DNA from: Chloroflexota bacterium
Lineage (GTDB): Bacteria > Chloroflexota > Limnocylindria > Limnocylindrales > CSP1-4
Direction: 5' to 3'
NCBI GenBank assembly: GCA_003171035.1
Contig: PMXR01000052.1
Coordinates: 1 to 60,723, forward strand
DNA length: 60,723 nt
Each line of letters starts with the position of its first letter. The first letter of the stretch is position 1. Positions 1 through 60,723 of the stretch are shown here, in pieces. The notes under the pieces were generated by a model, which was given only the letters and a program-made list of their open reading frames with translations, had not been told where the DNA came from and searched no databases. Position numbers and translations under genes: made by a program.

Positions 1-1350
1 CTGATCGCCAACCGGGGCGAGATCGCGATCCGGGTGATCCGGGCCTGCAAGGAGCTGGGCGTGGCCACCGTGGCGGTCTACTCCGAGGCCGACCGGGCCG
101 CCCTGCACGTGCGCGCCGCAGACGAGGCTTACTGCATCGGCCCCGCGCCCAGCCAGGACTCCTACCTGAACGAGGCCAAGGTGCTGGAAGTGGCCACGCG
201 CTGCGGCGCCGACGCCATCCACCCCGGCTACGGGTTCCTCTCCGAAGACGCGAGCTTCGCCGATGTCGTGCGAGCCCACGATCTGGAGTTCATCGGTCCC
301 TCGGCCGAAGTTCTCGAGCGGTTCGCCTCCAAGGAAGCCACTCGCCGGCTCCTCGCCGCTCACGGCCTCCAGACCATCCCCGGCTCCACGATGCTGCGCG
401 ACGAAGCCCACGCCCTGGAGGAGGCCGAGCGGATCGGCTACCCGCTGCTGATCAAGCCGTCGGGCGGTGGCGGTGGCAAGGGCATGCGCCTGGTGCGGAA
501 CGCGCGTGAGCTGGAGTCGACGTTCAAGGTCAGCCGCTCCGAGGCCAAAGCCGCCTTCGGCGACGACTCGCTATATCTCGAGAAGTTCCTCGAGGAGAAC
601 CGCCACATCGAGATCCAGGTTGCGGTCGACCGCTTCGGCAACGCCGTCCACATGTTCGAGCGCGACTGCTCCGTCCAGCGCCGCCACCAGAAGATCATCG
701 AGGAGACGCCGTCGCCGGCCCTCTCCGAAGACGCCCGCCGCGATCTGGCCGAGCGTGCCCTCAAGGCCGTTGCCGCTGCCGGGTACGAGAACCTCGGCAC
801 TCTCGAGTTCCTCGTCGACTCAAAGGGCGAGGCCTACTTCATTGAAATCAACTGCCGCGTCCAGGTCGAGCACGCGATCACCGAGATGGTCACCGGCATC
901 GATATGGTGGCGTTGCAGATCAGGATCGCGGCCGGCGAGCCGCTCGGCTTCACTCAGGCCGACATCGCCTCGAGCGGCCACGCCATCGAATTCCGGATCC
1001 TGGCCGAGGATCCCGCCAAGGATTTCCGCCCGCAATCGGGTCAGGTCGGGGCATACCTCACGCCGGGAGGCCCCGGAGTGAGGATGGACTCTCACCTGTA
1101 TCCCGGCTACGAGATCCCGTCCTACTACGACTCGCTACTCGGCAAGCTCTGCGTCTGGGCGCCCAACCGCGCCGAGGCCATCGCTCGCGGCGATGCCGCG
1201 CTGCGTGAGCTGCTCGTCGACGGCGTCACCACCAACATCGAACTCCACCGCGCCATCCTCGCCAACCAGGTCTTCATCGATGGCAAAGTGACGACGAGCC
1301 TGCTCGACCGTGTCGGCAGTGCCCCGTTCGTCGCCGCCGGCAACCGCTGA
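1..1350 (+). CDS. accC: biotin carboxylase subunit of acetyl-CoA carboxylase (5' end cut by window edge)
   Basis: The frame is open from nt 1 (LIANRGEIAIRVIRACKELG...), so the M at 34 is internal. ATP-grasp biotin carboxylase hallmarks are present: HPGYGFLSE, glycine loop KPSGGGGGKGMR, EINCRVQVEH, PGVRMDS. Confidence 0.95.
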   Translation: MIANRGEIAIRVIRACKELGVATVAVYSEADRAALHVRAADEAYCIGPAPSQDSYLNEAKVLEVATRCGADAIHPGYGFLSEDASFADVVRAHDLEFIGPSAEVLERFASKEATRRLLAAHGLQTIPGSTMLRDEAHALEEAERIGYPLLIKPSGGGGGKGMRLVRNARELESTFKVSRSEAKAAFGDDSLYLEKFLEENRHIEIQVAVDRFGNAVHMFERDCSVQRRHQKIIEETPSPALSEDARRDLAERALKAVAAAGYENLGTLEFLVDSKGEAYFIEINCRVQVEHAITEMVTGIDMVALQIRIAAGEPLGFTQADIASSGHAIEFRILAEDPAKDFRPQSGQVGAYLTPGGPGVRMDSHLYPGYEIPSYYDSLLGKLCVWAPNRAEAIARGDAALRELLVDGVTTNIELHRAILANQVFIDGKVTTSLLDRVGSAPFVAAGNR

Positions 1351-1382
1351 GCCGCCGTCCCCCGCCACCAGGAGCTGCCCCC

Positions 1383-1853
1383 GTGACCGAAACCGCTGCC
1401 AAAGCGCCCATTCTCACGACCAAACAGATCCAGGAACTGCTGCCCCACCGCTGGCCGTTCGCGCTGGTCGATCGCATCGTCGAGTACGACGTGGAGGCCA
1501 AGCGCATCGTCGGGCTCAAATCCGTGACCGCCACAGAGTGGTTCTTCCAGGGCCACTTCCCCGGCCAGCCGATCATGCCCGGCGTCCTGCAGGTCGAGGC
1601 GCTGGCGCAGACGATGGGCATCTACGTGGCCCAGCAGCCGGGCTTCGGGGATCGGCTCGGCCTCTTCGCGGCGATCGACGAGTGCCGCTTCAAGCACATC
1701 GTGACACCCGGCGATCAGCTCCTGCTCGAGGTGACGATGGAGCGTCTCGGCAGCAAGTTCGGGCGGGGCAAGGGCGTCGCGACGGTCAACGGCGACGTGG
1801 CTTGTGAAGCCCTGCTGAGCTTCATCATCGCCCCCGAGAGCGCACTGCGCTGA
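1383..1853 (+). CDS. fabZ: 3-hydroxyacyl-ACP dehydratase
   Basis: GTG start. Contains LLPHRWPFALVDRI and the hot-dog catalytic region GHFPGQPIMPGVLQVEALAQ. Size is 156 aa. Confidence 0.9.
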   Translation: MTETAAKAPILTTKQIQELLPHRWPFALVDRIVEYDVEAKRIVGLKSVTATEWFFQGHFPGQPIMPGVLQVEALAQTMGIYVAQQPGFGDRLGLFAAIDECRFKHIVTPGDQLLLEVTMERLGSKFGRGKGVATVNGDVACEALLSFIIAPESALR

Positions 1854-2596
1854 TGGTCCGGATTGCGGCGCTATCCGACATCCACGGCAACCTGCCGGCC
1901 CTCATGGCCGTCCATAAGGCCATCGACGCCGCCCGGCCCGACTACGTGGCCATCTGCGGCGATCTGGTCTTCAACGGACCGGACCCGGCCGGGACGCTGG
2001 CACTCGTCCAGGAACTCCAGCGGGCCGGCGCCTTCGTGACGCTGGGCAACACCGACCTGGCCGTAGCCGACGGCGACATCGCCGCGTCCTTCCCGTGGTT
2101 CACGGACGGCGCCCCCGACGCCTATCTGGCGGCCGCCGAATGGGCCCGCGACCAGATCGGCGACGATGGCCTCGACTACCTGCGCCGCCTGCCGTCGGAG
2201 AGACGGCTCCGCGTCGGCGAGGACCTGGTGATCTTCTGCCACGCCTCGCCCGGGTCTCTGACCGACGGTCTGGGAACCGACCTGGATCCGGTCGTCACGA
2301 TCGATCGAGTCAGCCGCACCGACGCCAAGGTGATCGTGTGCGGGCACACCCACCTGCCGGAGGTACGCGAGGTGGGATGGCGGACGATCGTCAACACCGG
2401 CAGCGCCGGATACATCTTCGACGGCGATCCCACCGCGAGCTGGGCTCTGATCGAGATCGACGAGGATCGGGTCAGCGCCGAGATCCACCGCACGAACTAC
2501 GACGTCATGGCAGCCTCGGACGCCGTCTCGGCGCGCGGACTGCCCGGCGACGTTTATCGCGCCGCCACCATCCGTACTGGGAAACTGGTTCGATGA
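1853..2596 (+). CDS. calcineurin-like metallophosphoesterase (YfcE/MJ0936-like)
   Basis: Phosphoesterase motifs LSDIHGN, CGDLVFNGPD, LGNTD and VCGHTHLP. The start overlaps the fabZ stop (TGATG) and the stop overlaps the fabF start (ATGA). Confidence 0.75.
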   Translation: MVRIAALSDIHGNLPALMAVHKAIDAARPDYVAICGDLVFNGPDPAGTLALVQELQRAGAFVTLGNTDLAVADGDIAASFPWFTDGAPDAYLAAAEWARDQIGDDGLDYLRRLPSERRLRVGEDLVIFCHASPGSLTDGLGTDLDPVVTIDRVSRTDAKVIVCGHTHLPEVREVGWRTIVNTGSAGYIFDGDPTASWALIEIDEDRVSAEIHRTNYDVMAASDAVSARGLPGDVYRAATIRTGKLVR

Positions 2597-3864
2597 AGAA
2601 CGTGGAGTTGAACGCCATGCCGCGCGTAGTCGTCACCGGCATGGGCGTCGTGTCGCCGCTGGGCAACGACGTCACATCCACCTGGGACGCGCTGATCGCG
2701 GGCCGGTCGGGCGTGGGCCCGATCACGCAGTTCGACCCGTCACGGCTGACCACCCGGATCGCCGCTGAGGTCAAGGGCTTCGACCCATCCCAGGTTCTGG
2801 ACCGCAAGGACCAGCGCCGCAACGATCGGTACGTCCAGCTGGCCCTCGTGGCGGCCCGTCAGGCGATGGATCAGGCCGGCCTGCCGGCCCGGCTCGAAGG
2901 CGATCTGGCCGAGCGGACCGGCGTGATCGTCGGTACCGGCATCGGCGGCATCAGGACACTGGCCGACCAGGTCCTGCTGATGGGCCAAAAGGGCCCCGAC
3001 CGGATGTCCCCGTTCCTGATCCCGATGGCGATCTCCAATCTCGCAGCCGGCGTCATTGCCATCGTCTTCGGCCCGCAGGGTCCGAACTTTAGTGTCGTCT
3101 CCGCCTGCGCAACCGGCGGTCACGCCATCGGCGAGGCCTGGGAAACGATCCGGCGTGGCGATGCCGACATCATGCTTGCCGGCGGTACCGAGGCCACGGG
3201 TCACGAATCGCTCGTCGGTGGTTTCGCGGCCATGCGCGCCCTGTCGACCCGCAACGACGAACCGGAGCGCGCCTCGCGCCCGTTCGACGCAGGCCGTGAC
3301 GGCTTCGTCATCGGCGAAGGTGCCGGTGTCGTGGCGCTGGAATCGCTGGACCACGCCCGGGCCCGCGGCGCCGAGCCGCTGGCCGAGATCGTGGGTTACG
3401 GCGCCACGGCCGACGCCTCTCACATCACGTTGCCGGCGCCCGGTGGCTACGGCGCGGTCCGGGCAATCCGCCGCGCCCTGGAGAAGGCGGGCCTCAGCGT
3501 CGACGACGTGGCCATGGTCAATGCCCACGCCACGTCCACTCCGGAAGGCGATCCGCGCGAGCTTGAGGCCATCAAGACTCTCTTCGGCGAACGTGCCGGC
3601 CAGGTCAGTGTCACGGCCAACAAGAGCATGCTCGGCCATACGCTCGGCGCCGCCGGCGCGATCGAGGCCATCGCCACGGTCATGAGCTGCCGGACCGGCA
3701 TAGTTCCGCCGACGATCAACCTCGAGGTCCCGGATGCCGCGGCGGCGGGTCTCGACCTGACGCCAAACGTTGCCCGCCGCCGAGATATCGACGTGGCGGT
3801 GTCCAACTCCTTCGGGTTTGGCGGCCAGAACAGCGCCCTGGTCATCCGGCGCTGGGCTGAGTGA
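2593..3864 (+). CDS. fabF: beta-ketoacyl-ACP synthase II
   Basis: This is the real gene inside ORF 2095..3864. ATG 2593 overlaps the upstream stop; ATG 2617 is an alternative start. Contains PRVVVTGMGVVSPLGN, active-site Cys in VVSACATGGHAIG, His motifs NAHATSTPEGD and NKSMLGHTLGAAG, and C-terminal SNSFGFGGQNSALV. Confidence 0.92.
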   Translation: MKNVELNAMPRVVVTGMGVVSPLGNDVTSTWDALIAGRSGVGPITQFDPSRLTTRIAAEVKGFDPSQVLDRKDQRRNDRYVQLALVAARQAMDQAGLPARLEGDLAERTGVIVGTGIGGIRTLADQVLLMGQKGPDRMSPFLIPMAISNLAAGVIAIVFGPQGPNFSVVSACATGGHAIGEAWETIRRGDADIMLAGGTEATGHESLVGGFAAMRALSTRNDEPERASRPFDAGRDGFVIGEGAGVVALESLDHARARGAEPLAEIVGYGATADASHITLPAPGGYGAVRAIRRALEKAGLSVDDVAMVNAHATSTPEGDPRELEAIKTLFGERAGQVSVTANKSMLGHTLGAAGAIEAIATVMSCRTGIVPPTINLEVPDAAAAGLDLTPNVARRRDIDVAVSNSFGFGGQNSALVIRRWAE

Positions 3865-3874
3865 GGGCCGACAG

Positions 3875-4399
3875 ATGAGCGATCGTCACGACGAGCCGAA
3901 GGCGGAGAGTCCGGTGGACCGGGCGGCCATGTCGCCCGAGACGGCGTCACTGCTGGGTCTCATCGACAAGCTCGGGTCGTTGCTCGAGCGCAGCGATCTT
4001 GTCGAGCTGGAGGTCGAGTCGGGTGAGACCGGCATCATCCTGCGCAAGCCGGCGGCCCTGGCCCCGACGGCGGCGGCGCCCGCGGCGGTAGTCGCCGGGT
4101 CCGACGCGCCGGCCGGCACAACTCCGGCTGCGCCGGCCGCGGAATCGGTTCCGGCCGCAAACATCAAGACCGTCAAGGCGCCGCTGACCGGCGTGTTCTA
4201 CGGGGCCTCTTCGCCAGGCTCACCGCCGTTCCTGACGGTCGGGCAGCACGTGGCGGTCGGCCAGGTGATCGGCCTGATCGAGGCCATGAAGCTCTTCAAT
4301 GAGATCAAGTCCGACCAGGCCGGCCGGGTTCTCAGGATCGTCGCCGAAACGGGCAAGCTCGTGAAGGCCAAGCAGCCCCTGATCGAGGTGGAGCCGTAA
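3875..4399 (+). CDS. accB: biotin carboxyl carrier protein of acetyl-CoA carboxylase
   Basis: ATG 3875 lies inside ORF 3770..4399. The protein has an Ala/Pro-rich linker followed by a biotinyl domain with EAMKLFNEI (biotinyl-Lys in the AMK motif). Confidence 0.9.
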   Translation: MSDRHDEPKAESPVDRAAMSPETASLLGLIDKLGSLLERSDLVELEVESGETGIILRKPAALAPTAAAPAAVVAGSDAPAGTTPAAPAAESVPAANIKTVKAPLTGVFYGASSPGSPPFLTVGQHVAVGQVIGLIEAMKLFNEIKSDQAGRVLRIVAETGKLVKAKQPLIEVEP

Positions 4400-5583
4400 T
4401 GGCTCGGCCCGTGACGGGCGTCCACGTCACCGGCTGGGGTGCCTACGCGCCCTCTCTGGTCCTGAGGAACGTCGATCTCGAGCGCATGGTCGATACCAAC
4501 GACGAGTGGATCGTCTCCCGGACCGGCATCAGCGAGCGGCGCATCGCCGCGCCCGACGAGACGACGGCCAGCATGGCTGCCGTGGCCGGTTTGCGGGCAA
4601 TCGCCACCGCCGGGCTCCAGCCCGACGACATCGACCTGATACTTGTTGGCACCCTGAGTCCCGACTACGTCATGCCCTCCACGGCCGCCCTCGTCAAGGA
4701 AGCCATCGGCAACAAGCGTGCGGCGGCGATGGACCTGTACGCGGCCTGCTCGGGCTTCGTGTACGGCTACGCCACGGCCCACGCCTACATCGCCAGCGGA
4801 ATGGCCAAGCACGTCCTGGTGATCGGCGCGGAGACCCTGAGCCGCTACACGGACTTCTCCGATCGCTCGACCTGCATCCTGTTCGGCGACGGAGCCGGCG
4901 CGGCCGTTCTGTCCGCTTCCGACGAACCGGGCGGGACCCTGGGCATGGAGATGACCACCGATCCTTCGGGCGCGTATCTCATCTGGCTTCCCGGCGGGGG
5001 AGCGGCACGTCCCGCGACCGCGACATCTCTCGCCTCCGGCGAGCACTACATGAAGATGAAGGGCACGGAGACGTTCAAGATGGCGGTCCGGACCCTGGGC
5101 TCGACCGCGACCGCCGCCGTAAAGAAGGCCGGGCTCGATCTCTCCGACGTCGATCTGGTCGTGCCTCACCAGGCCAACAACCGCATCATCGAGGCCCTGG
5201 CGAAGTCGCTCGACTTCCCGATGGCGAAGGTCTTCGTCAACGTCCAGCGCTACGGCAACACGTCGGCGGCATCGGTGCCGCTGGCCCTTTCCGAAGCGGT
5301 GGCCGCCGGGCGCATCAAGAAGGGCGATCGGCTGCTGCTGGTCGCCTTCGGCTCGGGGCTGACGTCCGGGGCGATCATGTTGCAGTGGACCGCCGATCCG
5401 GCCGCCATGGCACGAGCCGCGGCAATCGGCCCCTCAGACGTCCGCATCCAATCCGGCTATCTGGAGCCGGTCAATCCGTTCCCGCCGGCGCTCCAGTGGC
5501 TCCGCGATGGAACTACGCCCGTCAGAACGGTCGACACGGCGCCGACCGGCGCAGGCCCCCACACTCGAGGAGGAATGAAGTGA
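4399..5583 (+). CDS. fabH: beta-ketoacyl-ACP synthase III with about 60-aa C-terminal extension
   Basis: Contains NDEWIVSRTGISERR, active Cys in AACSGFVYG, VPHQANNRII and YGNTSAASVPLAL. A Pro/Ala/Thr-rich tail follows the core fold. Confidence 0.9.
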   Translation: MARPVTGVHVTGWGAYAPSLVLRNVDLERMVDTNDEWIVSRTGISERRIAAPDETTASMAAVAGLRAIATAGLQPDDIDLILVGTLSPDYVMPSTAALVKEAIGNKRAAAMDLYAACSGFVYGYATAHAYIASGMAKHVLVIGAETLSRYTDFSDRSTCILFGDGAGAAVLSASDEPGGTLGMEMTTDPSGAYLIWLPGGGAARPATATSLASGEHYMKMKGTETFKMAVRTLGSTATAAVKKAGLDLSDVDLVVPHQANNRIIEALAKSLDFPMAKVFVNVQRYGNTSAASVPLALSEAVAAGRIKKGDRLLLVAFGSGLTSGAIMLQWTADPAAMARAAAIGPSDVRIQSGYLEPVNPFPPALQWLRDGTTPVRTVDTAPTGAGPHTRGGMK

Positions 5584-6329
5584 TCGATCTGTCCGGAAAG
5601 TCCGCTCTCGTCACCGGCGGGGCGCGTGGCATCGGCAAGGCCATCTGCCTCAAGCTCGCCGCGCAGGGCGCGGACATCGCGTTCGTCGACGTGGGACGTG
5701 CCGAGGTCGCCGAGGCCACAGTGGCCGAGATCAAGGCCCTCGGCCGCAAGGCCCTCTACATCCCGGCGGACGTAACCGACCCCGACGCCTGCGTCAAGGC
5801 CGTCGCGGCCGCGGTCGAGGCCTTCGGCAAGATCGACATCCTGGTCAACAACGCCGGCATCACTCGCGACGACCTGATCATGCGGATGCCGATCGACGAC
5901 TGGAAGAAGGTCCTGGAGGTCAACCTCTTCGGCGCCTTCTACATGATCAAGGCCGCGATCCGGCCGATGCTCAAGGCCCATGCCGGCCGCATCATCAACA
6001 TGTCGAGCGTGTCGGGCCAGGCCGGTCAGATGGGCCAGGCCAACTATTCGTCGTCCAAGGCCGGCCTGATCGGCCTGACCAAGGCCACGGCTCGTGAGGT
6101 CGCCTCGCGCGGCATCACCTGCAACGCCGTCGCGCCCGGCTTCATCGTCACCGAGCTGACCAAGGATCTGCCCGAGGCGCTTCAGGATCAGATCAAGGCC
6201 GCCACGCCTCTCGGCCACTTCGGCACCGTGGACGACATCGCCAACGCCGTGACGTTCCTCGCCTCGGACGAGGCCGCGTACATCACCGGCCAGGTTCTGG
6301 CGGTCGACGGCGGCCTGGTGATGATGTAG
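5580..6329 (+). CDS. fabG: 3-oxoacyl-ACP reductase
   Basis: GTG 5580 overlaps the fabH stop (GTGA), and the upstream part of ORF 4506..6329 is an artefact. Contains VTGGARGIGKAI, NNAGITRD and the YSSSK (YxxxK) SDR motif. Confidence 0.9.
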   Translation: MIDLSGKSALVTGGARGIGKAICLKLAAQGADIAFVDVGRAEVAEATVAEIKALGRKALYIPADVTDPDACVKAVAAAVEAFGKIDILVNNAGITRDDLIMRMPIDDWKKVLEVNLFGAFYMIKAAIRPMLKAHAGRIINMSSVSGQAGQMGQANYSSSKAGLIGLTKATAREVASRGITCNAVAPGFIVTELTKDLPEALQDQIKAATPLGHFGTVDDIANAVTFLASDEAAYITGQVLAVDGGLVMM

Positions 6330-6338
6330 TTCGCCGTC

Positions 6339-6360
6339 GGAGCGGCTTGATGCCGGCTCC
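6339..6360. terminator. GC-rich hairpin between convergent fabG and the DUF3048 gene (possible bidirectional terminator)
   Basis: GGAGCGGC-ttgat-GCCGGCTCC forms about 8 bp with one bulge. There is no U-tract, so this is weak. Confidence 0.3.
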
Positions 6361-6372
6361 GGCCCGGGCGGC

Positions 6373-7530
6373 CTACTTGACCGTGACCGCGTAGGTCGGC
6401 GGGATGCTCTGGATGAAGATCTCGCCGCGGACGAGCGAGATCTCATTCCCCGATGAGTCGTAGAAGCGAGTCAGCGTGGTGTTGTTCTTCTTCTTCCACG
6501 TGCCGACAATCTCGCGGCCTTCCTGGAAGATGAGCGCCTTGCCCGAGCCGACGTTGTGGACGACCGGTCGAACATGCCCGGGCTCCGAGAGGTCGTTGGT
6601 CAGTCCCTGATACATGACGATGACGTTGCGCGCGTAGACCTGCGTGTTGTTCGCCGGATCGATCTCGGGCTGGCCGCCGACGTAGCGCAGGTAGGAGTCG
6701 GTTCCCGGCTGGAACTGGTAGCCGATGGTTCCGGTGTGATACGCGATCGAGATGGTCTGGGCGGTCGGCCTGTCAACCGGGTTGCTGTCGGCTCTGAAGG
6801 GCCGGGCGGGCACGTTCTGATACGTGGTCGGATACTTCTTGACCGAGAGGCATTTGATCAGCGCGGCGCTGTTGGTGTAGGCGTTGTGCGGCCCCCGGCG
6901 GGTCGTGATGCGGTGATAGGCACAGCCGCCGCCGGCCAGTGCGTCCATGTTGTAGATGTACTTGGCATTGGCGGGAATGACAAAGTGCCGGGTCTGGGAG
7001 TCGCCGCCGTAGTGGCCCAGCAAAGCCTTGTATTCGTCGGCCCAGTAGACGTAGTAGGGCCGGGCGCTGCGCACTGGGCCTATGGAGCTGGCAGTGCCTT
7101 CCTGGAAGACGAACATGTAGCGGTCTTCGCCGCCGTCGGCCGGAGCCTGGTAGACGATCGATGCCGACGATATCCCCGACTGCGGTCTCGCGACCTTGTT
7201 GTCGTCGACCATGATCGCCATGGGCAGTCGGTCGGCCAGCGCCGCGGTCGTGGCCACTCCATCCAGAGGAGCGTAGACCCAGCCGGCCGGAAGCGGCGTG
7301 GAACCCGCATAGGTCGTCGGGGTCGGGCTCGGCGAGGGGGTCGGGATCGGCGTGTCCGTCGGGGCAACAGTCGCAGAGGCGATGGCGGTGGCTGTAGGGT
7401 TTGCGCTCGCCTGCGAAGTTCCCCTGGCGCCGGAAATCAGCAGCAGACTGCCTATCACGATTCCCACAACCGCAACCGCGGGCGTGACGATCATCAGGTT
7501 TCGATGGCGGGTCCAGCTTCTTTTGATCAA
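6373..7530 (-). CDS. membrane-anchored DUF3048 (YerB-like) protein
   Basis: N-terminal hydrophobic anchor (IVTPAVAVVGIVIGSLLLI) and a Pro/Thr/Ser linker. It then shows DUF3048-like blocks AIMVDDNKVARPQSGISSASIVYQAPADGGEDRYMFVFQ and GPVRSARPYY. Confidence 0.6.
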   Translation of the reverse strand: MIKRSWTRHRNLMIVTPAVAVVGIVIGSLLLISGARGTSQASANPTATAIASATVAPTDTPIPTPSPSPTPTTYAGSTPLPAGWVYAPLDGVATTAALADRLPMAIMVDDNKVARPQSGISSASIVYQAPADGGEDRYMFVFQEGTASSIGPVRSARPYYVYWADEYKALLGHYGGDSQTRHFVIPANAKYIYNMDALAGGGCAYHRITTRRGPHNAYTNSAALIKCLSVKKYPTTYQNVPARPFRADSNPVDRPTAQTISIAYHTGTIGYQFQPGTDSYLRYVGGQPEIDPANNTQVYARNVIVMYQGLTNDLSEPGHVRPVVHNVGSGKALIFQEGREIVGTWKKKNNTTLTRFYDSSGNEISLVRGEIFIQSIPPTYAVTVK

Positions 7531-7557
7531 GCGCCCCCGTGAGCTGGCCTCTGGCCC

Positions 7558-8478
7558 TCAACGCGTTGCGGCGGCCTCGGCCAATACCTCCGCCAGGGTC
7601 TGGTGGAGTGGTATCTCGGGTCGCCAGCCGGTGAGTTGTGTCAGAAGACTAGCATCGCCGCGGATTTCCGCCGGATCGTCGACACGGACCAGGACGTCGT
7701 CGATCTCGATCTTCGTCGCTACTCCGGCGAGGCCGCACATCTCCTCGATGATCGCACGGATGCTCACGGCCTCTCCCGAGGCGACGTTCACCACGTGGGC
7801 GGACGGCGCGGAGAGCCCGGCGAGCCACTCCAGGAGAAGACGGTAGGCCCGAACCACGTCCCGCACGTCGGTCAGATCGCGGCGCACATCCACGTTTCCC
7901 GCGTGAACGCAGCCGACCTCGCCGCGCTGGACGGAGATGACCCGTCGGGCCAGAGCCGGCACGACGAAGACGGGCCTCTGGCCGGGGCCGGTGTGGTTGA
8001 AGGACCTCGTCACCACGACCGGGAATCCGTGCCGGGTCGACGCCTCGATGGCAACGGCCTCCTCGCCGATCTTGGAGAGAGCGTAAGGGTGGATCGACGC
8101 GATAGGGGAGTCTTCGGTCAGGGGCAGGTCCTTCGGGTCGGGTGAGCCGTAGACCTCGGACGAGCCCACGACCAGCACCGGCGGCCTGACCCCGACGGCT
8201 CGCAGGGCTTCGAACAGCGCCGCCGTGCCGCCGACGTTGACGCGGAACGCCTCCGCGGGGTCGGTGCGGGCGTCGGGTGCGAACGCCATACCGGCCAGGT
8301 GGACGACCGCGTCGGGCGGTCCGTCGGGCCCCGCGAGCCATCGCGCCAGACCTGCCCGGTCCGTGATCTCGAGCTCATCCGGACCCGGGGCCGGCACGAC
8401 GACGTGGCCGTGACGCCTGAATTCGGCCTGGAGCCAGCCGCCGACAAAGCCGATGGCGCCCGTGACGTAGACGCGCAT
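7558..8478 (-). CDS. rmd: GDP-4-dehydro-6-deoxy-D-mannose reductase-like SDR
   Basis: Contains MRVYVTGAIGFVGGWL, YALSK (YxxxK), RSFNHTGPGQ and GNVDVRRDLTDVRDVVRAY. It sits directly downstream of gmd on the same strand. Confidence 0.7.
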   Translation of the reverse strand: MRVYVTGAIGFVGGWLQAEFRRHGHVVVPAPGPDELEITDRAGLARWLAGPDGPPDAVVHLAGMAFAPDARTDPAEAFRVNVGGTAALFEALRAVGVRPPVLVVGSSEVYGSPDPKDLPLTEDSPIASIHPYALSKIGEEAVAIEASTRHGFPVVVTRSFNHTGPGQRPVFVVPALARRVISVQRGEVGCVHAGNVDVRRDLTDVRDVVRAYRLLLEWLAGLSAPSAHVVNVASGEAVSIRAIIEEMCGLAGVATKIEIDDVLVRVDDPAEIRGDASLLTQLTGWRPEIPLHQTLAEVLAEAAATR

Positions 8479-8487
8479 CGTCTCGCC

Positions 8488-9591
<1,104 letters not shown>

Positions 9592-9598
9592 TCAGCAG

Positions 9599-10648
9599 TT
9601 GCGGGTGATCGTCGACACCGCGACGCTCCGACGCACACATGCCGGCAAGGCCCGCTGGGTCGCCGGCCTGGTCAAAGCCCTCGACGCGATCCCCGATCTC
9701 GAGTTGACGCGGGCCCCCGGGCCTCGGCGCGTCGGGGGAGGGCTGCTGTTCCGGCCCGTCAACGTTACGCTCCAGCGCTGGTGGTACGACGTGGGCATGC
9801 GGCGCGCGGCCCGGCGCTGTGGGGCGGACGTGATGCTGATGCCGGGGGCATATGCGTGTCGACGGGGCCGAGTGCCTCAACTGGTCGCAATCCTGGACGT
9901 CAACTACCTGACGCAGCCCGGGACGTACGACCCGACGTTCGTGCGCTACGCGCGCTGGTCGGTCACGCGCGCCGCCCGCAACGCCGACGGGCTCATGACC
10001 ATCTCCGCCTTCAGCAGGTCGGAGATCAGCCGCCACCTCGGCGTGGATCCGGAGAAGATCTCGGTCGTCTACCCGGGCCTCGAGCCGCTGCCCGAAGGCA
10101 CCTTCGCGGCGCCGCTCGACCGGCCATACGCCCTGTACGTCGGAGCCACCGAGAAACACAAGAACATCGGGCTGCTGCTGGACGCGTGGGAGAAGCTCGA
10201 CCATGGGCTGACTCTCGCGATCGTAGGCCGGCCGGGCCGGGACCACGCCGATCTCGCCGCTCGGGCGGCGAAGTCGGGCGGCCGGGTCCTGCTGGTCGGA
10301 TCCGTGGACCAGACGCAACTCGAAGCCTGGTATCGCAACGCCGTCGCTTTCCTCTTCCCGTCCCTGGCCGAGGGCTTCGGATACCCGCCGCTCGAGGCGA
10401 TGCAGCGCGGCGTGCCGGTGATCGCGTCGCGGGCAGGTTCGCTGCCCGAAGTGCTCGGCGATGCCGCGGCCTACTTCGCGCCGAATGACCCCGACGAGCT
10501 CGTGAGCAGGCTTTCCGAAGTCGCGAGCGACGGCGCACTTCGCGCCGCGATGGTGAGCAAGGGTCTCGCCCGGGCAGCGAGATACAACTGGGCCGACACT
10601 GCGGCAGCCACCGTCGGCCTGCTGGAAGGGCTCGTAAGCCGTGGCTGA
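9599..10648 (+). CDS. glycosyltransferase family 4 (GT-B)
   Basis: TTG 9599 lies about 10 nt after AAGGAGG; the ORF track starts at 9536. The GT4 E-x7-E region is FPSLAEGFGYPPLEAMQRGVPVIAS. Confidence 0.8.
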   Translation: MRVIVDTATLRRTHAGKARWVAGLVKALDAIPDLELTRAPGPRRVGGGLLFRPVNVTLQRWWYDVGMRRAARRCGADVMLMPGAYACRRGRVPQLVAILDVNYLTQPGTYDPTFVRYARWSVTRAARNADGLMTISAFSRSEISRHLGVDPEKISVVYPGLEPLPEGTFAAPLDRPYALYVGATEKHKNIGLLLDAWEKLDHGLTLAIVGRPGRDHADLAARAAKSGGRVLLVGSVDQTQLEAWYRNAVAFLFPSLAEGFGYPPLEAMQRGVPVIASRAGSLPEVLGDAAAYFAPNDPDELVSRLSEVASDGALRAAMVSKGLARAARYNWADTAAATVGLLEGLVSRG

Positions 10649-11912
10649 GTCGCAGGTGGAGGAGAGCCAGGTGGCGGCTCCGCGACCCCGCGCTCTCTTT
10701 CTGTCGGCCGACCTGCCCTGGCCGCGGGACGGCGGCGGGCGGATCGCCACGCTGCACATCCTCGAATCGATGTGCCGGCGCTACGACGTCGACCTTGTGG
10801 CCATGGCCGACCCAGTAGGCGAGCCGGATCTGGAATATCTGTGCTCGATTTGTCGCAGCGTCGAGGTGGTCCGCATCCCGTTCACGTTCGGCCGCCACCG
10901 GCTGCGCCAGCTGGCGGTTCTCCTGCGCAGCCTCGGCTCCTGGGATCCCTACCGGCTCCGCAAGTTCCGCAGCCGCCCATTCGAGGCCGCAGTCCGAAGC
11001 CATCTCCGCGGCAATATCTATGACGTCGTGCACTGCGATCAGTTCGGTGTCCTGCCCTACGTGAGGCTCGCTCCACGGGATGTAGTCACGACGGCCGCCC
11101 ATCACAACGTCGAGTCGGACATATACCGGCTGGCGGCGCGACAGGCCGCCAATCCGCTGCGTCGCGTGTTCGCGGCCAACGAACGCTGGAAGCTCGCACG
11201 CGCCGAGCGGCGCTGGCTCGCTCGGTTCGACCGCGTCTTCGTGCTCACCCCGGACGACGCCGAGCTGCTGCGCGACCTCGGTATCGAGCGGACGACGGCC
11301 ATTCCGATGCCTGCGCCGACTGCGTTGCGGCGTGACCGCGTTCCGCCGCCGGGACGGCGGATCCTGACCCTCGGCTCGATGAGCTGGTACGGGGTTGCCG
11401 ATGGGCTGATCTGGTTCCACGACCAGGTTCTGCCGAAGATTCGCTCGGCCGTGCCCGACGTCGAATGGGAGCTTGTCGGGCCAAACGCGCCCGCTTCGAT
11501 CCGGCGTCTTTCGGAAGAGCCGGGGATCCTCGTGACCGGCTACGTGGAAGCGCTCGCGCCGTACCTCGAGCGCGCTCGAGTCGGTGTCGTGCCGCTCCGG
11601 ATCGCCGGTGGAGTGAGGCTGAAGCTGCTCGATTTCCTGGCCTGGGGTCTGCCGGCAGTGGCGACATCGGTTGGGGCGCGTGGCCTCGACATTCCCGACG
11701 GTGCCGGCTGCTACCAGCGCGACGAGCCCGATGCTTTCGCGCGAGCCGTGGTGGACCTGCTGACCGATGACGTCCGCTGGGCCCAGGCCGCGGCAGCCGG
11801 CCAGGACTTCGTTCGCGAGCACCATTCGACGGCGAGCCTCGATCGGGCCATCGCCTCTGGACTCGAACTGGCTACGGAGAACCACCGGCGGGATATGGGA
11901 GGACGGGAGTGA
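10641..11912 (+). CDS. glycosyltransferase family 4 (GT-B)
   Basis: The GTG start overlaps the upstream stop. It has a GT4-like N-terminal domain and a C-terminal VPLRIAGGVRLKLLDFLAWGLPAVATSVG. Confidence 0.8.
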   Translation: MAESQVEESQVAAPRPRALFLSADLPWPRDGGGRIATLHILESMCRRYDVDLVAMADPVGEPDLEYLCSICRSVEVVRIPFTFGRHRLRQLAVLLRSLGSWDPYRLRKFRSRPFEAAVRSHLRGNIYDVVHCDQFGVLPYVRLAPRDVVTTAAHHNVESDIYRLAARQAANPLRRVFAANERWKLARAERRWLARFDRVFVLTPDDAELLRDLGIERTTAIPMPAPTALRRDRVPPPGRRILTLGSMSWYGVADGLIWFHDQVLPKIRSAVPDVEWELVGPNAPASIRRLSEEPGILVTGYVEALAPYLERARVGVVPLRIAGGVRLKLLDFLAWGLPAVATSVGARGLDIPDGAGCYQRDEPDAFARAVVDLLTDDVRWAQAAAAGQDFVREHHSTASLDRAIASGLELATENHRRDMGGRE

Positions 11913-12682
11913 TCGAGCCCCTTCGACCAGCAGTACAGATCGGCTCGATCTTCCTCGACAACGTCACCACCGACGAGGCGGATGCCCAGATCAAGGCCTG
12001 GCTCGCCGAGGGCGCCACTTCGGCGCGGTACGTCTGCACTCCCAATGTCGACTACGTCATTCGATCGGGCCGCGAGCCGATCTTCCGCACGGCGATCAAC
12101 GCGGCCAATCTTCGAGTGCCGGACGGGATGTGGATCGTGTACTCGTCCCGTCTTGCCGGAAGGCCGCTGCGGGGTACGGTAACCGGGCGGCTGATCCTGC
12201 CGAGGTTCGCCGAATACTGCGCCGGCAACGGGCTCACCCTGGGCGTTATGGGCGCGGGACCGGGTGTGGCCCAGGCGGCGGCGGAGAAGCTCGAGGCGGA
12301 CTATCCGGGTCTGCGGATCGTCCACGCCATCACCCCGCCCAAGCCGTTCGTCGTGGGGTCGCCGGAAGATGCCGCGATCGCGGCCGCTCTCAAAGCCGAT
12401 CGCCCGGCCCTCCTCTTCGTCGCGCTGGGCGCCCCGAAGCAGGAAATCTGGATGCATGCCCATGCCGCCGAACTCGCGCCGACCGTGCTGATCGGGGTTG
12501 GGGCGGCCCTGGACGTGGTCGCCGGAAAAGTGCGCGAAGCCCCTCGTTGGATGACCCGGATCGGTATGGAGTGGCTCTTCCGCCTCGCCCAGGAGCCCCG
12601 CCGGCTGGCCAGACGCTATCTATGGGACGATCCGCGGATCCTGATATGGGCGTTGAGGACGCGGCTGGGGGTGCACAGATGA
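11909..12682 (+). CDS. WecB/TagA/CpsF-family glycosyltransferase (GT26, N-acetylmannosaminyltransferase-like)
   Basis: Contains FVALGAPKQEIWM, GVGAALDVVAGKVREAPRWM and GMEWLFRLAQEPRRLARRY. Confidence 0.85.
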   Translation: MIEPLRPAVQIGSIFLDNVTTDEADAQIKAWLAEGATSARYVCTPNVDYVIRSGREPIFRTAINAANLRVPDGMWIVYSSRLAGRPLRGTVTGRLILPRFAEYCAGNGLTLGVMGAGPGVAQAAAEKLEADYPGLRIVHAITPPKPFVVGSPEDAAIAAALKADRPALLFVALGAPKQEIWMHAHAAELAPTVLIGVGAALDVVAGKVREAPRWMTRIGMEWLFRLAQEPRRLARRYLWDDPRILIWALRTRLGVHR

Positions 12683-13686
12683 ACCAGGGCCGGCGCTCGA
12701 TGCCCGTTGCCGATTTCGGTCCGGCCGGCGCGAGCTCCTCTGGGACGCGGGTTCCACTCGTCGTGTCGGTGGTCGTCCACTACACCGGGATCGAACAAAC
12801 CAGGGCTTGCCTGCGCTCGCTTCTTGCGAGTGACTACGACCGGCACCGGATCGTCCTCGTCGACAATGCTTCGCCGGAGCCAGAGGCAGCCGACCTGCGC
12901 ACCGCCTTCGGCGACTCGGTCGACGTAATCACGTCCGAGCGAAACGGCGGCTACGGTGCCGGCGCGAATCTGGGTATTCGCCGCGCTTTCCAGCTCGGGG
13001 CCGCATACGTGTGGGTGCTCAACAACGACACGATCATCCCGGCCGATACGGTGCGGCTGCTGGTCGACGTGATGGAGGCCAACCCGCGCTTCGGGGCGAT
13101 TTCGCCGCAGATCTCCGCACCGATCGGGCCGGAGGCCCCGACCGGGGTTTGGTTCTCCGGCGGGACGGTCGATCTGGCCCGCGGCCGGACCAGACACTCA
13201 ACTACGGCACTCGACTCGACCGCCCACGTAGTCCCGACCGGATACGTCAGCGGCTGCGCCATGTTCCTGCGCAGCAGCGCCGTGCGGGCCGCGGGGTTGT
13301 TCTGGGAAGCCTTGTTCCTGTTCTGGGAGGACACCGAACTCAGCATGCGCCTGGAGGAATCAGGCTGGCAGCTGGGAGTTGCTCCCGGGGCCTGGATCAA
13401 GCACGACATACACGGCTCGGTGTCTTCACGAACCGTGAGCTACTACTACTTCCGGAACGCGATCGTCACCGCCAGGCAGGGATCGCGACGCCTGGCGGCC
13501 AGCGCCGCAATCACGTTGACGGCGGGTATGGCGCGCCGCTGGGTGGGTGCCTTCTTGAGGCGTCGGCCCAGGCCGGTGGCACAGACGGCCGGATTGCTGG
13601 CCGGCATCAGAGCCCTGGCACCGGGAGGGTTTGCGCCCCGGCCCGGGCCGTTCGTCGACATGTCGAGCCGGCACGACGCCGACTGA
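12679..13686 (+). CDS. glycosyltransferase family 2
   Basis: ATG 12679 overlaps the upstream stop (ATGA), and the upstream part of ORF 11767..13686 is an artefact. Contains VVSVVVHYTG...VLVDNASPE and VLNNDTII. Confidence 0.8.
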   Translation: MNQGRRSMPVADFGPAGASSSGTRVPLVVSVVVHYTGIEQTRACLRSLLASDYDRHRIVLVDNASPEPEAADLRTAFGDSVDVITSERNGGYGAGANLGIRRAFQLGAAYVWVLNNDTIIPADTVRLLVDVMEANPRFGAISPQISAPIGPEAPTGVWFSGGTVDLARGRTRHSTTALDSTAHVVPTGYVSGCAMFLRSSAVRAAGLFWEALFLFWEDTELSMRLEESGWQLGVAPGAWIKHDIHGSVSSRTVSYYYFRNAIVTARQGSRRLAASAAITLTAGMARRWVGAFLRRRPRPVAQTAGLLAGIRALAPGGFAPRPGPFVDMSSRHDAD

Positions 13687-13694
13687 CCGACGAC

Positions 13695-14804
13695 TCAGGA
13701 GCGCGGCTTTCGCCCGATCGCACCGTAGGCCTCGAGATGGAGCCGGGCCACGTCGTCCCAGGAGGTGACGTCCCCACAGACCGGTTCCCGACGCGGATGG
13801 TCCGAGGCCTCGAGGATGGCCTTTGCGATGGCTTCAGCGTCGCCGGGCGCGACGAACATGGTGTTGGTGTTTGGATCGTACCCAGCGTCTCCGACCCTGG
13901 TGGTCACGGTGTAGCCGCCGTGCGCGACCATCGCCGCATACGTCGTCCGGTTTTGGGCGAGGCCGTCGCGATAGGGCAGCACGCAGACATCCAGGTCCTT
14001 CAGCACGGCCGACAGCTGCTCCGAATCGAGCCTTCCGGTGATGAGCACGTCGTCGGCCAGGCCGCGCTCGGCAATGAGCGCGTCAATCCGCCGCGCGTAC
14101 TCCGTGTTTGGCCCCGGATCGCCCGCCAGCACCAGACGCGCTGCCCTCACGCTGCGTACACGCGCGAAGGCATCGACGAGCGACTCAATACCTTTGTCTG
14201 CCCGCAGGAACCCCCAATGGCCGACGATCAACTCATCCGGCCGGCGGCGAAGGTCGACCTCTGGGCCGGCACCGGGCGCGGACGTCGGCACGATGTTCGT
14301 GCCGATGGGTATCAGCCGCGTCTGCAGACCGGGTCGGAAGCGCAGCATCCGGCGAACCGAGGCGAGGACGATGGGATCGGGCGAGATCACCAGGTCGCTC
14401 GCAGAGAAGCCGGCGGCCATCCTGGCGCGGAAGCGGAAGCGAAATACATGGAACTCGTGCAGCGTGGCTACCAGCCCGGGTCGCTGCCGTCGAAACCGCA
14501 GATGCCAGGGGAGCAGCGTGGCGCCAAATCCTCGCCCGTAGCTTGCCCCGGGAAACTGGACGTGGACCACGTCCGGGTGGAGGTTCATGGCGGCATCGGC
14601 GATCAGCTTCGCCTGCCCGGCGCTCCAGTCCGTATCCAGCGGAACAATCGAATAGGACGAGCTCGGCAGCAGACGGGGAGAACTGGTGGTGATGACGGAC
14701 ACGTCCTGCCCCGCCCGGCTCAACGCCTCCGCCAGCATGCTCGTGTAGTCGCCGATGCCGCACGGCACATCGGGCAGAGCGCTGGTTACGAAGCAGATAC
14801 GCAT
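13695..14804 (-). CDS. glycosyltransferase family 4 (GT-B)
   Basis: Starts MRICFVTSALPDVPCGIGDYTSMLAEAL and has the two-domain GT-B layout. Confidence 0.8.
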   Translation of the reverse strand: MRICFVTSALPDVPCGIGDYTSMLAEALSRAGQDVSVITTSSPRLLPSSSYSIVPLDTDWSAGQAKLIADAAMNLHPDVVHVQFPGASYGRGFGATLLPWHLRFRRQRPGLVATLHEFHVFRFRFRARMAAGFSASDLVISPDPIVLASVRRMLRFRPGLQTRLIPIGTNIVPTSAPGAGPEVDLRRRPDELIVGHWGFLRADKGIESLVDAFARVRSVRAARLVLAGDPGPNTEYARRIDALIAERGLADDVLITGRLDSEQLSAVLKDLDVCVLPYRDGLAQNRTTYAAMVAHGGYTVTTRVGDAGYDPNTNTMFVAPGDAEAIAKAILEASDHPRREPVCGDVTSWDDVARLHLEAYGAIGRKPRS

Positions 14805-14903
14805 TCGCCGGCAATCCTAGTCGATCGAGGACTCAGCGCGGCTCTGCCCGGCGGGAGTACCCTTCGCGGCGTTGTGTCGTAGCGTAGATGGGAGTCGGAG
14901 TAC

Positions 14904-15719
14904 GTGGGAGCGAGAAAGCTGGGCCGCCGCGTCCAATGGAAGCTCGACGGGCTCCGATCGCGCCTGTCTCCGGGTGACCGCCGCCACCGCGCTCGCGTTC
15001 GGCAGGAGATCGAGGACGGCCGTATTCGGCTCGCAGCACTCCGAGGCGGCCGAGACGTGTGCTGGACCGAGGAAGACGCGGTCAACCCGCTCGTGACGAT
15101 CCGAATTCCCTGCTACGACCGCGGCCGAGTCGTCGTCGATCGGGCGATCACGTCCGCCCTCGCCCAGACCTACACCAACATCGAGATCCTGGTCATCGGC
15201 GACGACGCAACTCCCGAGACGGTCGCCGCGGTCAAGTCCGTGGCCGATCCCCGGGTACGGTTCGTGAACATTCCACGGACCCCGTATCCGCAGGACCCGG
15301 AGCGGCGCTGGATGGTCCTCGGACATGGGCCCAGAAACTACGCCCTGGACAACGCGAAAGGCGCCTGGATCACGACGCTCGACGACGACGACGAGTACAC
15401 ACCGGATCATGTTGAGGTGCTGCTGCGTGCCGCCGTCCATCGGCGCCTGGAATTCGTCTACGGCCAATCCGAAGTGATCGCGCCGGGCGGCGTGACGGGG
15501 ATCGTCGGGCGGTGGCCGCCGGGCCTGGGAGCGTTCACCGACGGCGCGCTCCTGTACTCGGCGCACCTGCGATTCCTCAAGTACGACCCGGAGTCGTGGC
15601 GAGATCGTCTGCCCGCGGACTGGAATCTATGGCGGAAGATGCTGGCCGTGGGTGTCAAGATGGGATACGTGGAGCAAGTCGTATACCGCTACTACCCCGT
15701 AACTCACGTGCCGCTGTGA
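14904..15719 (+). CDS. glycosyltransferase family 2 (start uncertain)
   Basis: Contains VTIRIPCYDRG...LAQTYTNIEILVIGDDATPE and the acidic TTLDDDDEY (DxD) motif. The first GTG of the ORF was used as the start. Confidence 0.75.
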   Translation: MGARKLGRRVQWKLDGLRSRLSPGDRRHRARVRQEIEDGRIRLAALRGGRDVCWTEEDAVNPLVTIRIPCYDRGRVVVDRAITSALAQTYTNIEILVIGDDATPETVAAVKSVADPRVRFVNIPRTPYPQDPERRWMVLGHGPRNYALDNAKGAWITTLDDDDEYTPDHVEVLLRAAVHRRLEFVYGQSEVIAPGGVTGIVGRWPPGLGAFTDGALLYSAHLRFLKYDPESWRDRLPADWNLWRKMLAVGVKMGYVEQVVYRYYPVTHVPL

Positions 15720-16660
15720 CAAGGGCTGTGGTGACCGGCGGCGCCGGCTTCATCGGCTCGCACGTTGCCGATCGTCTGATCGACCTGGGCTTTGAAGTCC
15801 TTGTCGTCGACAGCCTCGTTACCGGTTCGCTGAGCAATGTGCCGGTGGCCGCCAGGTTCGAGCAGCGCGATCTGCTCGACTCCGGCCTCGAGGGTTTGCT
15901 GGCCGACTGGGGAGCGGAAGTCGTCGTTCACTGCGCGGCCCAGGTTTCGGTCTCGTTGTCGGTCACGGACCCGACTCGCGACGCGCGCTCCAACGTGTTG
16001 GGCACGGTGGCCACGATCCGAGGGGCAATTGCCGGCGGATGCCGAACGTTTGTCTACATCACGACGGCCGGGGCGCTCTACGGCGACCCACAGTACCTGC
16101 CGAGCGATGAGGCTCACCCGATAGCGCCAATCAGCCCTTACGGCCTGAGTAAGTGGGTCGGCGAGAGATACCTGGATCTCCTCGGCGCGGAGCCGATGAA
16201 ACGCATGGTCCTCAGGCTTGCCAACGTCTACGGACCTCGCCAGCGATCCGATGGCGAAGGCGGCGTCGTCAGCATCTTCAGCGAGCGCATGAAGTCCGGT
16301 CTTGCGTTGGAGATCAACGGGGACGGAGCCCAGACTCGCGACTTCGTCTACGTCGGCGACGTCGTCGACGCGGTCGTTGCGGCGATAGCGGCCGAGCAGT
16401 CGACGACCGTCAACATCGCGACTGAACTCGCCACTTCAGTGCTCGAGCTGTTCGATGCTCTGGCGGCGATCTCGGGGTACACCGATCGACCGCGGTTCGT
16501 GGCGGCACGGGCCGGCGATGTTCGCCATAGCCAGCTGGCGATCGGCAAGGCTCTGCGCACTCTGGGTTGGTCTCCTCGAACCGCGCTCGAAGCCGGCCTC
16601 GCTGAGACGTTCGCCGGCATCGCGGCACTGCCGTCATCGGCCGAGTCGGAGTCCGAATGA
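15716..16660 (+). CDS. NAD-dependent sugar epimerase/dehydratase (GalE-like extended SDR)
   Basis: GTG 15716 overlaps the upstream stop (GTGA). Contains VVTGGAGFIGSHVADRL and YGLSK (YxxxK). Confidence 0.8.
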   Translation: MTRAVVTGGAGFIGSHVADRLIDLGFEVLVVDSLVTGSLSNVPVAARFEQRDLLDSGLEGLLADWGAEVVVHCAAQVSVSLSVTDPTRDARSNVLGTVATIRGAIAGGCRTFVYITTAGALYGDPQYLPSDEAHPIAPISPYGLSKWVGERYLDLLGAEPMKRMVLRLANVYGPRQRSDGEGGVVSIFSERMKSGLALEINGDGAQTRDFVYVGDVVDAVVAAIAAEQSTTVNIATELATSVLELFDALAAISGYTDRPRFVAARAGDVRHSQLAIGKALRTLGWSPRTALEAGLAETFAGIAALPSSAESESE

Positions 16661-17484
16661 AAGTCACCATCGTCACGCCCGTCTACAACGGCATGCCCTG
16701 GCTGCCGGAGTGTATGAACTCCGTGGCGATGCAGCGCCGCGACGGCGTGGAACTGGAGCACCTGGTTTTCGACGGCGGCTCGACCGACGGCAGCGTGGAG
16801 TGGCTGCGCGAGCACACGTCACTCGGGTACGAGGCGACGATCGGTCCGGACGGCGGCCAAACGGACGCCCTGATCAAAGGCTTCAATGCCGCCACAGGCG
16901 ACATTCTGGGATGGCTCAACGCCGACGATGTGTTGGAGCCCGGAGCGCTGAAGCGCGTCGTCGACGCCTTCGCGGCCCGGCCCGGGCTGGCGATGGTGAC
17001 CGCGGCCTGTTTGCTGATCGACGGCCAGGGAGCCATCAAAGGAGCGATAGCGCCGCCGCCGGATCCCACCCTCGACGGCCTCCTTCACCGCTTATCGAAT
17101 CCCGCCCAGCCGGCGACATTCTTCTCCGCCGATGCCTACCGGCGGAGCGGCGGTCTCGATCGCCAGTACGACATGGCGATGGATGTGGACCTGTGGCTCA
17201 AGCTGGCCAAAATCGGCCCGGCTCTGGCTCTGCCCGCGGAGGTTCTCGCCCGCTTCCGCATCCACCCGGACGCCAAGTCGGTGGCGTCGTACAGGAAGGC
17301 CGTGCGCCAGGACCTGCGAATCCGACGGCTTCACGGCATGCCCCTGCGAAGCGGAACCGGCCTCCGGCTGTTGAACGTGGGCTACGTTCAGCCGGTCGTG
17401 GCGCCCGTGAAGAATGCGTTCCGCCGCATCGCCAGGTTCGTGGTGCTCGGTCGGCGGGGCAAGAAGACGAGCGTCGGCGACTAG
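16657..17484 (+). CDS. glycosyltransferase family 2
   Basis: Contains MKVTIVTPVYNGMPWLPECMNSV and WLNADDVL. ATGA overlap with the upstream gene. Confidence 0.8.
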   Translation: MKVTIVTPVYNGMPWLPECMNSVAMQRRDGVELEHLVFDGGSTDGSVEWLREHTSLGYEATIGPDGGQTDALIKGFNAATGDILGWLNADDVLEPGALKRVVDAFAARPGLAMVTAACLLIDGQGAIKGAIAPPPDPTLDGLLHRLSNPAQPATFFSADAYRRSGGLDRQYDMAMDVDLWLKLAKIGPALALPAEVLARFRIHPDAKSVASYRKAVRQDLRIRRLHGMPLRSGTGLRLLNVGYVQPVVAPVKNAFRRIARFVVLGRRGKKTSVGD

Positions 17485-17745
17485 GTTCGACGGCCTCACG
17501 ACCGGCTTCGGCATCTGCGCGAAGCTCTTCGAGGCTTCATACTGTGCGATCTGGATGACGATTCCGCCTGATCGCGTCGGCCGTCTGCGCAAAAGCACGG
17601 CAGCGGAGCTCTTGGCCGCGATGGTTTGGCCACCACCCGACGAGTACTGATAACGGGAGACCAATGACCACGAGGGACACCGGTGCTCGGCGTCCTCGCA
17701 AGGTCTTGGGTGCCGTGGGAAGGCAGCCGGAGCACGGAGATCTAG

Positions 17746-18615
17746 ATGGTAGTGAGCGATAGCCCCCAGGAAGCGACTGATCCGCGTCAAGAGCTTGACA
17801 GGACCGTCGTCATAATTGGGGCTCGCAACCCATGGCGGGATCTCGGGCTGTCCGAACTGTGGTCGCACCGAGAGCTCATGTTCTTCTTCGTCTGGCGGGA
17901 CTTGAAGGTTCGGTACAGACAGACGGTTTTCGGCGCGTTGTGGGCGGTGATGCAGCCGGTGCTCCTGATGCTGGTGTTCACCATGTCGGTGGGCCGCCTG
18001 CCCGGAGTGGGACCGGCCGGCGTTCCGTATCCTCTTTTTGCGTTTGCAGGTCTGGTGCCGTGGACTCTTTTCGGGTCGAGCCTGGGGGCTGCATCCAACA
18101 GCCTTGTCAATGCTGAAGGCATCATTACCAAGGTCTACTTTCCACGCCTCCTGGTTCCCATTTCGGCTTGCGGCTCGTACATCGTGGACTTTTGTGTGTC
18201 AATGGTTGTGCTCGCGCTCATGATGCTGTACTTCGGCGTCACGCCGTCACTCGCTGTGGTGTGGCTGCCGCTCTTCACGATCTTTGCCCTCGTCACCGCC
18301 CTTGGGGTCGGCATATGGCTTGCTGCCATCAATGTTCGCTACCGGGACGTCAAGTACGTGACCGCCTTCATGATCCAGGCGTGGATGTTCGCGTCGCCGG
18401 TCATCTACACGAGCAGCCTGATACCGAAAGAGTGGCAGTGGTTGTATGCGCTGAACCCCATGACGGGTGTCCTGAATGGGTTCCGATGGGCTCTGATGGG
18501 TGGGCCAATGCCGGATCAAACGATCCTGGTCTCGGTAGCAGCATCCCTGCTGGTCCTGGCCACCTCGCTGGTCTACTTCAGGCGGACCGAGCAGACATTC
18601 GCGGACGTGATCTGA
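17746..18615 (+). CDS. wzm: ABC-2 type polysaccharide/teichoic-acid export permease (Wzm/TagG-like)
   Basis: About six hydrophobic segments plus ABC-2 family blocks (WSHRELMFFFVWRDLKVRYRQTVFG, LNPMTGVLNGFRWALMG). Confidence 0.85.
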   Translation: MVVSDSPQEATDPRQELDRTVVIIGARNPWRDLGLSELWSHRELMFFFVWRDLKVRYRQTVFGALWAVMQPVLLMLVFTMSVGRLPGVGPAGVPYPLFAFAGLVPWTLFGSSLGAASNSLVNAEGIITKVYFPRLLVPISACGSYIVDFCVSMVVLALMMLYFGVTPSLAVVWLPLFTIFALVTALGVGIWLAAINVRYRDVKYVTAFMIQAWMFASPVIYTSSLIPKEWQWLYALNPMTGVLNGFRWALMGGPMPDQTILVSVAASLLVLATSLVYFRRTEQTFADVI

Positions 18616-19877
18616 TGACCGACAACGCCGTTATCGTTCAGGGACTTTCCAAGAAGTACCAGCTCGGCGTCCTTCGCGCGGCGCATGGACGTCTGGGTGA
18701 GACGCTCTGGGCAGCGCTCACGGATCCGCTCGGGCGGAAACGTGGCGAACAGGAGACTGAGGATTTCTGGGCTCTCCGCGACGTTTCGTTCGAAGTACCG
18801 CGCGGTTCGGTTGTGGGCGTCGTCGGACCCAACGGCGCCGGCAAGTCAACTCTGCTCAAGATCCTGTCTCGCATCACCGAACCCACGTCCGGCCGTGCCG
18901 AACTCCACGGTCGCGTGGGGGCTCTGCTGGAAGTTGGAACCGGCTTCCATCCGGAGCTTTCGGGTCGCGAGAACGTTCTGCTCAGCGGGGCGATATTGGG
19001 CATGAAACGCGCGGAAATCCTCCGCAAATTCGATGAGATCGTGGCTTTTGCCGACATCGGGCAGTTCATCGACACGCCTGTCAAGCGCTACTCCAGCGGC
19101 ATGAAGGTCAGGTTGGGGTTTGCCGTGGCAGCTCACCTCGAACCAGAAGTCCTCTTCATCGATGAAGTGCTCGCGGTCGGCGACCTGGCGTTCCAAGAGA
19201 AGTGTCTCGGGAAGATGGGCGAGGTCGCCAAAGATGGGCGAACGGTGATCTTTGTGAGTCACAACATGGGCGCTATCACCACGCTGTGCCCCATGAGCCT
19301 ATGGCTCCAAGGGGGCAAGGTGATGGGGTTCGGCGCCAGTTCGGAGATCGTGCCTCAGTATGTACGTGCTTTCGGCCGCGACATGACAACCGGCGAAGTG
19401 GTCATCGAGGCCGATGGGCGTCGGGAAGCGCAAATCAGCCGAGTGCGGATACTGTCGTCTGACGGCGAGGTAACGCCGGTCGGCGAATGCTCGAATTCGA
19501 CGACGATCGAGATGCTGCTCGACGTGCGGCGGCACCTGCCGGGCCTCTACGCATACATGGAAGTTCGCCGGCCAGACGGGACGGTCGTATTGATGTCAGA
19601 CAGTCTCGATACGACCCCGAATCCACTTGACGATCTTCCGGTGGGCATGAATGTGATAACGTCCACAATCCCGTCGCGCACCCTGGCTCCCGGCAAGTAC
19701 GACGTGTACATCAGTCTCGCCTGCCACACCGGACGCGACTTCGACGTACACGTTCCCGGAATAGTGGCCTCGTTTCGCCTGCATGATTACCAAAGTTCGC
19801 GGGGAGATGCCCGTCCTGGGTTCTTCAGCACCCTCCTCCAATGGCAAGCAACGGAGCTATCGGGTGGTGGGAAGTGA
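18615..19877 (+). CDS. wzt: ABC polysaccharide export ATP-binding protein with C-terminal substrate-binding-type extension (Wzt/TagH-like)
   Basis: ATG 18615 overlaps the wzm stop (ATGA). It has Walker A GPNGAGKST, signature YSSGMKVRLGFA and Walker B VLFIDEVLAVGD. About 170 extra residues follow the NBD. Confidence 0.88.
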   Translation: MTDNAVIVQGLSKKYQLGVLRAAHGRLGETLWAALTDPLGRKRGEQETEDFWALRDVSFEVPRGSVVGVVGPNGAGKSTLLKILSRITEPTSGRAELHGRVGALLEVGTGFHPELSGRENVLLSGAILGMKRAEILRKFDEIVAFADIGQFIDTPVKRYSSGMKVRLGFAVAAHLEPEVLFIDEVLAVGDLAFQEKCLGKMGEVAKDGRTVIFVSHNMGAITTLCPMSLWLQGGKVMGFGASSEIVPQYVRAFGRDMTTGEVVIEADGRREAQISRVRILSSDGEVTPVGECSNSTTIEMLLDVRRHLPGLYAYMEVRRPDGTVVLMSDSLDTTPNPLDDLPVGMNVITSTIPSRTLAPGKYDVYISLACHTGRDFDVHVPGIVASFRLHDYQSSRGDARPGFFSTLLQWQATELSGGGK

Positions 19878-19952
19878 CCGTCCACTGGCCATGCTGTGAC
19901 ATTGTTGGGTTCCGCTTTGCCTCCGGCGCCAGTTTATGCAGGGGCCGCCGAC

Positions 19953-21089
19953 CTATCGTCTGATTCGTGATCTCGCCACGCGCCACAGCCATCGCAGGGG
20001 ACGGCAGCGGGACAACAGATGGCGTAACGCCATCGCCAGCTGTTTGGGGCTGCTGCGCCTCAGCGCGAACGGAACCACTGCTATCAGGCTGGCTCGTTCG
20101 CCGAGAGGCGGTTTCATCCCGCCGAAGATGAGCACCAACCGACCAAATCGGTCTACTCGACGCAGCCAGCCGATGAGATCCGCAAGGTCCTCGGGTTCTC
20201 TGAGATGGCCGCCTCCCAGGTAGTACCTCGCCTGCGACTGCTGTTCCTGGCTCGCGTTGGTGGTCGGGGTCGAGAAGAGTAACTCCAGCTTGTTCCATTC
20301 TTTCGCGAGCGCGGGAGACACGCCCCCAACTTCTTCGCGGAGGTGCTCATCCGCTCCCGTGTATTTGTACGCCTCATGAACGAAATGGAAGCTGCAACCC
20401 GCCCAGACACTGTAGAAGAGACATGAGCCGAATGCGTTGGCGGCCGCATGGCGATGTTGCCTGAGAAGATGCGCTAGTCGAAGCAGGAAGTCGGGATCCA
20501 GCCAGTGGCCTGCCGACACCACCCTTAGTCCACGTCTGGCGAATGGCAGGTGATTTCCAAGCTGGATATCCCGCCAGTAACTGATGACCGTGACCGGCTG
20601 CATCCATGACGGCAGGTCGAGCAACTGGTCGGCCAGACGCTCGAAGTCCATTTCCACGGTGAGCCAGTGAGTGGAGTGAGAGGGGAAGAACAAGGTCCCC
20701 TCTCGGGGACCATCGTAGGTGACCAGCTTGTCGGCATAGACAAAAGGGGCAGCGGACGGGATAGGCAGTATTCCGCGCGCTCGGTATGCCGGGATGCGGT
20801 AGGCCGGGTAGACGAGCGCTGCCGGCAGGCGGGATTCAACCTCCCAATCGTGGGCAACGTCACCGTACACGCCGTGAGGAATAATCGCACGTATGGGCGT
20901 TTCCTCAGGCACACTTGCATATCTCTTGAGTATGTGCGCGCCGCCGTAGACATCGTTCTGCCAAAACATCTCGCTCGTCGATAGCGAGCGATCTGCGCAA
21001 AGAGCCTGTAAGTCGGTCTGCTCGGACTCAAACCGCGCGGCCATCGCCTCGTCGTATGGGTTGCCAGTTGGCGCGCGTTGTTTGCTCAC
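19953..21089 (-). CDS. hypothetical protein (378 aa) with basic amphipathic C-terminus
   Basis: A clean long ORF in a lower-G+C stretch with no long competing frame. I recognise no family. Confidence 0.5.
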   Translation of the reverse strand: MSKQRAPTGNPYDEAMAARFESEQTDLQALCADRSLSTSEMFWQNDVYGGAHILKRYASVPEETPIRAIIPHGVYGDVAHDWEVESRLPAALVYPAYRIPAYRARGILPIPSAAPFVYADKLVTYDGPREGTLFFPSHSTHWLTVEMDFERLADQLLDLPSWMQPVTVISYWRDIQLGNHLPFARRGLRVVSAGHWLDPDFLLRLAHLLRQHRHAAANAFGSCLFYSVWAGCSFHFVHEAYKYTGADEHLREEVGGVSPALAKEWNKLELLFSTPTTNASQEQQSQARYYLGGGHLREPEDLADLIGWLRRVDRFGRLVLIFGGMKPPLGERASLIAVVPFALRRSSPKQLAMALRHLLSRCRPLRWLWRVARSRIRR

Positions 21090-21215
21090 ATCTCTCCGCT
21101 CAAGCGATCTGCCCCGAGTCTAGGGACAAGTCTGGATCATGGTACTTGTCCCCGTGGGCCCACGACTCCCAGCGTGGGTCACCGCACACGGTCCTCCCTC
21201 GGGTACCATGTGTCG

Positions 21216-22406
21216 ATGCTGATGCCACCGTGCGTGGTTCTGGCAAAGATGACGAACTCAGAGCGCGCGGAGGTTGCAGGTCGGGACGTGGACCAGACCA
21301 TCGTCATCCCTACGCGAAACGACGCTGTTCGTCTGGCGTCCTGCCTTGGGTCCATCCTGGAGGCGCGCAGCCGCTCCTGGGACTTCGAAGTCCTGGTCAT
21401 GGACAACAGCGACGACGCCCATCGCGAGGCGATCGCTGCTGCTGTGGCGGCGTGCGCTGACGCTCGCGTCCGGCACGTGGCAATGACCGATGTTGGCCTG
21501 ATGGCGGCACGGCATCAGGGTGTTGAGCTGTCGAACGGGGGTATCGTCAGTTTCATCGACCAGGACGAGTTGTTGCTCCCAGCCTGGTTCGAGGGCGTGC
21601 AGGCATGCATGCGAGATCCAAGGGTGGCGCTGGCGACCGGGCCGTTGGTTCCGCGGTACGAGGCCCGACCGCCGGACTGGTTCGAGTACTTCTGGCAGAT
21701 CGACAAGGACGGCAGGCACATGCTGCCGCTGACGTTGTACGACGGCGGAGACGTCGAGCGGGACATCGACCCGCTCTGGGTGTTGGGCGGGAACCTCACG
21801 ATTCGGAGGTCCGTGTTCGATGAGGTGCACGGATCCCATCCGGACTCGATGCCCCCGGAACTGGAGGCGTTCGAGGGTGACGGGGAAACCGGCCTGACGG
21901 TGAAGGTGCGTGCTGCGGGCTACCGCGCCAGGTATTCGCCCGATTGCGCCGTGTTGCACGCCGTCCCGCCATCCAGGATGACGCTGGACCATATGCAACG
22001 CAGGGCACGATACGACGGGCGTGTCGCATCTTTCACTGACGCGCGACGCGAGAACGGGATGGGCCCAAGCCAGGGCGTGCCTGAGATACCCGACGTGGCG
22101 GTCGCTGCCCAACGGCCGCTGCCCAGGCGCGCGGCGGAGTTTGCCGCCCGCCGGCTGCGTGCAGTGGTTGCGCCCCGGTCGCCACGGCCCCTACCTACCT
22201 TGGGCCCCAAGATGGTTGCCCAGGACGTGAGGCGGCAGATGGCTCAAGCCAGTCGGGATGGCTACGAGTCTCAGCGCGAACTGCTGGCAGTGGTGCCCGG
22301 TCTTCGTGACTACGTCTGCCGGCCGGACTTCCTCGGCGTCAACGCCGCCCTGCCGGCAGATAGCCTGGACGGCTTCAAAGAGCATAGGGCGCGACAGACA
22401 CCTTGA
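21216..22406 (+). CDS. glycosyltransferase family 2 with C-terminal extension (start uncertain: 21216 or 21249)
   Basis: Contains IVIPTRNDAVRLASCLGSIL...VLVMDNSDD and FIDQDELL (DxD). ORF-track start 21078 would overlap the divergent gene. Confidence 0.7.
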   Translation: MLMPPCVVLAKMTNSERAEVAGRDVDQTIVIPTRNDAVRLASCLGSILEARSRSWDFEVLVMDNSDDAHREAIAAAVAACADARVRHVAMTDVGLMAARHQGVELSNGGIVSFIDQDELLLPAWFEGVQACMRDPRVALATGPLVPRYEARPPDWFEYFWQIDKDGRHMLPLTLYDGGDVERDIDPLWVLGGNLTIRRSVFDEVHGSHPDSMPPELEAFEGDGETGLTVKVRAAGYRARYSPDCAVLHAVPPSRMTLDHMQRRARYDGRVASFTDARRENGMGPSQGVPEIPDVAVAAQRPLPRRAAEFAARRLRAVVAPRSPRPLPTLGPKMVAQDVRRQMAQASRDGYESQRELLAVVPGLRDYVCRPDFLGVNAALPADSLDGFKEHRARQTP

Positions 22407-22481
22407 GCGGTCAATGATCCCTTCGCCTACTATGGCGCGGATCGCTGGCTCAGATGACTGGCAACCTGGGAAGGAAGACAA

Positions 22482-23387
22482 GTGACCCGACTCTATATGG
22501 CCGGATGTGGCGGCATGTTGGGCCAGGCGTTCTTCGAGGAGTTCAGAGGAGATACGGATGTTCGGTGCACCGACATCGACGTCAACGAGGACTGGCTGGA
22601 GTACCTCGACTTCCGCGACTTCGACGCCTACAGGAAAGATGTGCTGGCGTTCTCGCCAGACTGCCTGTTCCACCTGGGAGCGTTGACGGATCTCGAGTAC
22701 TGCGAGGCTCATCCCGACGAAACCTACGCGACGAATGCGATGGCCGTGGAGAACGCGGTCTACATCGCCAATGAGCTCGACATCCCGCTGCTCTACATCG
22801 GGACGGCGGGGATATTCGACGGCCGGCAGGAGTTGTACGACGACTGGGACGCCGCGAACCCACTCGGCACATACGCGCGAGCGAAGTGGGCCGGCGAGGA
22901 GTTCGTCGCAAAGAATTCGACCAAGTACCTCATCTGCCGAGCCGGCTGGATGATGGGCGGAGGCCCGCGCAAGGACAAGAAGTTCGTCCAGAAGATCATG
23001 CGGCAGCTGCGCGACGGCAGCGTTTCCTTGAACGTAGTCGACGACAAGCTCGGAACTCCGACGTATACGCGCGATTTCGCGCACAACGTTCGCTTGCTTC
23101 TGGAGCGCCGCTGGTGGGGGCTGTACAACATGGTCTGCCAGGGTGCGACCAGCCGGCTCGAGGTGGCCCGGGCGCTGGTGACGGAGCTTGGCCTGGACGA
23201 GGTGGTAGCGATCAATGCCGTCAGTTCGGACTACTTCGCCGACACTTACTTTGCGCCCCGCCCGCCGTCGGAACGACTGCTGAACCGCAAGCTTGCGCTA
23301 CGAGGCCTGGACGTCATGCGCCCGTGGCGGGAAGCGCTGTCGGAATATCTCCGAACCGACTACTCGGGTTACCTGAACCGCCCCTGA
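22482..23387 (+). CDS. RmlD-like NAD(P)-dependent 4-ketoreductase
   Basis: GTG start after GGAAGGA. It begins MAGCGGMLGQAF with a glycine-rich nucleotide loop and contains YARAKW (YxxxK). Length and layout match dTDP-4-dehydrorhamnose reductase-type SDRs. Confidence 0.7.
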   Translation: MTRLYMAGCGGMLGQAFFEEFRGDTDVRCTDIDVNEDWLEYLDFRDFDAYRKDVLAFSPDCLFHLGALTDLEYCEAHPDETYATNAMAVENAVYIANELDIPLLYIGTAGIFDGRQELYDDWDAANPLGTYARAKWAGEEFVAKNSTKYLICRAGWMMGGGPRKDKKFVQKIMRQLRDGSVSLNVVDDKLGTPTYTRDFAHNVRLLLERRWWGLYNMVCQGATSRLEVARALVTELGLDEVVAINAVSSDYFADTYFAPRPPSERLLNRKLALRGLDVMRPWREALSEYLRTDYSGYLNRP

Positions 23388-23506
23388 GCCGAGGTGGCGA
23401 CACGTGCGTCGGCCATCCGATTGGCGTGCGGGTGCAGGTCGCGCGGCGGCGGATGAGATATCTTGGGGACACTGTTTAGCCAGCCACAACCGCGGAGATC
23501 GTCCCC

Positions 23507-24565
23507 GTGACCCACCCTGCCGACCATTCGACCTTGCCCGATGCCATCGCCGGGCGCCGCATCCTCGTGACGGGTGGTTCAGGGACGATCGGGAGCCGTC
23601 TGGTCGACCATCTCCTGGCCCTGGGGCCCGAGGTCGTCAGGATCCTGGGCCGAGACGAAACCAAGCAGTTCTATCAGCGCCAGAAGTATCGGGATCGGAC
23701 GGACGTCCGTTTCCTCATCGGCGACATTCGGGATCGGGACCGAGTCCTGCGAGCGACCGAGGGGATCGACGTCGTGTTCCACTGCGCGGCGCTGAAGCAC
23801 GTCGAATCGGGCGAGTACAACCCGTTCGAGACCGCTTTGACGAACGTCACGGGAACTCAGAACGTAATCGACGCCTGCCTGGCCGCCGATGTGAAGACGA
23901 TGATCCTCACCAGCTCCGACAAGGCAGCCAACCCTACGTCCGTAATGGGCGCCAGCAAGCTCCTCGCCGAGAAACTCGTGACGGCCACCACCAACTACCG
24001 CGGCTCGCATCAGACGGCCTTCGCCAGTGTCCGGTTCGGAAATGTCCTCGGCTCGCGCGGATCGGCCGTGGAGCTCTTCGCGGCACAGGTCGCTGCCGGT
24101 GGTCCGGTGACGGTGACCGACCCGACCATGACGCGCTTCGTGATGAGCACAGACCGCGCCGTGGACCTTGCCCTCGAGGCTGCTCGCGTCGCTCACGGTG
24201 GCGAGGTCTTCGTCTTCAAGATGCCCACCGCCCGGCTGGCCGACATCGTGAGCGCCACGATCGCCGTATTCGCCCCACGTTGCGGCCGGCGCCCCGAAGA
24301 GATCGAGATCGTCAGAATCCCGGTTCGGCCCGGCGAGAAGAGCTACGAGGAGTTGATGACCGAGGACGAGTCACTCCGCGCTCACGATGTCGGCCCGATG
24401 TACGTCGTGCTCCCGTCGATCGACACGCCCCTCGACATTGCCGCCGCCTACGAGCACGTTCCCGCCGCGCCGGTCGGCGGTTATCGTTCCGACGGCGTGG
24501 CGCCGATGGACGGTCCCGAAGTCGAGGCTGTACTGCGCGCCGCCGTTGACGGAGTCCAGCTGTGA
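23507..24565 (+). CDS. UDP-GlcNAc 4,6-dehydratase/5-epimerase of the CapD short form (PseB / CapE / FnlA type)
   Basis: Contains ILVTGGSGTIGS, RFLIGDIRDRDRV, FHCAALKHV, SSDKAANPTSVMGASK, VRFGNVLGSRGS and RPGEK. It carries MxxxK where PseB has YxxxK. Confidence 0.85.
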   Translation: MTHPADHSTLPDAIAGRRILVTGGSGTIGSRLVDHLLALGPEVVRILGRDETKQFYQRQKYRDRTDVRFLIGDIRDRDRVLRATEGIDVVFHCAALKHVESGEYNPFETALTNVTGTQNVIDACLAADVKTMILTSSDKAANPTSVMGASKLLAEKLVTATTNYRGSHQTAFASVRFGNVLGSRGSAVELFAAQVAAGGPVTVTDPTMTRFVMSTDRAVDLALEAARVAHGGEVFVFKMPTARLADIVSATIAVFAPRCGRRPEEIEIVRIPVRPGEKSYEELMTEDESLRAHDVGPMYVVLPSIDTPLDIAAAYEHVPAAPVGGYRSDGVAPMDGPEVEAVLRAAVDGVQL

Positions 24566-25518
24566 GAGTGGTCGTTACTGGTGCCGCAGGCTTCATCGGT
24601 CGCTGGGTCGTGGCCGAGTTGCTCGAGCGCGGCCATACCGTGTTGCCGGTCGACAACCTGAGCCAGGGCGATCGCGGCAACCTGGCCGCCCTTGTCGACC
24701 ATCCGCACCTCGAGCCGTTGGTCGTTGGAGATGTACGCGACGGCGAGGCCTGCAGAGAATGGCTGGCCGGGGCCGACGCGGTCGCTCACCTCGCTGCCTC
24801 GATATCTGTGCAGGACAGCATCGACAATCCGGCCGAGACATTCGACAACGACGTGGTCGGGACATTCCGGATTCTGGAGGCGGCGCGCGAGCACGGCACC
24901 CGGGTCCTATTCATGAGCACGTGCATGGTCTACGACCTAGCAATCGCGCCCGAAGGAATTGCGGAGACTCACCCCGTCAAGCCGGCGTCGCCGTACGCGG
25001 CGTCCAAGGTTGCCGGAGAAGCACTTACCCTGAGCTTCTTCCATGCCTACGGGCTTCCCACCACGGTCGTCCGGCCTTTCAACACGTACGGGCCCTTCCA
25101 GCGTTCTGTCGGCGAGGGCGGCGTGGTCGCGATCTTCACCCGACTCTCACTCCAGGGCGAGCAGCTCCGGATCTATGGCGATGGCACCCAGACCCGCGAC
25201 CTCCTGTACGTCCGCGACTGCGCCCGGTTCGTCTGCGACGCGCTCTTCTCCGACGGCGCGACCGGCAAGATCCTCAACGCCGGCACCGGCGTCGATGTTT
25301 CGGTCAACGAGCTGGCCGCACTCGTCGAAACGGACGCGAGCAAGATCGTCCACGCTCCCCACATCCATCCCCAGAGCGAGATCGCGGTCCTGCGCTGCGA
25401 CGCGCGTCTGGCCGACAAGGTGCTGGGCTGGCGTCCGCAGGTGTCGCTGGCGGAGGGACTCGCTGCCACCCGCGTCTGGATGGCCGAGCGGCTGGCAGCC
25501 GGAGAACGCGTGCCATGA
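24562..25518 (+). CDS. NAD-dependent sugar epimerase/dehydratase (extended SDR)
   Basis: Contains MRVVVTGAAGFIGRWV and YAASK (YxxxK), followed by RPFNTYGP. Overlaps both neighbouring genes. Confidence 0.75.
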   Translation: MRVVVTGAAGFIGRWVVAELLERGHTVLPVDNLSQGDRGNLAALVDHPHLEPLVVGDVRDGEACREWLAGADAVAHLAASISVQDSIDNPAETFDNDVVGTFRILEAAREHGTRVLFMSTCMVYDLAIAPEGIAETHPVKPASPYAASKVAGEALTLSFFHAYGLPTTVVRPFNTYGPFQRSVGEGGVVAIFTRLSLQGEQLRIYGDGTQTRDLLYVRDCARFVCDALFSDGATGKILNAGTGVDVSVNELAALVETDASKIVHAPHIHPQSEIAVLRCDARLADKVLGWRPQVSLAEGLAATRVWMAERLAAGERVP

Positions 25519-26720
25519 CGGCTCGCCTGGCGATCGACGGTGGGACACCTGTCCGGTCGAAGGTTCTGCCATACGCCCACCAGGACATCAACGAAGCGGA
25601 CCTGGCTGCGGTCGCAGACGCGCTGCGCTCGGACTGGCTGACCACCGGCCCGCGAGTCCCCGTTTTCGAGGAGGCGCTCGCAGGGGCGACCGGTGCCAAG
25701 CACGCAGTCGCCTATAGCAGCGGTACGGCGGCTCTGCATGGGGCGATGGCCTCACTTGGACTCCGCCCGGGCGACGAAGTCGTGACCACGCCGATGACGT
25801 TCGCCGCGACGGCAAACGCCGTTCTCTACGTCGGCGCCGAGCCGCGTTTCGCTGACGTTGAGCCGGGATCCATGCTCATCGACCCCAAAGCGGTGGCCAA
25901 TGCAATCACGCCGCGCACGCGGGCAATCGCGGCCGTGGACTACGCCGGCCAGCCGGCCGACTACGACGCTTTGCGCGCCGTGGCGAACGCGGCCCCAGGC
26001 GGCCCTATCCCGATCGTGGCCGACGCCGCGCACTCACTCGGCGCGACATGGCACGATCGGCCGGTCGGAACCCTGGCCGATCTGACGGTCCTCTCGCTCC
26101 ACCCGGCCAAGATCCTCACGACCGGTGAGGGCGGCGCCGTTCTGACCGACGACGACGACCGGGCCGCCTTCTTGCGAAGGTTCCGCAACCACGGCATCGG
26201 CGCGGAACTGGCGGCTCGCCGCGACTGGACCTACGACATGGTCGAGCTCGGCTACAACTACCGCCTCACGGATGTCATGGCGGCTTTGGGAACGAGCCAG
26301 ATGACTCGCCTCGACGAGTTCCTGGCGGCGCGACGCCGCCTCGCCGCTCGCTACACGCAAGCCCTGGCCGGACATTGGGCAGTTGACATCCAAGCGGTCA
26401 ACCCGGCCTCCGATCCCGCATGGCATCTGTTCGTCGTTCTTCTGCGCCTCGACCGGCTCGGAGTCGATCGGGGCGTCGTATACCGTGCCATGAGGGCGGA
26501 AGGGATCGGAGCCAACGTCCACTACATACCGGTCCACCGCCACTCGTTCTATCGGAAGAGATACCCGGAACTCGAGGGCAGCCTGCCCGTGGCCGAGTCG
26601 GCCTACGAGCGGTTGCTTACAATCCCGCTCTTCTCGGCCATGACGGATGGGGACCTCGACGATACCGTCGCCGCGCTGGACAAGGTGACCGAGGCGTACC
26701 GCGCCGGGTGGCGCGGATAG
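25515..26720 (+). CDS. pseC: DegT-family aminotransferase, PseC-like (UDP-4-amino-4,6-dideoxy-N-acetyl-beta-L-altrosamine transaminase)
   Basis: ATG 25515 (ATGA overlap); the upstream part of ORF 24387..26720 is an artefact. Contains YAHQDINEADLAAVADALRSDWLTTGPRVPVFE and SLHPAKILTTGEGG (PLP Lys). Confidence 0.8.
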   Translation: MTARLAIDGGTPVRSKVLPYAHQDINEADLAAVADALRSDWLTTGPRVPVFEEALAGATGAKHAVAYSSGTAALHGAMASLGLRPGDEVVTTPMTFAATANAVLYVGAEPRFADVEPGSMLIDPKAVANAITPRTRAIAAVDYAGQPADYDALRAVANAAPGGPIPIVADAAHSLGATWHDRPVGTLADLTVLSLHPAKILTTGEGGAVLTDDDDRAAFLRRFRNHGIGAELAARRDWTYDMVELGYNYRLTDVMAALGTSQMTRLDEFLAARRRLAARYTQALAGHWAVDIQAVNPASDPAWHLFVVLLRLDRLGVDRGVVYRAMRAEGIGANVHYIPVHRHSFYRKRYPELEGSLPVAESAYERLLTIPLFSAMTDGDLDDTVAALDKVTEAYRAGWRG

Positions 26721-28240
26721 GAGCGCCGGACGGTGGCTCGAAGCCACGCCGGGTGCTCTTCCGGGCCGATGCGTCTGAAGCCATCGGGACGGGACACGTT
26801 GTGCGCTGCCTCGCTCTGGCGGCTGAACTCGAACGCCGCGGCATCGAGCCCTGGTTCGCCACTCGGCGAGCGGTCGGCGATCTCTCGCACCTGATAGCCG
26901 CTCGCGGGTATCAGGTCGTTCGGCTGGAGGGCCCGGCGGCCGACGAGGCAGCCGAGATCCGCAGCAGCTTGCCGCAACAACGGCGGGGGCGTCCCTTCGC
27001 GGCGCTCGTCATGGACCACTACGGCCTGGGTGAGGAGTGGCTAAAGGCAGCCCGGAACCTCGCCACGCTTCGGCTGGTCATCGATGACCTCGCCGATCGA
27101 AGACTTACGTGTGAGGTCGTGGTCAACGCGAATCTTGGAGTCTCGCCCGCCGACTACGCCGACCTCGCCGCACCGGCCACCAGACTGCTGGTGGGTACCC
27201 GTTTCGTCCTCTTGCGTCAGCCGTTCCTGACCGCGCGAAAGGCCGGTCGTCGTCCCGTGGGTGCTGTCGAGAACGTTCTCGTGTCGATGGGCGGCGGCGA
27301 TCCGTTTGGGGCCACAGCGAAGGCGGTTGCGGCGGCGAGGTCGGCACTTCCGGAGGCGCGCATCGTGGTCGTACTGGGCGCCCTCTGCCACGTCGACCCG
27401 GCGTTCGGACCCGAGATTGAAGTCCATCGGGCCATCGAAGCCGAGGCCATGGCCAGTTTGATGTCGGACGCCGACATCGTCATCGGCGCCGGCGGAACGA
27501 CGTCATGGGAACGCTGTGCGCTGGGCCGGCCGTCGGTAATTGTGCGCGTCGCCGACAACCAGAATGCCAACGCCACGGGGCTGGCGGCCGCGGGGGCGGC
27601 CATCGACGGCGGCGCCGCGGGGACACTAGACATTGGCGCGCTGGCCGGGTTGATCGGCGAACTGGCCGCTGACGTTGCGCGGCGCGGCGACATGAGCGAT
27701 CGGGCCTGGGAGCTCATCGATGGCCGGGGCGTGGAACGAGTGGCGAACCAGATCGACGGCGTGCGGGTCCGCAAGGCCGCCTGGTCCGATGGCCGGCTGC
27801 TGTGGAGATGGGCAAACGACCCGGGGACGCGCGCCGCGTCGCTCCACTCCGAGCCGATCCCGTACCCCGAGCATGAGGAGTGGCTCCGTGCACGGCTGGC
27901 AGATCGGTCGTGCCTGTTCTTGATCGGCGAGACCGGCGCAGGCCCCATCGGGCAGGTCAGGTTCGAGGCCCAGGACGACGGCGCGGAAGTGTCGATATCG
28001 GTCGCCCCGGAGCACCGCGGAACTGTCGGCAGCCTTCTCCTGGCCAGTGCCCTGCGCCGGTTCTCGGCCCGGTCGCCCCGAGCGGACGTGATCGCACGGG
28101 TCAAGGTCGACAACGGAGCATCGCGGCGTGTGTTCGAGCAAGCCGGGTTCCGACTCGTCGGCGACAATGGCGGCGTACTGCTGTACCGTTCGCCGGCGTC
28201 GACCCGCACGGCAGTCGCATTGGAAGTGGTAGGCAAATGA
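26708..28240 (+). CDS. fusion of PseG-like UDP-sugar hydrolase and PseH-like GNAT N-acetyltransferase
   Basis: Start is GTG 26708 or GTG 26753. The N-terminal part has RVLFRADASEAIGTGHVVRCLALAAEL (PseG signature, GT-B-like). From about 27761 the C-terminal part is GNAT-like: VRKAAWSDGRLLWRWANDPGTRAAS...EHEEWL. Confidence 0.75.
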   Translation: MARIGAPDGGSKPRRVLFRADASEAIGTGHVVRCLALAAELERRGIEPWFATRRAVGDLSHLIAARGYQVVRLEGPAADEAAEIRSSLPQQRRGRPFAALVMDHYGLGEEWLKAARNLATLRLVIDDLADRRLTCEVVVNANLGVSPADYADLAAPATRLLVGTRFVLLRQPFLTARKAGRRPVGAVENVLVSMGGGDPFGATAKAVAAARSALPEARIVVVLGALCHVDPAFGPEIEVHRAIEAEAMASLMSDADIVIGAGGTTSWERCALGRPSVIVRVADNQNANATGLAAAGAAIDGGAAGTLDIGALAGLIGELAADVARRGDMSDRAWELIDGRGVERVANQIDGVRVRKAAWSDGRLLWRWANDPGTRAASLHSEPIPYPEHEEWLRARLADRSCLFLIGETGAGPIGQVRFEAQDDGAEVSISVAPEHRGTVGSLLLASALRRFSARSPRADVIARVKVDNGASRRVFEQAGFRLVGDNGGVLLYRSPASTRTAVALEVVGK

Positions 28241-29298
28241 GCGACCGAGAGCATGTATTTGTCATCGCCGAGGCGGGCAGCAACTGGCGTATGGGCACCT
28301 CGGAGCGGGACATTCTCATGGCCAGAGCACTGGTCGACGTAGCGGTCGAGGCCGGCGCCGACGCCGTCAAGTTCCAGACATATCGAGCCCGAGACACGTA
28401 TGTCGCCGATGCGGGCGAGAGCGACTACCTCGCGGATGCGGGCATCAAGCGCTCCATAAACGACATCTTCGCCGACCTAGAAATGCCGTACGAGATGCTC
28501 GGGGAGATCGCGGCCCATTGCGAGAAGGCCGGCATCGAATTCATGTCGACGCCGTTCTCGGTTGCGGATGCGGATGCAGTCGATCCGTACGTCAAGCGGC
28601 ACAAGGTGGCCAGCTACGAGATCGACCACGTGCGGTTGCTCCAGTGCCTCGCCGCGACCCGCAAGCCGTTGATCGTCTCGACCGGCGCCGCGACGGAAGG
28701 CGATATCGAGTTCTGCCTCAACATTGCACGCGCCGCCGGGGCCGGAGAAATCACGCTGCTGCAGTGCACTTCCCGCTACCCGGCGCCACCGGACAGCCTG
28801 AACCTGGCGGTGATTCCGTGGCTCCGGCAGCGCTTTGGAGTGGCCGCGGGATTCTCAGACCACAGCCGTGACCCAATCGTGGGGCCCGTAGCGGCCGTGG
28901 CCCTGGGCGCAACGGTCATAGAGAAGCATTTCACGATCGACAACAGGTTGCCCGGTCCAGACCACGCCTTTGCGCTCGAGCCGGAGCAGCTCACGGCGAT
29001 GGTGCGAGCGATTCGAGAGGCCGAGCAGGTGCGCGGTGACGGAGTGAAGGCGGTCGGATCACACGAGACTGAGCTGAAGGGCTTCGCGGTTCGGGCGATC
29101 CAGGCCACGCGCGATCTTGCGCCGGGGGATCTGCTGATGGAGGGCGAGAACTTCGACGTCCTGCGGCCGGGCAAGCGTTCCACGGGGATGCACCCTCGCC
29201 ACCTCGACGCGCTGCAAGGGCGGCGAGTGGCGACTCGGATCAAGGCCGGCGATGGTATTCGCCCGGAGGACGTTACGCCTCCTCTCGACGAGGCCTGA
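28237..29298 (+). CDS. pseI: nonulosonic acid synthase, NeuB family (pseudaminic acid synthase-like)
   Basis: ATG 28237 overlaps the upstream stop (ATGA). Contains FVIAEAGSNWRMG, AGADAVKFQTY, STPFS and FSDHS, plus a C-terminal SAF-like domain. Confidence 0.85.
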   Translation: MSDREHVFVIAEAGSNWRMGTSERDILMARALVDVAVEAGADAVKFQTYRARDTYVADAGESDYLADAGIKRSINDIFADLEMPYEMLGEIAAHCEKAGIEFMSTPFSVADADAVDPYVKRHKVASYEIDHVRLLQCLAATRKPLIVSTGAATEGDIEFCLNIARAAGAGEITLLQCTSRYPAPPDSLNLAVIPWLRQRFGVAAGFSDHSRDPIVGPVAAVALGATVIEKHFTIDNRLPGPDHAFALEPEQLTAMVRAIREAEQVRGDGVKAVGSHETELKGFAVRAIQATRDLAPGDLLMEGENFDVLRPGKRSTGMHPRHLDALQGRRVATRIKAGDGIRPEDVTPPLDEA

Positions 29299-29325
29299 TC
29301 GACGCTCGCACGCGGAGCGCTTGAG

Positions 29326-31560
29326 TTACGGGCGACGCAGTTCGTATACGGCGAAGTCGCCGTTGCGATAGCGCAGGTCGGCATACCGGCCGATCGACTC
29401 CAGGCTGGCGATTCTCAGATCCGCGAATAGCCAGCGAACGCCGTAGGTGTCGTATAGCTTCGCGTCCGCAGCCGCGGACGGGTCCGTGAACGCAATATCG
29501 TTCGCAGCCAGGAGCGGCGGATCCCAGAAGGCGGCCTCCGGGTCGGAGGCCTTGGATGTGTATGCCCAGCCTTCGACGAGGACGCGACGTTCCGAATAGG
29601 CGGCAACCCAGAAGTTGAGATGGTCGCATGTGGGCGAGACCTCGGCCGGGCCCTGGCAGTGCAGGTTAGTCGCGACAGGATCGTTCGGGTCGCTGTGGTC
29701 GCGGAGCCAGCGAGCGGCAGTGATCCCGTCCCCGGGGACCGCGGGGCCATTGAATGTTGCGTCGGTGAACGGCGTCCTCAGCAGGCCGGCGACGTTGGGG
29801 AGGCTGAACCCCATCACTACGGCGATCAGGAGCAAGGGAACGGCACCCTGAAGAACGGTGTACTTCCGCGCCGCGAATCGCAACACGAGGCACGCCAGGC
29901 CGGCGACCCCTAGCAGCGCCGTGACCGGCAGGATGATCAACAGCAGGACGTGGCCCAGATGGTACCTTGAGAAGACCGGGGCAGTGGCGGGACCGAGCGC
30001 GACGATGGCTTGTACCACGACGGCCCCGAAGATCGCCGCAACGGCGACACAGGCAATCAGCGGAAGATAGCGGGATCGAGCGGGCACTACCGCAGCAATG
30101 CCTGCGGCGGTGAGAATTCCGAACGCGCCCGCCGCGCCCCTGACGAAATACTGCTGGCTCTCGCCCGGGTATGAGAGCAGGCTAACCGCGCCCAGGCCGC
30201 CGGCGCACACCCCGGCAACCAACAGGATGCGTGGATCGGACAGCGAGACCTTTGCCCGAATCAGCAGCCCGTACGCGCCCGCCCACAGGAATGACCACAG
30301 CACGAGCGCGATGAACAAACCCGCGATGGGCATGACCAGAATCGCCGTTCCCGGTGCGCTTTGGCCGCCGGTGTCACTTATGGCGCCAAACTCGCGCAAC
30401 GCATCCAATCCGACAACCACGCTGTCCGTGGAACCCCGGTAGATCAGGACGTCCGCTAGGAACAGCCCGAGGACGGCCAGGACCAGGCCGGTTGCCGCCC
30501 TCCGATCCAGACGGCGACGCATGATCGCTACGCCGGCGACAGCGACAAGTCCAGCGGCTATCAACAGCGGCAAGAGGCTCGCCTTCGCGCCGGCGCACCC
30601 GAAGATCAGCAGAATCAACAACAGCCAATGCCTCCGCGGCACAGCCGAATCGGCCTGCAGAAGATCGAGGAAGACGAGGATTATGGGGGCGAACATGGCG
30701 AGCCCAAATAGATTCGTGGGGCTGATCCAGGTGCTCCACAGCGTCTGGGCATCGAAGACGGGGTTACTCGACCAGGCATACGGCGAGGCCACCATGCCGA
30801 AGAGCGCGACTGCGACTGCGACCGGACCAGTCCACCAGCGGCCGGTCAGCCGACGGGCGCCGAATGCCGTCAGGACGACGAACACCACGAACATCGGCAA
30901 CCCGGAGAGACGGTAGAGCAGCGTGACCGGCTCGATGCCGGTCGCCCAACTCGTCGCGGCAGCCTCGGCGTAGAAGAACCAGTGGTAGGCGAGCGGCACG
31001 CCGGTGACATACGGCATCTGGGGCGGCACGTGATTTCGGAGTTCTCCGATCAATGCCAGGTGAAACGGCATATCTACGTACGGCGTGTCGGTGCCGCTGA
31101 GATGCTGCGATACGAAGACTGTCTGGACCGAATAGATCAGCACGAACCCGAGCATCGCGGCGAGCGACCAAGACCACGCCAGTGGGGCGCGGACGCCGCT
31201 TCCCCTCCAGTGCCGCCGTAACCCCGGAATCGCAACGAATAGGGCCAGGGTTGAGAGCGGCCACAGCAGGAACAGCATCGGCGCCCCGATCCACCTGGCG
31301 GCCACGTAAGTCGCGATCTCCGCCACGTACCCAACCGCAAGGCCCAACGTCAGATCCTCGGCGATGTGCGCCGGACGACCGCGCAGCAACCTCAGCCACA
31401 ACATCCCCGGTAGCGCGAGGCCGCAGGCTACGTACCCGCCGAAGATCGCGATATCGCGGGCCCGCACGCCGTATCTGTGGAGTACCAACCCCGTGGCCAC
31501 CAGCAGAATCGCGGCGGGCAGCCAGCCCGAAGTCGCCCACGCGCGGAACCTGAGATACAT
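29326..31560 (-). CDS. 744-aa polytopic membrane protein with extracytoplasmic C-terminal domain, putative GT-C-type glycosyltransferase/polymerase
   Basis: More than 12 hydrophobic segments over about 590 aa, then a soluble tail of about 150 aa. It is the last gene of the minus-strand operon that also encodes a polyprenyl-phosphate GT2. No named family recognised. Confidence 0.55.
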   Translation of the reverse strand: MYLRFRAWATSGWLPAAILLVATGLVLHRYGVRARDIAIFGGYVACGLALPGMLWLRLLRGRPAHIAEDLTLGLAVGYVAEIATYVAARWIGAPMLFLLWPLSTLALFVAIPGLRRHWRGSGVRAPLAWSWSLAAMLGFVLIYSVQTVFVSQHLSGTDTPYVDMPFHLALIGELRNHVPPQMPYVTGVPLAYHWFFYAEAAATSWATGIEPVTLLYRLSGLPMFVVFVVLTAFGARRLTGRWWTGPVAVAVALFGMVASPYAWSSNPVFDAQTLWSTWISPTNLFGLAMFAPIILVFLDLLQADSAVPRRHWLLLILLIFGCAGAKASLLPLLIAAGLVAVAGVAIMRRRLDRRAATGLVLAVLGLFLADVLIYRGSTDSVVVGLDALREFGAISDTGGQSAPGTAILVMPIAGLFIALVLWSFLWAGAYGLLIRAKVSLSDPRILLVAGVCAGGLGAVSLLSYPGESQQYFVRGAAGAFGILTAAGIAAVVPARSRYLPLIACVAVAAIFGAVVVQAIVALGPATAPVFSRYHLGHVLLLIILPVTALLGVAGLACLVLRFAARKYTVLQGAVPLLLIAVVMGFSLPNVAGLLRTPFTDATFNGPAVPGDGITAARWLRDHSDPNDPVATNLHCQGPAEVSPTCDHLNFWVAAYSERRVLVEGWAYTSKASDPEAAFWDPPLLAANDIAFTDPSAAADAKLYDTYGVRWLFADLRIASLESIGRYADLRYRNGDFAVYELRRP

Positions 31561-31594
31561 TCAGTTACTCCTGGGGAATTGCGGACGACCGATC

Positions 31595-32731
31595 CTACGA
31601 CCTGCTGAACGTGACCAGCGTCTCGATCACCCTCCGCGGGTCCGCTTCGCTCATGTCGTAGTACAGCGGCAGCCGCAAGAGCCTGTCGCTGGCGTCATTG
31701 GTGACCGACATATCACCTGGGGCGCGGCCGAACCTGACGCCCGCGGGAGCGGAATGAAGAGGTATGTAGTGGAACACGGCCGTGATCTCATGACGCTTTA
31801 GAAACTCTATGGCTCGGGTTCGTTCATCCAGATCTGCAAACAGCACGTAAAACATATGGGCGTTGTGCGTGCAGTCAGCAGGAATGAACGGCAAGCGCAG
31901 AGCACCATCGTGTTCCAGCCCGCTGAGCCCAGAGTGGTATGTCTCCCAGATCGCCAATCGTCTATCGGTGATCCCCTTCGCGTCTTCCATCTGCGCCCAC
32001 AGGAAAGCAGCAACGATTTCACCGGGCAGGTACGAGGATCCGATATCCACCCACGTGTACTTGTCGATTTCCCCACGGAAGAACCTGCTGCGGTTGGTGC
32101 CCTTCTCGCGAATGACTTCCGCTCGTTCGATGAATCGAGCATCGTTGATGAGCAGCGCGCCGCCTTCGCCGGCGATGATGTTCTTCGTTTCGTGGAAGCT
32201 GAGGCAGCCTAGATGACCGATGCTGCCAAGAGGCTTGCCCTTGTACTCAGACCCGACGCCTTGGGCCGCATCTTCTATCACCAACAGATCATGCTTGTCG
32301 GCGATCGCCATGATGGCGTCCATTTCGCAACTCACGCCGGCGTAGTGGACCGGCACGATGGCCTTCGTCCTGGACGTGATCGCCGCCTCGATCTTGGTCT
32401 CGTCAATGTTCAGGGTGTCGGGTCGGATGTCGATGAACACGGGAACGCCGCCGCGCAACACGAAGGCATTGGCGGTTGAGGAGAACGTGTACGACGGCAT
32501 GATGATCTCATCGCCGGGCTGAATGTCTGCGAGGATCGCCGCCATTTCGAGCGCAGCGGTGCAGGAATGTGTCAGGAGCGCCTCTCGGCAGCCCGTGTGC
32601 TGCTCCAGCCAGGCGTTGCAGCGTTTGGTGAATGGACCGTCACCGGACAGCTGCCCCAGCGCGTGCGCCTCGCTGATGTAGTGGAGCTCCTTGCCGGTCA
32701 GATGCGGCTTGTTGAAGGAAACTCTGCTCAC
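31595..32731 (-). CDS. wecE: dTDP-4-amino-4,6-dideoxygalactose transaminase-like (WecE/RffA type)
   Basis: GTG start with a GTGA overlap. Contains FNKPHLTGKELHYISEAHALGQLSGDGPFTKRCNAWLEQ, THSCTAALEMAAILADIQPGDEIIMPSYTFSSTANAFVLRGGVPVFIDIRPDTLNIDE and SFHETKN, which are near-collinear with my recalled E. coli WecE sequence. Confidence 0.88.
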   Translation of the reverse strand: MSRVSFNKPHLTGKELHYISEAHALGQLSGDGPFTKRCNAWLEQHTGCREALLTHSCTAALEMAAILADIQPGDEIIMPSYTFSSTANAFVLRGGVPVFIDIRPDTLNIDETKIEAAITSRTKAIVPVHYAGVSCEMDAIMAIADKHDLLVIEDAAQGVGSEYKGKPLGSIGHLGCLSFHETKNIIAGEGGALLINDARFIERAEVIREKGTNRSRFFRGEIDKYTWVDIGSSYLPGEIVAAFLWAQMEDAKGITDRRLAIWETYHSGLSGLEHDGALRLPFIPADCTHNAHMFYVLFADLDERTRAIEFLKRHEITAVFHYIPLHSAPAGVRFGRAPGDMSVTNDASDRLLRLPLYYDMSEADPRRVIETLVTFSRS

Positions 32732-33603
32732 ATCGCCTCCCGCTTTGCCACCAGCAGTAGCGATCCCCCAGCCGGAAAGGAGACGCCCTTCTCGATGGCG
32801 AACCGCTCCATGCCGAGGATCTTCTCCAGTCCCATGTTCAGCGTCCTGTTGATGTGGAACTCCGCAAACGGGCGGTAGGTGGCGCGCGTCATGTTTCGCG
32901 TGCGTCTGGACAGCAGCATCAGAGGCAAGAGCAATGAAACGAAGGAAGTGACCCGGGCGACACGGAACCCGGCTCGCTCCACCTTGCTGACGAGATCCAC
33001 CCGAGAGTACCGCCGCTTGTGGAAGGCATGCTCATCGACGACGCTCCACAGGAATTGATGCTGTGGCACGGTCACGATAATGCCGCCGCCCGGCTTCGTG
33101 GCACGGAACATCTCCGACAGCACGAGTTCATCGTCCTCAATGTGCTCGAGGACATCAAACGCACCGATAACGTCGAATTCCATTTCGTAGGGAATGAACC
33201 GGGCGTCCATCTGAAGCAAGGTGACGCCGGGCAGCCGCTGCTCCGCGAGAACCAGCCCCTCGCTGAACAGCTCGCTCCCAAACAACTCCAGGTGGGGGAA
33301 CGCCGCCTGAAAGCTGGACAGGACGAAGCCGGTGCCGCAGCCGATCTCGAGCAACCGCTGGGCGTTGGGAAACCACGATCGCAACGCCCAGGCCAGCAAG
33401 CGGCTCCGAGATCTGAACCAGTAGTTTCCGCTCTCGAGTTGGAATAACTCGGCAAAGAAGTCTGGGCTGAATCCCTCGCCCTCTTGAGCCTGGCCCGCAG
33501 TCAGTTGGACGAAACTGCCGTGATGTGGCGGCTCGTATCCACAGTGAGGACACAGCCAATCGTCGGAACCAGACTCCTGTTTGCAGGAGAGGCACAGTTT
33601 CAT
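32728..33603 (-). CDS. class I SAM-dependent methyltransferase with N-terminal zinc-ribbon
   Basis: ATG 33603 lies 5 nt after AGGAG. Contains CLSC...CPHCG (Cys4) and LEIGCGTGFVL (SAM motif I). Confidence 0.8.
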   Translation of the reverse strand: MKLCLSCKQESGSDDWLCPHCGYEPPHHGSFVQLTAGQAQEGEGFSPDFFAELFQLESGNYWFRSRSRLLAWALRSWFPNAQRLLEIGCGTGFVLSSFQAAFPHLELFGSELFSEGLVLAEQRLPGVTLLQMDARFIPYEMEFDVIGAFDVLEHIEDDELVLSEMFRATKPGGGIIVTVPQHQFLWSVVDEHAFHKRRYSRVDLVSKVERAGFRVARVTSFVSLLLPLMLLSRRTRNMTRATYRPFAEFHINRTLNMGLEKILGMERFAIEKGVSFPAGGSLLLVAKREAM

Positions 33604-33736
33604 CGGGACTCCTGCTATTGGCGCGGCCGCTGGGCGCACAACACAGTTCGCACTGCGTCACGATCGTGCATCAACACGAGCGACGACTCATTTCTTGAAC
33701 CGGCCTGTCACATCCGTCTTGATTGCGTGGAAGGAC

Positions 33737-34792
33737 TCATCTGGAGGCCAGATACTCGTTGATCGAGGCAGCGCTCCGATATATATCGTTTAGGTTCCCT
33801 TCAACCAACGGGAGGTTTAGCAACTGTTCTTCCATCTTGTGGGCCTGCGGAAAGGGCTCGTGCACGCCAAACATGGGGGCCACAACCGGGTACCAGTCGC
33901 TCACCCGCAGCCGCTGCCGCAGCAGTTCGGCAGTGAGGCTGCGTTTCAGATCAGCATCTACGACGATATTGTACCGCCACGGAACCGCACCGGAGTGGAA
34001 GGCGTAGGGCTTGATGGCGAGGCTCCAGTTCAGAAGCTTGCCATAAAGGTGGGCTCTCTCTCGCCGTCGATCGATGACCTCCTCCAAGGTGCCGATAGAC
34101 GCGACAATCCGGTCAACCTGCTCGTCCGGTGCCCGGAAAAGGAAACAGCTCTGCATGTGCAGCCGCATGAACTCATACACGGTATCGGCGAGAGGACCTG
34201 CAGGGTTGTTGCGCAGCACGCGATAGACCTGAGAAAACAACTTCGCCTCCATGTCTACGCTCGGCTCGTGGGGGGGGAGCTTGGCATTCATGGTGCCCAG
34301 GCCGGAAAGATCATGCTGGCTCACGATCAGCCCCCCATAGCCGCAATCGATCGTCTTTGAGTAGCCGAAACTGAAGACGGCGTAGTCACCGAAGGTACCG
34401 GTCATCGTGCCGCCAACCATGGCTCCCATGGCCGAGGCGCAGTCTTCTATGACTATCGCTCCCTGAGCGCGGGCCGTCCGGCAAATGGCGTCGATATCCC
34501 GGCAGGGATTGCCGTACATGTGCGGGATGATCGCAGCCCTCACATTCGGACTCCATGCCGCCCGGACAGCCGCGGACGTCAGGTTGCCGTCTTCGCCTAC
34601 ATCGGCAAAGACGGGTTCGTTCCCTGAGTACACGATGGGAAGGACGGCTGCATAGCAGACATTTGCGGGCACAAGTACCCTGGCTCCGCGGACCTGGTTA
34701 GCCTGCAGCGCCAGGTATATGGCAGTGCTCGCGCGACCGGTGAAAAGGTGATTGCGAGTTACCAGATAGTCCGCAAAACTCATGGCAGTCAC
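33737..34792 (-). CDS. DegT/DnrJ/EryC1-family PLP enzyme (aminotransferase-like)
   Basis: Contains FTGRASTAIYLAL, IEDCASAMG and FSFGYSKTI (candidate PLP Lys). ATGA overlap with the upstream gene. Confidence 0.7.
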   Translation of the reverse strand: MTAMSFADYLVTRNHLFTGRASTAIYLALQANQVRGARVLVPANVCYAAVLPIVYSGNEPVFADVGEDGNLTSAAVRAAWSPNVRAAIIPHMYGNPCRDIDAICRTARAQGAIVIEDCASAMGAMVGGTMTGTFGDYAVFSFGYSKTIDCGYGGLIVSQHDLSGLGTMNAKLPPHEPSVDMEAKLFSQVYRVLRNNPAGPLADTVYEFMRLHMQSCFLFRAPDEQVDRIVASIGTLEEVIDRRRERAHLYGKLLNWSLAIKPYAFHSGAVPWRYNIVVDADLKRSLTAELLRQRLRVSDWYPVVAPMFGVHEPFPQAHKMEEQLLNLPLVEGNLNDIYRSAASINEYLASR

Positions 34793-35787
34793 ATGGTCGC
34801 CGGGCGTTCCTCGGGCTTTATGTAGTGATAGTGGTGGTACAACCCCACCTCCTGCTCTCTCCGATAGTCCTGCAGCATCTCAATGTAGGAGTACTTCGGC
34901 TCCCAGCGCAGATCGTGCCGTGCCCGGGAGACGTCGTACACGTAGCTGCGAGTGAAGGCCGGCATCTCTGGCCGCCGCACGATCGGCGACCTGTGGTCCA
35001 GTGGCGAGAACACATCAACCAAGCCTTGTGCCTCTTCGAGCAGTGAAAGGCCAACGCCTGTGGCGATGTTGTAGACACCAACGGCGTCCGGACTCTCGAC
35101 GGCGGCAACGAAAGCCGTCAATACGTCCTTGATGTAGATGTGATCCCGAACCGCCTTGCAGTCACCCCAGACCTCGAGCGGCTCGCCGTTCTTGGCCTTG
35201 GCAACGAAGATCTCGAAAGTGCTCTTCTTGTAGCTGCCGTCTTGCTCGAGTTGGCCAAGTATCTCCCCGTAGCCGTGGACCCCCGTCAGCCGCAGAATGA
35301 TCCCCTGCATCCCAAAATCCTTGGTGTAGTACTCGACGAAGTTCTCGGCCGCGATCTTCGAGATGATGTAGGGCGAGTGGTCGCCTGTGAAGCACGGCGA
35401 GTCGGTCTCTTTCAATGGGATGTGGTGGATGTCGTTGTAGACCTTGTGGGAAGACGCCTGAACGAAGCGCCGGATATCATTCGAGCGGCAGTACTCGAGA
35501 AGCTTGTAGGTTCCTATGGTGTTTACGGAGAACATCGTCTCGACTGGCGTCGCTATCTCCGCGAGGACTGCCGCAAGGTTGATGACCGCGTCCACGCCTT
35601 GGCGCGGCAAACGTTCGTAGGACTCGTCAGCCGTGATGTCGAACTCCATGCACGGAATGGAGCTCTCGCGGAAGAACTCGAGGACCTCGCCGGACCTACC
35701 GAGCGCCAGGATGTCCTTGCCCTGCTCGATCATGTACGTGCACAGGTATCGTCCAACATACCCGGTTGCGCCCGCGATCAGAATCAT
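34789..35787 (-). CDS. NAD-dependent sugar epimerase/dehydratase (extended SDR)
   Basis: Contains MILIAGATGYVGRYL and YIISK (YxxxK). Confidence 0.8.
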   Translation of the reverse strand: MILIAGATGYVGRYLCTYMIEQGKDILALGRSGEVLEFFRESSIPCMEFDITADESYERLPRQGVDAVINLAAVLAEIATPVETMFSVNTIGTYKLLEYCRSNDIRRFVQASSHKVYNDIHHIPLKETDSPCFTGDHSPYIISKIAAENFVEYYTKDFGMQGIILRLTGVHGYGEILGQLEQDGSYKKSTFEIFVAKAKNGEPLEVWGDCKAVRDHIYIKDVLTAFVAAVESPDAVGVYNIATGVGLSLLEEAQGLVDVFSPLDHRSPIVRRPEMPAFTRSYVYDVSRARHDLRWEPKYSYIEMLQDYRREQEVGLYHHYHYIKPEERPATM

Positions 35788-36734
35788 TCGCTGCCTCGAT
35801 CATCTGCGGTTTCGTGTTGCACGAGCTCCCTCACGATGAAGATGGGACGGCCCTTCGTTTGGTCGAACACATAGCCGACGTAGAGCCCAAGAATCCCCAA
35901 TTGCGCCATGATGATCCCGCCCACGAAATAGATCGATACGATTGTGCTCGTCCACCCCGCGACGCTGATGCCGAATACCAGGTACCGCGAGACCATGTAG
36001 ATGCCATACAGAAACGCGAGCAGCGAGACCGCAAATCCTAACCTGATGGACAGGATCAGAGGCTTGTTCGACTGTGTTGTGATCACCTCCAGCGCCAGAC
36101 GTAGCTGTTTCCGGAGCGTGTATGAAGACCTGCCCGCCGCCCGCTCGGCGTGGTCGATGTCCACGACGGCCGACCTGAAGCCCATCCACTTGATAAACAG
36201 GATGAAGGCGCGGTTCTGGTCTCCCATACGTTTGTAGTTGTCCATGACCATCCGCCGACTGAGGCTGAAGTTGCCCATCGAACCATCGAAAGCGCCGTTG
36301 GTGAAATAGCCATAGACCCAGTAGAAGGTCTTCGACGAGAGCTTCTTGAGGAAAGAGTCCTGGCGGACCGCCCGCCGAGTCAAGACCACGTCGTAGCCCT
36401 CTTGAGCCTTGGCCCAGAGCTTCGCGATCTCCTCGGGCTTGTCCTGCAAGTCACAGTCCATCACCACGACCCAGTCACCTTCCGCATAGTGCAATCCGGC
36501 GGTGATAGCCCTTATCTGTCCGAAATTCCGAGACAGGTCGATCCCCTTGACGTGTGGGTCCTTCAGGGCGATCTCTTTGATGACCTCCCACGAGTTCTGC
36601 GGGCAGGCATCGTTCACCAGGATGATCTCGTAGCTCGTGGTGATCTCGGACAGCGACGCGACCAACCGCCGATGAAGGTCCGGGAGGCAGGCTCTGCAGC
36701 CGTACACCGGGATGACGACTGAGATATCCATCAC
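35784..36734 (-). CDS. polyprenyl-phosphate glycosyltransferase, GT2 (GtrB/ArnC/CsbB type)
   Basis: Contains SVVIPVYGC, LVNDACPQNSW, SRNFGQ and VMDCDLQD. Two C-terminal transmembrane helices are typical of the GtrB/ArnC type. Confidence 0.85.
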   Translation of the reverse strand: MMDISVVIPVYGCRACLPDLHRRLVASLSEITTSYEIILVNDACPQNSWEVIKEIALKDPHVKGIDLSRNFGQIRAITAGLHYAEGDWVVVMDCDLQDKPEEIAKLWAKAQEGYDVVLTRRAVRQDSFLKKLSSKTFYWVYGYFTNGAFDGSMGNFSLSRRMVMDNYKRMGDQNRAFILFIKWMGFRSAVVDIDHAERAAGRSSYTLRKQLRLALEVITTQSNKPLILSIRLGFAVSLLAFLYGIYMVSRYLVFGISVAGWTSTIVSIYFVGGIIMAQLGILGLYVGYVFDQTKGRPIFIVRELVQHETADDRGSE

Positions 36735-37459
36735 GCTCCTCCTTCCAGAGGCGAGCCTGCGCTGCGCTGGGCAAAGCTCTTGAGGTAGCCGCGGGCGTCA
36801 GGGCCCTCGTTGAATATCAAGTCCAGGATGCTGACTCGGTGCTCGAAGGGAGGGTAGAGCTGCCGGTACTCCGGATACCCGGAGTAGTCCATGTAGGTCA
36901 AAGTGATTCCCGCATCCGAAAACGACTCTTCCTTCAGGTAGTCCTGGGCGGCCGGCCCGGACAGGTACTCGTCGGCTCCTGTCTGCCGACACAATTCCAC
37001 CAACCGCTCGATCTTGCCGTCGGCCAGGCTGTAGTCCCGCGACCATGAGATCGGCGTGTCGATGCCGATGATCTCACAGACCAAGCGCATGAACCGGTAG
37101 TTGATCGCGCTCAGATACTCCTCGCCGACAACGCCGCGGTAGAGGCTTTCGAACAGCGGGGCGTACGGCTTGAAATGCGGCGCGTCCGAATAGTTCTGCC
37201 GAAGGGTGCTCCAGTGCTTTGGGCCCCAGGCAGGATCGCTGACCTTCGTCTCTTGGATCGTTTGCCCAAAGTTGTGGCACACGGGGATGGTCAGCCAGGA
37301 AACCCCTCGCGGCGTCTTGATCCTGTTGCGGTTGCGCCAGTCATTCTTGGTGAATTGCGCGGTGTCGTACAGGATGAACTCGTCGACGCTGTTGATCAGA
37401 TCGAAGTATCCCTTCCACGGGATGTAGTTCGACTGCAGGATGGCGATTCGCTTGCCCAC
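36731..37459 (-). CDS. WbqC-family protein (function unknown)
   Basis: GTG 37459; the ORF-track N-terminus up to 37894 overlaps the upstream gene and is an artefact. Contains RIAILQSNYIPWKGYFDLINSVDEFILYDTAQFTKNDWRNRNRIKT. Confidence 0.8.
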   Translation of the reverse strand: MGKRIAILQSNYIPWKGYFDLINSVDEFILYDTAQFTKNDWRNRNRIKTPRGVSWLTIPVCHNFGQTIQETKVSDPAWGPKHWSTLRQNYSDAPHFKPYAPLFESLYRGVVGEEYLSAINYRFMRLVCEIIGIDTPISWSRDYSLADGKIERLVELCRQTGADEYLSGPAAQDYLKEESFSDAGITLTYMDYSGYPEYRQLYPPFEHRVSILDLIFNEGPDARGYLKSFAQRSAGSPLEGGA

Positions 37460-37479
37460 GGCCCCTTGCCTCGAGATGC

Positions 37480-38577
37480 TTAGCTTGTCGGAGAGTTGTC
37501 TTCGGCGGCGCTCTCCGTGTCTGCTGCCCCCGCCTCGAGGCGCCGGCTCCGGCGCAAGCGGACCAGCTTCCAGACCCCAAGATGGCCCGCTCCAAGGCCG
37601 ATCGCCACGAGAGAGAGCGACCTCAACACGATAGCGCCCGCTTGCGCCGTGGAGGCCGCGAGGCCGAACCGCATCAGAATCGTGGAGCTTCCGACCTCTG
37701 AGATGCCCACGCCGCCGGGAATGAGACTGGCGATGCTGATGAGAGATACCACCGACATGAGTGCCAATGCGTTTACGAAACCGATGTTGATGCCTGCGCT
37801 GTAGAGGAACACTTGCCAGCTGAAGGCCACCGAGGCCCAGGAGACGCACGTGATCCCAGCGACCAGGATCAGCGTCCGGGTGTCCCCAATGCACTGTCTC
37901 ATGGTCATGAGCAATTGTTGCGGCCGGCCCCGGAGGCGGAGCTTCGCAAGAGCGAGCAAGCCGACCACGCAGAACAACGCAAGGCCACCGAGGACGCAGT
38001 AGGCGTATGTGCGGTTCGGGAGTATGTCGAGGGTCGTCAGGAGACTGAAACAGCCAACTGAAAGCAACACCGCCATGTCCAGGGCCCGCTCCACGAGAAA
38101 CGAGCCGTAGCCGGGAAAGCGTTCAAGCATTCCGTACTTCTTGAGCAATTCGACTTTGAGGACCTCTCCCGACTGCAGCGGAGTGAAGAGGGCGAAGCTC
38201 AACGAAACGGCCGTGCAGAGGTACAGGTCCATCAGGGGCACGTGGGTGTCCGTTCGGCGCAGCAGGATTCGCCATCGGAGCGTTCGGAGAACCCAGTAGC
38301 CCACGAGCGAGCCCCCGCCGCCAACGATCAAGAACAGGAGGTTGACTTGCCCCAGCACCTGCCCGAGCTGTCCCCACTGGAATGTCCGCCCGATGTACCA
38401 GGCGCTTGCCGCGAAAATGATCAGGCTGAAGCAGACCGCAAGGACTCGATAGGGAGTCTGAGAACGCTTCACCGCCGCCTCGTCCTGCTCCACAGCGCTG
38501 TCGGTCTCGCCGGACGGGGAGCTTGGGTCGTGTTCACGATCATCATCGTCTGGGACGATCGTTCGTTGGTGCGTCAC
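37480..38577 (-). CDS. flippase-like membrane protein (LPG-synthase TM / UPF0104 family)
   Basis: GTG 38577 overlaps the upstream stop (GTGA). It is a multi-pass membrane protein with the block LLFLIVGGGGSLVGYWVLRTLRWRILL. Confidence 0.7.
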   Translation of the reverse strand: MTHQRTIVPDDDDREHDPSSPSGETDSAVEQDEAAVKRSQTPYRVLAVCFSLIIFAASAWYIGRTFQWGQLGQVLGQVNLLFLIVGGGGSLVGYWVLRTLRWRILLRRTDTHVPLMDLYLCTAVSLSFALFTPLQSGEVLKVELLKKYGMLERFPGYGSFLVERALDMAVLLSVGCFSLLTTLDILPNRTYAYCVLGGLALFCVVGLLALAKLRLRGRPQQLLMTMRQCIGDTRTLILVAGITCVSWASVAFSWQVFLYSAGINIGFVNALALMSVVSLISIASLIPGGVGISEVGSSTILMRFGLAASTAQAGAIVLRSLSLVAIGLGAGHLGVWKLVRLRRSRRLEAGAADTESAAEDNSPTS

Positions 38578-39305
38578 GTTGGCACTGGCTTCTGCTCGAC
38601 TGTCGAATTCACCGTCGCCCAGTCCGGGTGGGCCAGGACCAAGTCCAGCACCTCCCGCCACCCAAATCGCTCGCTTTGCACAACGTCATAGATGCGTCTC
38701 ACGAGGTCCAGGTCCTCTGACGTGTCGACGCACCACCGGTGGTCCGAGTGGTCTTCGGGTGAAGCGACCCGCGTCAGGCGGAACAGTTCAGGGTGGCGAT
38801 ATATGTACGGAGTGGCGTGCTCTCGCCACGTCGGGTCCGTGTCCTCGGCGCTCGCGCGCTGCAGTGCCGCAGTCGTCATGGCCTCCACGTCGAGCCCGCG
38901 CGGATACGTCCGCGGTTCCAGGGTGTTACTGGCGTAGTCGGCGCCCGTCGTAGAAAGAGCCCGAACCACCTCATCCACGAGCTCCGGGTCGATCAAGGGG
39001 CAGTCGGACGTGATCCGGACCACGACATCGGCCGCGTTGGCTTGTGCCGCCTCCACATAGCGCTCGAGCAGGTCGGTCTCGCTGCCCCGCCATAGCGCCC
39101 ACCCGGATTCCCTGGCGAGAGCGGCTATTGCGTCGTCTGCCGCGAGTCGCGTCGTAGCCACGACGACTTCGTCCACAAGGCCGGCCCGGCGCGTGCGCTC
39201 CACGACGTGCGTCAGGATTGGGACACCGCGAAGTGGGAGGAGGACCTTTCCCGGCAAACGCGAACTGCCCGTGCGCGCCTGGATGATGGCGACGGTTCGA
39301 CTCAA
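38574..39305 (-). CDS. acylneuraminate-type cytidylyltransferase (SpsF/PseF-like)
   Basis: TTG 39305 lies 6 nt after GGGAG; the ORF-track upstream extension to 39497 is Arg/Cys-rich junk. Contains VAIIQARTGSSRLPGKVLLPLRGVPIL and VVVATT. Confidence 0.7.
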   Translation of the reverse strand: MSRTVAIIQARTGSSRLPGKVLLPLRGVPILTHVVERTRRAGLVDEVVVATTRLAADDAIAALARESGWALWRGSETDLLERYVEAAQANAADVVVRITSDCPLIDPELVDEVVRALSTTGADYASNTLEPRTYPRGLDVEAMTTAALQRASAEDTDPTWREHATPYIYRHPELFRLTRVASPEDHSDHRWCVDTSEDLDLVRRIYDVVQSERFGWREVLDLVLAHPDWATVNSTVEQKPVPT

Positions 39306-39529
39306 CAGAGACTCCCGGCAGCGTCTTGAACGATCGACGTGATCATTTCCGGCGCGTCTGCAGCGCTGAATTGCGCAAACGATACACACTGCCAGTGAGG
39401 CAAATGTCGCCTGACGACGGGTAGACCGCCGCCCTACTCGGATGCGTCGACATCTCCGACGGTGGTCGGCGCTCCGGTGGCGACATTGCCGAGTCATCAG
39501 TGATGACGGCGGCGTCTGGCCACCGGCCT

Positions 39530-40462
39530 CTACCAGTAGCAGCCCTGCTCCACCATCTGCGCTCCAACCGGAGTCTCCTCCGGGAGTGGTCTCACCCAGT
39601 GCTCGTTGATCATCGCGCCCAGGGAGTCCTTGTATTCAGTCTCCCAGCGCCGGCCTTTGATGCCGAACAAGACCTGCGTGACGCCGCCCATATGGATAGC
39701 GTGCTTACCGAGTCCCTTCACGAAGGCGCCGAGCGGAAGACCGTATGCCCCGGCACCTATCAACGCGACGTCGAATTGCTCGGCCCTGATGCGCTCTTGC
39801 ATGTCGTTCAGCGCATCGAACCAGCTTCGGAAGCCTCCGTCATTACCGCCAATCGATTGAACCGCGCGCAGGGTCTTCAGCTCGAATTCCGGCAGGACGG
39901 CCGGGTTCGCGAACAGTTCCCGCCGGTGCAGTCGGTACTGGGATTCGATGGAGCGGTCGAAGGGATGAACCACCAGAACCACCTTGCCCGCCAACGCCGC
40001 ACTCCACGGCTCGCGGTAGGGCATCGCCTCGAGGCAGCCCAGTTCCACGAGGTCAGCCGAAGGACAGTACCGCTGGATGATCCGGTGCTCGTTGCGGTTG
40101 AACCAGATCGCCATGACGTCCGTCTGGGATACGGCGTCGAGGAACTCGGACGAGAATCGATCGAGAGCGCGTCCTGTGACGGGAAAGAAACCGGCGTTGA
40201 GACGCATCTGCGACTGCACCGATGCCGGGTAGGAGAAGCCAAGCTTGCGTAGCCACCGGGCTCGGGTGGAGAAGGTGAGGCACCGCATTTCGGCCGCGCC
40301 GAGGCGGGCCACCAGGCTTGGCTCCGGGCGCCGAAGCGTGTCTCCTATCAGCGCATTGCCGGCCTCGCCGAAAACGATCGACCGTCCGTAGTCCGACTTC
40401 TCGGGCTTGGCTCCCATCAGAAACGGGTCCATGCGGGAATAGAGGCCGGAGAGTCGGGGCAT
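39530..40462 (-). CDS. hypothetical protein, possible GT-D (DUF1792-like) glycosyltransferase
   Basis: Clean 310-aa ORF. SLVARLGAAEMRCL resembles the R-x-GDGE block of DUF1792. DVALIGAGAYGLPLGAFVKGLGKHAIHMGG resembles its C-terminal Rossmann block. This rests on weak recollection only. Confidence 0.45.
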   Translation of the reverse strand: MPRLSGLYSRMDPFLMGAKPEKSDYGRSIVFGEAGNALIGDTLRRPEPSLVARLGAAEMRCLTFSTRARWLRKLGFSYPASVQSQMRLNAGFFPVTGRALDRFSSEFLDAVSQTDVMAIWFNRNEHRIIQRYCPSADLVELGCLEAMPYREPWSAALAGKVVLVVHPFDRSIESQYRLHRRELFANPAVLPEFELKTLRAVQSIGGNDGGFRSWFDALNDMQERIRAEQFDVALIGAGAYGLPLGAFVKGLGKHAIHMGGVTQVLFGIKGRRWETEYKDSLGAMINEHWVRPLPEETPVGAQMVEQGCYW

Positions 40463-40502
40463 CGAGCGAGTCTAGCAGAGGGCCTCGAGACGCTGGCCAG
40501 AC

Positions 40503-41267
40503 TTATCCAGCAGCGATCGCCAGCACATTCCAAGACTCCGCCGATGGTGGATTCTCGACGTCCGGGAACGCCGCGAGGCTCTGCAGGGTTAGGCCTGCTT
40601 CGGTCAGGAACCCGCCCAGCTCCTCTTCGAAGAAGTAGCGCATTCGATGCGTTTCCGAACTGTGCGCATCCGGCTTGCCGTCCTGACGCCGGGTGAGCTC
40701 GTACTTGACGGAACAGACGTGACCGCCTGGCTCGAGCGTTCCGACCGCCTTGCGCTCTATTTCGCCGTCCTCGACCGGCACGACCTTGACCCGCGCCGAT
40801 GGACCCACGGCGACTACCGCCGGGCCATACCACACGTCGAAGATGAAGACGCCTCCCGGCTCGAGATGCTGCCGGACGTTGCCGAGCGTGGACCGAACAG
40901 CGGCGTCGCTGATCTGATAGCCAACGACGGCGAACATCGACAGCACGGCATCGAACCGCCGCCCGATCTGGACATTCTGCACATCGCCGAGGACGAAGGT
41001 CGTGCCGCTTACGCCCGCGGCGGCAGCCCGTCGACGCGCGCGTTCGAGCATTCCTCCGGACAGGTCGACCCCAACGACCTCGTAGCCTCTGCGAGCGAGT
41101 TCGACTGAGTGGCGGCCCGTTCCACAGCCGAGGTCGAGAACGCTCCGTACCGGGTGGCCGAGGTCCTTGAAGATACCTTCAACCAGGTCGCACTCGGCGC
41201 CGTAGTCCTTGTCCGCGTAGAAAGCGTCGTAGGAGTCGGAGTAGTCGGGACCGAAGACTCCGGTCAT
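40503..41267 (-). CDS. class I SAM-dependent methyltransferase
   Basis: Contains VLDLGCGTGRHSVELARRGYEVVGVDLS (motif I plus the acidic post-I residue). Confidence 0.85.
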   Translation of the reverse strand: MTGVFGPDYSDSYDAFYADKDYGAECDLVEGIFKDLGHPVRSVLDLGCGTGRHSVELARRGYEVVGVDLSGGMLERARRRAAAAGVSGTTFVLGDVQNVQIGRRFDAVLSMFAVVGYQISDAAVRSTLGNVRQHLEPGGVFIFDVWYGPAVVAVGPSARVKVVPVEDGEIERKAVGTLEPGGHVCSVKYELTRRQDGKPDAHSSETHRMRYFFEEELGGFLTEAGLTLQSLAAFPDVENPPSAESWNVLAIAAG

Positions 41268-42394
41268 GCCAGGACCTGCTTCACGGCTGCAATCACTGTC
41301 TCTTGTTGCTCCTCAGTTAGTCCAACGCCGGACGGCAGGTACAGGCCCATGTCCGCCAGCTCTTCGGTTACGGGGTATGACTCGCCATCGAATAGACCGC
41401 GTCTTCGCAAGGCGGGCTGACGGTCCAGGCCCAGGAAGAAGGGGCGCGTTTCGACCCCGAGCGCCGCCAGGCGCTTGGCCAGGGATACCGCGTTATGGCC
41501 GCTTCCCTTTTCGAGCACCAGGCCGTTCATCCACCACACCGATCGCGCCCAGGGCCGCTCAACCTGCATACGGATGCCGGGAATCGAGGTCAGCGCCTCC
41601 AAATAGCGTGCGCCGACCCGGCGCTTCGTTTCGACGGTCTCGCCGATACGCTCGACCTGGGCCTTGCCGATCGCCGCCTGAACGTTCGTCAGCCTGAAGT
41701 TGAAGCCAAGCTCCTCGTGCAGGAACCGCTGACTGGGGATGAACGCCAGGTTGCGCAGCAGGCGCAGCCGCTCGGCGAGTGCGTCGTCATCCGTGACGAC
41801 CATGCCGCCCTCGCCGGTCGTGACCAGCTTGTTGGCGTAGAAGCTGAAGCAGCTGAGGTCGCCGAAACTGCCGCAACGCTGCCACTTCGGGTCCGTGTCG
41901 CGGTTCGACAGGTACTGGGCGCCGTGTGCCTCCGCCGCGTCCTCGATTATCGCCAGCCCATGCTTCTTGGCGAGCTCGAGCAGCGGATCCATGTCGACTG
42001 GGTGGCCGTAGATGTGGACCGGCATGATCGCCTTGGTTCGGGGCGTGATCTTGGCCGCCACCTGAGACACGTCCATGCACCACGTGGCCGGGTCGGCGTC
42101 AACGAGAACCGGCACGGCCCCCTGGTATACGACCGCCATCGCACAAGAGATGATCGTGAACGACGGCATGATGACTTCGTCGCCGGGACCAAGATTGAGC
42201 GCTGCAACTGCCAGTTGCAGGGCCACGGTTCCGTTGCACACGGCCACGCCGTGGCGCCTTCCGCAGTAGGAAGCCCAACTATCTTCGAACTCGGCGATGA
42301 AGTGCCCGGCCGAGGAGATCCAGCCGGTCTGCAGACACTCGGTTACGTACTCGAGTTCATGACCGTCCAGGCGCGGCTCATTGACTGGGATCAC
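41264..42394 (-). CDS. DegT-family aminotransferase, GDP-perosamine synthase-like
   Basis: Contains MIPVNEPRLDGHELEYVTECLQTGWISSAG, NGTVALQLA, GDEVIMPSFT, MPVHIYGHP and FSFYANKLVTTGEGG, which are collinear with Per/RfbE as I recall it. gmd is in the same locus. Confidence 0.75.
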   Translation of the reverse strand: MIPVNEPRLDGHELEYVTECLQTGWISSAGHFIAEFEDSWASYCGRRHGVAVCNGTVALQLAVAALNLGPGDEVIMPSFTIISCAMAVVYQGAVPVLVDADPATWCMDVSQVAAKITPRTKAIMPVHIYGHPVDMDPLLELAKKHGLAIIEDAAEAHGAQYLSNRDTDPKWQRCGSFGDLSCFSFYANKLVTTGEGGMVVTDDDALAERLRLLRNLAFIPSQRFLHEELGFNFRLTNVQAAIGKAQVERIGETVETKRRVGARYLEALTSIPGIRMQVERPWARSVWWMNGLVLEKGSGHNAVSLAKRLAALGVETRPFFLGLDRQPALRRRGLFDGESYPVTEELADMGLYLPSGVGLTEEQQETVIAAVKQVLA

Positions 42395-42864
42395 TGCGGC
42401 CTCGGTGCGCCGGTGGGATCGAACCGCTCCTTTTCGGCGGCGCCGCCGTAGGGACCTTGCTTCACCTCGAACAGCACGGTGTCTTCCAGCATGCGGAATC
42501 CGTGCCCGCCTCCGACTGAGACAACGAGATCACCCGTTGCCAGCTCGCGTGAAGCCACCAGGGCCTGGTTGTCACCGTAGATGTCCACGATGCAGCGGCC
42601 ACTTCTGACGACAAGCAGTTCGGAAGTCCCGACGATGGTTCGAACGACAGGCAGATGGATGTGGGGCACGACCGAGCCGCCGGCCGGATACACCACGAAT
42701 CCCGCCTGGAACGTCGCGTCGTCGCCGGTGAAGAATGAAGTCGTGGCGTCGGTCGCACCGGCTCGAACGATGTAAGCGATGGGCGTTTGACCCTGGCATA
42801 TGGACTCGATCGCGCTCATCGAGCCACGATCCTTGCCTTCAGCGATATCCATGTGCGGCATCAT
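42391..42864 (-). CDS. cupin-fold protein
   Basis: 157 aa, with VVYPAGGSVVPHIHLP...GGGHGF (cupin His motifs). Overlaps both neighbours. Confidence 0.55.
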   Translation of the reverse strand: MMPHMDIAEGKDRGSMSAIESICQGQTPIAYIVRAGATDATTSFFTGDDATFQAGFVVYPAGGSVVPHIHLPVVRTIVGTSELLVVRSGRCIVDIYGDNQALVASRELATGDLVVSVGGGHGFRMLEDTVLFEVKQGPYGGAAEKERFDPTGAPRPQ

Positions 42865-44225
42865 ATCCGCTCAGAGTCGGGAGCCCCGACCGCATCGGTC
42901 GGTCCGGGCGTGACCCCACGAACGCGGCGCCCGGCATCCTGGATGAGCTCGGCGAGCCGAGCGTTGTACTCGGTGCGCCCGTACAGTGCCAGGCGCCTGG
43001 ACCCTGCCTCGACGAGTCCTCTACGCAGCCGGTCGTCCGACCACAGCGAGTGGATTCCATCGGCGATGGCCTGTACTGAGGTGGGATCGACCAGGACTGC
43101 TGCATCGCCGCATTGCTCGCGGATTCCGCGCAGATCCGACGAAAGGACCGGTCGTCCCATGCCCCACGCCTCGAGGATGGGAATGTTGGTAGGCCCGAAG
43201 AAGGTTGGGAGCAGAACTCCGCGTGAGGCTGCGTACAAAGGCGCCATGAGGTCATCCTCGACGTAGCCGAGGATGTGGACGAGGTCCTCGATGCCTTCCG
43301 CGGCGGCCGTTCGGCGAACCTCATCCAGAACGGATGCCCTGATCGGATCGGAGGCGGACCCGCACATCACCACCTCCACGTCGACGGCTCGCTCCGCGCG
43401 AATCTTGGCCAGGGCCTGAACGACTCGCACGTGGTTCTTGTGAGGCCAGAATTGGGCCGGGAAGAAGAGGAATCGCTCGGGCAGATCGAGGCGCTCGCGC
43501 GCGACGGTAGCGCCCGAAGCGCTTGCGGTCGCGTCGAGATATGGGGCCGGAAGGAACGGAAGAACCCGTGTGCGCTCGGACGAGATCACGTCGCCGTAGA
43601 AGTTGAGGACGTCTTCACGCCCGACTTCGGAGTCGACGAGCACGGTCAGGGCATTTTCGATCCCGTTCCGGAACAGGTACTCGCGGGACTCCCATTCCCC
43701 ATTTGCGGACACTTCGGGGAACTCTGGATGGAGACGGTGCTGGAGGTCGTGAACGGCCATCACGTACGGCACGCCCGACTCGAACCCGATCGGCGATGGC
43801 GCCGGGAACACGAGGAAATCGACCCCAAACCTGCGGATCCACTGGCTCGCTGCGCCGGACAATGCCCGGACCTGATAGGTCTGGCTCGTGCCGGTCTGCC
43901 GCGTTGGCAGTGCGGCCCGAAGCCGCGCTGCGACCCGGCCCAGGGGACCGACGGCCGAGAGTCGCTTTGCGGTGGCCCTAAGTCTTCCACGCAGCCTCCA
44001 GCGAGCCGTTCGAGGCCAGAGAGAAGCTATCTGGTACCCCCGCGTCCGCCAGACTTCCGCGCGCGGCAGATATCGATTTTCCGCAAACAGAACCAACTCG
44101 GGCCGTGGCTGTATCTCGAGGAGCCCTTCGAGCATCGTGACGCTGTACTGGTATATGCCGCCGCTGGAGCCATCCAGTACGGGCACCACTCCAATACACA
44201 GCGGCCGATCGGACAGACTGCTCAC
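42861..44225 (-). CDS. glycosyltransferase family 4 (start uncertain)
   Basis: GTG 44225 was chosen so the gene does not overlap fcl; the ORF track starts at 44354. The C-terminal GT4 block is LLPTFFGPTNIPILEAWGMGRPVLSS. Confidence 0.75.
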   Translation of the reverse strand: MSSLSDRPLCIGVVPVLDGSSGGIYQYSVTMLEGLLEIQPRPELVLFAENRYLPRAEVWRTRGYQIASLWPRTARWRLRGRLRATAKRLSAVGPLGRVAARLRAALPTRQTGTSQTYQVRALSGAASQWIRRFGVDFLVFPAPSPIGFESGVPYVMAVHDLQHRLHPEFPEVSANGEWESREYLFRNGIENALTVLVDSEVGREDVLNFYGDVISSERTRVLPFLPAPYLDATASASGATVARERLDLPERFLFFPAQFWPHKNHVRVVQALAKIRAERAVDVEVVMCGSASDPIRASVLDEVRRTAAAEGIEDLVHILGYVEDDLMAPLYAASRGVLLPTFFGPTNIPILEAWGMGRPVLSSDLRGIREQCGDAAVLVDPTSVQAIADGIHSLWSDDRLRRGLVEAGSRRLALYGRTEYNARLAELIQDAGRRVRGVTPGPTDAVGAPDSERI

Positions 44226-44256
44226 GCCTCGATGGGACCCTGTAGTCGCGGCGCGG

Positions 44257-46122
<1,866 letters not shown>

Positions 46123-46210
46123 CCTGCGCCGCCTTTGGGCGCATACTTCGGCCTGAGCCGGCGGGCGGGATGCATCCTGCCGGGGCACCCGCGAGGAGGA
46201 TTGAGTCCCT

Positions 46211-46954
46211 GTGAGTTCGCCGACGGCTGTGATCCTGGCTGCCGGACTGGGCCGGCGGCTCGGCGAGTACACCGCCGCCCTGCCCAAGGCCCTGATCAAC
46301 CTTCACGGCAAGACGCTGCTGGAGCGGTCGCTCACGGCGCTCGCGGCGGCGGGATTCCAGCGCGCCTGCATCGTCACCGGCCACTGCGCGGTGAGCATCG
46401 ACGAGATTATCGGCGCGCGGAACTTCGGTCTGGAGGCCGTGACCAGGTTCAACCCGGACTACGCCACGGCCAACAACATCGTCTCGTTCCTGACGGTCGC
46501 CGACGTCGTGGAGCAGGGCTGCGTGCTGCTCAACTCCGACATCGTGTTCGACCCGTCGATCCTGGTCGACGTGGCGGCGGCTCAGACCGGAACCTGGCTC
46601 GTGGTCGACTCCGACGAGCCGCTCGGTCACGAGGAGATGAAGGTCACGGTCGACGGCGAGGGCCGGCTGACCCGCGTGAACAAGCAACTCGATCCGGCGC
46701 GGTCGGTGGGGGAGTACATAGGAATCACCCGCTTCGACGCCGCGGGCGGTCGCATCTGCCTCGACTCCGCGCGCCGGCTGGTCGACTCGGGCCAGGTGGA
46801 CCTCTACTACGAGCACGCCATCGATGCCGCGGCCGGCGATCTCGGCGCGCGCCTCATCCCGACGCGACGGCGCCTCTGGACCGAGATCGACGACGAACCC
46901 GACTACCAGCGCGGACTGCGCGAAGCGGCCCAGCTGGACGCGAAGGCACAGTGA
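46211..46954 (+). CDS. sugar/alcohol-phosphate nucleotidyltransferase (LicC-like)
   Basis: GTG start after GAGGAGG. Contains AVILAAGLGRRLGEYTAALPKALI (G-x-G-x-R-L nucleotidyltransferase loop). Confidence 0.8.
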   Translation: MSSPTAVILAAGLGRRLGEYTAALPKALINLHGKTLLERSLTALAAAGFQRACIVTGHCAVSIDEIIGARNFGLEAVTRFNPDYATANNIVSFLTVADVVEQGCVLLNSDIVFDPSILVDVAAAQTGTWLVVDSDEPLGHEEMKVTVDGEGRLTRVNKQLDPARSVGEYIGITRFDAAGGRICLDSARRLVDSGQVDLYYEHAIDAAAGDLGARLIPTRRRLWTEIDDEPDYQRGLREAAQLDAKAQ

Positions 46955-48006
46955 GCGTCGAGACCGCCGGCCACCGCTCGGTCCGCATCCCCCGCTTGAT
47001 GCGGTTGGTGGAGTCGCCGGCGCAGGCGGTCGACGAGCTGGCAGGGCTGGGCCGCGACTCGAGTTTCCTGATCGTCCACGCCGGACCGGCCTCGCCGACC
47101 GGCTACGGGGCGTCGCTCGCCAGAGTTGCCGTCGGGGCCGGCCTGAAGGTCTGCGAGGCCATCGCCGTCTCCAACACCGATGCCTGGGCACAGGCAGTGT
47201 CCGCCGCAATAGCGAAGCAGCGGCCCGAATACGTGGTCGGCGTGGGCGGCGGGCGAGTGGTCGACGTGGCCAAGGTGGCGGCTGCGCAGGCCGGTATCGA
47301 CTTCGTCAGCGTCCCGACCCAGGCGTCGAGCGACGGCATCTGCTCGCCCGTGGCGGTCATGGTCGACGAATCCGAGCATCCGCGATCGATCGCGGCCCGG
47401 ATCCCGGTGGCCGTGATCGTCGACATGGCGGTGATGTCGAGCGCGCCGGAGATTACCTGGAGGGCGGGGCTCGGCGACCTGGTGTCGAATCTGTCGGCGA
47501 TCAAGGATTGGCGCCGCGCCCACAAGCTGACCGGCGAGCCCTACGACGACTTCGCCTGTCTGGTCTCCGAAGCGGCGGCGCTGTCGGTCATCGACGACGG
47601 GGTCAGCCTTGCCGACCCGCTATTTCGCGAGAAGCTGGTGCGCGGCCTGATCCTGAGCGGCATCGCCATGGAGATGGCCGGTTCGTCGCGCCCGGCCAGC
47701 GGCGCCGAACACCTCATCAGCCACGCCCTGGACACGTTGCTCGATTCGCCCCGGCCGCACGGCCTGCAGGTCGCTTTCGGGACGATCGCCGCCGACCTGT
47801 TGCGCGGCGACGACCCGACCCGCCTCGTGGGCTATTTCCGGTCGGTAGGCCTGCCGGTATGCCCCGCGGACCTCGGCTTCGACATCGATACGCTGACCCT
47901 TGCCATCCGCCACGGCCCCGAACAGCGGCCCGGCCGGTCCACGATTCTGGACGAGGTTGGGGAGCCGCAGCTGGCGGCCCTGGCCGCTGCGTACGCCAGC
48001 TTGTAG
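46951..48006 (+). CDS. sn-glycerol-1-phosphate dehydrogenase family (AraM/EgsA-like, Fe/Zn-ADH superfamily)
   Basis: GTG 46951 overlaps the upstream stop (GTGA). Contains GVGGGRVVDVAK, VPTQASSDGICSP, GLGDLVSNLSAIKDWRRAHKLTGEPY and SSRPASGAEHLISH, which closely parallel my recalled B. subtilis AraM sequence. Confidence 0.8.
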   Translation: MSVETAGHRSVRIPRLMRLVESPAQAVDELAGLGRDSSFLIVHAGPASPTGYGASLARVAVGAGLKVCEAIAVSNTDAWAQAVSAAIAKQRPEYVVGVGGGRVVDVAKVAAAQAGIDFVSVPTQASSDGICSPVAVMVDESEHPRSIAARIPVAVIVDMAVMSSAPEITWRAGLGDLVSNLSAIKDWRRAHKLTGEPYDDFACLVSEAAALSVIDDGVSLADPLFREKLVRGLILSGIAMEMAGSSRPASGAEHLISHALDTLLDSPRPHGLQVAFGTIAADLLRGDDPTRLVGYFRSVGLPVCPADLGFDIDTLTLAIRHGPEQRPGRSTILDEVGEPQLAALAAAYASL

Positions 48007-48174
48007 CAGGGGTCACGGGTCCATCTGCGCGGTGCGCTAGTACCTTAGACAGGCTGCCCCACACACACCCACCACGCGTAGCATCGGGTCGCGTCGATTC
48101 AAGGCGCGCTAGCTTCGCCATGGTGAGGGCGGTCGTATATGGCCGCGGGCGAGAGCATCGAAGAGGCAGTCAAG

Positions 48175-50889
48175 ATGAATCTCCCGAAGATCTACCGCCG
48201 TTTCGCCGTCGCAATCATCGGCGTCCTCCTCGTCGGCCTTCTCCCGGCGTCTGCGTTGGCGACTGGGCCGGACACAATCGAAGTCCACATTGTTGGTCCG
48301 ACCATGGCCGGGCAGGCTCTCAGCGTCACGGTGACCGTTCGCGACGCTGAGGACATCCCGGACCCCGATTACTCTGGGACGATTCACTTCACGAGTTCGG
48401 ACCCGACGGCGAACGCAGACCTTACTTTGCCCGCGTTGCCAGGGGATGTGACGATCAGCGACGGCTCGGGCACTGCCGACGCCGGAACCATGACGTTCGA
48501 GAAGGTCGGCTCGCAAACGTTGACCGCCACCGACAGCATCAATGACCTGACCGGCACGTCACTGCCTGTCTCCGTTACCCCCGCCGCCGCGGATCACTTC
48601 GTGGTCAGCGCTCCGCCGACGGCCGTCGTGGGGACTGCCGCCCCGGTAACAGTCACCGCAACCGACTACTACGGCAACATCGACACCAACTACGCCGGCA
48701 CCGTCCACCTCACCAGCACGGGCCCCGGCGCCATTCTCGAAGACAACCATACGTTCACCAGCGGCGACTCGCTGGACAACGGCGTCTACACGTTCCTCAC
48801 GGGCGTCACCTTCGCCCACGTCGGAACCACACAGGTGGTCACTGCTACGGACGCCGACCATGCGCCTGTCACCGGCGCATCCGACGCAGTTACCGTCGGC
48901 CAGGCCACTCCGGACCTCGCGTTCACGAGCACGGCGCCCAGCTCTGCGGTCGTGGGCGACACCTACACCCCGACTGCCGCCTCTACCCCGGGCGATCCGG
49001 GAGAGATCACCGTCGCCCTGCATGCCCCATCGGCCGACTGCACCGAAGCGGGCGGAATAGTCACCTTCACCCATTTCGGCTCCTGCGTAATCGAGGCCGC
49101 CCAGACGGGCAACGATGACTGGGCCGCAGGCGCGGCCAGCCAGACGATCACCGTCGGCAAGGGCACGCCGACCCTGGCATTCGAGAGCACCGCTCCCGCC
49201 GGCGCCGTCGTGGACGGCCCCACGTACACCCCGACCTTCACCAAGACCACAGGCGACACCGGGCCTGTCACCGTCGTCTCCACCACCTCGAGCATCTGCT
49301 CGGTCGACGTCAACAACGCGGTGAGTTTCACCGCCTACGGCTCCTGCATCATCGACGCAACTCAGGCCTCCGACGACAACTGGATCACGTCCAACACCGT
49401 CAGCCAGACGATCCACGTTCTGGCCCACGGCTCAGCCACTCACTTCGTCGTCGCCGGCCCCGCGTCCGCGGCTCCGGAGACGGTTCAGAGCTACACCGTG
49501 ACGGCCACGGATAGCTTGGGACACACGGACGCCGGCTACACAGGAACCGTCAAGTTCACCAGCACCGACGGTGCGGCCACGCTGCCTGCCAACTCGACAC
49601 TCACCTCCGGCAGCAAGACGTTCAGCGTCACGCTTGTGACCGCCGGAACGCAGACCGTCACCGCCACCGACACGGTGCTGTCGTCGATCACTGGAACCTC
49701 AAACGGAGCGACCGTTACACGCGTTCTCAGCGAGTACCACCCGCAGTCCCCGCCCGTCCGGCTTCTCGATAGCCGTACCGGTAACGGTATGCCGCATGGC
49801 GCCGTGGCAAAGCTCAGGGCCGGATCGCCTGTAACCATCCAAATCGGTGGTCGCAATGGGGTCGGGCTCGGCGCCACGGCGGTGACTGTGAACGCTGCGA
49901 TCGTCTACCCGAGCGCGGCCGCATGGCTCTTCCTCGGTCCCAACCCTACGCCCAGCCCCACAACCTTCACCATCGCCTTCAACAAGATGGACATCACGAA
50001 CTACGGTGTGACCGTCGCTCTGAGTTCGACTGGAACCTTGAGCGCCACCTACATGGCCACATCGGGGACGACAGATCTCGTCCTGGACATCACGGGCTGG
50101 TTCGCGCCCGCTACCACCGCCGGCGGAGAGACCTACTTCCCGATTACGCCGTATCGAGCGCTCGACAGCCGGATCGGAAACGGAGTCTCCAAGACGAAGT
50201 TCAAGGCGAACGTCCCACGGTCGTTCCCGATTTGGAACCGAGGTGACGTGCCGACTACCGCCCGGGCGGTCACCGGCAACCTCACGGCAGTCAATGAGAA
50301 CTATCACGGAGCCGTCTTCCTGGGCCCCGGTGGCCCGTCCGGGCCCAGTGCCACTATCAATTTCGTGGCAGGTCAGATTCGAGGCAACAGCATTACCGTT
50401 GCACTCAGCTCCACGGGGTCGTTGACGGCGACGTTCGAGGCGAAGTCCGGCAAGTTGACGGACCTTGTCTTCGACGTGACCGGCTACTACACGACCTCCC
50501 AGTCGGGGTCCAAGTACGTGCCTCTAACCGCCGCTCCCATCCTTGACACCCGAAACGGCACCGGCGGCCTGCCGATTCAAAGGTTCGCGGCCAATGTCCC
50601 TCACACTTTCACCGCTCAGAACCAGGCCGGCGTCCCCATCGGGGCGACGGGCATCACCGCCGTTGTGGCGGTAGTCCATCAGAACGCCTCATTCGCGCTC
50701 GCCGTAGGCCCCGTCGCCTCAGCGCTAACGGCGACATCGTCGCTCAACTTCATCAGTACTGACAATTGCTCAAACGGGGCGACAGTTGCCCTGAGTAACA
50801 CGGGAACGCTGAGCGCTATGTTCATGTCCCACGGGGGCACGACCGACGTTCTGATATACGTGACCGGCTATTTCATCAAGCAGCCATAG
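48175..50889 (+). CDS. secreted repeat protein 1: Ig-like repeats plus 3 C-terminal ~120-aa modules
   Basis: Signal peptide MNLPKIYRRFAVAIIGVLLVGLLPASALA. It has five Ig-like segments followed by three modules. No catalytic domain recognised. Confidence 0.8.
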   Translation: MNLPKIYRRFAVAIIGVLLVGLLPASALATGPDTIEVHIVGPTMAGQALSVTVTVRDAEDIPDPDYSGTIHFTSSDPTANADLTLPALPGDVTISDGSGTADAGTMTFEKVGSQTLTATDSINDLTGTSLPVSVTPAAADHFVVSAPPTAVVGTAAPVTVTATDYYGNIDTNYAGTVHLTSTGPGAILEDNHTFTSGDSLDNGVYTFLTGVTFAHVGTTQVVTATDADHAPVTGASDAVTVGQATPDLAFTSTAPSSAVVGDTYTPTAASTPGDPGEITVALHAPSADCTEAGGIVTFTHFGSCVIEAAQTGNDDWAAGAASQTITVGKGTPTLAFESTAPAGAVVDGPTYTPTFTKTTGDTGPVTVVSTTSSICSVDVNNAVSFTAYGSCIIDATQASDDNWITSNTVSQTIHVLAHGSATHFVVAGPASAAPETVQSYTVTATDSLGHTDAGYTGTVKFTSTDGAATLPANSTLTSGSKTFSVTLVTAGTQTVTATDTVLSSITGTSNGATVTRVLSEYHPQSPPVRLLDSRTGNGMPHGAVAKLRAGSPVTIQIGGRNGVGLGATAVTVNAAIVYPSAAAWLFLGPNPTPSPTTFTIAFNKMDITNYGVTVALSSTGTLSATYMATSGTTDLVLDITGWFAPATTAGGETYFPITPYRALDSRIGNGVSKTKFKANVPRSFPIWNRGDVPTTARAVTGNLTAVNENYHGAVFLGPGGPSGPSATINFVAGQIRGNSITVALSSTGSLTATFEAKSGKLTDLVFDVTGYYTTSQSGSKYVPLTAAPILDTRNGTGGLPIQRFAANVPHTFTAQNQAGVPIGATGITAVVAVVHQNASFALAVGPVASALTATSSLNFISTDNCSNGATVALSNTGTLSAMFMSHGGTTDVLIYVTGYFIKQP
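48262..49734 (+). repeat. protein-level Ig-like repeats arranged A-A-B-B-A
   Basis: The three A units start at about 48262, 48592 and 49435 and share HFVV..P....G....VTVTATD..G..D..Y.GTV.FTS and ..TQ.VTATD. The two B units start at about 48907 and 49165 and share TP.LAF.STAP..AVV...YTPT and a paired Cys with GSC.I.A.Q..DDNW. Confidence 0.7.
49735..50886 (+). repeat. three tandem copies of the ~120-aa module (protein 1)
   Basis: Approximate copies are 49735-50109, 50134-50493 and 50515-50886. Each opens Y-x-P-x-x-x-P-x-x-L-D-[ST]-R and closes [DY]-[IV]-T-G-[YW]-[FY]. Copies 1 and 3 are the most diverged of the twelve. Confidence 0.85.
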
Positions 50890-51059
50890 GCCGCCGCTCG
50901 GCTCATCGCATCGTGCCTTACACGCCAAGATAGACATACGGCACCGTTCCAATGCTAGGATTATCGGCGGGGTCGTGCCCGAACCCGCTGGTAATCAACG
51001 CGATTCGCGCGGAGTTGCCGATCATTGGCCTTTCGGGGCCGTCGATTGCCGTGCATCGG

Positions 51060-53678
51060 ATGAGGACCGTAATGTTCGAATGCTTGCCCCTGCTTCAGCT
51101 GGCCACGCGGTTTGCGGCGGTCGGACGAAGCGCTGACAGACACTTCGCTCGCGGGATGCTGTCGATCGGTCTCGCCATCGCCCTGGCGATCTCCGCGATT
51201 CCTGCTTTGGCCGCCGCCACGGGGCCTGTGGCGTCGGCGGACCAGACACCGGACTCCATTCAGTATCAGGAATACCTGTCTCACGGCACTGAGACTTACT
51301 CATTCACGCCGGGCATCCACGCAGCCGTTTCGTATCGGCCGCGAACCGGGGACACGGAGACCATCGACGGAGCGAAACCCGTTGCGCTCCCGGCGGGCTA
51401 CCCGGCGCAGCCGGCTCCGGTTGCGCCTTCAAGCGCGGCGGCTGAGGGTACTGTGCGGCCGGCAGGGACACTGAATCCACTCCGCCGGGAGGTCTTCGGT
51501 TTCCTGCCCTACTGGGAGCTTTCGAGCACGCTCGACTACGACACTTTGTCGACGATCGCCTACTTCGGCGTCAGCGTCGGGAGCGACGGGAACCTCTATG
51601 AGGCCGGCAACGGCTGGGCCGGGTGGAACAGCTCGACGATGACGACCATCATCAACACCGCCCATGCCCATGGCACTCGCGTCGTGCTCACGGCTCAGGC
51701 CTTCGCGTGGGGCACCAGCGAAGCTGCCTCGCAGACTGCGCTTCTATCCAGCCCGACGGCCAGGCAGAACGCCGCCGCGACCATTGCGGCCACAGTCCGT
51801 AGCAGAGGCGTCGACGGCGTGGACCTGGACTTCGAGCCGATCGCGTCCGGCCAGCGCTCCAACTACGTTCTGTTCGTTCAGCAGCTTCGGATCGAGCTCG
51901 ACAAGCTTCAGCCCGGCTACGAACTGACCTTCTGCGCCACGGGGGCCCCGGGCACCTATGACCTGCCGAATCTCCTGGCGCCCGGCGCCGCGGACGCGGT
52001 CTTCATCATGGGCTACAACCTCAGAGGTGGCGACCCGGCGACGGCGGGATCGATCGACCCTCTGGCCAGCACCTTGACCAGATACACGCTTACCAGTGTG
52101 GTTGGAACGTACCTGGGCCAGGTTCCGGCGTCGAAGGTCATTCTGGGATTGCCGTGGTATGGCGCTGCGTATTCCACCGCCGCGAGCCACAGCCTCAATG
52201 CCGCGGTGGCGTCTGCGGTCACATATGGAAAGCCGGTCGAGTCGTACTACTCAACTCTATCGGGGCTCGCGTCGATGTCGGACAGCACACACCTGGGGAA
52301 GTCATATGACATCGGCGAGCAGACCGCGTGGACAGCGTATTACGGCACCTTCGGCGGACAACCCACATGGCGTGAAGGCTACTTTGATGATGCGCGGGCG
52401 TTGGGTGCCAAGTGCGATGCAATAGACGGTTGGAACCTCCGTGGTGTGGGAATATGGGCGCTGGGCTACGACAACAACAACGGCGATGGAGATCTGACGG
52501 GCGAGATCGCCGCGAAGTTCGAGACCGGTGCCGCTGGCACCACATTCCACCCGCTGGATCCCGTTCGGATTGTCGACACCCGTATTCGGCTGGGCATAGC
52601 TGGGAAGTTGCTTGCGAATGTGCCCCAGACTTTCCTTGTCGCGGGGTTGAACGGCGTAGACGGGACGGCCACGGCGGTTACCGGCAATCTGACCGTCGTC
52701 AACGAAACGAAGTCCGGCGCCCTGTATCTGGGCCCATATGCCACTAGCAGACCATCCACGTCCACGATCAACTTCGCGGCTGGGAGCACCACCGGCAACG
52801 GCGTGACGATTGGGCTGAGTGCGACAGGCAGCTTGAGCGCGGTCTACATGGCCAGCGCCGGCAACACCACTAACCTGGTGTTCGACCTGACAGGGTTCTT
52901 CACGCCAGATACGAAAGGAGCAACGTACCATCCGATGCGTCCCGTGCGAGCTGTCGACACGCGTATTGGATTGGGAACGCACGGCAAACTGGCTGCCAAG
53001 AGCCCCAGGGTATTCCAGGTCAGCACTGAAAACGGAATCCCCAAGGAGGCAGTCGCCGTCACTGCGAACATAGCGGTCGTCAATTCGTCCAGATCGGGCG
53101 CGCTATACCTTGGGCCAACCTCTCTCGCAGCTCCGCTGGCGTCGACTATCAACTTCAGTCGGTCTCAGATCGTCGCCAACAACGCGACCGTTCCTTTGAG
53201 CCCAACCGGATCGTTGAGTGCGACGTATCTCGCGCCCCAGGGAAACACCACCGACTTCGTACTAGACATCACGGGCTATTACACGCTCGATGCCAGCGGC
53301 GTCAGGTTCGTGCCGATTACGCCAGCCCGCTATGTGGACACGAGGTCGGGGCTCGGCGGCAGTGGCGGCAAACTCCGGGCGAATACTCCTAGGTCATTCG
53401 TGATCGACGGCCTCGGCAGCGTGCCCATGACTGCGACTGCGATAACTGGAAATGTGGCTGTGGTGAACGAGACCAGGTCCGGCGCGATGTTCGTAGGGCC
53501 TGATTCCATGGCGAAGCCTTCCACGTCTACTCTCAACTTCGTTCGTGGGGACATACGAGCCAACGGCATTACGGTGATGGTCGGCGGCAGTCCCGGTAGT
53601 TTGAGCGCGACGTATATGGCCGCGAGCGGGAATACGATGGATCTTGTCCTCGACATAACCGGCTACTTTGTGCCGTAG
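51060..53678 (+). CDS. secreted GH18 glycoside hydrolase plus 3 C-terminal ~120-aa modules (start uncertain 51060-51156)
   Basis: Hydrophobic leader MLSIGLAIALAISAIPALAAA. The GH18 domain spans about 51485-52500 with a perfect DxxDxDxE (DGVDLDFE; Glu codon at 51834-51836). Three modules follow. Confidence 0.8.
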   Translation: MRTVMFECLPLLQLATRFAAVGRSADRHFARGMLSIGLAIALAISAIPALAAATGPVASADQTPDSIQYQEYLSHGTETYSFTPGIHAAVSYRPRTGDTETIDGAKPVALPAGYPAQPAPVAPSSAAAEGTVRPAGTLNPLRREVFGFLPYWELSSTLDYDTLSTIAYFGVSVGSDGNLYEAGNGWAGWNSSTMTTIINTAHAHGTRVVLTAQAFAWGTSEAASQTALLSSPTARQNAAATIAATVRSRGVDGVDLDFEPIASGQRSNYVLFVQQLRIELDKLQPGYELTFCATGAPGTYDLPNLLAPGAADAVFIMGYNLRGGDPATAGSIDPLASTLTRYTLTSVVGTYLGQVPASKVILGLPWYGAAYSTAASHSLNAAVASAVTYGKPVESYYSTLSGLASMSDSTHLGKSYDIGEQTAWTAYYGTFGGQPTWREGYFDDARALGAKCDAIDGWNLRGVGIWALGYDNNNGDGDLTGEIAAKFETGAAGTTFHPLDPVRIVDTRIRLGIAGKLLANVPQTFLVAGLNGVDGTATAVTGNLTVVNETKSGALYLGPYATSRPSTSTINFAAGSTTGNGVTIGLSATGSLSAVYMASAGNTTNLVFDLTGFFTPDTKGATYHPMRPVRAVDTRIGLGTHGKLAAKSPRVFQVSTENGIPKEAVAVTANIAVVNSSRSGALYLGPTSLAAPLASTINFSRSQIVANNATVPLSPTGSLSATYLAPQGNTTDFVLDITGYYTLDASGVRFVPITPARYVDTRSGLGGSGGKLRANTPRSFVIDGLGSVPMTATAITGNVAVVNETRSGAMFVGPDSMAKPSTSTLNFVRGDIRANGITVMVGGSPGSLSATYMAASGNTMDLVLDITGYFVP
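52545..53675 (+). repeat. three tandem copies of the ~120-aa module (protein 2)
   Basis: Approximate copies are 52545-52907, 52926-53285 and 53307-53675, joined by linkers of about 6-7 aa. Confidence 0.9.
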
Positions 53679-53682
53679 CGAG

Positions 53683-55743
53683 ATGCCTACGATGAATGCC
53701 GCATTGTCCAGGTTCCGTCGCATGGCGGCAGTGGGACTGCTGGCAACGGCGGTCTGGCTGCCGACGGTGGTGGTTCCCGAGGTAGCCGCAGGCACGGCAT
53801 GCACGAGCTGGTCGAGCTCCACGACCCCACCGCCCACGATCCGCGTTCTTCGAACTGGTACCGGGCTCGTCGAGACGGTCGATTTCAGGGTCTACACCAA
53901 GATCGTGATGGCCGCGGAGTTCAACAAGACCTGGCCCTTCGAAACACTCCGGGCAGGTGCCGTCGCGGTCAAGGAGTACGCCTGGTATTACGTGCTACAT
54001 CCTCGAGGCGGCAGCAAGAACGGCTCGTGCTACGACGTCCAGGACAACTCCTCCGATCAGGATTACTGGCCGGAGACCAGGTACCCCTCCACGTCCGAGA
54101 TAAACGCCGTCGACACCACGTGGGGAGAGTCGGTTCTGAGGGGCGGCGCGGTCTTCCTCGCCGGGTACAGGTCGGGGACGAGCCTGGTGTGTGGCGGTGA
54201 CAGGGACGGTTACCACCTGTGGCAGCTGAGCGCTCGCGAATGCGGTCTCGAGGGCAAGTCGGCCGAGACGATCCTGCACATCTACTTCGACCCGGTGGCG
54301 ATTCAAGGCGGTCCGGTGGTCCCCGGCGCCCCGACCGCCGTTTCGGCGACCGGCTTTGACACTTCGGCTCTGGTGACCTGGTCGGTCCCGGCATCCAGCG
54401 GCGGCACGTCGATCACGGGATACACCGCGACATCAGATCCCGACGGCAAGACCTGCTCGACCACCGGGACCCAGTACTGCGAAGTCGCCGGTCTGATGAA
54501 CCTGACCTCATATACATTCACGGTTCGGGCAACGAACAACATCGGCACCGGGCCGTCTTCCGACCCCTCCAATGCCGTGACTCCGGCGGTGGTACATGGG
54601 TCCACCTTCGCTGCGATCAAGCCGGTGCGATTGCTCGACACTCGCGTGGGCAACGGCCTCGGCGGCAAGTTCCTCGCCAACACCCCGCGAACCTTCCAGG
54701 TAAGCAAGCGGGACGTGATTCCGGCCGGGGCCACGGCCGTCACGGGGAACCTCACCGTAGTCGGTGAATCGGGCCCGTCGGCCATCTATCTCGGGCCGGA
54801 TCCAATCGCCTACCCCTCGACTTCAACCATCAACTTCAAGCAGGGAGACGTCATCGGCAATGGTGTGATGGTCGCCCTGAGTTCGAATGGCGAGTTGAGC
54901 GCCACATACCTGGCGGCGTCAGGTCAGACGACGGATCTTGTCTTCGATGCGACGGGGTACTTCACGGCGGCAGCCAGCGGCGACAGATACCACCCGCTCG
55001 ATCCCGCTCGGCTGGTCGATAGCCGGCTCGGCCTCGGTCTCGGCGGCAAGGTCAGGGCCAATACACCCGCCACATTCACCGTCTGGAATCATGCGGGCGT
55101 CCCGATCGGGGCCACCGCGGTCACCGGTAATGTGACTGTCGTCAATGCCACGCACTCCGGCGCGGTCTTCGTCGGCCCGGATCCGATCGCGAAGCCGACC
55201 ACTTCGACGATCAACTTCAAGCAGGGTCAGGTCATTGGCAACAACGTCACCGTTGCCCTAAGCACCAAAGGCCAACTCAACGTTACATTCATGTCGGCGT
55301 CGGGAAACACCACGGATCTGGTCTTCGATATCACCGGCTACTACACGGCCGACGGCACGGGAGACACCTACGTGCCAATCCAGCCGATCCGCCTGCTGGA
55401 TACGCGTTTCAAGAACGGCCTGTCCGGCAAGTTTTCATCCAACACGCCCGGAACATTCCAGGTAAGTGGCCGGGGGTGCGTTCCGGCGACTGCCACAGCA
55501 GTGAGCGGCAACGTAGCCGTGGTCAACCAAACGAGATCATACGCAGTCTTCGTCGGTCCGAAACCCACAGCCAGCCCTTCGACATCGACCCTCAACTTCC
55601 CTAGCGGCATCGTCAGGGCAAACGGTCTGGCGGTGGCACTCAGTACCACCGGAACTCTCAGCGCGACGTACATGTCCGCGGCCGGACAGACCACGGACCT
55701 GGTCTTCGACGTCACCGGCTACTTCCAACCATCGCCGAAATGA
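53683..55743 (+). CDS. secreted SpoIID/LytB-like domain + fibronectin type III + 3 C-terminal ~120-aa modules
   Basis: Signal-like N-terminus. The SpoIID-like blocks are YTKIVMAAEF...ETLRAGAVAVKEYAWYY, CYDVQDNSSDQDY and AVDTTWGESVL (about 53830-54300). The FN3 domain spans about 54320-54590 (PGAPTAVSATGFDTSALVTWSVP...YTFTVRATNNIGTGPSS). Confidence 0.8.
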   Translation: MPTMNAALSRFRRMAAVGLLATAVWLPTVVVPEVAAGTACTSWSSSTTPPPTIRVLRTGTGLVETVDFRVYTKIVMAAEFNKTWPFETLRAGAVAVKEYAWYYVLHPRGGSKNGSCYDVQDNSSDQDYWPETRYPSTSEINAVDTTWGESVLRGGAVFLAGYRSGTSLVCGGDRDGYHLWQLSARECGLEGKSAETILHIYFDPVAIQGGPVVPGAPTAVSATGFDTSALVTWSVPASSGGTSITGYTATSDPDGKTCSTTGTQYCEVAGLMNLTSYTFTVRATNNIGTGPSSDPSNAVTPAVVHGSTFAAIKPVRLLDTRVGNGLGGKFLANTPRTFQVSKRDVIPAGATAVTGNLTVVGESGPSAIYLGPDPIAYPSTSTINFKQGDVIGNGVMVALSSNGELSATYLAASGQTTDLVFDATGYFTAAASGDRYHPLDPARLVDSRLGLGLGGKVRANTPATFTVWNHAGVPIGATAVTGNVTVVNATHSGAVFVGPDPIAKPTTSTINFKQGQVIGNNVTVALSTKGQLNVTFMSASGNTTDLVFDITGYYTADGTGDTYVPIQPIRLLDTRFKNGLSGKFSSNTPGTFQVSGRGCVPATATAVSGNVAVVNQTRSYAVFVGPKPTASPSTSTLNFPSGIVRANGLAVALSTTGTLSATYMSAAGQTTDLVFDVTGYFQPSPK
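54607..55731 (+). repeat. three tandem copies of the ~120-aa module (protein 3)
   Basis: Approximate copies are 54607-54966, 54988-55347 and 55369-55731. These copies fit the consensus best. Confidence 0.9.
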
Positions 55744-55793
55744 GCGACGGCGGTGCCCGCTACGGCCAAGCCGCTCACGAGCCCGAGAAGATC

Positions 55794-55819
55794 GCGCCGC
55801 GGGCTAGACTTTGCGGCGC
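55794..55819 (+). terminator. perfect 7-bp GC hairpin about 50 nt after the protein 3 stop (possible attenuator/terminator)
   Basis: GCGCCGC-(12 nt loop)-GCGGCGC at 55794-55800 and 55813-55819. No following U-tract. Confidence 0.25.
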
Positions 55820-56010
55820 AAACGCCACTCGCTCGATGTACCAAACCACATCGCAGTCCACCCAAACGGGCCACCCCGTCCCCGGACCAACGCGCGACTG
55901 CCCGCTGCCATTCCAACGTGACAAGGTGGTTGACCTGACCAGTGGCATCGTCCCAGTCGGACGTTCGCAGCGCGCTGACTGGCTTGCGGTCTGAATTGGA
56001 GATCATCCCA

Positions 56011-57996
56011 ATGCGCAAACTCGCGATCGCGATCGTGATCGGCTTGCTGGCCTCGGTCGGTGCAACGGTCGCCTCCGCCCCGAAGGCTGCCGCAGGCTCT
56101 TCGCCGCAGCTCAAGGTCGTTCTAGTGGTGGGAGCAGTGGAAGGCGCGACGGCGTCATACATCGCCGATGCCGATGCGGCGGCCGCCGAGTTTGCTCACT
56201 ACACCAGCAACATCGTCAAGGTCTACTCGCCCAATGCGACCTGGGCCGCCGTGCAGACGGCCGCGCAAGGGGCAAGCGTGCTGGTCTATCTGGGCCACGG
56301 CAACGGCTATCCGAATCCGTACAACTCCAAGCTTTACACGGACAGAGACAACGGCATGGGCCTCAATGCCACGGCCAACGCCGGCAACTCGAACAAGAAG
56401 TACTACGGCGAGCTGTACATGGCCCAGCTTCAGCTGGCCCCGAACGCCGTGGTTCTCCTCAACCACTTGTGCTACGCGTCCGGCAACAGCGAGTCCGGCC
56501 AGGGCCTGCCCTCTCTTTCGACGGCTGAGACTCGCGTGGATGGCTTCGGCGCCGGCTTCCTTCGCGGCAACGCCAGGGCAGTGATCGCGGAAGGCTTGGG
56601 CAATCTGAATTGGTACATCGACCACCTTTTCACACCGGGCCTGACGATCGACCAAATCTGGAAGACCTACCCCAACTTCCACAACCACGTCACGACCTGG
56701 TCTAGCACTCGGAATGCGGGATACACGTCCGAGATCGACCCCGACGTCAGCCACCCACAGAGCGACGGCGACATCTACTACAGATCCATGGTGGCCCAGC
56801 CCGGCCTCACGACCGACGCCATCGGTGTCGGCGTCACCTACCAGCCAACCACCTACACGGCAATCGACCCGGTGCGTCTACTCGACTCTCGCACGGGCAA
56901 CGGCTTCGGGGGCAAGCTAGCTGCCAACAGTCCCAGGGGCTTCCAGGTGGCGGGCCGCGGCGTAATTCCCGCCGGCGCCACTGCGGTCACCGGCAACGTC
57001 GCGGTTACGGGTCAGACGAGATCGGGAGCGATCTACGTAGGTCCGGCCTGGCTCACCTACCCGACGACCTCCACGGTCAACTTCCCGGCCGGCGCGGTGG
57101 TCGACAACGGAGTGACGGTAGCGCTAAGTCCGACGGGATATCTCTACGCCACCTACATGGCAGCCTCCGGCAACAAGACCGATCTCGTGTTCGACGCGAC
57201 CGGCTACTTCATGCCCGATCAACTCGGCTCGACATATCACGCCGTCGACCCGGCCCGCCTGGTCGACACGCGGAAAGGCGTCGGCGGGATCGGCGGCCTC
57301 GTCTACGCCAATAGGCCAGTCACCTTCGATGTCTGGCTCCACGGCAACGTTCCGCTCGGGGCCACAGCGATTACCGGCAACGCGACCGTGGTCGGCGCAA
57401 CCGGCTCATGCGCGTTCTTCCTCGGACCCAAGCCGCTCACCAGCCCGACGACGTCGACAGTCAACTTCAAAGCCGGCCAGACCGTTGGCAACAACCTGAC
57501 GGTAGCCCTGAGCGACACGGGAACTCTCAGCGCCACGTACATTGCCAAGGCCGGAAACCACGCCGCCCTCGTCTTCGACGTGACCGGTTACTACACCCAC
57601 GATCTCACGGGTGCGCGATACGTGCCGATCACGCCGGTCCGTTTGCTGGATACGAGGGCCGGGAACGGACACGCCGGCAAGCTCTCGGCCAATTCGGCAT
57701 TGCCCTTCCAGATCACCGGCCGCGGCGATGTGCCCGACGGATCAGCGGCAGTCAGTGCCAATGCCACCGTGGTGAATGAGACTACTCACGGGGCGATCTT
57801 CATCGGCCCGGTCGCGAACAACGCGCCACTTACTTCGACGCTCAATTTCGCCTCGGGCGAAATCCGGGGCAACGGCCTGACCGTGCTGCTGGGTGACGGC
57901 GGGATCCTCACCGCCACCTACATGGCCGCGTCCGGCAACAAGACCGATCTGGTAGTCGACGTCACCGGCTATTTCGCACCGATCCCGGCGCCCTAG
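56011..57996 (+). CDS. secreted protein: about 280-aa N-terminal domain with candidate His/Cys dyad plus 3 C-terminal ~120-aa modules
   Basis: ATG 56011 lies 10 nt after GGAG. The signal peptide is MRKLAIAIVIGLLASVGATVASA. The head has beta-strand/HG and beta-strand/C blocks (VLVYLGHGNG, VVLLNHLCYASG). Confidence 0.8.
   Translation: MRKLAIAIVIGLLASVGATVASAPKAAAGSSPQLKVVLVVGAVEGATASYIADADAAAAEFAHYTSNIVKVYSPNATWAAVQTAAQGASVLVYLGHGNGYPNPYNSKLYTDRDNGMGLNATANAGNSNKKYYGELYMAQLQLAPNAVVLLNHLCYASGNSESGQGLPSLSTAETRVDGFGAGFLRGNARAVIAEGLGNLNWYIDHLFTPGLTIDQIWKTYPNFHNHVTTWSSTRNAGYTSEIDPDVSHPQSDGDIYYRSMVAQPGLTTDAIGVGVTYQPTTYTAIDPVRLLDSRTGNGFGGKLAANSPRGFQVAGRGVIPAGATAVTGNVAVTGQTRSGAIYVGPAWLTYPTTSTVNFPAGAVVDNGVTVALSPTGYLYATYMAASGNKTDLVFDATGYFMPDQLGSTYHAVDPARLVDTRKGVGGIGGLVYANRPVTFDVWLHGNVPLGATAITGNATVVGATGSCAFFLGPKPLTSPTTSTVNFKAGQTVGNNLTVALSDTGTLSATYIAKAGNHAALVFDVTGYYTHDLTGARYVPITPVRLLDTRAGNGHAGKLSANSALPFQITGRGDVPDGSAAVSANATVVNETTHGAIFIGPVANNAPLTSTLNFASGEIRGNGLTVLLGDGGILTATYMAASGNKTDLVVDVTGYFAPIPAP
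56854..57981 (+). repeat. three tandem copies of the ~120-aa module (protein 4)
   Basis: Approximate copies are 56854-57216, 57235-57597 and 57619-57981. Confidence 0.9.
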
Positions 57997-58011
57997 TACC
58001 GGACTTCAGCC

Positions 58012-58773
58012 CTAGGAAGCCGGAACCGTCCGCCGCAGGAAGCCGCTGTGGCAGTACGTGGTCGTCATGCGCTCGTAGCTGCTGTCGACCTCGAAGTCCG
58101 GATGAGTCTTGAGGAAGTCGCGAACTGCTTCGAGCGGATTGTCGAGGTCCCAGGTCGGCTTGCCGTTCGGGGCGTCGGCGACCAGCGGCATCACCTCGTC
58201 GAAGACGACTATGTAACCGCCGGGGCCGATCAGGGGAGCGTATAGCTCCAGCTCGGCCCGGACGTGGTCGCGGGTGTGGTTGGAGTCGAGCATGACCATC
58301 ACGCTCTCGCCCGGCTGGATCCGGCTGCGGATCGAAGCCATCGTCGACGCTTCGGTCGAGCTGCCCTCGATCAGCGTGATCCGGCGGCTGGCCGGGTGAC
58401 TCTCGATGGCGAGCCGGTTGTACTTGCGAATCTCGATGTCCACGCCGATCACGCGGCCTCGACCCATCAGGTCGCACAGGGAGGCGTAGAGGATCAAAGC
58501 TCCGCCGTGGGCGACCCCGCTCTCCACGATGACGTCCGGGCGGTTCTTCCAGACCAGTTCCTGAACCATCAGGATGTCTTCGGGGAGCTGGATGATCGGA
58601 ATCCCGAGCCAGGTGACTTCGTAGGACAGCTTCCGCTGCCAGTTCGAACGAGTCCAGAGGTTGGCTACGACGGCGAATCCCTCCGGCGAGTAGATGTCTA
58701 CCTCGCGCTCGCCATCGGCGGTCTGGACCTTGATGAGTCTGTCCGGCTGTCGTTCCGGTGTGGATTCTGTCAC
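58012..58773 (-). CDS. CmcI-family (cephalosporin hydroxylase-like) methyltransferase, sugar O-methyltransferase-like
   Basis: GTG 58773 overlaps the upstream stop (GTGA). Contains WLGIPIIQLPEDILMVQELVWKNRPDVIVESGVAHGGALILYA. Confidence 0.75.
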   Translation of the reverse strand: MTESTPERQPDRLIKVQTADGEREVDIYSPEGFAVVANLWTRSNWQRKLSYEVTWLGIPIIQLPEDILMVQELVWKNRPDVIVESGVAHGGALILYASLCDLMGRGRVIGVDIEIRKYNRLAIESHPASRRITLIEGSSTEASTMASIRSRIQPGESVMVMLDSNHTRDHVRAELELYAPLIGPGGYIVVFDEVMPLVADAPNGKPTWDLDNPLEAVRDFLKTHPDFEVDSSYERMTTTYCHSGFLRRTVPAS

Positions 58774-59663
58774 TGGCCAATCCTCTCGCGTGTCGACCAC
58801 CAGTCGGTGGTTTGTTGGATTCCTTGCTGCAGATCGTACTTTTGCTTCCAGCCAGTGCTCAGCAGCGGTGCAGGATTGCCGGTGGCCGGCCATCCGCTGG
58901 ACTCGGAGTCCGGCAGTGAACTGGTCCCGAGCAGGTCCGGCCTTCCGGTGGCGCGACCTATTTCATCGAAGACGTCCCGCAGTTTTACCGGGCTGCCGGT
59001 GCAAATGTCGACCCGACCCGTCAGCGGGCTCTCGGCAACCTTGCACACGGCCTCGGCAACGTCCTCGACGTGAAGGTAGTCGCGGGACTGCGATCCGCTC
59101 GTCAACTCGATCCGCTCGCCTTGAAGCAGCGAGCGGATCACCAGCGGGACGACACGTCCCGGATCCTCCCAAGGTCCGTACAGGTAGTGGATGTGGGCGC
59201 AGGCGACGGTGATGGACCGTTCGGCGAGACCACCGGCCAGCTGGTGCTGGGCGGCTTTGGCCGCGGCGTAGATCGTCGGCCGGGAGGTGTTGAGGTTCTC
59301 GAGGCATGTTCCGGCCAGGATGAGCCGGCGGCACGTACCGCCGTCGGCGAGAGCCCCCATGAGATTCATACCGGCCCGCAGCGACGCCAGATTCTCCGGC
59401 ACGGCTCGGAGGTAGAAGGCCGGCTCCGCATACCAGGCCAGGTGGATGGCAGCGTCGGGCCCAATCGAGCGGATCGTGTCGTAAGCCCAAGTCTGGTCCG
59501 CGAGGTCGCCCTCGTGAATCTCCAGACCCGACTCGATTCCGGCAAGGCGGACGCGTGAAGCTCCCGGCAGGGTAATCCCGCGGACTTCCACGCCCCGCTC
59601 GACCAGGGCTCGGGCCACGGAGGCGCCGATGAATCCAGTCGCTCCGGTCAGCAGGATTCGCAT
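58770..59663 (-). CDS. NAD-dependent sugar epimerase/ketoreductase (extended SDR)
   Basis: ATG 59663 overlaps the upstream stop (ATGA). Contains MRILLTGATGFIGASVARAL and YAAAK (YxxxK). Confidence 0.8.
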   Translation of the reverse strand: MRILLTGATGFIGASVARALVERGVEVRGITLPGASRVRLAGIESGLEIHEGDLADQTWAYDTIRSIGPDAAIHLAWYAEPAFYLRAVPENLASLRAGMNLMGALADGGTCRRLILAGTCLENLNTSRPTIYAAAKAAQHQLAGGLAERSITVACAHIHYLYGPWEDPGRVVPLVIRSLLQGERIELTSGSQSRDYLHVEDVAEAVCKVAESPLTGRVDICTGSPVKLRDVFDEIGRATGRPDLLGTSSLPDSESSGWPATGNPAPLLSTGWKQKYDLQQGIQQTTDWWSTRERIGQ

Positions 59664-60112
59664 CAGTGCTGCCGGATCTCCCAGTCGTACGGGATGTCGT
59701 TGTCGAACGGATCGAGGCGGATGGAGCGGCTCGGATCGTGCGGGTGAGTGCAGCAATTGGCCACTATGGCCGTTTCGCTGCCCATGCCCTTGAAGCCGTT
59801 CCATACGCCGGGTGGGATCTGCACCAGGCTGTGGTTGTCCGGTCCGAGGAAGACCTCCATGACCTCGCCTCTGGTGGGCGAGCCCTCGCGATCATCGAAC
59901 AGGACGAGCTTGATCCGGCCGTGGATGCAGGCGTAGTTGAGGGTCATCTCGGCATGCTTGTGCCAGCCTTTGACGACGCCCGGGTAGATCGTCGAGAAGT
60001 AGATCTCACCGAACTCGGTGAAATGCGGATCGGTTCTCTTGAGCATGTGCAGTACCGTTCCACGCTCATCGGGGATCCGCTTGAGGGGGACTACGAGCAC
60101 GCCGTCGATCAT
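59663..60112 (-). CDS. dTDP-4-dehydrorhamnose 3,5-epimerase-like cupin
   Basis: The start is ATG 60112, with GTG 60118 as an alternative. Contains IPDERGTVLHMLK, GWHKH and PPGVWNGF. Size is about 149 aa. Confidence 0.8.
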   Translation of the reverse strand: MIDGVLVVPLKRIPDERGTVLHMLKRTDPHFTEFGEIYFSTIYPGVVKGWHKHAEMTLNYACIHGRIKLVLFDDREGSPTRGEVMEVFLGPDNHSLVQIPPGVWNGFKGMGSETAIVANCCTHPHDPSRSIRLDPFDNDIPYDWEIRQH

Positions 60113-60114
60113 CG

Positions 60115-60723
60115 TCACACCAACGTCAGCTTTGGACCTGGAATTATGAACTTGCCGCCCAGGCGCCGGTACTCTGCCTGTTGAGCCAGAATCTCTTCGG
60201 CGAAGTTCCAGGCGAGCAGAAGGCATTCGTCGGGTCGGCGGGCCACGAGCTGGTCCGGATCGACGATGGGTATATGCACGCCCGGCATCAGGAAGCCTTG
60301 CTTATGCGGGCTCCGATCGGCCACGAATGAGATCGTGTCGGTGCCGATCCCGAAGGCGTTGAGCAGAACCGCGCCTTTGGCCGCTGCCCCGTACGCGGCG
60401 ATTTGATGGCCTTGTGCCACGAGGGCGGCCATCATCGCCCGCAGTTCCCGTCCTAACTCCTCCACTCGGCCGGCGAAGGCGGCGTAGTACTCGGAGCCGC
60501 ACAGGCCGACGGCCGCTTCTTCGGCGAAGAGCGAGCGGACCGCCGCGCCCTGCTCGCCCGCTCCGGTGCGCATGGCGAAGACACGCAGAGATCCGCCGTG
60601 GACGGGGATCGCCTCCACATCGACCACAGTCAGCCCGTTGCGCTCGAAGACCCTCGAAAGAGCCGTGAGCGAGTGGTAGAAGAGATGCTCGTGGTAGATC
60701 GTGTCGAACTCGAGCCGCTCCAC
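60115..60723 (-). CDS. NDP-hexose C-methyltransferase (TylCIII-type), C-terminal part only; 5' end beyond window
   Basis: Contains FDTIYHEHLFYHSL, HGGSLRVF, AYGAAAKGAVLLN, ADRSPHKQG and LLAWNFAEEI. The frame is open to the window edge. Confidence 0.85.
   Translation of the reverse strand: MERLEFDTIYHEHLFYHSLTALSRVFERNGLTVVDVEAIPVHGGSLRVFAMRTGAGEQGAAVRSLFAEEAAVGLCGSEYYAAFAGRVEELGRELRAMMAALVAQGHQIAAYGAAAKGAVLLNAFGIGTDTISFVADRSPHKQGFLMPGVHIPIVDPDQLVARRPDECLLLAWNFAEEILAQQAEYRRLGGKFIIPGPKLTLV

Follow-up and report, generated by a model that had tools for sequence, protein, structure and literature searches.

It has been shown that the SLH and CWB2 cell wall anchors of Gram-positive bacteria each require exactly three tandem repeats, which together form a pseudo-trimer, and that the proteins bearing them carry peptidoglycan hydrolase and protease heads (PMC4973711, PMC6081394). 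The CWB2 family (PF04122) of Clostridioides difficile comprises 29 CWPs and its ligand is the anionic polymer PSII, whose locus follows immediately downstream of the clustered cwp (cell-wall protein) genes (PMC4973711, PMC6081394). In Bacillus and Paenibacillus, the three motifs of SLH likewise make up a pseudo-trimer, through which S-layer proteins and enzymes attach non-covalently to a secondary cell-wall polymer.

Here we analyze four adjacent genes in a 60,723-nt stretch of DNA from a soil/peat Chloroflexota bacterium (the window), the products of which share a C-terminal tail of three modules. The tail belongs to a family concentrated in the Limnocylindria, widespread Chloroflexota of soil, peat and freshwater that are abundant but uncultured, with no well-studied cultured member. 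A literature search revealed no paper on a jelly-roll triple wall anchor or on a Limnocylindria surface layer.

Four secreted proteins with a common tail

The array consists of four consecutive + strand ORFs (48139-50889, 50952-53678, 53668-55743 and 55942-57996, here p1 to p4), with G+C at the third codon position of 0.75-0.81, as is typical of real genes of this genome. The likely starts are Met 48175 for p1, Met 51060 or 51072 for p2, Met 53683 for p3 and Met 56011 for p4. The p2 start is supported by orthologs, homology to which sets in at ORF residue ~36-41, and the p4 start agrees with a database protein (P0274, 661 aa) that is identical from that Met; a gap of 5 nt separates the stop codon of p2 from the start of p3. 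Read off the sequence at these Met codons, all four signal peptides are of the ordinary Sec type. Thus, the ORFs and their third-position G+C bear out the sequence-only reading of four back-to-back, same-strand genes for signal-peptide proteins at 48175-57996 (Table 1).

Table 1. Features of the four-gene array and its flanks (window coordinates)
Feature	Position	Strand	Support
LicD (upstream flank)	45265-46122	+	Pfam
Nucleotidyltransferase (upstream flank)	46211-46954	+	Pfam
Fe-ADH_2 / glycerol-1-phosphate-dehydrogenase-like gene (upstream flank)	46951-48006	+	Pfam
Gene p1: signal peptide (MNLPKIYRRFAVAIIGVLLVGLLPASALA), repeat-rich head of ~490 aa, triple tail	48175..50889	+	
p1 head: three ~100-aa repeats and two ~85-aa Cys-containing repeats	within 48175..50889	+	
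p1 tail: modules 49732-50109, 50128-50496, 50509-50880	49732..50880	+	HMM E 2e-49, 1e-51, 2e-46
Gene p2: signal peptide, GH18 head, triple tail	51060..53678	+	ORF opens 50952
p2 GH18 catalytic domain	51735..52472	+	PF00704 E = 2.5e-26
p2 DxxDxDxE motif, DGVDLDFE, residues 288-295	51813-51836	+	
p2 tail: modules 52542-52910, 52923-53288, 53304-53675	52542..53675	+	HMM E 8e-55, 3e-55, 6e-55
Gene p3: signal peptide, SpoIID-like domain, FN3, triple tail	53683..55743	+	
p3 SpoIID/LytB-type domain (motif VMAAEF...ETLRAGAVAVKEYA)	53854..54129	+	PF08486 E = 7.9e-10
p3 FN3 spacer domain	54328..54573	+	PF00041 E = 9.9e-11; titin, contactin FN3 matches
p3 tail: modules 54601-54969, 54985-55350, 55366-55731	54601..55731	+	HMM E 1e-57, 4e-60, 2e-58
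Gene p4: signal peptide (MRKLAIAIVIGLLASVGATVASA), probable clan-CD cysteine peptidase head, triple tail	56011..57996	+	
p4 head, probable caspase/gingipain-like (clan CD) peptidase	56080..56841	+	
p4 His-Gly motif VLVYLGHGNG	56293-56307	+	
p4 Cys motif NHLCYASG	56461-56484	+	
p4 tail: modules 56851-57219, 57229-57603, 57616-57981	56851..57981	+	HMM E 5e-57, 7e-54, 1e-54
CmcI-type methyltransferase, NAD epimerase, RmlC-like epimerase, C-methyltransferase (downstream flank)	58012..60723	-	Pfam

The heads of the four proteins differ. That of p1 had been described as Ig-like repeats: the repeats themselves are there, the ~100-aa ones being 41-48% identical to each other and the Cys-containing pair spotted by eye, but the head has no Pfam match and a profile of its repeats gave none against PDB either, so that an Ig-like fold is plausible for them rather than established. 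An Ig-repeat gene occupies the position of p1 in a syntenic locus (L013), at an identity to p1 of only 34%. The two middle heads are as initially proposed. In p2, the GH18 hydrolase (93.5 bits for PF00704, against a cut-off of 29.6) retains an intact DxxDxDxE motif, and among solved structures it is closest to chitinases and to the YdhD, YaaH and cortex-lytic GH18 enzymes of Bacillus. The p3 head combines a SpoIID/LytB-like domain (39.7 bits for PF08486, cut-off 23) with FN3; the longer TIGR02669 model scores 29 bits against a cut-off of 83, so that the domain is of the short SpoIID type rather than equivalent to full SpoIID/LytB.

The fourth head (~280 aa), previously left unassigned, is probably a clan-CD (gingipain-like) cysteine peptidase, judging from its motifs VLVYLGHG and VVLLNHLC, candidates for the His-Gly and Cys dyad that in this clan follows hydrophobic strands. 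The head residues H67, G68 and C125 are invariant across 9 orthologs, 2 of which match Peptidase_C25 (best E = 8.7e-5) and one Peptidase_C50; the p4 head of the window itself has no match in Pfam or among PDB sequences.

Sequence, fold and spread of the tail module

Each of the four ORFs terminates in exactly three tandem modules, as the sequence-only reading had it, which repeat every ~127 aa (381-387 nt) and are joined by linkers of ~5 residues. The 12 modules, each of ~125 aa, align with 38-54% identity to a reference module and 11 invariant columns, every one of them retains an invariant R-x-x-D-x-R motif, and their HMM E-values range from 1e-46 to 1e-60, a similarity that exceeds chance by far. 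An HMM scan of the window genes found no further gene with the module. In the window proteins, the tails are basic (pI 8.3-9.7) and the heads acidic (pI 4.1-5.6); the respective medians across the family are 8.2 and 4.6.

Module identity is higher within one protein (62.9%) than between proteins (~52%), which implies that the repeats homogenize while their copy number stays fixed. Position is kept in 594 of 750 best module matches, with a mean identity of 52.6% for the same position vs 51.1% for different positions. Ancient, fixed differentiation of positions 1, 2 and 3 is thus supported only in part, given the higher identity within proteins.

Searches of module and tail against Pfam, NCBIfam, PHROGs and PDB sequences returned no meaningful match; no Pfam model matched the tails of 49 diverse relatives or of the Streptomyces homologs, whose annotation goes no further than 'PKD domain-containing' or 'hypothetical'. 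By these profile comparisons, the tail is an undescribed domain family. Get4, LPD23 and 'bluetail' (E = 0.02) were rejected as identities of the tail, being spurious or sub-threshold matches.

The family comprises 28,239 clusters at 50% identity and extends beyond the Limnocylindria to Streptomyces and Arthrobacter. Exactly three modules are present in 140 of 150 diverse representatives, the rest having 6, 9 or truncated sets, and in 118 of 120 Streptomyces relatives, even though these are only ~31-34% identical to the window tail. The median pI of the Streptomyces tails is 5.7, so they are not basic. Of the 150 representatives, 131 carry the tail at the C-terminus and ~14 (~9%) at the N-terminus or internally, as an Arthrobacter protein also does. 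No more than 40 aa precede the first module in only five representatives, at least four of which carry C-terminal extensions of 120 aa or longer, and no single dominant tail-only protein was seen among the 150. A constant tail on differing extracellular heads is a pattern that holds well beyond the window: the heads are very diverse (fn3, PKD, Big, SdrD_B, RCC1 and PQQ propellers, beta-helix, GH18, SpoIID, protease), and most are non-enzymatic domains of surface type. A crude signal-peptide test was passed by ~70% of 118 representatives (those starting with Met and having more than 30 aa ahead of the first module).

Genuine wall-binding domains are commonly used by phage endolysins and receptor-binding proteins. 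In 50,697 phage genomes, tblastn with a Limnocylindria tail and a Streptomyces tail gave no match, and neither an endolysin nor a receptor-binding protein with the module turned up, although actinophages are well sampled; the one match in IMG/VR, a small secreted protein with a single module on a viral contig, is uninformative.

An AlphaFold (AF2) model of a single module (module 1 of p2; pLDDT 95.6) is an all-beta jelly-roll, and the triple tail of p3 (54598-55740; pLDDT 94.0, pTM 0.90) is modeled as one rigid body. The best Foldseek match of the single module is the C-terminal MAT fiber tip domain of Bdellovibrio bacteriovorus Bd2133 (PDB 8ond, 8ok3; E = 4e-4, TMq 0.55, 14% identity), followed at lower rank by CBM4 and CBM35 modules, Ena pilins, viral jelly-roll coat proteins and the TNF-like lectin Bc2L-C. 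All these matches are weak (TM <= 0.56), and jelly-roll folds serve many different roles. For the triple model, Foldseek found no chain of the same overall arrangement in PDB (TMq <= 0.22) or among viral models (<= 0.26), the matches being multi-domain toxins and picornavirus polyproteins. The pTM of the model, the length of the linkers, the rule of three copies and the fact that the nearest fold is a trimer together suggest a three-fold arrangement, so that the triple tail is most likely a single-chain pseudo-trimer. The jelly-roll model, with adhesin tips, CBMs and lectins as its nearest folds, also marks the tail as a non-catalytic, all-beta module of binding type, in support of the earlier view of a binding tail.

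The CWB2 family resembles the tail in that exactly three repeats make up one unit, N- or C-terminal, in a large paralogous family with enzyme and adhesin heads, including peptidoglycan hydrolases and cysteine proteases. The analogy is one of function alone. There is no sequence match (Pfam), the phyla differ, the CWB2 fold is alpha/beta with a three-helix-bundle core whereas our module model is all-beta, and CWB2 repeats are differentiated and non-exchangeable whereas those of the present family tend to homogenize. The SLH domain shares with the tail the three tandem repeats, which in our model form a compact rigid body, and its conserved arginines, which recognize an anionic group, recall the invariant R-x-x-D-x-R; however, SLH motifs are ~55 aa long and helical, and SLH (PF00395) gave no match in the four proteins even at E <= 1. 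Choline-binding repeats (PF01473) have no Pfam match in the four proteins either, and are short (~20 aa), aromatic-rich and variable in number, unlike modules of ~125 aa fixed at three. The Bd2133 tip, a ~120-residue beta-sandwich, forms the adhesive end of a modular protein and trimerizes there about a three-fold axis. However, its homotrimer consists of three separate chains carried by a beta-helix stalk and not of fused copies, it belongs to a predator adhesin and not to a wall anchor, and it matches at low identity with a moderate TM-score. Jelly-roll CBMs (CBM4 of CelK, 3p6b; CBM35 of Xyn30D, 4qaw) resemble the module in their overall beta-sandwich fold and serve glycoside hydrolases as non-catalytic targeting modules; the fold match is weak (TMq ~0.4), the tail has no Pfam CBM match, and CBMs are independent single domains of variable number, in contrast to a strict triplet that is predicted to pack as one body.

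The surrounding glycopolymer locus

Fatty-acid synthesis genes fill the first ~5.6 kb of the window, and a glycopolymer locus of ~50 kb, suspected from the outset and confirmed by Pfam gene content, extends from ~7.5 kb to the window end. It encodes WecG/TagA, an ABC-2 permease with a Wzt-type ATPase, many GT2/GT4 glycosyltransferases, PseB/DegT/NeuB-type enzymes for nonulosonic acid and a CMP-sugar transferase, as well as LicD, a nucleotidyltransferase, Fe-ADH and a CmcI methyltransferase. The polymer bound by SLH is pyruvylated; a scan of ~50 window ORFs turned up no pyruvyltransferase (CsaB).

The upstream trio (LicD, nucleotidyltransferase, Fe-ADH_2) also precedes the module genes in L013, at 76-83% identity, and the downstream-flank genes follow the array in four other loci (L004, L006, L027 and L045), at 70-93%. 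The order GH18 -> SpoIID -> head 4 is conserved in at least 8 other metagenome-assembled genomes (MAGs), the heads being 45-73% identical. By this comparison, GH18 -> SpoIID -> peptidase is an old operon conserved across Limnocylindria, at odds with the notion of heads freshly swapped in place. Recent head-swapping or gene conversion among the four genes was likewise rejected, the DNA copies being only 60-76% identical and the gene order old.

Glycan genes are neighbors of 16 of the 18 loci with orthologs of the GH18, SpoIID or peptidase head, whereas among the other tail-bearing loci that span 12 kb or more the count is 2 of 39 (Fisher p = 3.7e-10, a count of orthologous loci that are not phylogenetically independent). 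The expected linkage of module proteins to wall-polymer loci thus holds for the loci with the operon heads but not for the module in general. In one MAG, 9 loci together carry at least 10 intact tail genes. It follows that the linkage is a property of these heads, not of the tail, and that the four window genes correspond to a small conserved subset; the claim that the array is 'the' cognate surface proteome of the polymer is weakly supported.

Possible roles of the triple tail

Given the lack of catalytic features, the triplet rule and the diversity of extracellular heads, we read the tail as a unit of targeting and retention. Our preferred proposal, to which we assign a probability of about 0.55, is that the triple jelly-roll brings secreted proteins of Limnocylindria to the cell surface and keeps them there through non-covalent binding of an envelope glycan. 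Export by Sec would come first, and the triple tail would then hold the attached head at the surface by binding peptidoglycan or an anionic secondary polymer; we infer both the binding function and the origin of the ligand in the cell's own wall. Limnocylindria put the triple unit on many secreted proteins, and the window genes are one conserved operon among them, with a variable Ig-repeat protein and a putative wall-remodeling trio (GH18 glycan hydrolase, SpoIID-type lytic enzyme, clan-CD cysteine peptidase) next to an envelope-glycopolymer locus. By analogy with SLH and CWB2, a wall anchor is plausible, and it stays so in view of a glycan linkage that characterizes the operon but not tail genes generally, the same pattern that weakens the cognate-proteome reading. 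Weak fold matches, no general glycan linkage of the tail genes, non-basic Streptomyces tails, the single module of the viral-contig protein and no phage use speak against an anchor.

A narrower version, which appears unlikely although it leads the alternatives, is that the tail binds the glycopolymer of the surrounding ~50 kb locus and that the four proteins are the dedicated surface proteome of this polymer, conceivably a TagA/ABC-exported chain that bears LicD phospho-groups along with nonulosonic acid. The array lies within the locus and its synteny is conserved, the LicD, nucleotidyltransferase, Fe-ADH, NeuB/Pse and CMP-transferase genes would yield an anionic polymer, the window tails are basic, and the layout is that of C. 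difficile, with a polymer locus beside the cwp genes and here an array inside an anionic-glycopolymer locus. Against this stand the near absence of glycan neighbors at the other tail loci, the scatter of one MAG's tail genes over at least nine loci and the Streptomyces and Arthrobacter tails with no such locus nearby. Moreover, the heads act on peptidoglycan-type substrates, so that co-location may reflect co-regulated envelope growth and not the identity of the ligand. Somewhat less likely still, the triple jelly-roll could be a lectin- or CBM-like adhesin for foreign targets (microbial walls, fungal chitin or environmental polysaccharide), delivering lytic enzymes and adhesins to prey or substrate with no anchoring to the producer. 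The nearest folds (predatory-bacterium fiber tip, CBM4/CBM35, TNF-like lectin) fit this idea, GH18, SpoIID and cysteine peptidase could make a bacteriolytic or chitinolytic kit, and in the Streptomyces versions, whose only head is a PKD spacer, the tail itself may be the functional part; however, the hydrolase trio keeps its synteny with genes by which the cell makes its own envelope glycans, surface-type domains without enzymatic activity predominate among the heads, and the phage searches found no relatives among receptor-binding proteins.

Two further explanations concern assembly and export. Self-assembly of pseudo-trimers, tiled into an S-layer-like lattice or an oligomeric scaffold that displays the heads, seems improbable: dozens of paralogs with unrelated heads of very different sizes are hard to fit into one lattice, and a dominant tail-only protein is missing among the representatives, notwithstanding the resemblance of the module to viral coat proteins and Ena endospore pilins, the compact, rigid three-domain body that is predicted, and the reliance of some Chloroflexota on S-layer-like walls (PMC10608941). 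Least credible of all is a C-terminal sorting or secretion signal, comparable to that of the type IX secretion system, recognized by a dedicated machine for export or attachment and possibly removed. The tail is mostly C-terminal, and a common tail on unrelated cargo is the hallmark of sorting domains, but with its three copies and ~380 aa it greatly exceeds known ones in size, it is N-terminal or internal in some representatives, all four window proteins have Sec-type signal peptides, and no shared dedicated secretion system is evident near the genes of a family that spans Chloroflexota and Actinomycetota.

If surface retention is indeed the role of the tail, then SLH, CWB2 and the jelly-roll triple would be three unrelated folds that converged on three fused repeats, and the reason for 'three' would become a testable structural question. 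We tentatively put forward, with less confidence than the retention role itself, that the tail is a third, structurally unrelated class of three-repeat, pseudo-trimeric wall anchor that defines most of the displayed surface proteome of Limnocylindria and also operates in Streptomyces; the 'rule of three' would then be a convergent design principle of non-covalent wall anchoring in single-membrane bacteria. Whatever the ligand, a family absent from Pfam, NCBIfam and PDB marks dozens of secreted proteins per genome, and naming it would allow thousands of proteins now called 'hypothetical' to be annotated and offer a way into the surface proteome of Limnocylindria. The homologs in cultured Streptomyces and Arthrobacter make the family open to experiment now.

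The array, its heads and the surrounding locus

Four consecutive forward-strand genes of the window (p1–p4) each encode three C-terminal tandem copies of a ~125-aa module, hereafter the tail. This architecture, described in the sequence-only reading, is borne out by the ORFs, the module alignment and a window-wide profile search. The third-codon-position G+C of all four genes is that expected of genuine genes in a ~65% GC genome, signal peptides are legible at the probable start codons, of which that of p4 (56011) coincides with the start of the database protein P0274. The module period is ~127 aa (381–387 nt in DNA). The 12 modules align cleanly, with 38–54% identity to the reference module and with D13, R15, G19, G65, P66, F79, G97, L99, G108, T118 and G119 invariant, and all retain an R-x-x-D-x-R motif; a profile made from them recovered these 12 and no further match when run against the window translated in six frames. 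The DNA copies in the array are only 60–76% identical, which rules out recent conversion or shuffling. Across 48000–58000, four of five 2-kb windows have negative GC skew (−0.07 to −0.15) and the one at 52–54 kb is slightly positive, AT skew is mostly positive, and both are unlike the remainder of the window; the Thr/Ala/Val-rich composition of the module genes is a likely cause.

Coordinates of features in the window
Feature	Position	Strand	Remark
Fatty-acid synthesis: biotin carboxylase, FabZ/FabA-like, FabF, biotin carrier protein, FabH	34–5583		first ~5.6 kb
Pse/Neu-type nonulosonic acid genes and CMP-sugar cytidylyltransferase	23507–29298 and 38574–39497		
744-aa ORF, ~15 hydrophobic segments	29326–31560		within glycan locus
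LicD, MobA/IspD-like nucleotidyltransferase, Fe-ADH_2 (glycerol-1-phosphate-dehydrogenase type)	45265–48006		immediately upstream of array
p1 ORF	48139–50889	+	ORF scan
p2 ORF	50952–53678	+	ORF scan
p3 ORF	53668–55743	+	ORF scan
p4 ORF	55942–57996	+	ORF scan
"Bluetail" (NF041519) match, p1 residues 773–790	~50455–50508		sub-threshold
"Bluetail" (NF041519) match, p3 residues 548–561	~55309–55350		sub-threshold

The p2 head is a GH18 domain (PF00704, E = 2.5e-26) in which DGVDLDFE fits the DxxDxDxE motif; its closest solved relatives include chitinases and the peptidoglycan- and cortex-active Bacillus GH18 proteins YdhD, YaaH and cortex-lytic enzyme. The p3 head combines SpoIID (PF08486, score over the cut-off) with fn3. 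Pfam thus confirms the earlier assignments of both heads. The p1 head does consist of repeats, but their proposed Ig-like nature found no support in profile searches. The p4 head, previously left unassigned, contains the motifs VLVYLGHGNG and VVLLNHLCYASG, and its His, Gly and Cys are unchanged in nine orthologues, two of which match Peptidase_C25 (best E = 8.7e-5) and one Peptidase_C50, all under Pfam thresholds; comparison with PDB sequences gave no match. Given these motifs, invariant residues and family matches, head 4 is probably a clan-CD, gingipain/caspase-like cysteine peptidase. As a group, the glycan hydrolase, the SpoIID-type lytic enzyme and the putative peptidase would make a plausible wall-remodelling set.

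The array is a conserved operon: the database loci L004, L008, L035, L042, L043, L046, L048 and L068 contain orthologues of the GH18, SpoIID and head 4 proteins in the same order, with heads 45–73% identical to those of the window, and partial sets occur elsewhere. The Ig-repeat tail protein is a frequent companion that diverges much faster: in the syntenic locus L013 it is 34% identical to that of the window, versus 67% for the adjacent GH18 head. The flanking genes of the window are 70–93% identical to those in several Limnocylindria MAGs, which makes an origin within Limnocylindrales most likely for the window.

A glycopolymer locus of ~50 kb had been proposed around the array, and its gene content substantiates this: WecG/TagA, an ABC-2 permease, a Wzt-type ATPase, several GT2/GT4 glycosyltransferases, CmcI-type and C-methyltransferases, and a Pse/Neu-type nonulosonic acid pathway (PseB-like dehydratase, DegT aminotransferase, GT28-like/GNAT fusion, NeuB with a SAF domain) with its CMP-transferase. 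LicD, a member of a phosphotransferase family, is encoded with a nucleotidyltransferase and Fe-ADH, a trio also found in L013 (76–83% identity), which suggests that the polymer is decorated with nucleotide-activated polyol phosphate in the manner of teichoic acids. The predicted product is probably acidic. The 744-aa ORF, which is on the reverse strand and has no Pfam match, may encode a novel membrane enzyme (polymerase, ligase or GT-C-like). Given the fatty-acid genes at the left end, the glycan locus begins near 7.5 kb; it continues past the right end of the window.

A jelly-roll module in sets of three

Searches of Pfam, NCBIfam, PHROGs and PDB sequences with the module gave no match. From the alignment of the 12 sequences, AlphaFold2 predicted an all-beta structure with very high confidence (pLDDT 95.6, pTM 0.87). 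Foldseek of this model against the PDB returned only moderate matches, all to jelly-roll/beta-sandwich binding or assembly domains. The top match is the tip at the C-terminal end of the Bdellovibrio fibre Bd2133 (E = 4e-4, TMq 0.55); CBM4 and CBM35 come next, along with Ena pilins, coat proteins of plant viruses and the TNF-like lectin Bc2L-C. As modelled, the module is an undescribed jelly-roll. None of these searches pointed to catalysis, and no known domain of unrelated role, which would have spoken against the earlier reading, was matched. Sub-threshold NCBIfam matches (E = 0.02–0.03) to the "bluetail" putative surface-protein domain both cover the final strand of module 2 (DLVFDVTGYY) and could be chance or distant kinship with another surface-protein tail.

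An exhaustive profile search with the module yielded 28,239 clusters (50% identity) at E <= 1e-3 and 5,728 at E <= 1e-30. Exactly three modules occur in 140 of the best 150 of the 28,239 clusters, and the other ten have 6, 9 or clearly incomplete sets. In 131 of the 150, no more than 15 residues follow the triplet, which is N-terminal or internal in about 14. Distant relatives from cultured Actinomycetota (e.g., Streptomyces yangpuensis WP_257858379 and Arthrobacter WP_236809696) keep the module number at 31–34% identity across 99% of the tail; the count is three in 118 of 120 Streptomyces proteins. Modules are more similar within one protein (62.9% identity) than across different proteins (~52%); therefore, the repeats homogenise within genes while their count stays fixed at three, which points to selection on module number itself. 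The module defines a very large and previously undescribed domain family, in which the triplet architecture is strictly kept.

The p3 tail, modelled from 34 sequences, forms a single confident body (pLDDT 94.0, pTM 0.90) rather than a flexible string of domains, for which pTM would be lower; a search of the PDB and of viral models gave no single chain with this overall arrangement. In the canonical jelly-roll topology, the N- and C-termini lie at the same pole. Together with the pTM, linkers of ~5 residues and a nearest fold that is trimeric, this topology leads us to infer that the tail may be a closed single-chain pseudo-trimer.

The sole clear exception to the triplet rule that we saw is a 306-aa secreted protein (L076, 5851–6771; IMG/VR UViG_3300003320_000592, a 70% GC contig classed as viral), with one module (E = 5e-13) followed by an unrelated region of ~150 aa; such a lone module might homotrimerise. 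In L008, L045 and L064 (long-contig MFD MAGs), module genes appear split into overlapping ORFs with 1–2 modules each, probably through assembly frameshift errors or as pseudogenes, which raises the ORF counts at these loci.

Proposed role of the tail and linkage to glycan loci

Of the 72 loci from species-representative genomes, nearly all belong to Chloroflexota/Limnocylindria MAGs of fen, peat and soil origin. In the MAG CAWFJD01, tail genes occupy 9 loci, and at least 10 of these genes are intact. The attached heads vary widely and are, as a rule, of extracellular types (fn3, PKD, Big, SdrD_B, CarboxypepD_reg, RCC1 and PQQ propellers, beta-helix, GH18, SpoIID, serine protease), many of them without any Pfam match. 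Of the 118 representatives with an initial Met and >30 aa ahead of module 1, about 70% score positive in a crude test for signal peptides, and tail-only proteins are rare. This profile is that of an accessory targeting module of secreted proteins.

We favour, with a probability of roughly 0.55, a role in which the triple jelly-roll binds part of the cell's own envelope. The protein would be exported by Sec, the triple body would then bind an envelope component of the producer, and this binding would retain or position the head at the cell surface. The closest functional parallels are CWB2 of C. difficile and SLH, in which exactly three tandem repeats are required and form a pseudo-trimer, carried by surface-protein families with peptidoglycan-hydrolase, protease and adhesin heads and binding secondary wall polymers (PMC4973711, PMC6081394). 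The window module belongs to neither, as there is no sequence match and its jelly-roll is all-beta, whereas theirs is a helical or alpha/beta fold; in structure it comes closest to the trimeric Bd2133 tip, with low identity and a moderate TM-score. The tail is most likely a new, putative structural solution for non-covalent surface display. The earlier wall-anchor reading is in part supported by the placement of a non-catalytic C-terminal accessory module on extracellular heads; the module is absent from phage endolysins and receptor-binding proteins, including those of heavily sampled actinophages, which argues mildly against wall binding.

That reading further took the ligand to be the polymer encoded around the array, which we regard as rather doubtful. 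The basic tails of the window (pI 8.3–9.7, heads 4.1–5.6; family medians 8.2 and 4.6) would fit an anionic polymer like the one predicted for the locus and slightly favour envelope binding; Streptomyces tails are not basic (median pI 5.7). Homologues of 38 glycan-pathway proteins of the window were present within +/-10 kb of the module genes at only 23 of 73 loci. Among loci of at least 12 kb, glycan neighbours accompany GH18, SpoIID or peptidase head orthologues in 16/18 cases and other tail-bearing genes in 2/39 (Fisher p = 3.7e-10, on orthologous loci that are not phylogenetically independent). The expected linkage to wall-polymer loci thus holds for the operon and fails for the family at large: it is a property of the GH18/SpoIID/peptidase operon, not of the tail. 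Read literally, this outcome for the family is one that the earlier reading named as refuting. It does not disprove an anchor, because only part of the 29-gene C. difficile CWB2 family ("several" cell-wall protein genes) belongs to the gene cluster that abuts the polymer locus (PMC4973711, PMC6081394).

Adhesin and CBM fold matches, and Streptomyces proteins in which a PKD spacer is the sole head, are in line with a lectin or CBM for foreign substrates or prey, which we nevertheless consider unlikely. It is less probable still that the triple is a lattice or self-assembly unit, and a sorting signal is highly improbable given the size of the tail, its occasional N-terminal placement and the ordinary Sec signal peptides. 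The homologues in cultured Streptomyces and Arthrobacter put direct tests within reach. WP_236809696 (L075, 7812–10526), encoded on a plasmid of Arthrobacter sp. FW305-BF8, has 904 aa with an N-terminal triplet and a C-terminal part of ~470 aa that has no annotation; ~1–5 kb downstream, on the opposite strand, are SIR2-family and DUF87 genes.

MurT and GatD amidate the peptidoglycan stem peptide. Genes resembling both adjoin the three-gene module array of one MAG (L001/L010, ~7627–8229 and 6090–6950), which shows that peptidoglycan of the single-membrane-bacterial type is produced in these organisms.

Follow-up and report, generated by a model that had tools for sequence, protein, structure and literature searches.

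Four consecutive genes in a Chloroflexota contig each end in three tandem copies of a module of about 120 amino acids, which raises the questions of what this module is, whether its three copies act as one unit and what such a unit would do at the end of a secreted protein. We analysed the window, that is the whole 60,723-nt stretch in which the genes lie, together with homologues of the module from public data.

Four adjacent genes carry twelve copies of one module

A profile of the 12 copies, run against the entire window translated in all six frames, recognised exactly the 12 modules of the original prediction (E 6e-47 to 8e-61 per module) and no other match. Four plus-strand genes in a row (48139-57996), referred to here as A to D, each have three of the modules at the C-terminus:

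48139..50889, + strand: gene A, 916 aa; signal peptide, acidic Ig-like repeat passenger, three modules
49720..50103, + strand: module A1, aa 528-655; divergent, with Asn92 replaced by Tyr and Asn83 by Ala
50104..50490, + strand: module A2, aa 656-784
50491..50874, + strand: module A3, aa 785-912; divergent, with Asn55 replaced by Val and Arg15 by Pro
50952..53678, + strand: gene B, 908 aa as an ORF; GH18 domain (aa 262-507), three modules
52518..52901, + strand: module B1, aa 523-650
52902..53282, + strand: module B2, aa 651-777
53283..53669, + strand: module B3, aa 778-906
53668..55743, + strand: gene C, 691 aa; signal peptide, SpoIID (aa 63-154), fn3 (aa 221-302), three modules
54580..54963, + strand: module C1, aa 305-432
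54964..55344, + strand: module C2, aa 433-559
55345..55725, + strand: module C3, aa 560-686; followed by 5 C-terminal residues
55942..57996, + strand: gene D, 684 aa; signal peptide, passenger of ~295 aa, three modules
56827..57210, + strand: module D1, aa 296-423
57211..57594, + strand: module D2, aa 424-551
57595..57975, + strand: module D3, aa 552-678

The true start of gene B is probably further downstream, ahead of its signal peptide. Pfam and PDB sequence searches returned no match for the passengers of genes A and D. Across the 12 copies the modules repeat with a period of 127-129 aa, with a core of 119-123 aa and a junction of 6-8 aa, and share 36-61% pairwise identity, A1 and A3 being the most divergent. 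In gene C the stretch 54607-55731 spans all three modules, starting at the first conserved aromatic and running two residues beyond the last G-Y-F. The seven motif blocks by which the module had been defined serve well as a consensus but are not strict, as literal regular expressions match only between 1 and 7 of the 12 copies each.

The module belongs to no described family

Searching the four window proteins against Pfam-A with hmmscan (E<=1) placed no model on the module, and no family in Pfam-A 2025, NCBIfam 2026 or PHROGs v4 covers it in the window proteins, their actinobacterial relatives or 54 homologues. The known wall-binding repeats that the original prediction had set aside were indeed missing from the Pfam and NCBIfam matches at E<=1. 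SLH (PF00395) was absent at this threshold from the four window proteins, and absent also from the 54 homologues; CWB2 (PF04122) gave no match at E<=1 in the four window proteins; and LysM, SH3b, PG_binding, choline-binding, GW and LGFP were found neither in the window proteins at E<=1 nor in the actinobacterial relatives at E<=0.1. The C1q and TNF models of Pfam likewise had no match in the four window proteins. Against PDB sequences the module profile produced chance matches alone (E ~0.8), and a literature search with the sequence motifs retrieved only unrelated BMP peptides. No characterised family was thus matched, and the module is an undescribed jelly-roll beta-sandwich domain of ~120 aa that has no curated model. 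Sub-threshold matches to Crystallin, LPD23 and bluetail were seen, all of them spurious.

The family is large. Searched with the module profile at E<=1e-3, public data clustered at 50% identity yielded 27,634 representative sequences, of which 5,256 scored at E<=1e-30. Carriers include MAGs of Limnocylindria (Chloroflexota) as well as cultured Streptomyces, Arthrobacter and Curtobacterium, which bears out an expected recurrence in Chloroflexota and actinobacterial secreted proteins, SpoIID-type 'amidase-like' enzymes included. A curated model of so large a family would give an annotation to secreted proteins in the thousands that are now 'hypothetical', those of cultured Streptomyces among them. 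Existing annotation of module-bearing homologues reads 'hypothetical' or 'PKD domain-containing' only.

Inheritance by triplets

The copies had been predicted to come always in threes. Three copies are present in 139 of the best 150 homologues, with six in seven proteins and nine in one, and copy number is therefore not arbitrary, although 'always' does not hold: one homologue has four full copies and another has two, such counts being rare, and genuine single-copy proteins exist (L017, L009, L053 and one phage protein). At genome loci we counted 78 intact tandem triplets, while ORFs with one or two copies were mostly frameshift fragments from long-read MAGs. Proteins of apparently 1.5 copies, where a 122-aa query gave matches of up to ~220 aa, were rejected as truncated or frameshifted calls. 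For one homologue (P0273), a search for encoding contigs gave no record.

Modules are inherited by the triplet. When a module is paired with its closest relative in a different protein, the two occupy the same triplet position in 79% of cases, and there are residues specific to triplet position, for example H/H/V and F/Y/F.

Three jelly-roll modules pack into one unit

Structure prediction of a single copy (C2) gave a confident nine-strand jelly-roll (pLDDT 97). Its best structural match is the fibre tip Bd2133 of Bdellovibrio bacteriovorus (PDB 8OND, 8OK3; TM 0.54-0.59, E 2e-5), a similar fold that superposes with an rmsd of 5.3-7.0 Å at 14-18% identity. The Bd2133 tip, like the module, is a beta-sandwich of ~120 aa, and it forms a trimer that serves as the adhesive tip in prey recognition. 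That trimer is, however, assembled from three chains at the fibre end, whereas the module is found as three tandem copies in one chain, and sequence search fails to detect the pair. Matches to the BclA C-terminal domain, the C1q head and the BC2L-C N-terminal lectin were poorer (TM 0.35-0.48). TNF/C1q-like proteins are obligate trimers, some of which bind sugars at protomer interfaces, and resemble the module in their jelly-roll sandwich, although TM is low and sequence signal absent. A similar fold, again with no sequence signal, is seen in jelly-roll CBMs (TM 0.37-0.45 for Xyn30D CBM35 and CelK CBM4). Further structural neighbours are a porphyran-binding CBM, lectins, Ena fibres, viral capsids and phage cement proteins.

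Several observations indicate that the three modules are packed together and are not beads on a string. First, the AF2 model of the gene C triplet is all-beta with a pLDDT of 97 and a pTM of 0.93. Second, the junction has a fixed length, 391 of 442 junctions (88%) showing one and the same distance, 18 residues, from G-Y-F to the next D-T-R. Third, conserved residues covary in a cyclic manner that includes module 3 with module 1. In a targeted test on near-invariant residues, Asn55 of module n and Asn92 of module n+1 were lost jointly with odds ratios of 550 (1→2), 331 (2→3) and 198 (3→1), compared with 4-57 for non-cyclic pairings; the 50 joint losses at 3→1 are spread over at least 8 clusters. 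Arg15(n) and Asn83(n+1) show the same cyclic behaviour. The gene A protein of the window carries exactly these paired changes, those at Asn55 and Arg15 in A3 being the partners of those at Asn92 and Asn83 in A1. A global mean-field DCA was underpowered (r=0.09 between the 1→2 and 2→3 maps, top-K enrichment z of 2-3) and displayed no directional preference beyond K=20.

The three copies most likely close into a pseudo-threefold ring, a geometry that rests on the pTM and the covariation. Tight hairpin junctions of fixed length join the modules into one rigid unit of ~380 aa, in which module n would pack on module n+1, and module 3 back on module 1. Such a pseudo-trimer, made of one chain, would share its architecture with the adhesin and lectin tips closest to it in structure, which are homotrimers. 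When the whole triplet was compared with PDB and BFVD in Foldseek, only single-domain matches of low TM (<=0.26) were returned, and the arrangement therefore appears to be without a solved counterpart.

The triplet as a putative wall anchor

We know of no general surface-protein anchor defined for Chloroflexota, whose unusual and debated cell envelope is poorly understood in its build and decoration. Module-bearing proteins have Sec-type signal peptides and neither a sortase signal nor a membrane anchor. Their passengers are diverse, comprising SpoIID, GH18, fn3, propellers, CAP, S8 and other proteases, cutinase, beta-helix and Ig-like arrays across the window proteins and the homologues. The triplet is followed by a C-terminal tail of at most 10 aa in 131 of the 150 best homologues, and 70% of homologues end 1-2 residues past G-Y-F; in Curtobacterium it is N-terminal, and in proteins with six or nine copies it is also internal. 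In the window the triplets are basic (pI 8.0-9.6) and the passengers acidic (pI 4.1-5.8). Acidic triplets (pI<6) make up 27% among homologues, and a common anionic ligand is unlikely for this reason.

Glycan-biosynthesis genes lie on both sides of the four module genes:

29326..45459, - strand: upstream glycan-biosynthesis island of lower G+C; polytopic membrane protein, three DegT-family aminotransferase matches (one partial), methyltransferases, epimerases/dehydratases, GT2, WbqC, cytidylyltransferase, GT1
58012..60723, - strand: downstream flank; RMNT_CmcI rhamnosyl O-methyltransferase, NAD epimerase, dTDP-sugar 3,5-epimerase-like, sugar C-methyltransferase

The last three genes of the downstream flank are 71-95% identical to neighbours of the gene C orthologue (P0320) in another genome locus (L084), where the orthologue adjoins the same dTDP-sugar genes together with Bac_transf and a LytR-CpsA-Psr (LCP) ligase. 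This dTDP-sugar/LCP cluster is common to 5 of 76 related loci, from different MAGs. With glycan genes nearby in just 12 of the 76 loci, the adjacency reflects one conserved locus and no rule.

We postulate that the triplet most likely retains secreted proteins at the envelope of these monoderm cells without a covalent bond, via a peptidoglycan-attached glycopolymer. The probable ligand would be the product of the 6-deoxyhexose/aminosugar cluster flanking the four genes, and the likely binding sites would be the three inter-module clefts, each lined by residues from two successive modules, the conserved Arg15, Asp18 and Arg20 from the first and Asn83 and Asn92 from the second. The diverse acidic passengers, the basic triplets, the glycan island, the LCP ligase synteny and a phage lysin-like protein (described below) speak for non-covalent anchoring to a wall-linked glycopolymer, and we lean towards the explanation as a whole, triplet ring and anchor together.

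The evidence can be read in other ways. The triplet could be a substrate-targeting CBM or lectin, whose task would be to bring exported enzymes and adhesins to polysaccharides outside the cell, or to other cells, and not to the cell's own wall. GH18, cutinase and beta-helix passengers would suit such a role too, proteases are also among the passengers, and the fold neighbours include CBM35, CBM4, the porphyran-binding CBM and lectins, the nearest being a prey-recognition fibre tip (Bd2133); the variable charge of the triplet across homologues is likewise in keeping with it. CBMs normally track the glycoside hydrolase class, however, while the passengers here are mostly non-glycosidase (fn3, propellers, SpoIID, CAP, S8), and SpoIID acts on the peptidoglycan of its own cell. 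In addition, the many paralogues with a common module in one genome (at least 17 module loci in one MAG) resemble a generic anchor, and both the phage lysin-like fusion, where the target would be the wall of the host, and the conserved linkage to the LCP/dTDP-sugar cluster point to the cell's own wall. We regard external targeting as unlikely.

A protein-protein assembly role, in which the triplet would form an S-layer-like lattice or dock onto a protein layer of the envelope with no glycan ligand, seems a little less likely still. Self-assembling jelly-rolls (Ena fibres, viral capsids, phage cement proteins) are among the structural neighbours, the conserved polar pairs at the inter-module interfaces could be purely structural, and Chloroflexota envelopes are multilayered and of unknown composition (PMC13319060). 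Against this, one module on very many passengers, low-abundance enzymes included, is atypical of a lattice former, and the phage lysin-like fusion and glycan-cluster synteny would be left unexplained. Finally, a secretion or sorting domain, recognised and perhaps removed at export like a C-terminal secretion-system tag, would suit the extreme C-terminal position and the many cargo types, but is highly improbable given that ~380 aa far exceeds known sorting tags, that the proteins already have Sec-type signal peptides, that the triplet can be N-terminal or internal, and that the module is also present in the phage lysin-like protein.

Comparison with SLH and CWB2

The anchor proposal has two precedents of similar organisation, triple-repeat anchors of Bacillus and Clostridium to which the module is unrelated. 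The SLH motif (~55 aa) is alpha-helical and binds pyruvylated SCWP, and its triplets form a pseudo-trimer at the terminus of many unrelated secreted proteins, attached non-covalently to a peptidoglycan-linked polymer. CWB2, from the cell wall proteins of Clostridioides difficile, has an alpha/beta fold. The module resembles SLH in organisation alone, its tandem triplet making up a pseudo-trimer, but is ~125 aa long and all-beta, is found in other taxa and has no SLH sequence match. With CWB2 it has in common the triplet, the many paralogues, the diverse passengers and, in the window, the layout of the glycan locus; it differs in being a jelly-roll with no CWB2 sequence match, CWB2 being a Firmicutes family whose ligand is demonstrated while a glycan ligand of the module is inferred. 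Both SLH and CWB2 require three motifs and have a polymer locus adjoining the anchor genes; in C. difficile all three copies of the ~100-aa CWB2 motif are needed, and the locus for the ligand, PSII, lies directly beside the cwp genes (PMC4973711).

If the anchor role is true, three unrelated folds (SLH, CWB2 and the jelly-roll) would have converged on the same three-repeat pseudo-trimer design. It is conceivable, and we suggest it tentatively, that the jelly-roll pseudo-trimer is a third solution, evolved independently of SLH and CWB2, to the non-covalent display of surface proteins in monoderm bacteria. It would be the general surface anchor of Limnocylindria, in use also in Actinomycetota such as Streptomyces; its three clefts would bind an LCP-attached wall polymer of 6-deoxyhexose and aminosugar, and phages would have borrowed one copy, able to trimerise, as the wall-binding domain of an endolysin. 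The anchor would then offer a handle for surface display, wall-polymer identification and host prediction for module-carrying phages, and the idea is directly testable in cultured Streptomyces, which carry module proteins.

A single module in a viral protein

One of the single-copy proteins is encoded on a viral contig directly after the tail genes, and combines a weak NlpC/P60-like domain with one C-terminal module. The NlpC/P60-like call is below cutoff in Pfam (E=0.002), with RipB as a PDB match (E=0.036), and the protein may tentatively be called phage lysin-like. A search of 50,697 deposited phage genomes found nothing that matched it. It was found on two near-identical viral contigs, and a second viral scan returned the same two.

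Twelve modules in four secreted proteins

The modules are real: a profile of the 12 copies, searched against the six-frame translation of the whole 60.7 kb, recovered exactly 12 (E per module 6e-47 to 8e-61), with no further module scoring anywhere in the window, in agreement with the original observation of 12 copies of ~120–125 residues in threes. Each module measures ~127 residues, and three tandem copies close each of four consecutive + strand ORFs, below a passenger (the part of the protein upstream of the triplet):

Gene A, 48139-50889, +: three tandem modules at the C-terminus; passenger (48139-49719) of probable Ig-like repeats, without Pfam match
Gene B, 50952-53678, +: three tandem modules at the C-terminus; GH18 passenger (E 2.5e-26)
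Gene C, 53668-55743, +: three tandem modules at the C-terminus (54607-55731); SpoIID (E 8e-10) plus fn3 passenger
Gene D, 55942-57996, +: three tandem modules at the C-terminus; passenger (55942-56826; aa 1-295, ~295 aa) unmatched in Pfam and PDB

The period of 127–129 residues comprises a core of 119–123 and a junction of 6–8, and the 12 copies share 36–61% pairwise identity. The seven motif blocks proposed earlier are a fair consensus, but as literal patterns each matches only 1–7 of the 12 copies. On sequence reading, all four proteins begin with a Sec-type signal peptide and none (0/4) ends in a sorting motif or membrane helix. The passengers are mutually unrelated and acidic (pI 4.1–5.8), while the triplets are basic (pI 8.0–9.6), a property that is not universal since 27% of homologue triplets have a pI below 6. 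The gene A passenger is strongly acidic (pI 4.1, net charge -39), and its repeated 'Y-[SAT]-G-T-[IV]-[HK]-[FL]-T-S-[ST]' segment suggests several Ig-like repeats. The gene D passenger carries a His/Cys pattern, 'YLGHGNG ... LLNHLCYASG', which resembles clan CD (caspase/gingipain-like) cysteine peptidases; an orthologue in a related locus (L017, 422-1723) bears a single module.

A large family without a curated model

At permissive thresholds the module in the window proteins matched nothing in Pfam-A, NCBIfam or PHROGs, and neither its Streptomyces and Curtobacterium relatives nor 54 diverse homologues gave a curated-family match to it; a PDB sequence search returned chance matches only. As the profile scans were matchless, SLH, CWB2, LysM, SH3b, PG_binding, choline-binding, GW and LGFP are excluded as its identity, as had been surmised. 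An exhaustive profile search of 1.84 billion representatives of 50%-identity clusters found 27,634 proteins with the module at E<=1e-3 and 5,256 at E<=1e-30. The family is thus large and lacks a curated model.

The actinobacterial and Chloroflexi relatives mentioned in the earlier reading do exist. Close ones (45–67% identity) come from MAGs of Limnocylindria/Limnocylindrales (Chloroflexota) from fen, peat and soil, at least 17 of the 80 loci kept being supplied by a single MAG. The window itself probably derives from this class. At lower identity (31–36%), plasmids of cultured Streptomyces, Arthrobacter and Curtobacterium encode the triplet, and it also occurs in many chromosomal Streptomyces proteins annotated only as 'hypothetical' or 'PKD domain-containing'. 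An IMG/VR contig (L079, 3108-5825) encodes a 905-aa protein with a probable parallel beta-helix region and three highly divergent modules with Cys at the 'P-C-R' position, and may thus represent a remote family branch beyond Chloroflexota and Actinomycetota.

The triplet as the inherited unit

Among the best 150 representatives, 139 have three modules, seven have six and one has nine; counts of two, four (three plus a weak fourth) and five occur in one protein each. For counts of three or more, ranking does not explain why multiples of three prevail, because proteins with four, five, seven or eight good copies would outrank those with three. The claim that copies always come in threes therefore holds as a strong tendency, but not as a rule: genuine single-copy proteins exist in L017 (gene D-type passenger), L009 (RCC1 repeats) and L053 (GH18), and the homologue P0272 has four full copies.

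Across 76 genome loci we counted 78 intact tandem triplets, the one- or two-copy ORFs in these loci being mostly pieces of frameshifted triplets in long-read MAGs. In Microflora Danica MAG contigs (L005, L040, L028, L029, L045) many module genes are split into overlapping ORFs in different frames, consistent with indel errors of long-read assemblies, and such broken ORFs account for many ~200-aa '1.5-copy' database proteins (P0003, P0011, P0015). In homologues with six or nine modules (P0121, P0122, P0158, P0164) these form separate blocks of three, sometimes several hundred residues apart, consistent with each protein having two or three independent rings.

The triplet is predominantly C-terminal, with a tail of at most 10 residues in 131/150 homologues and the last G-Y-F lying 1–2 residues from the protein end in 155 of 221. 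A cutinase on Curtobacterium plasmid pW21 (L081, 2476-5685; WP_146248389.1) inverts this order, its triplet being N-terminal and the enzyme C-terminal; conjugation genes adjoin. When a module is compared with those of other proteins, its nearest relative has the same place in the triplet (first, second or third) in 79% of cases, and some residues are position-specific (column 8, H/H/V; last residue, F/Y/F, in modules 1/2/3), indicating that the triplet is inherited as a cassette.

A predicted closed ring

An AlphaFold2 model of the gene C triplet (387 residues, 131 aligned sequences) has nine strands per module, a mean pLDDT of 97.0 and a pTM of 0.93. Such a pTM over this length implies a confidently fixed inter-module arrangement and speaks against a beads-on-a-string layout. 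The junctions are no less constrained than the domains: in 391 of 442, G-Y-F and the next D-[ST]-R lie exactly 18 residues apart. A lone module is predicted to fold equally well (pLDDT 97, pTM 0.89), and its best structural matches in the PDB, which include Ena spore-appendage subunits, the BclA C-terminal domain, the C1q head, the BC2L-C N-terminal lectin, a trimeric phage cement protein, CBM35 and CBM4, point to a jelly-roll of the usually trimeric kind. The whole triplet has no structural counterpart above TM 0.26 in PDB or BFVD.

We sought covariation in 414 unique triplets (effective number 292). Although a global mean-field DCA comparison was underpowered, the strongest inter-module coupling links Asn55(n) (N of T-G-N) with Asn92(n+1) (N of A-N-G), and is alike at the three interfaces (2.39 for 1→2, 2.59 for 2→3, 2.54 for 3→1). 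Both residues are near-invariant, and their joint loss is strictly cyclic. Sequence kinship inflates the p-values of joint loss; the contrast of cyclic with non-cyclic pairings serves as internal control.

Joint loss of residues 55 and 92, odds ratios
55 in module 1 with 92 in module 2: 550
55 in module 2 with 92 in module 3: 331
55 in module 3 with 92 in module 1: 198
Non-cyclic pairings, same sequences: 4-57

The 3→1 pairing comprises 50 joint losses in at least eight clusters at 60% identity. Arg15(n) and Asn83(n+1) show the same cyclic loss, and protein A has paired changes at both sites (Asn55→Val and Arg15→Pro in its third module, Asn92→Tyr and Asn83→Ala in its first). Module 3 would hence meet module 1 as each module meets the next, closing a pseudo-threefold ring. 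Model and covariation together indicate that the triplet is a packed pseudo-trimer, as first suggested by analogy with SLH and CWB2.

A candidate surface anchor

On circumstantial but coherent evidence, a surface-anchor role is the best-supported reading of the triplet. Chloroflexota are considered monoderm, their layered envelopes consisting of polysaccharide or protein (PMC13319060). SLH and CWB2 anchors require three motifs, for which a pseudo-trimer has been proposed or shown, and their polymer locus adjoins the surface-protein genes (PMC4973711). The module triplet is organised in parallel, although its fold is unrelated, and by this analogy may be a triple-repeat wall anchor. We postulate that a wall-linked glycan is bound in the ring's three inter-module clefts. 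Arg15, Asp18 and Arg20 of one module, together with Asn83 and Asn92 of its successor, would line these putative sites, much as TNF-like lectins hold sugars between protomers.

Passengers in 54 representatives include fn3 (12), CarboxypepD_reg (5), PQQ/BamB propellers (4), GH18 (3) and SdrD_B (3), besides subtilase, SpoIID, which works on the cell's own peptidoglycan, CAP, beta-helix and Kelch. Such diversity points to a generic targeting module rather than a CBM bound to one enzyme class, and leaves a substrate-targeting CBM or lectin an unlikely alternative. A domain for protein–protein assembly appears somewhat less probable still, and a sorting domain very improbable.

Genes A–D lie within a glycan-biosynthesis island. 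Upstream are three DegT-family aminotransferase hits (one partial), methyltransferases, epimerases/dehydratases, GT2, WbqC, a cytidylyltransferase and GT1; downstream are a rhamnosyl O-methyltransferase, an epimerase, a dTDP-sugar epimerase-like gene and a C-methyltransferase. G+C falls to 0.59–0.60 at 32001-38000 across these genes, including WbqC and the CMP-sugar-type cytidylyltransferase, versus 0.65–0.69 elsewhere in the window, a dip typical of variable surface-polysaccharide islands. The island's edge, which coincides with the peak in AT skew (0.23), encodes a polytopic membrane protein of 744 aa (29326-31560, −). This protein has at least 12 hydrophobic segments and a C-terminal soluble domain, gives no Pfam match at 1e-5 and may be a GT-C-type glycosyltransferase or polymerase. 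A glycan gene of any kind is nearby in only 12 of the 76 loci. On a metagenome contig of 297 kb, P0320, the orthologue of gene C, adjoins the window's last three downstream genes (71–95% identical) together with a nucleotidyltransferase, GT2, the initiating transferase Bac_transf and a LytR-CpsA-Psr ligase, of a family that joins wall polymers to peptidoglycan; this cluster is common to five loci, which belong to different MAGs.

Two near-identical IMG/VR viral contigs carry, directly after tail genes (phrog_1887), a gene for a 281-aa protein (L078, 4533-5378; also in L077, L082 and L083) that is absent from deposited phage genomes. It combines one C-terminal module with a weak NlpC/P60-like N-terminus (Pfam E 0.002, RipB E 0.036, G-F-D-C motif), and is probably an endolysin, its layout being that of one with a wall-binding domain. 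This protein and the single-copy proteins could reach an equivalent three-module unit by trimerising. The ORF that follows the viral gene encodes a hydrophobic C-terminal segment.
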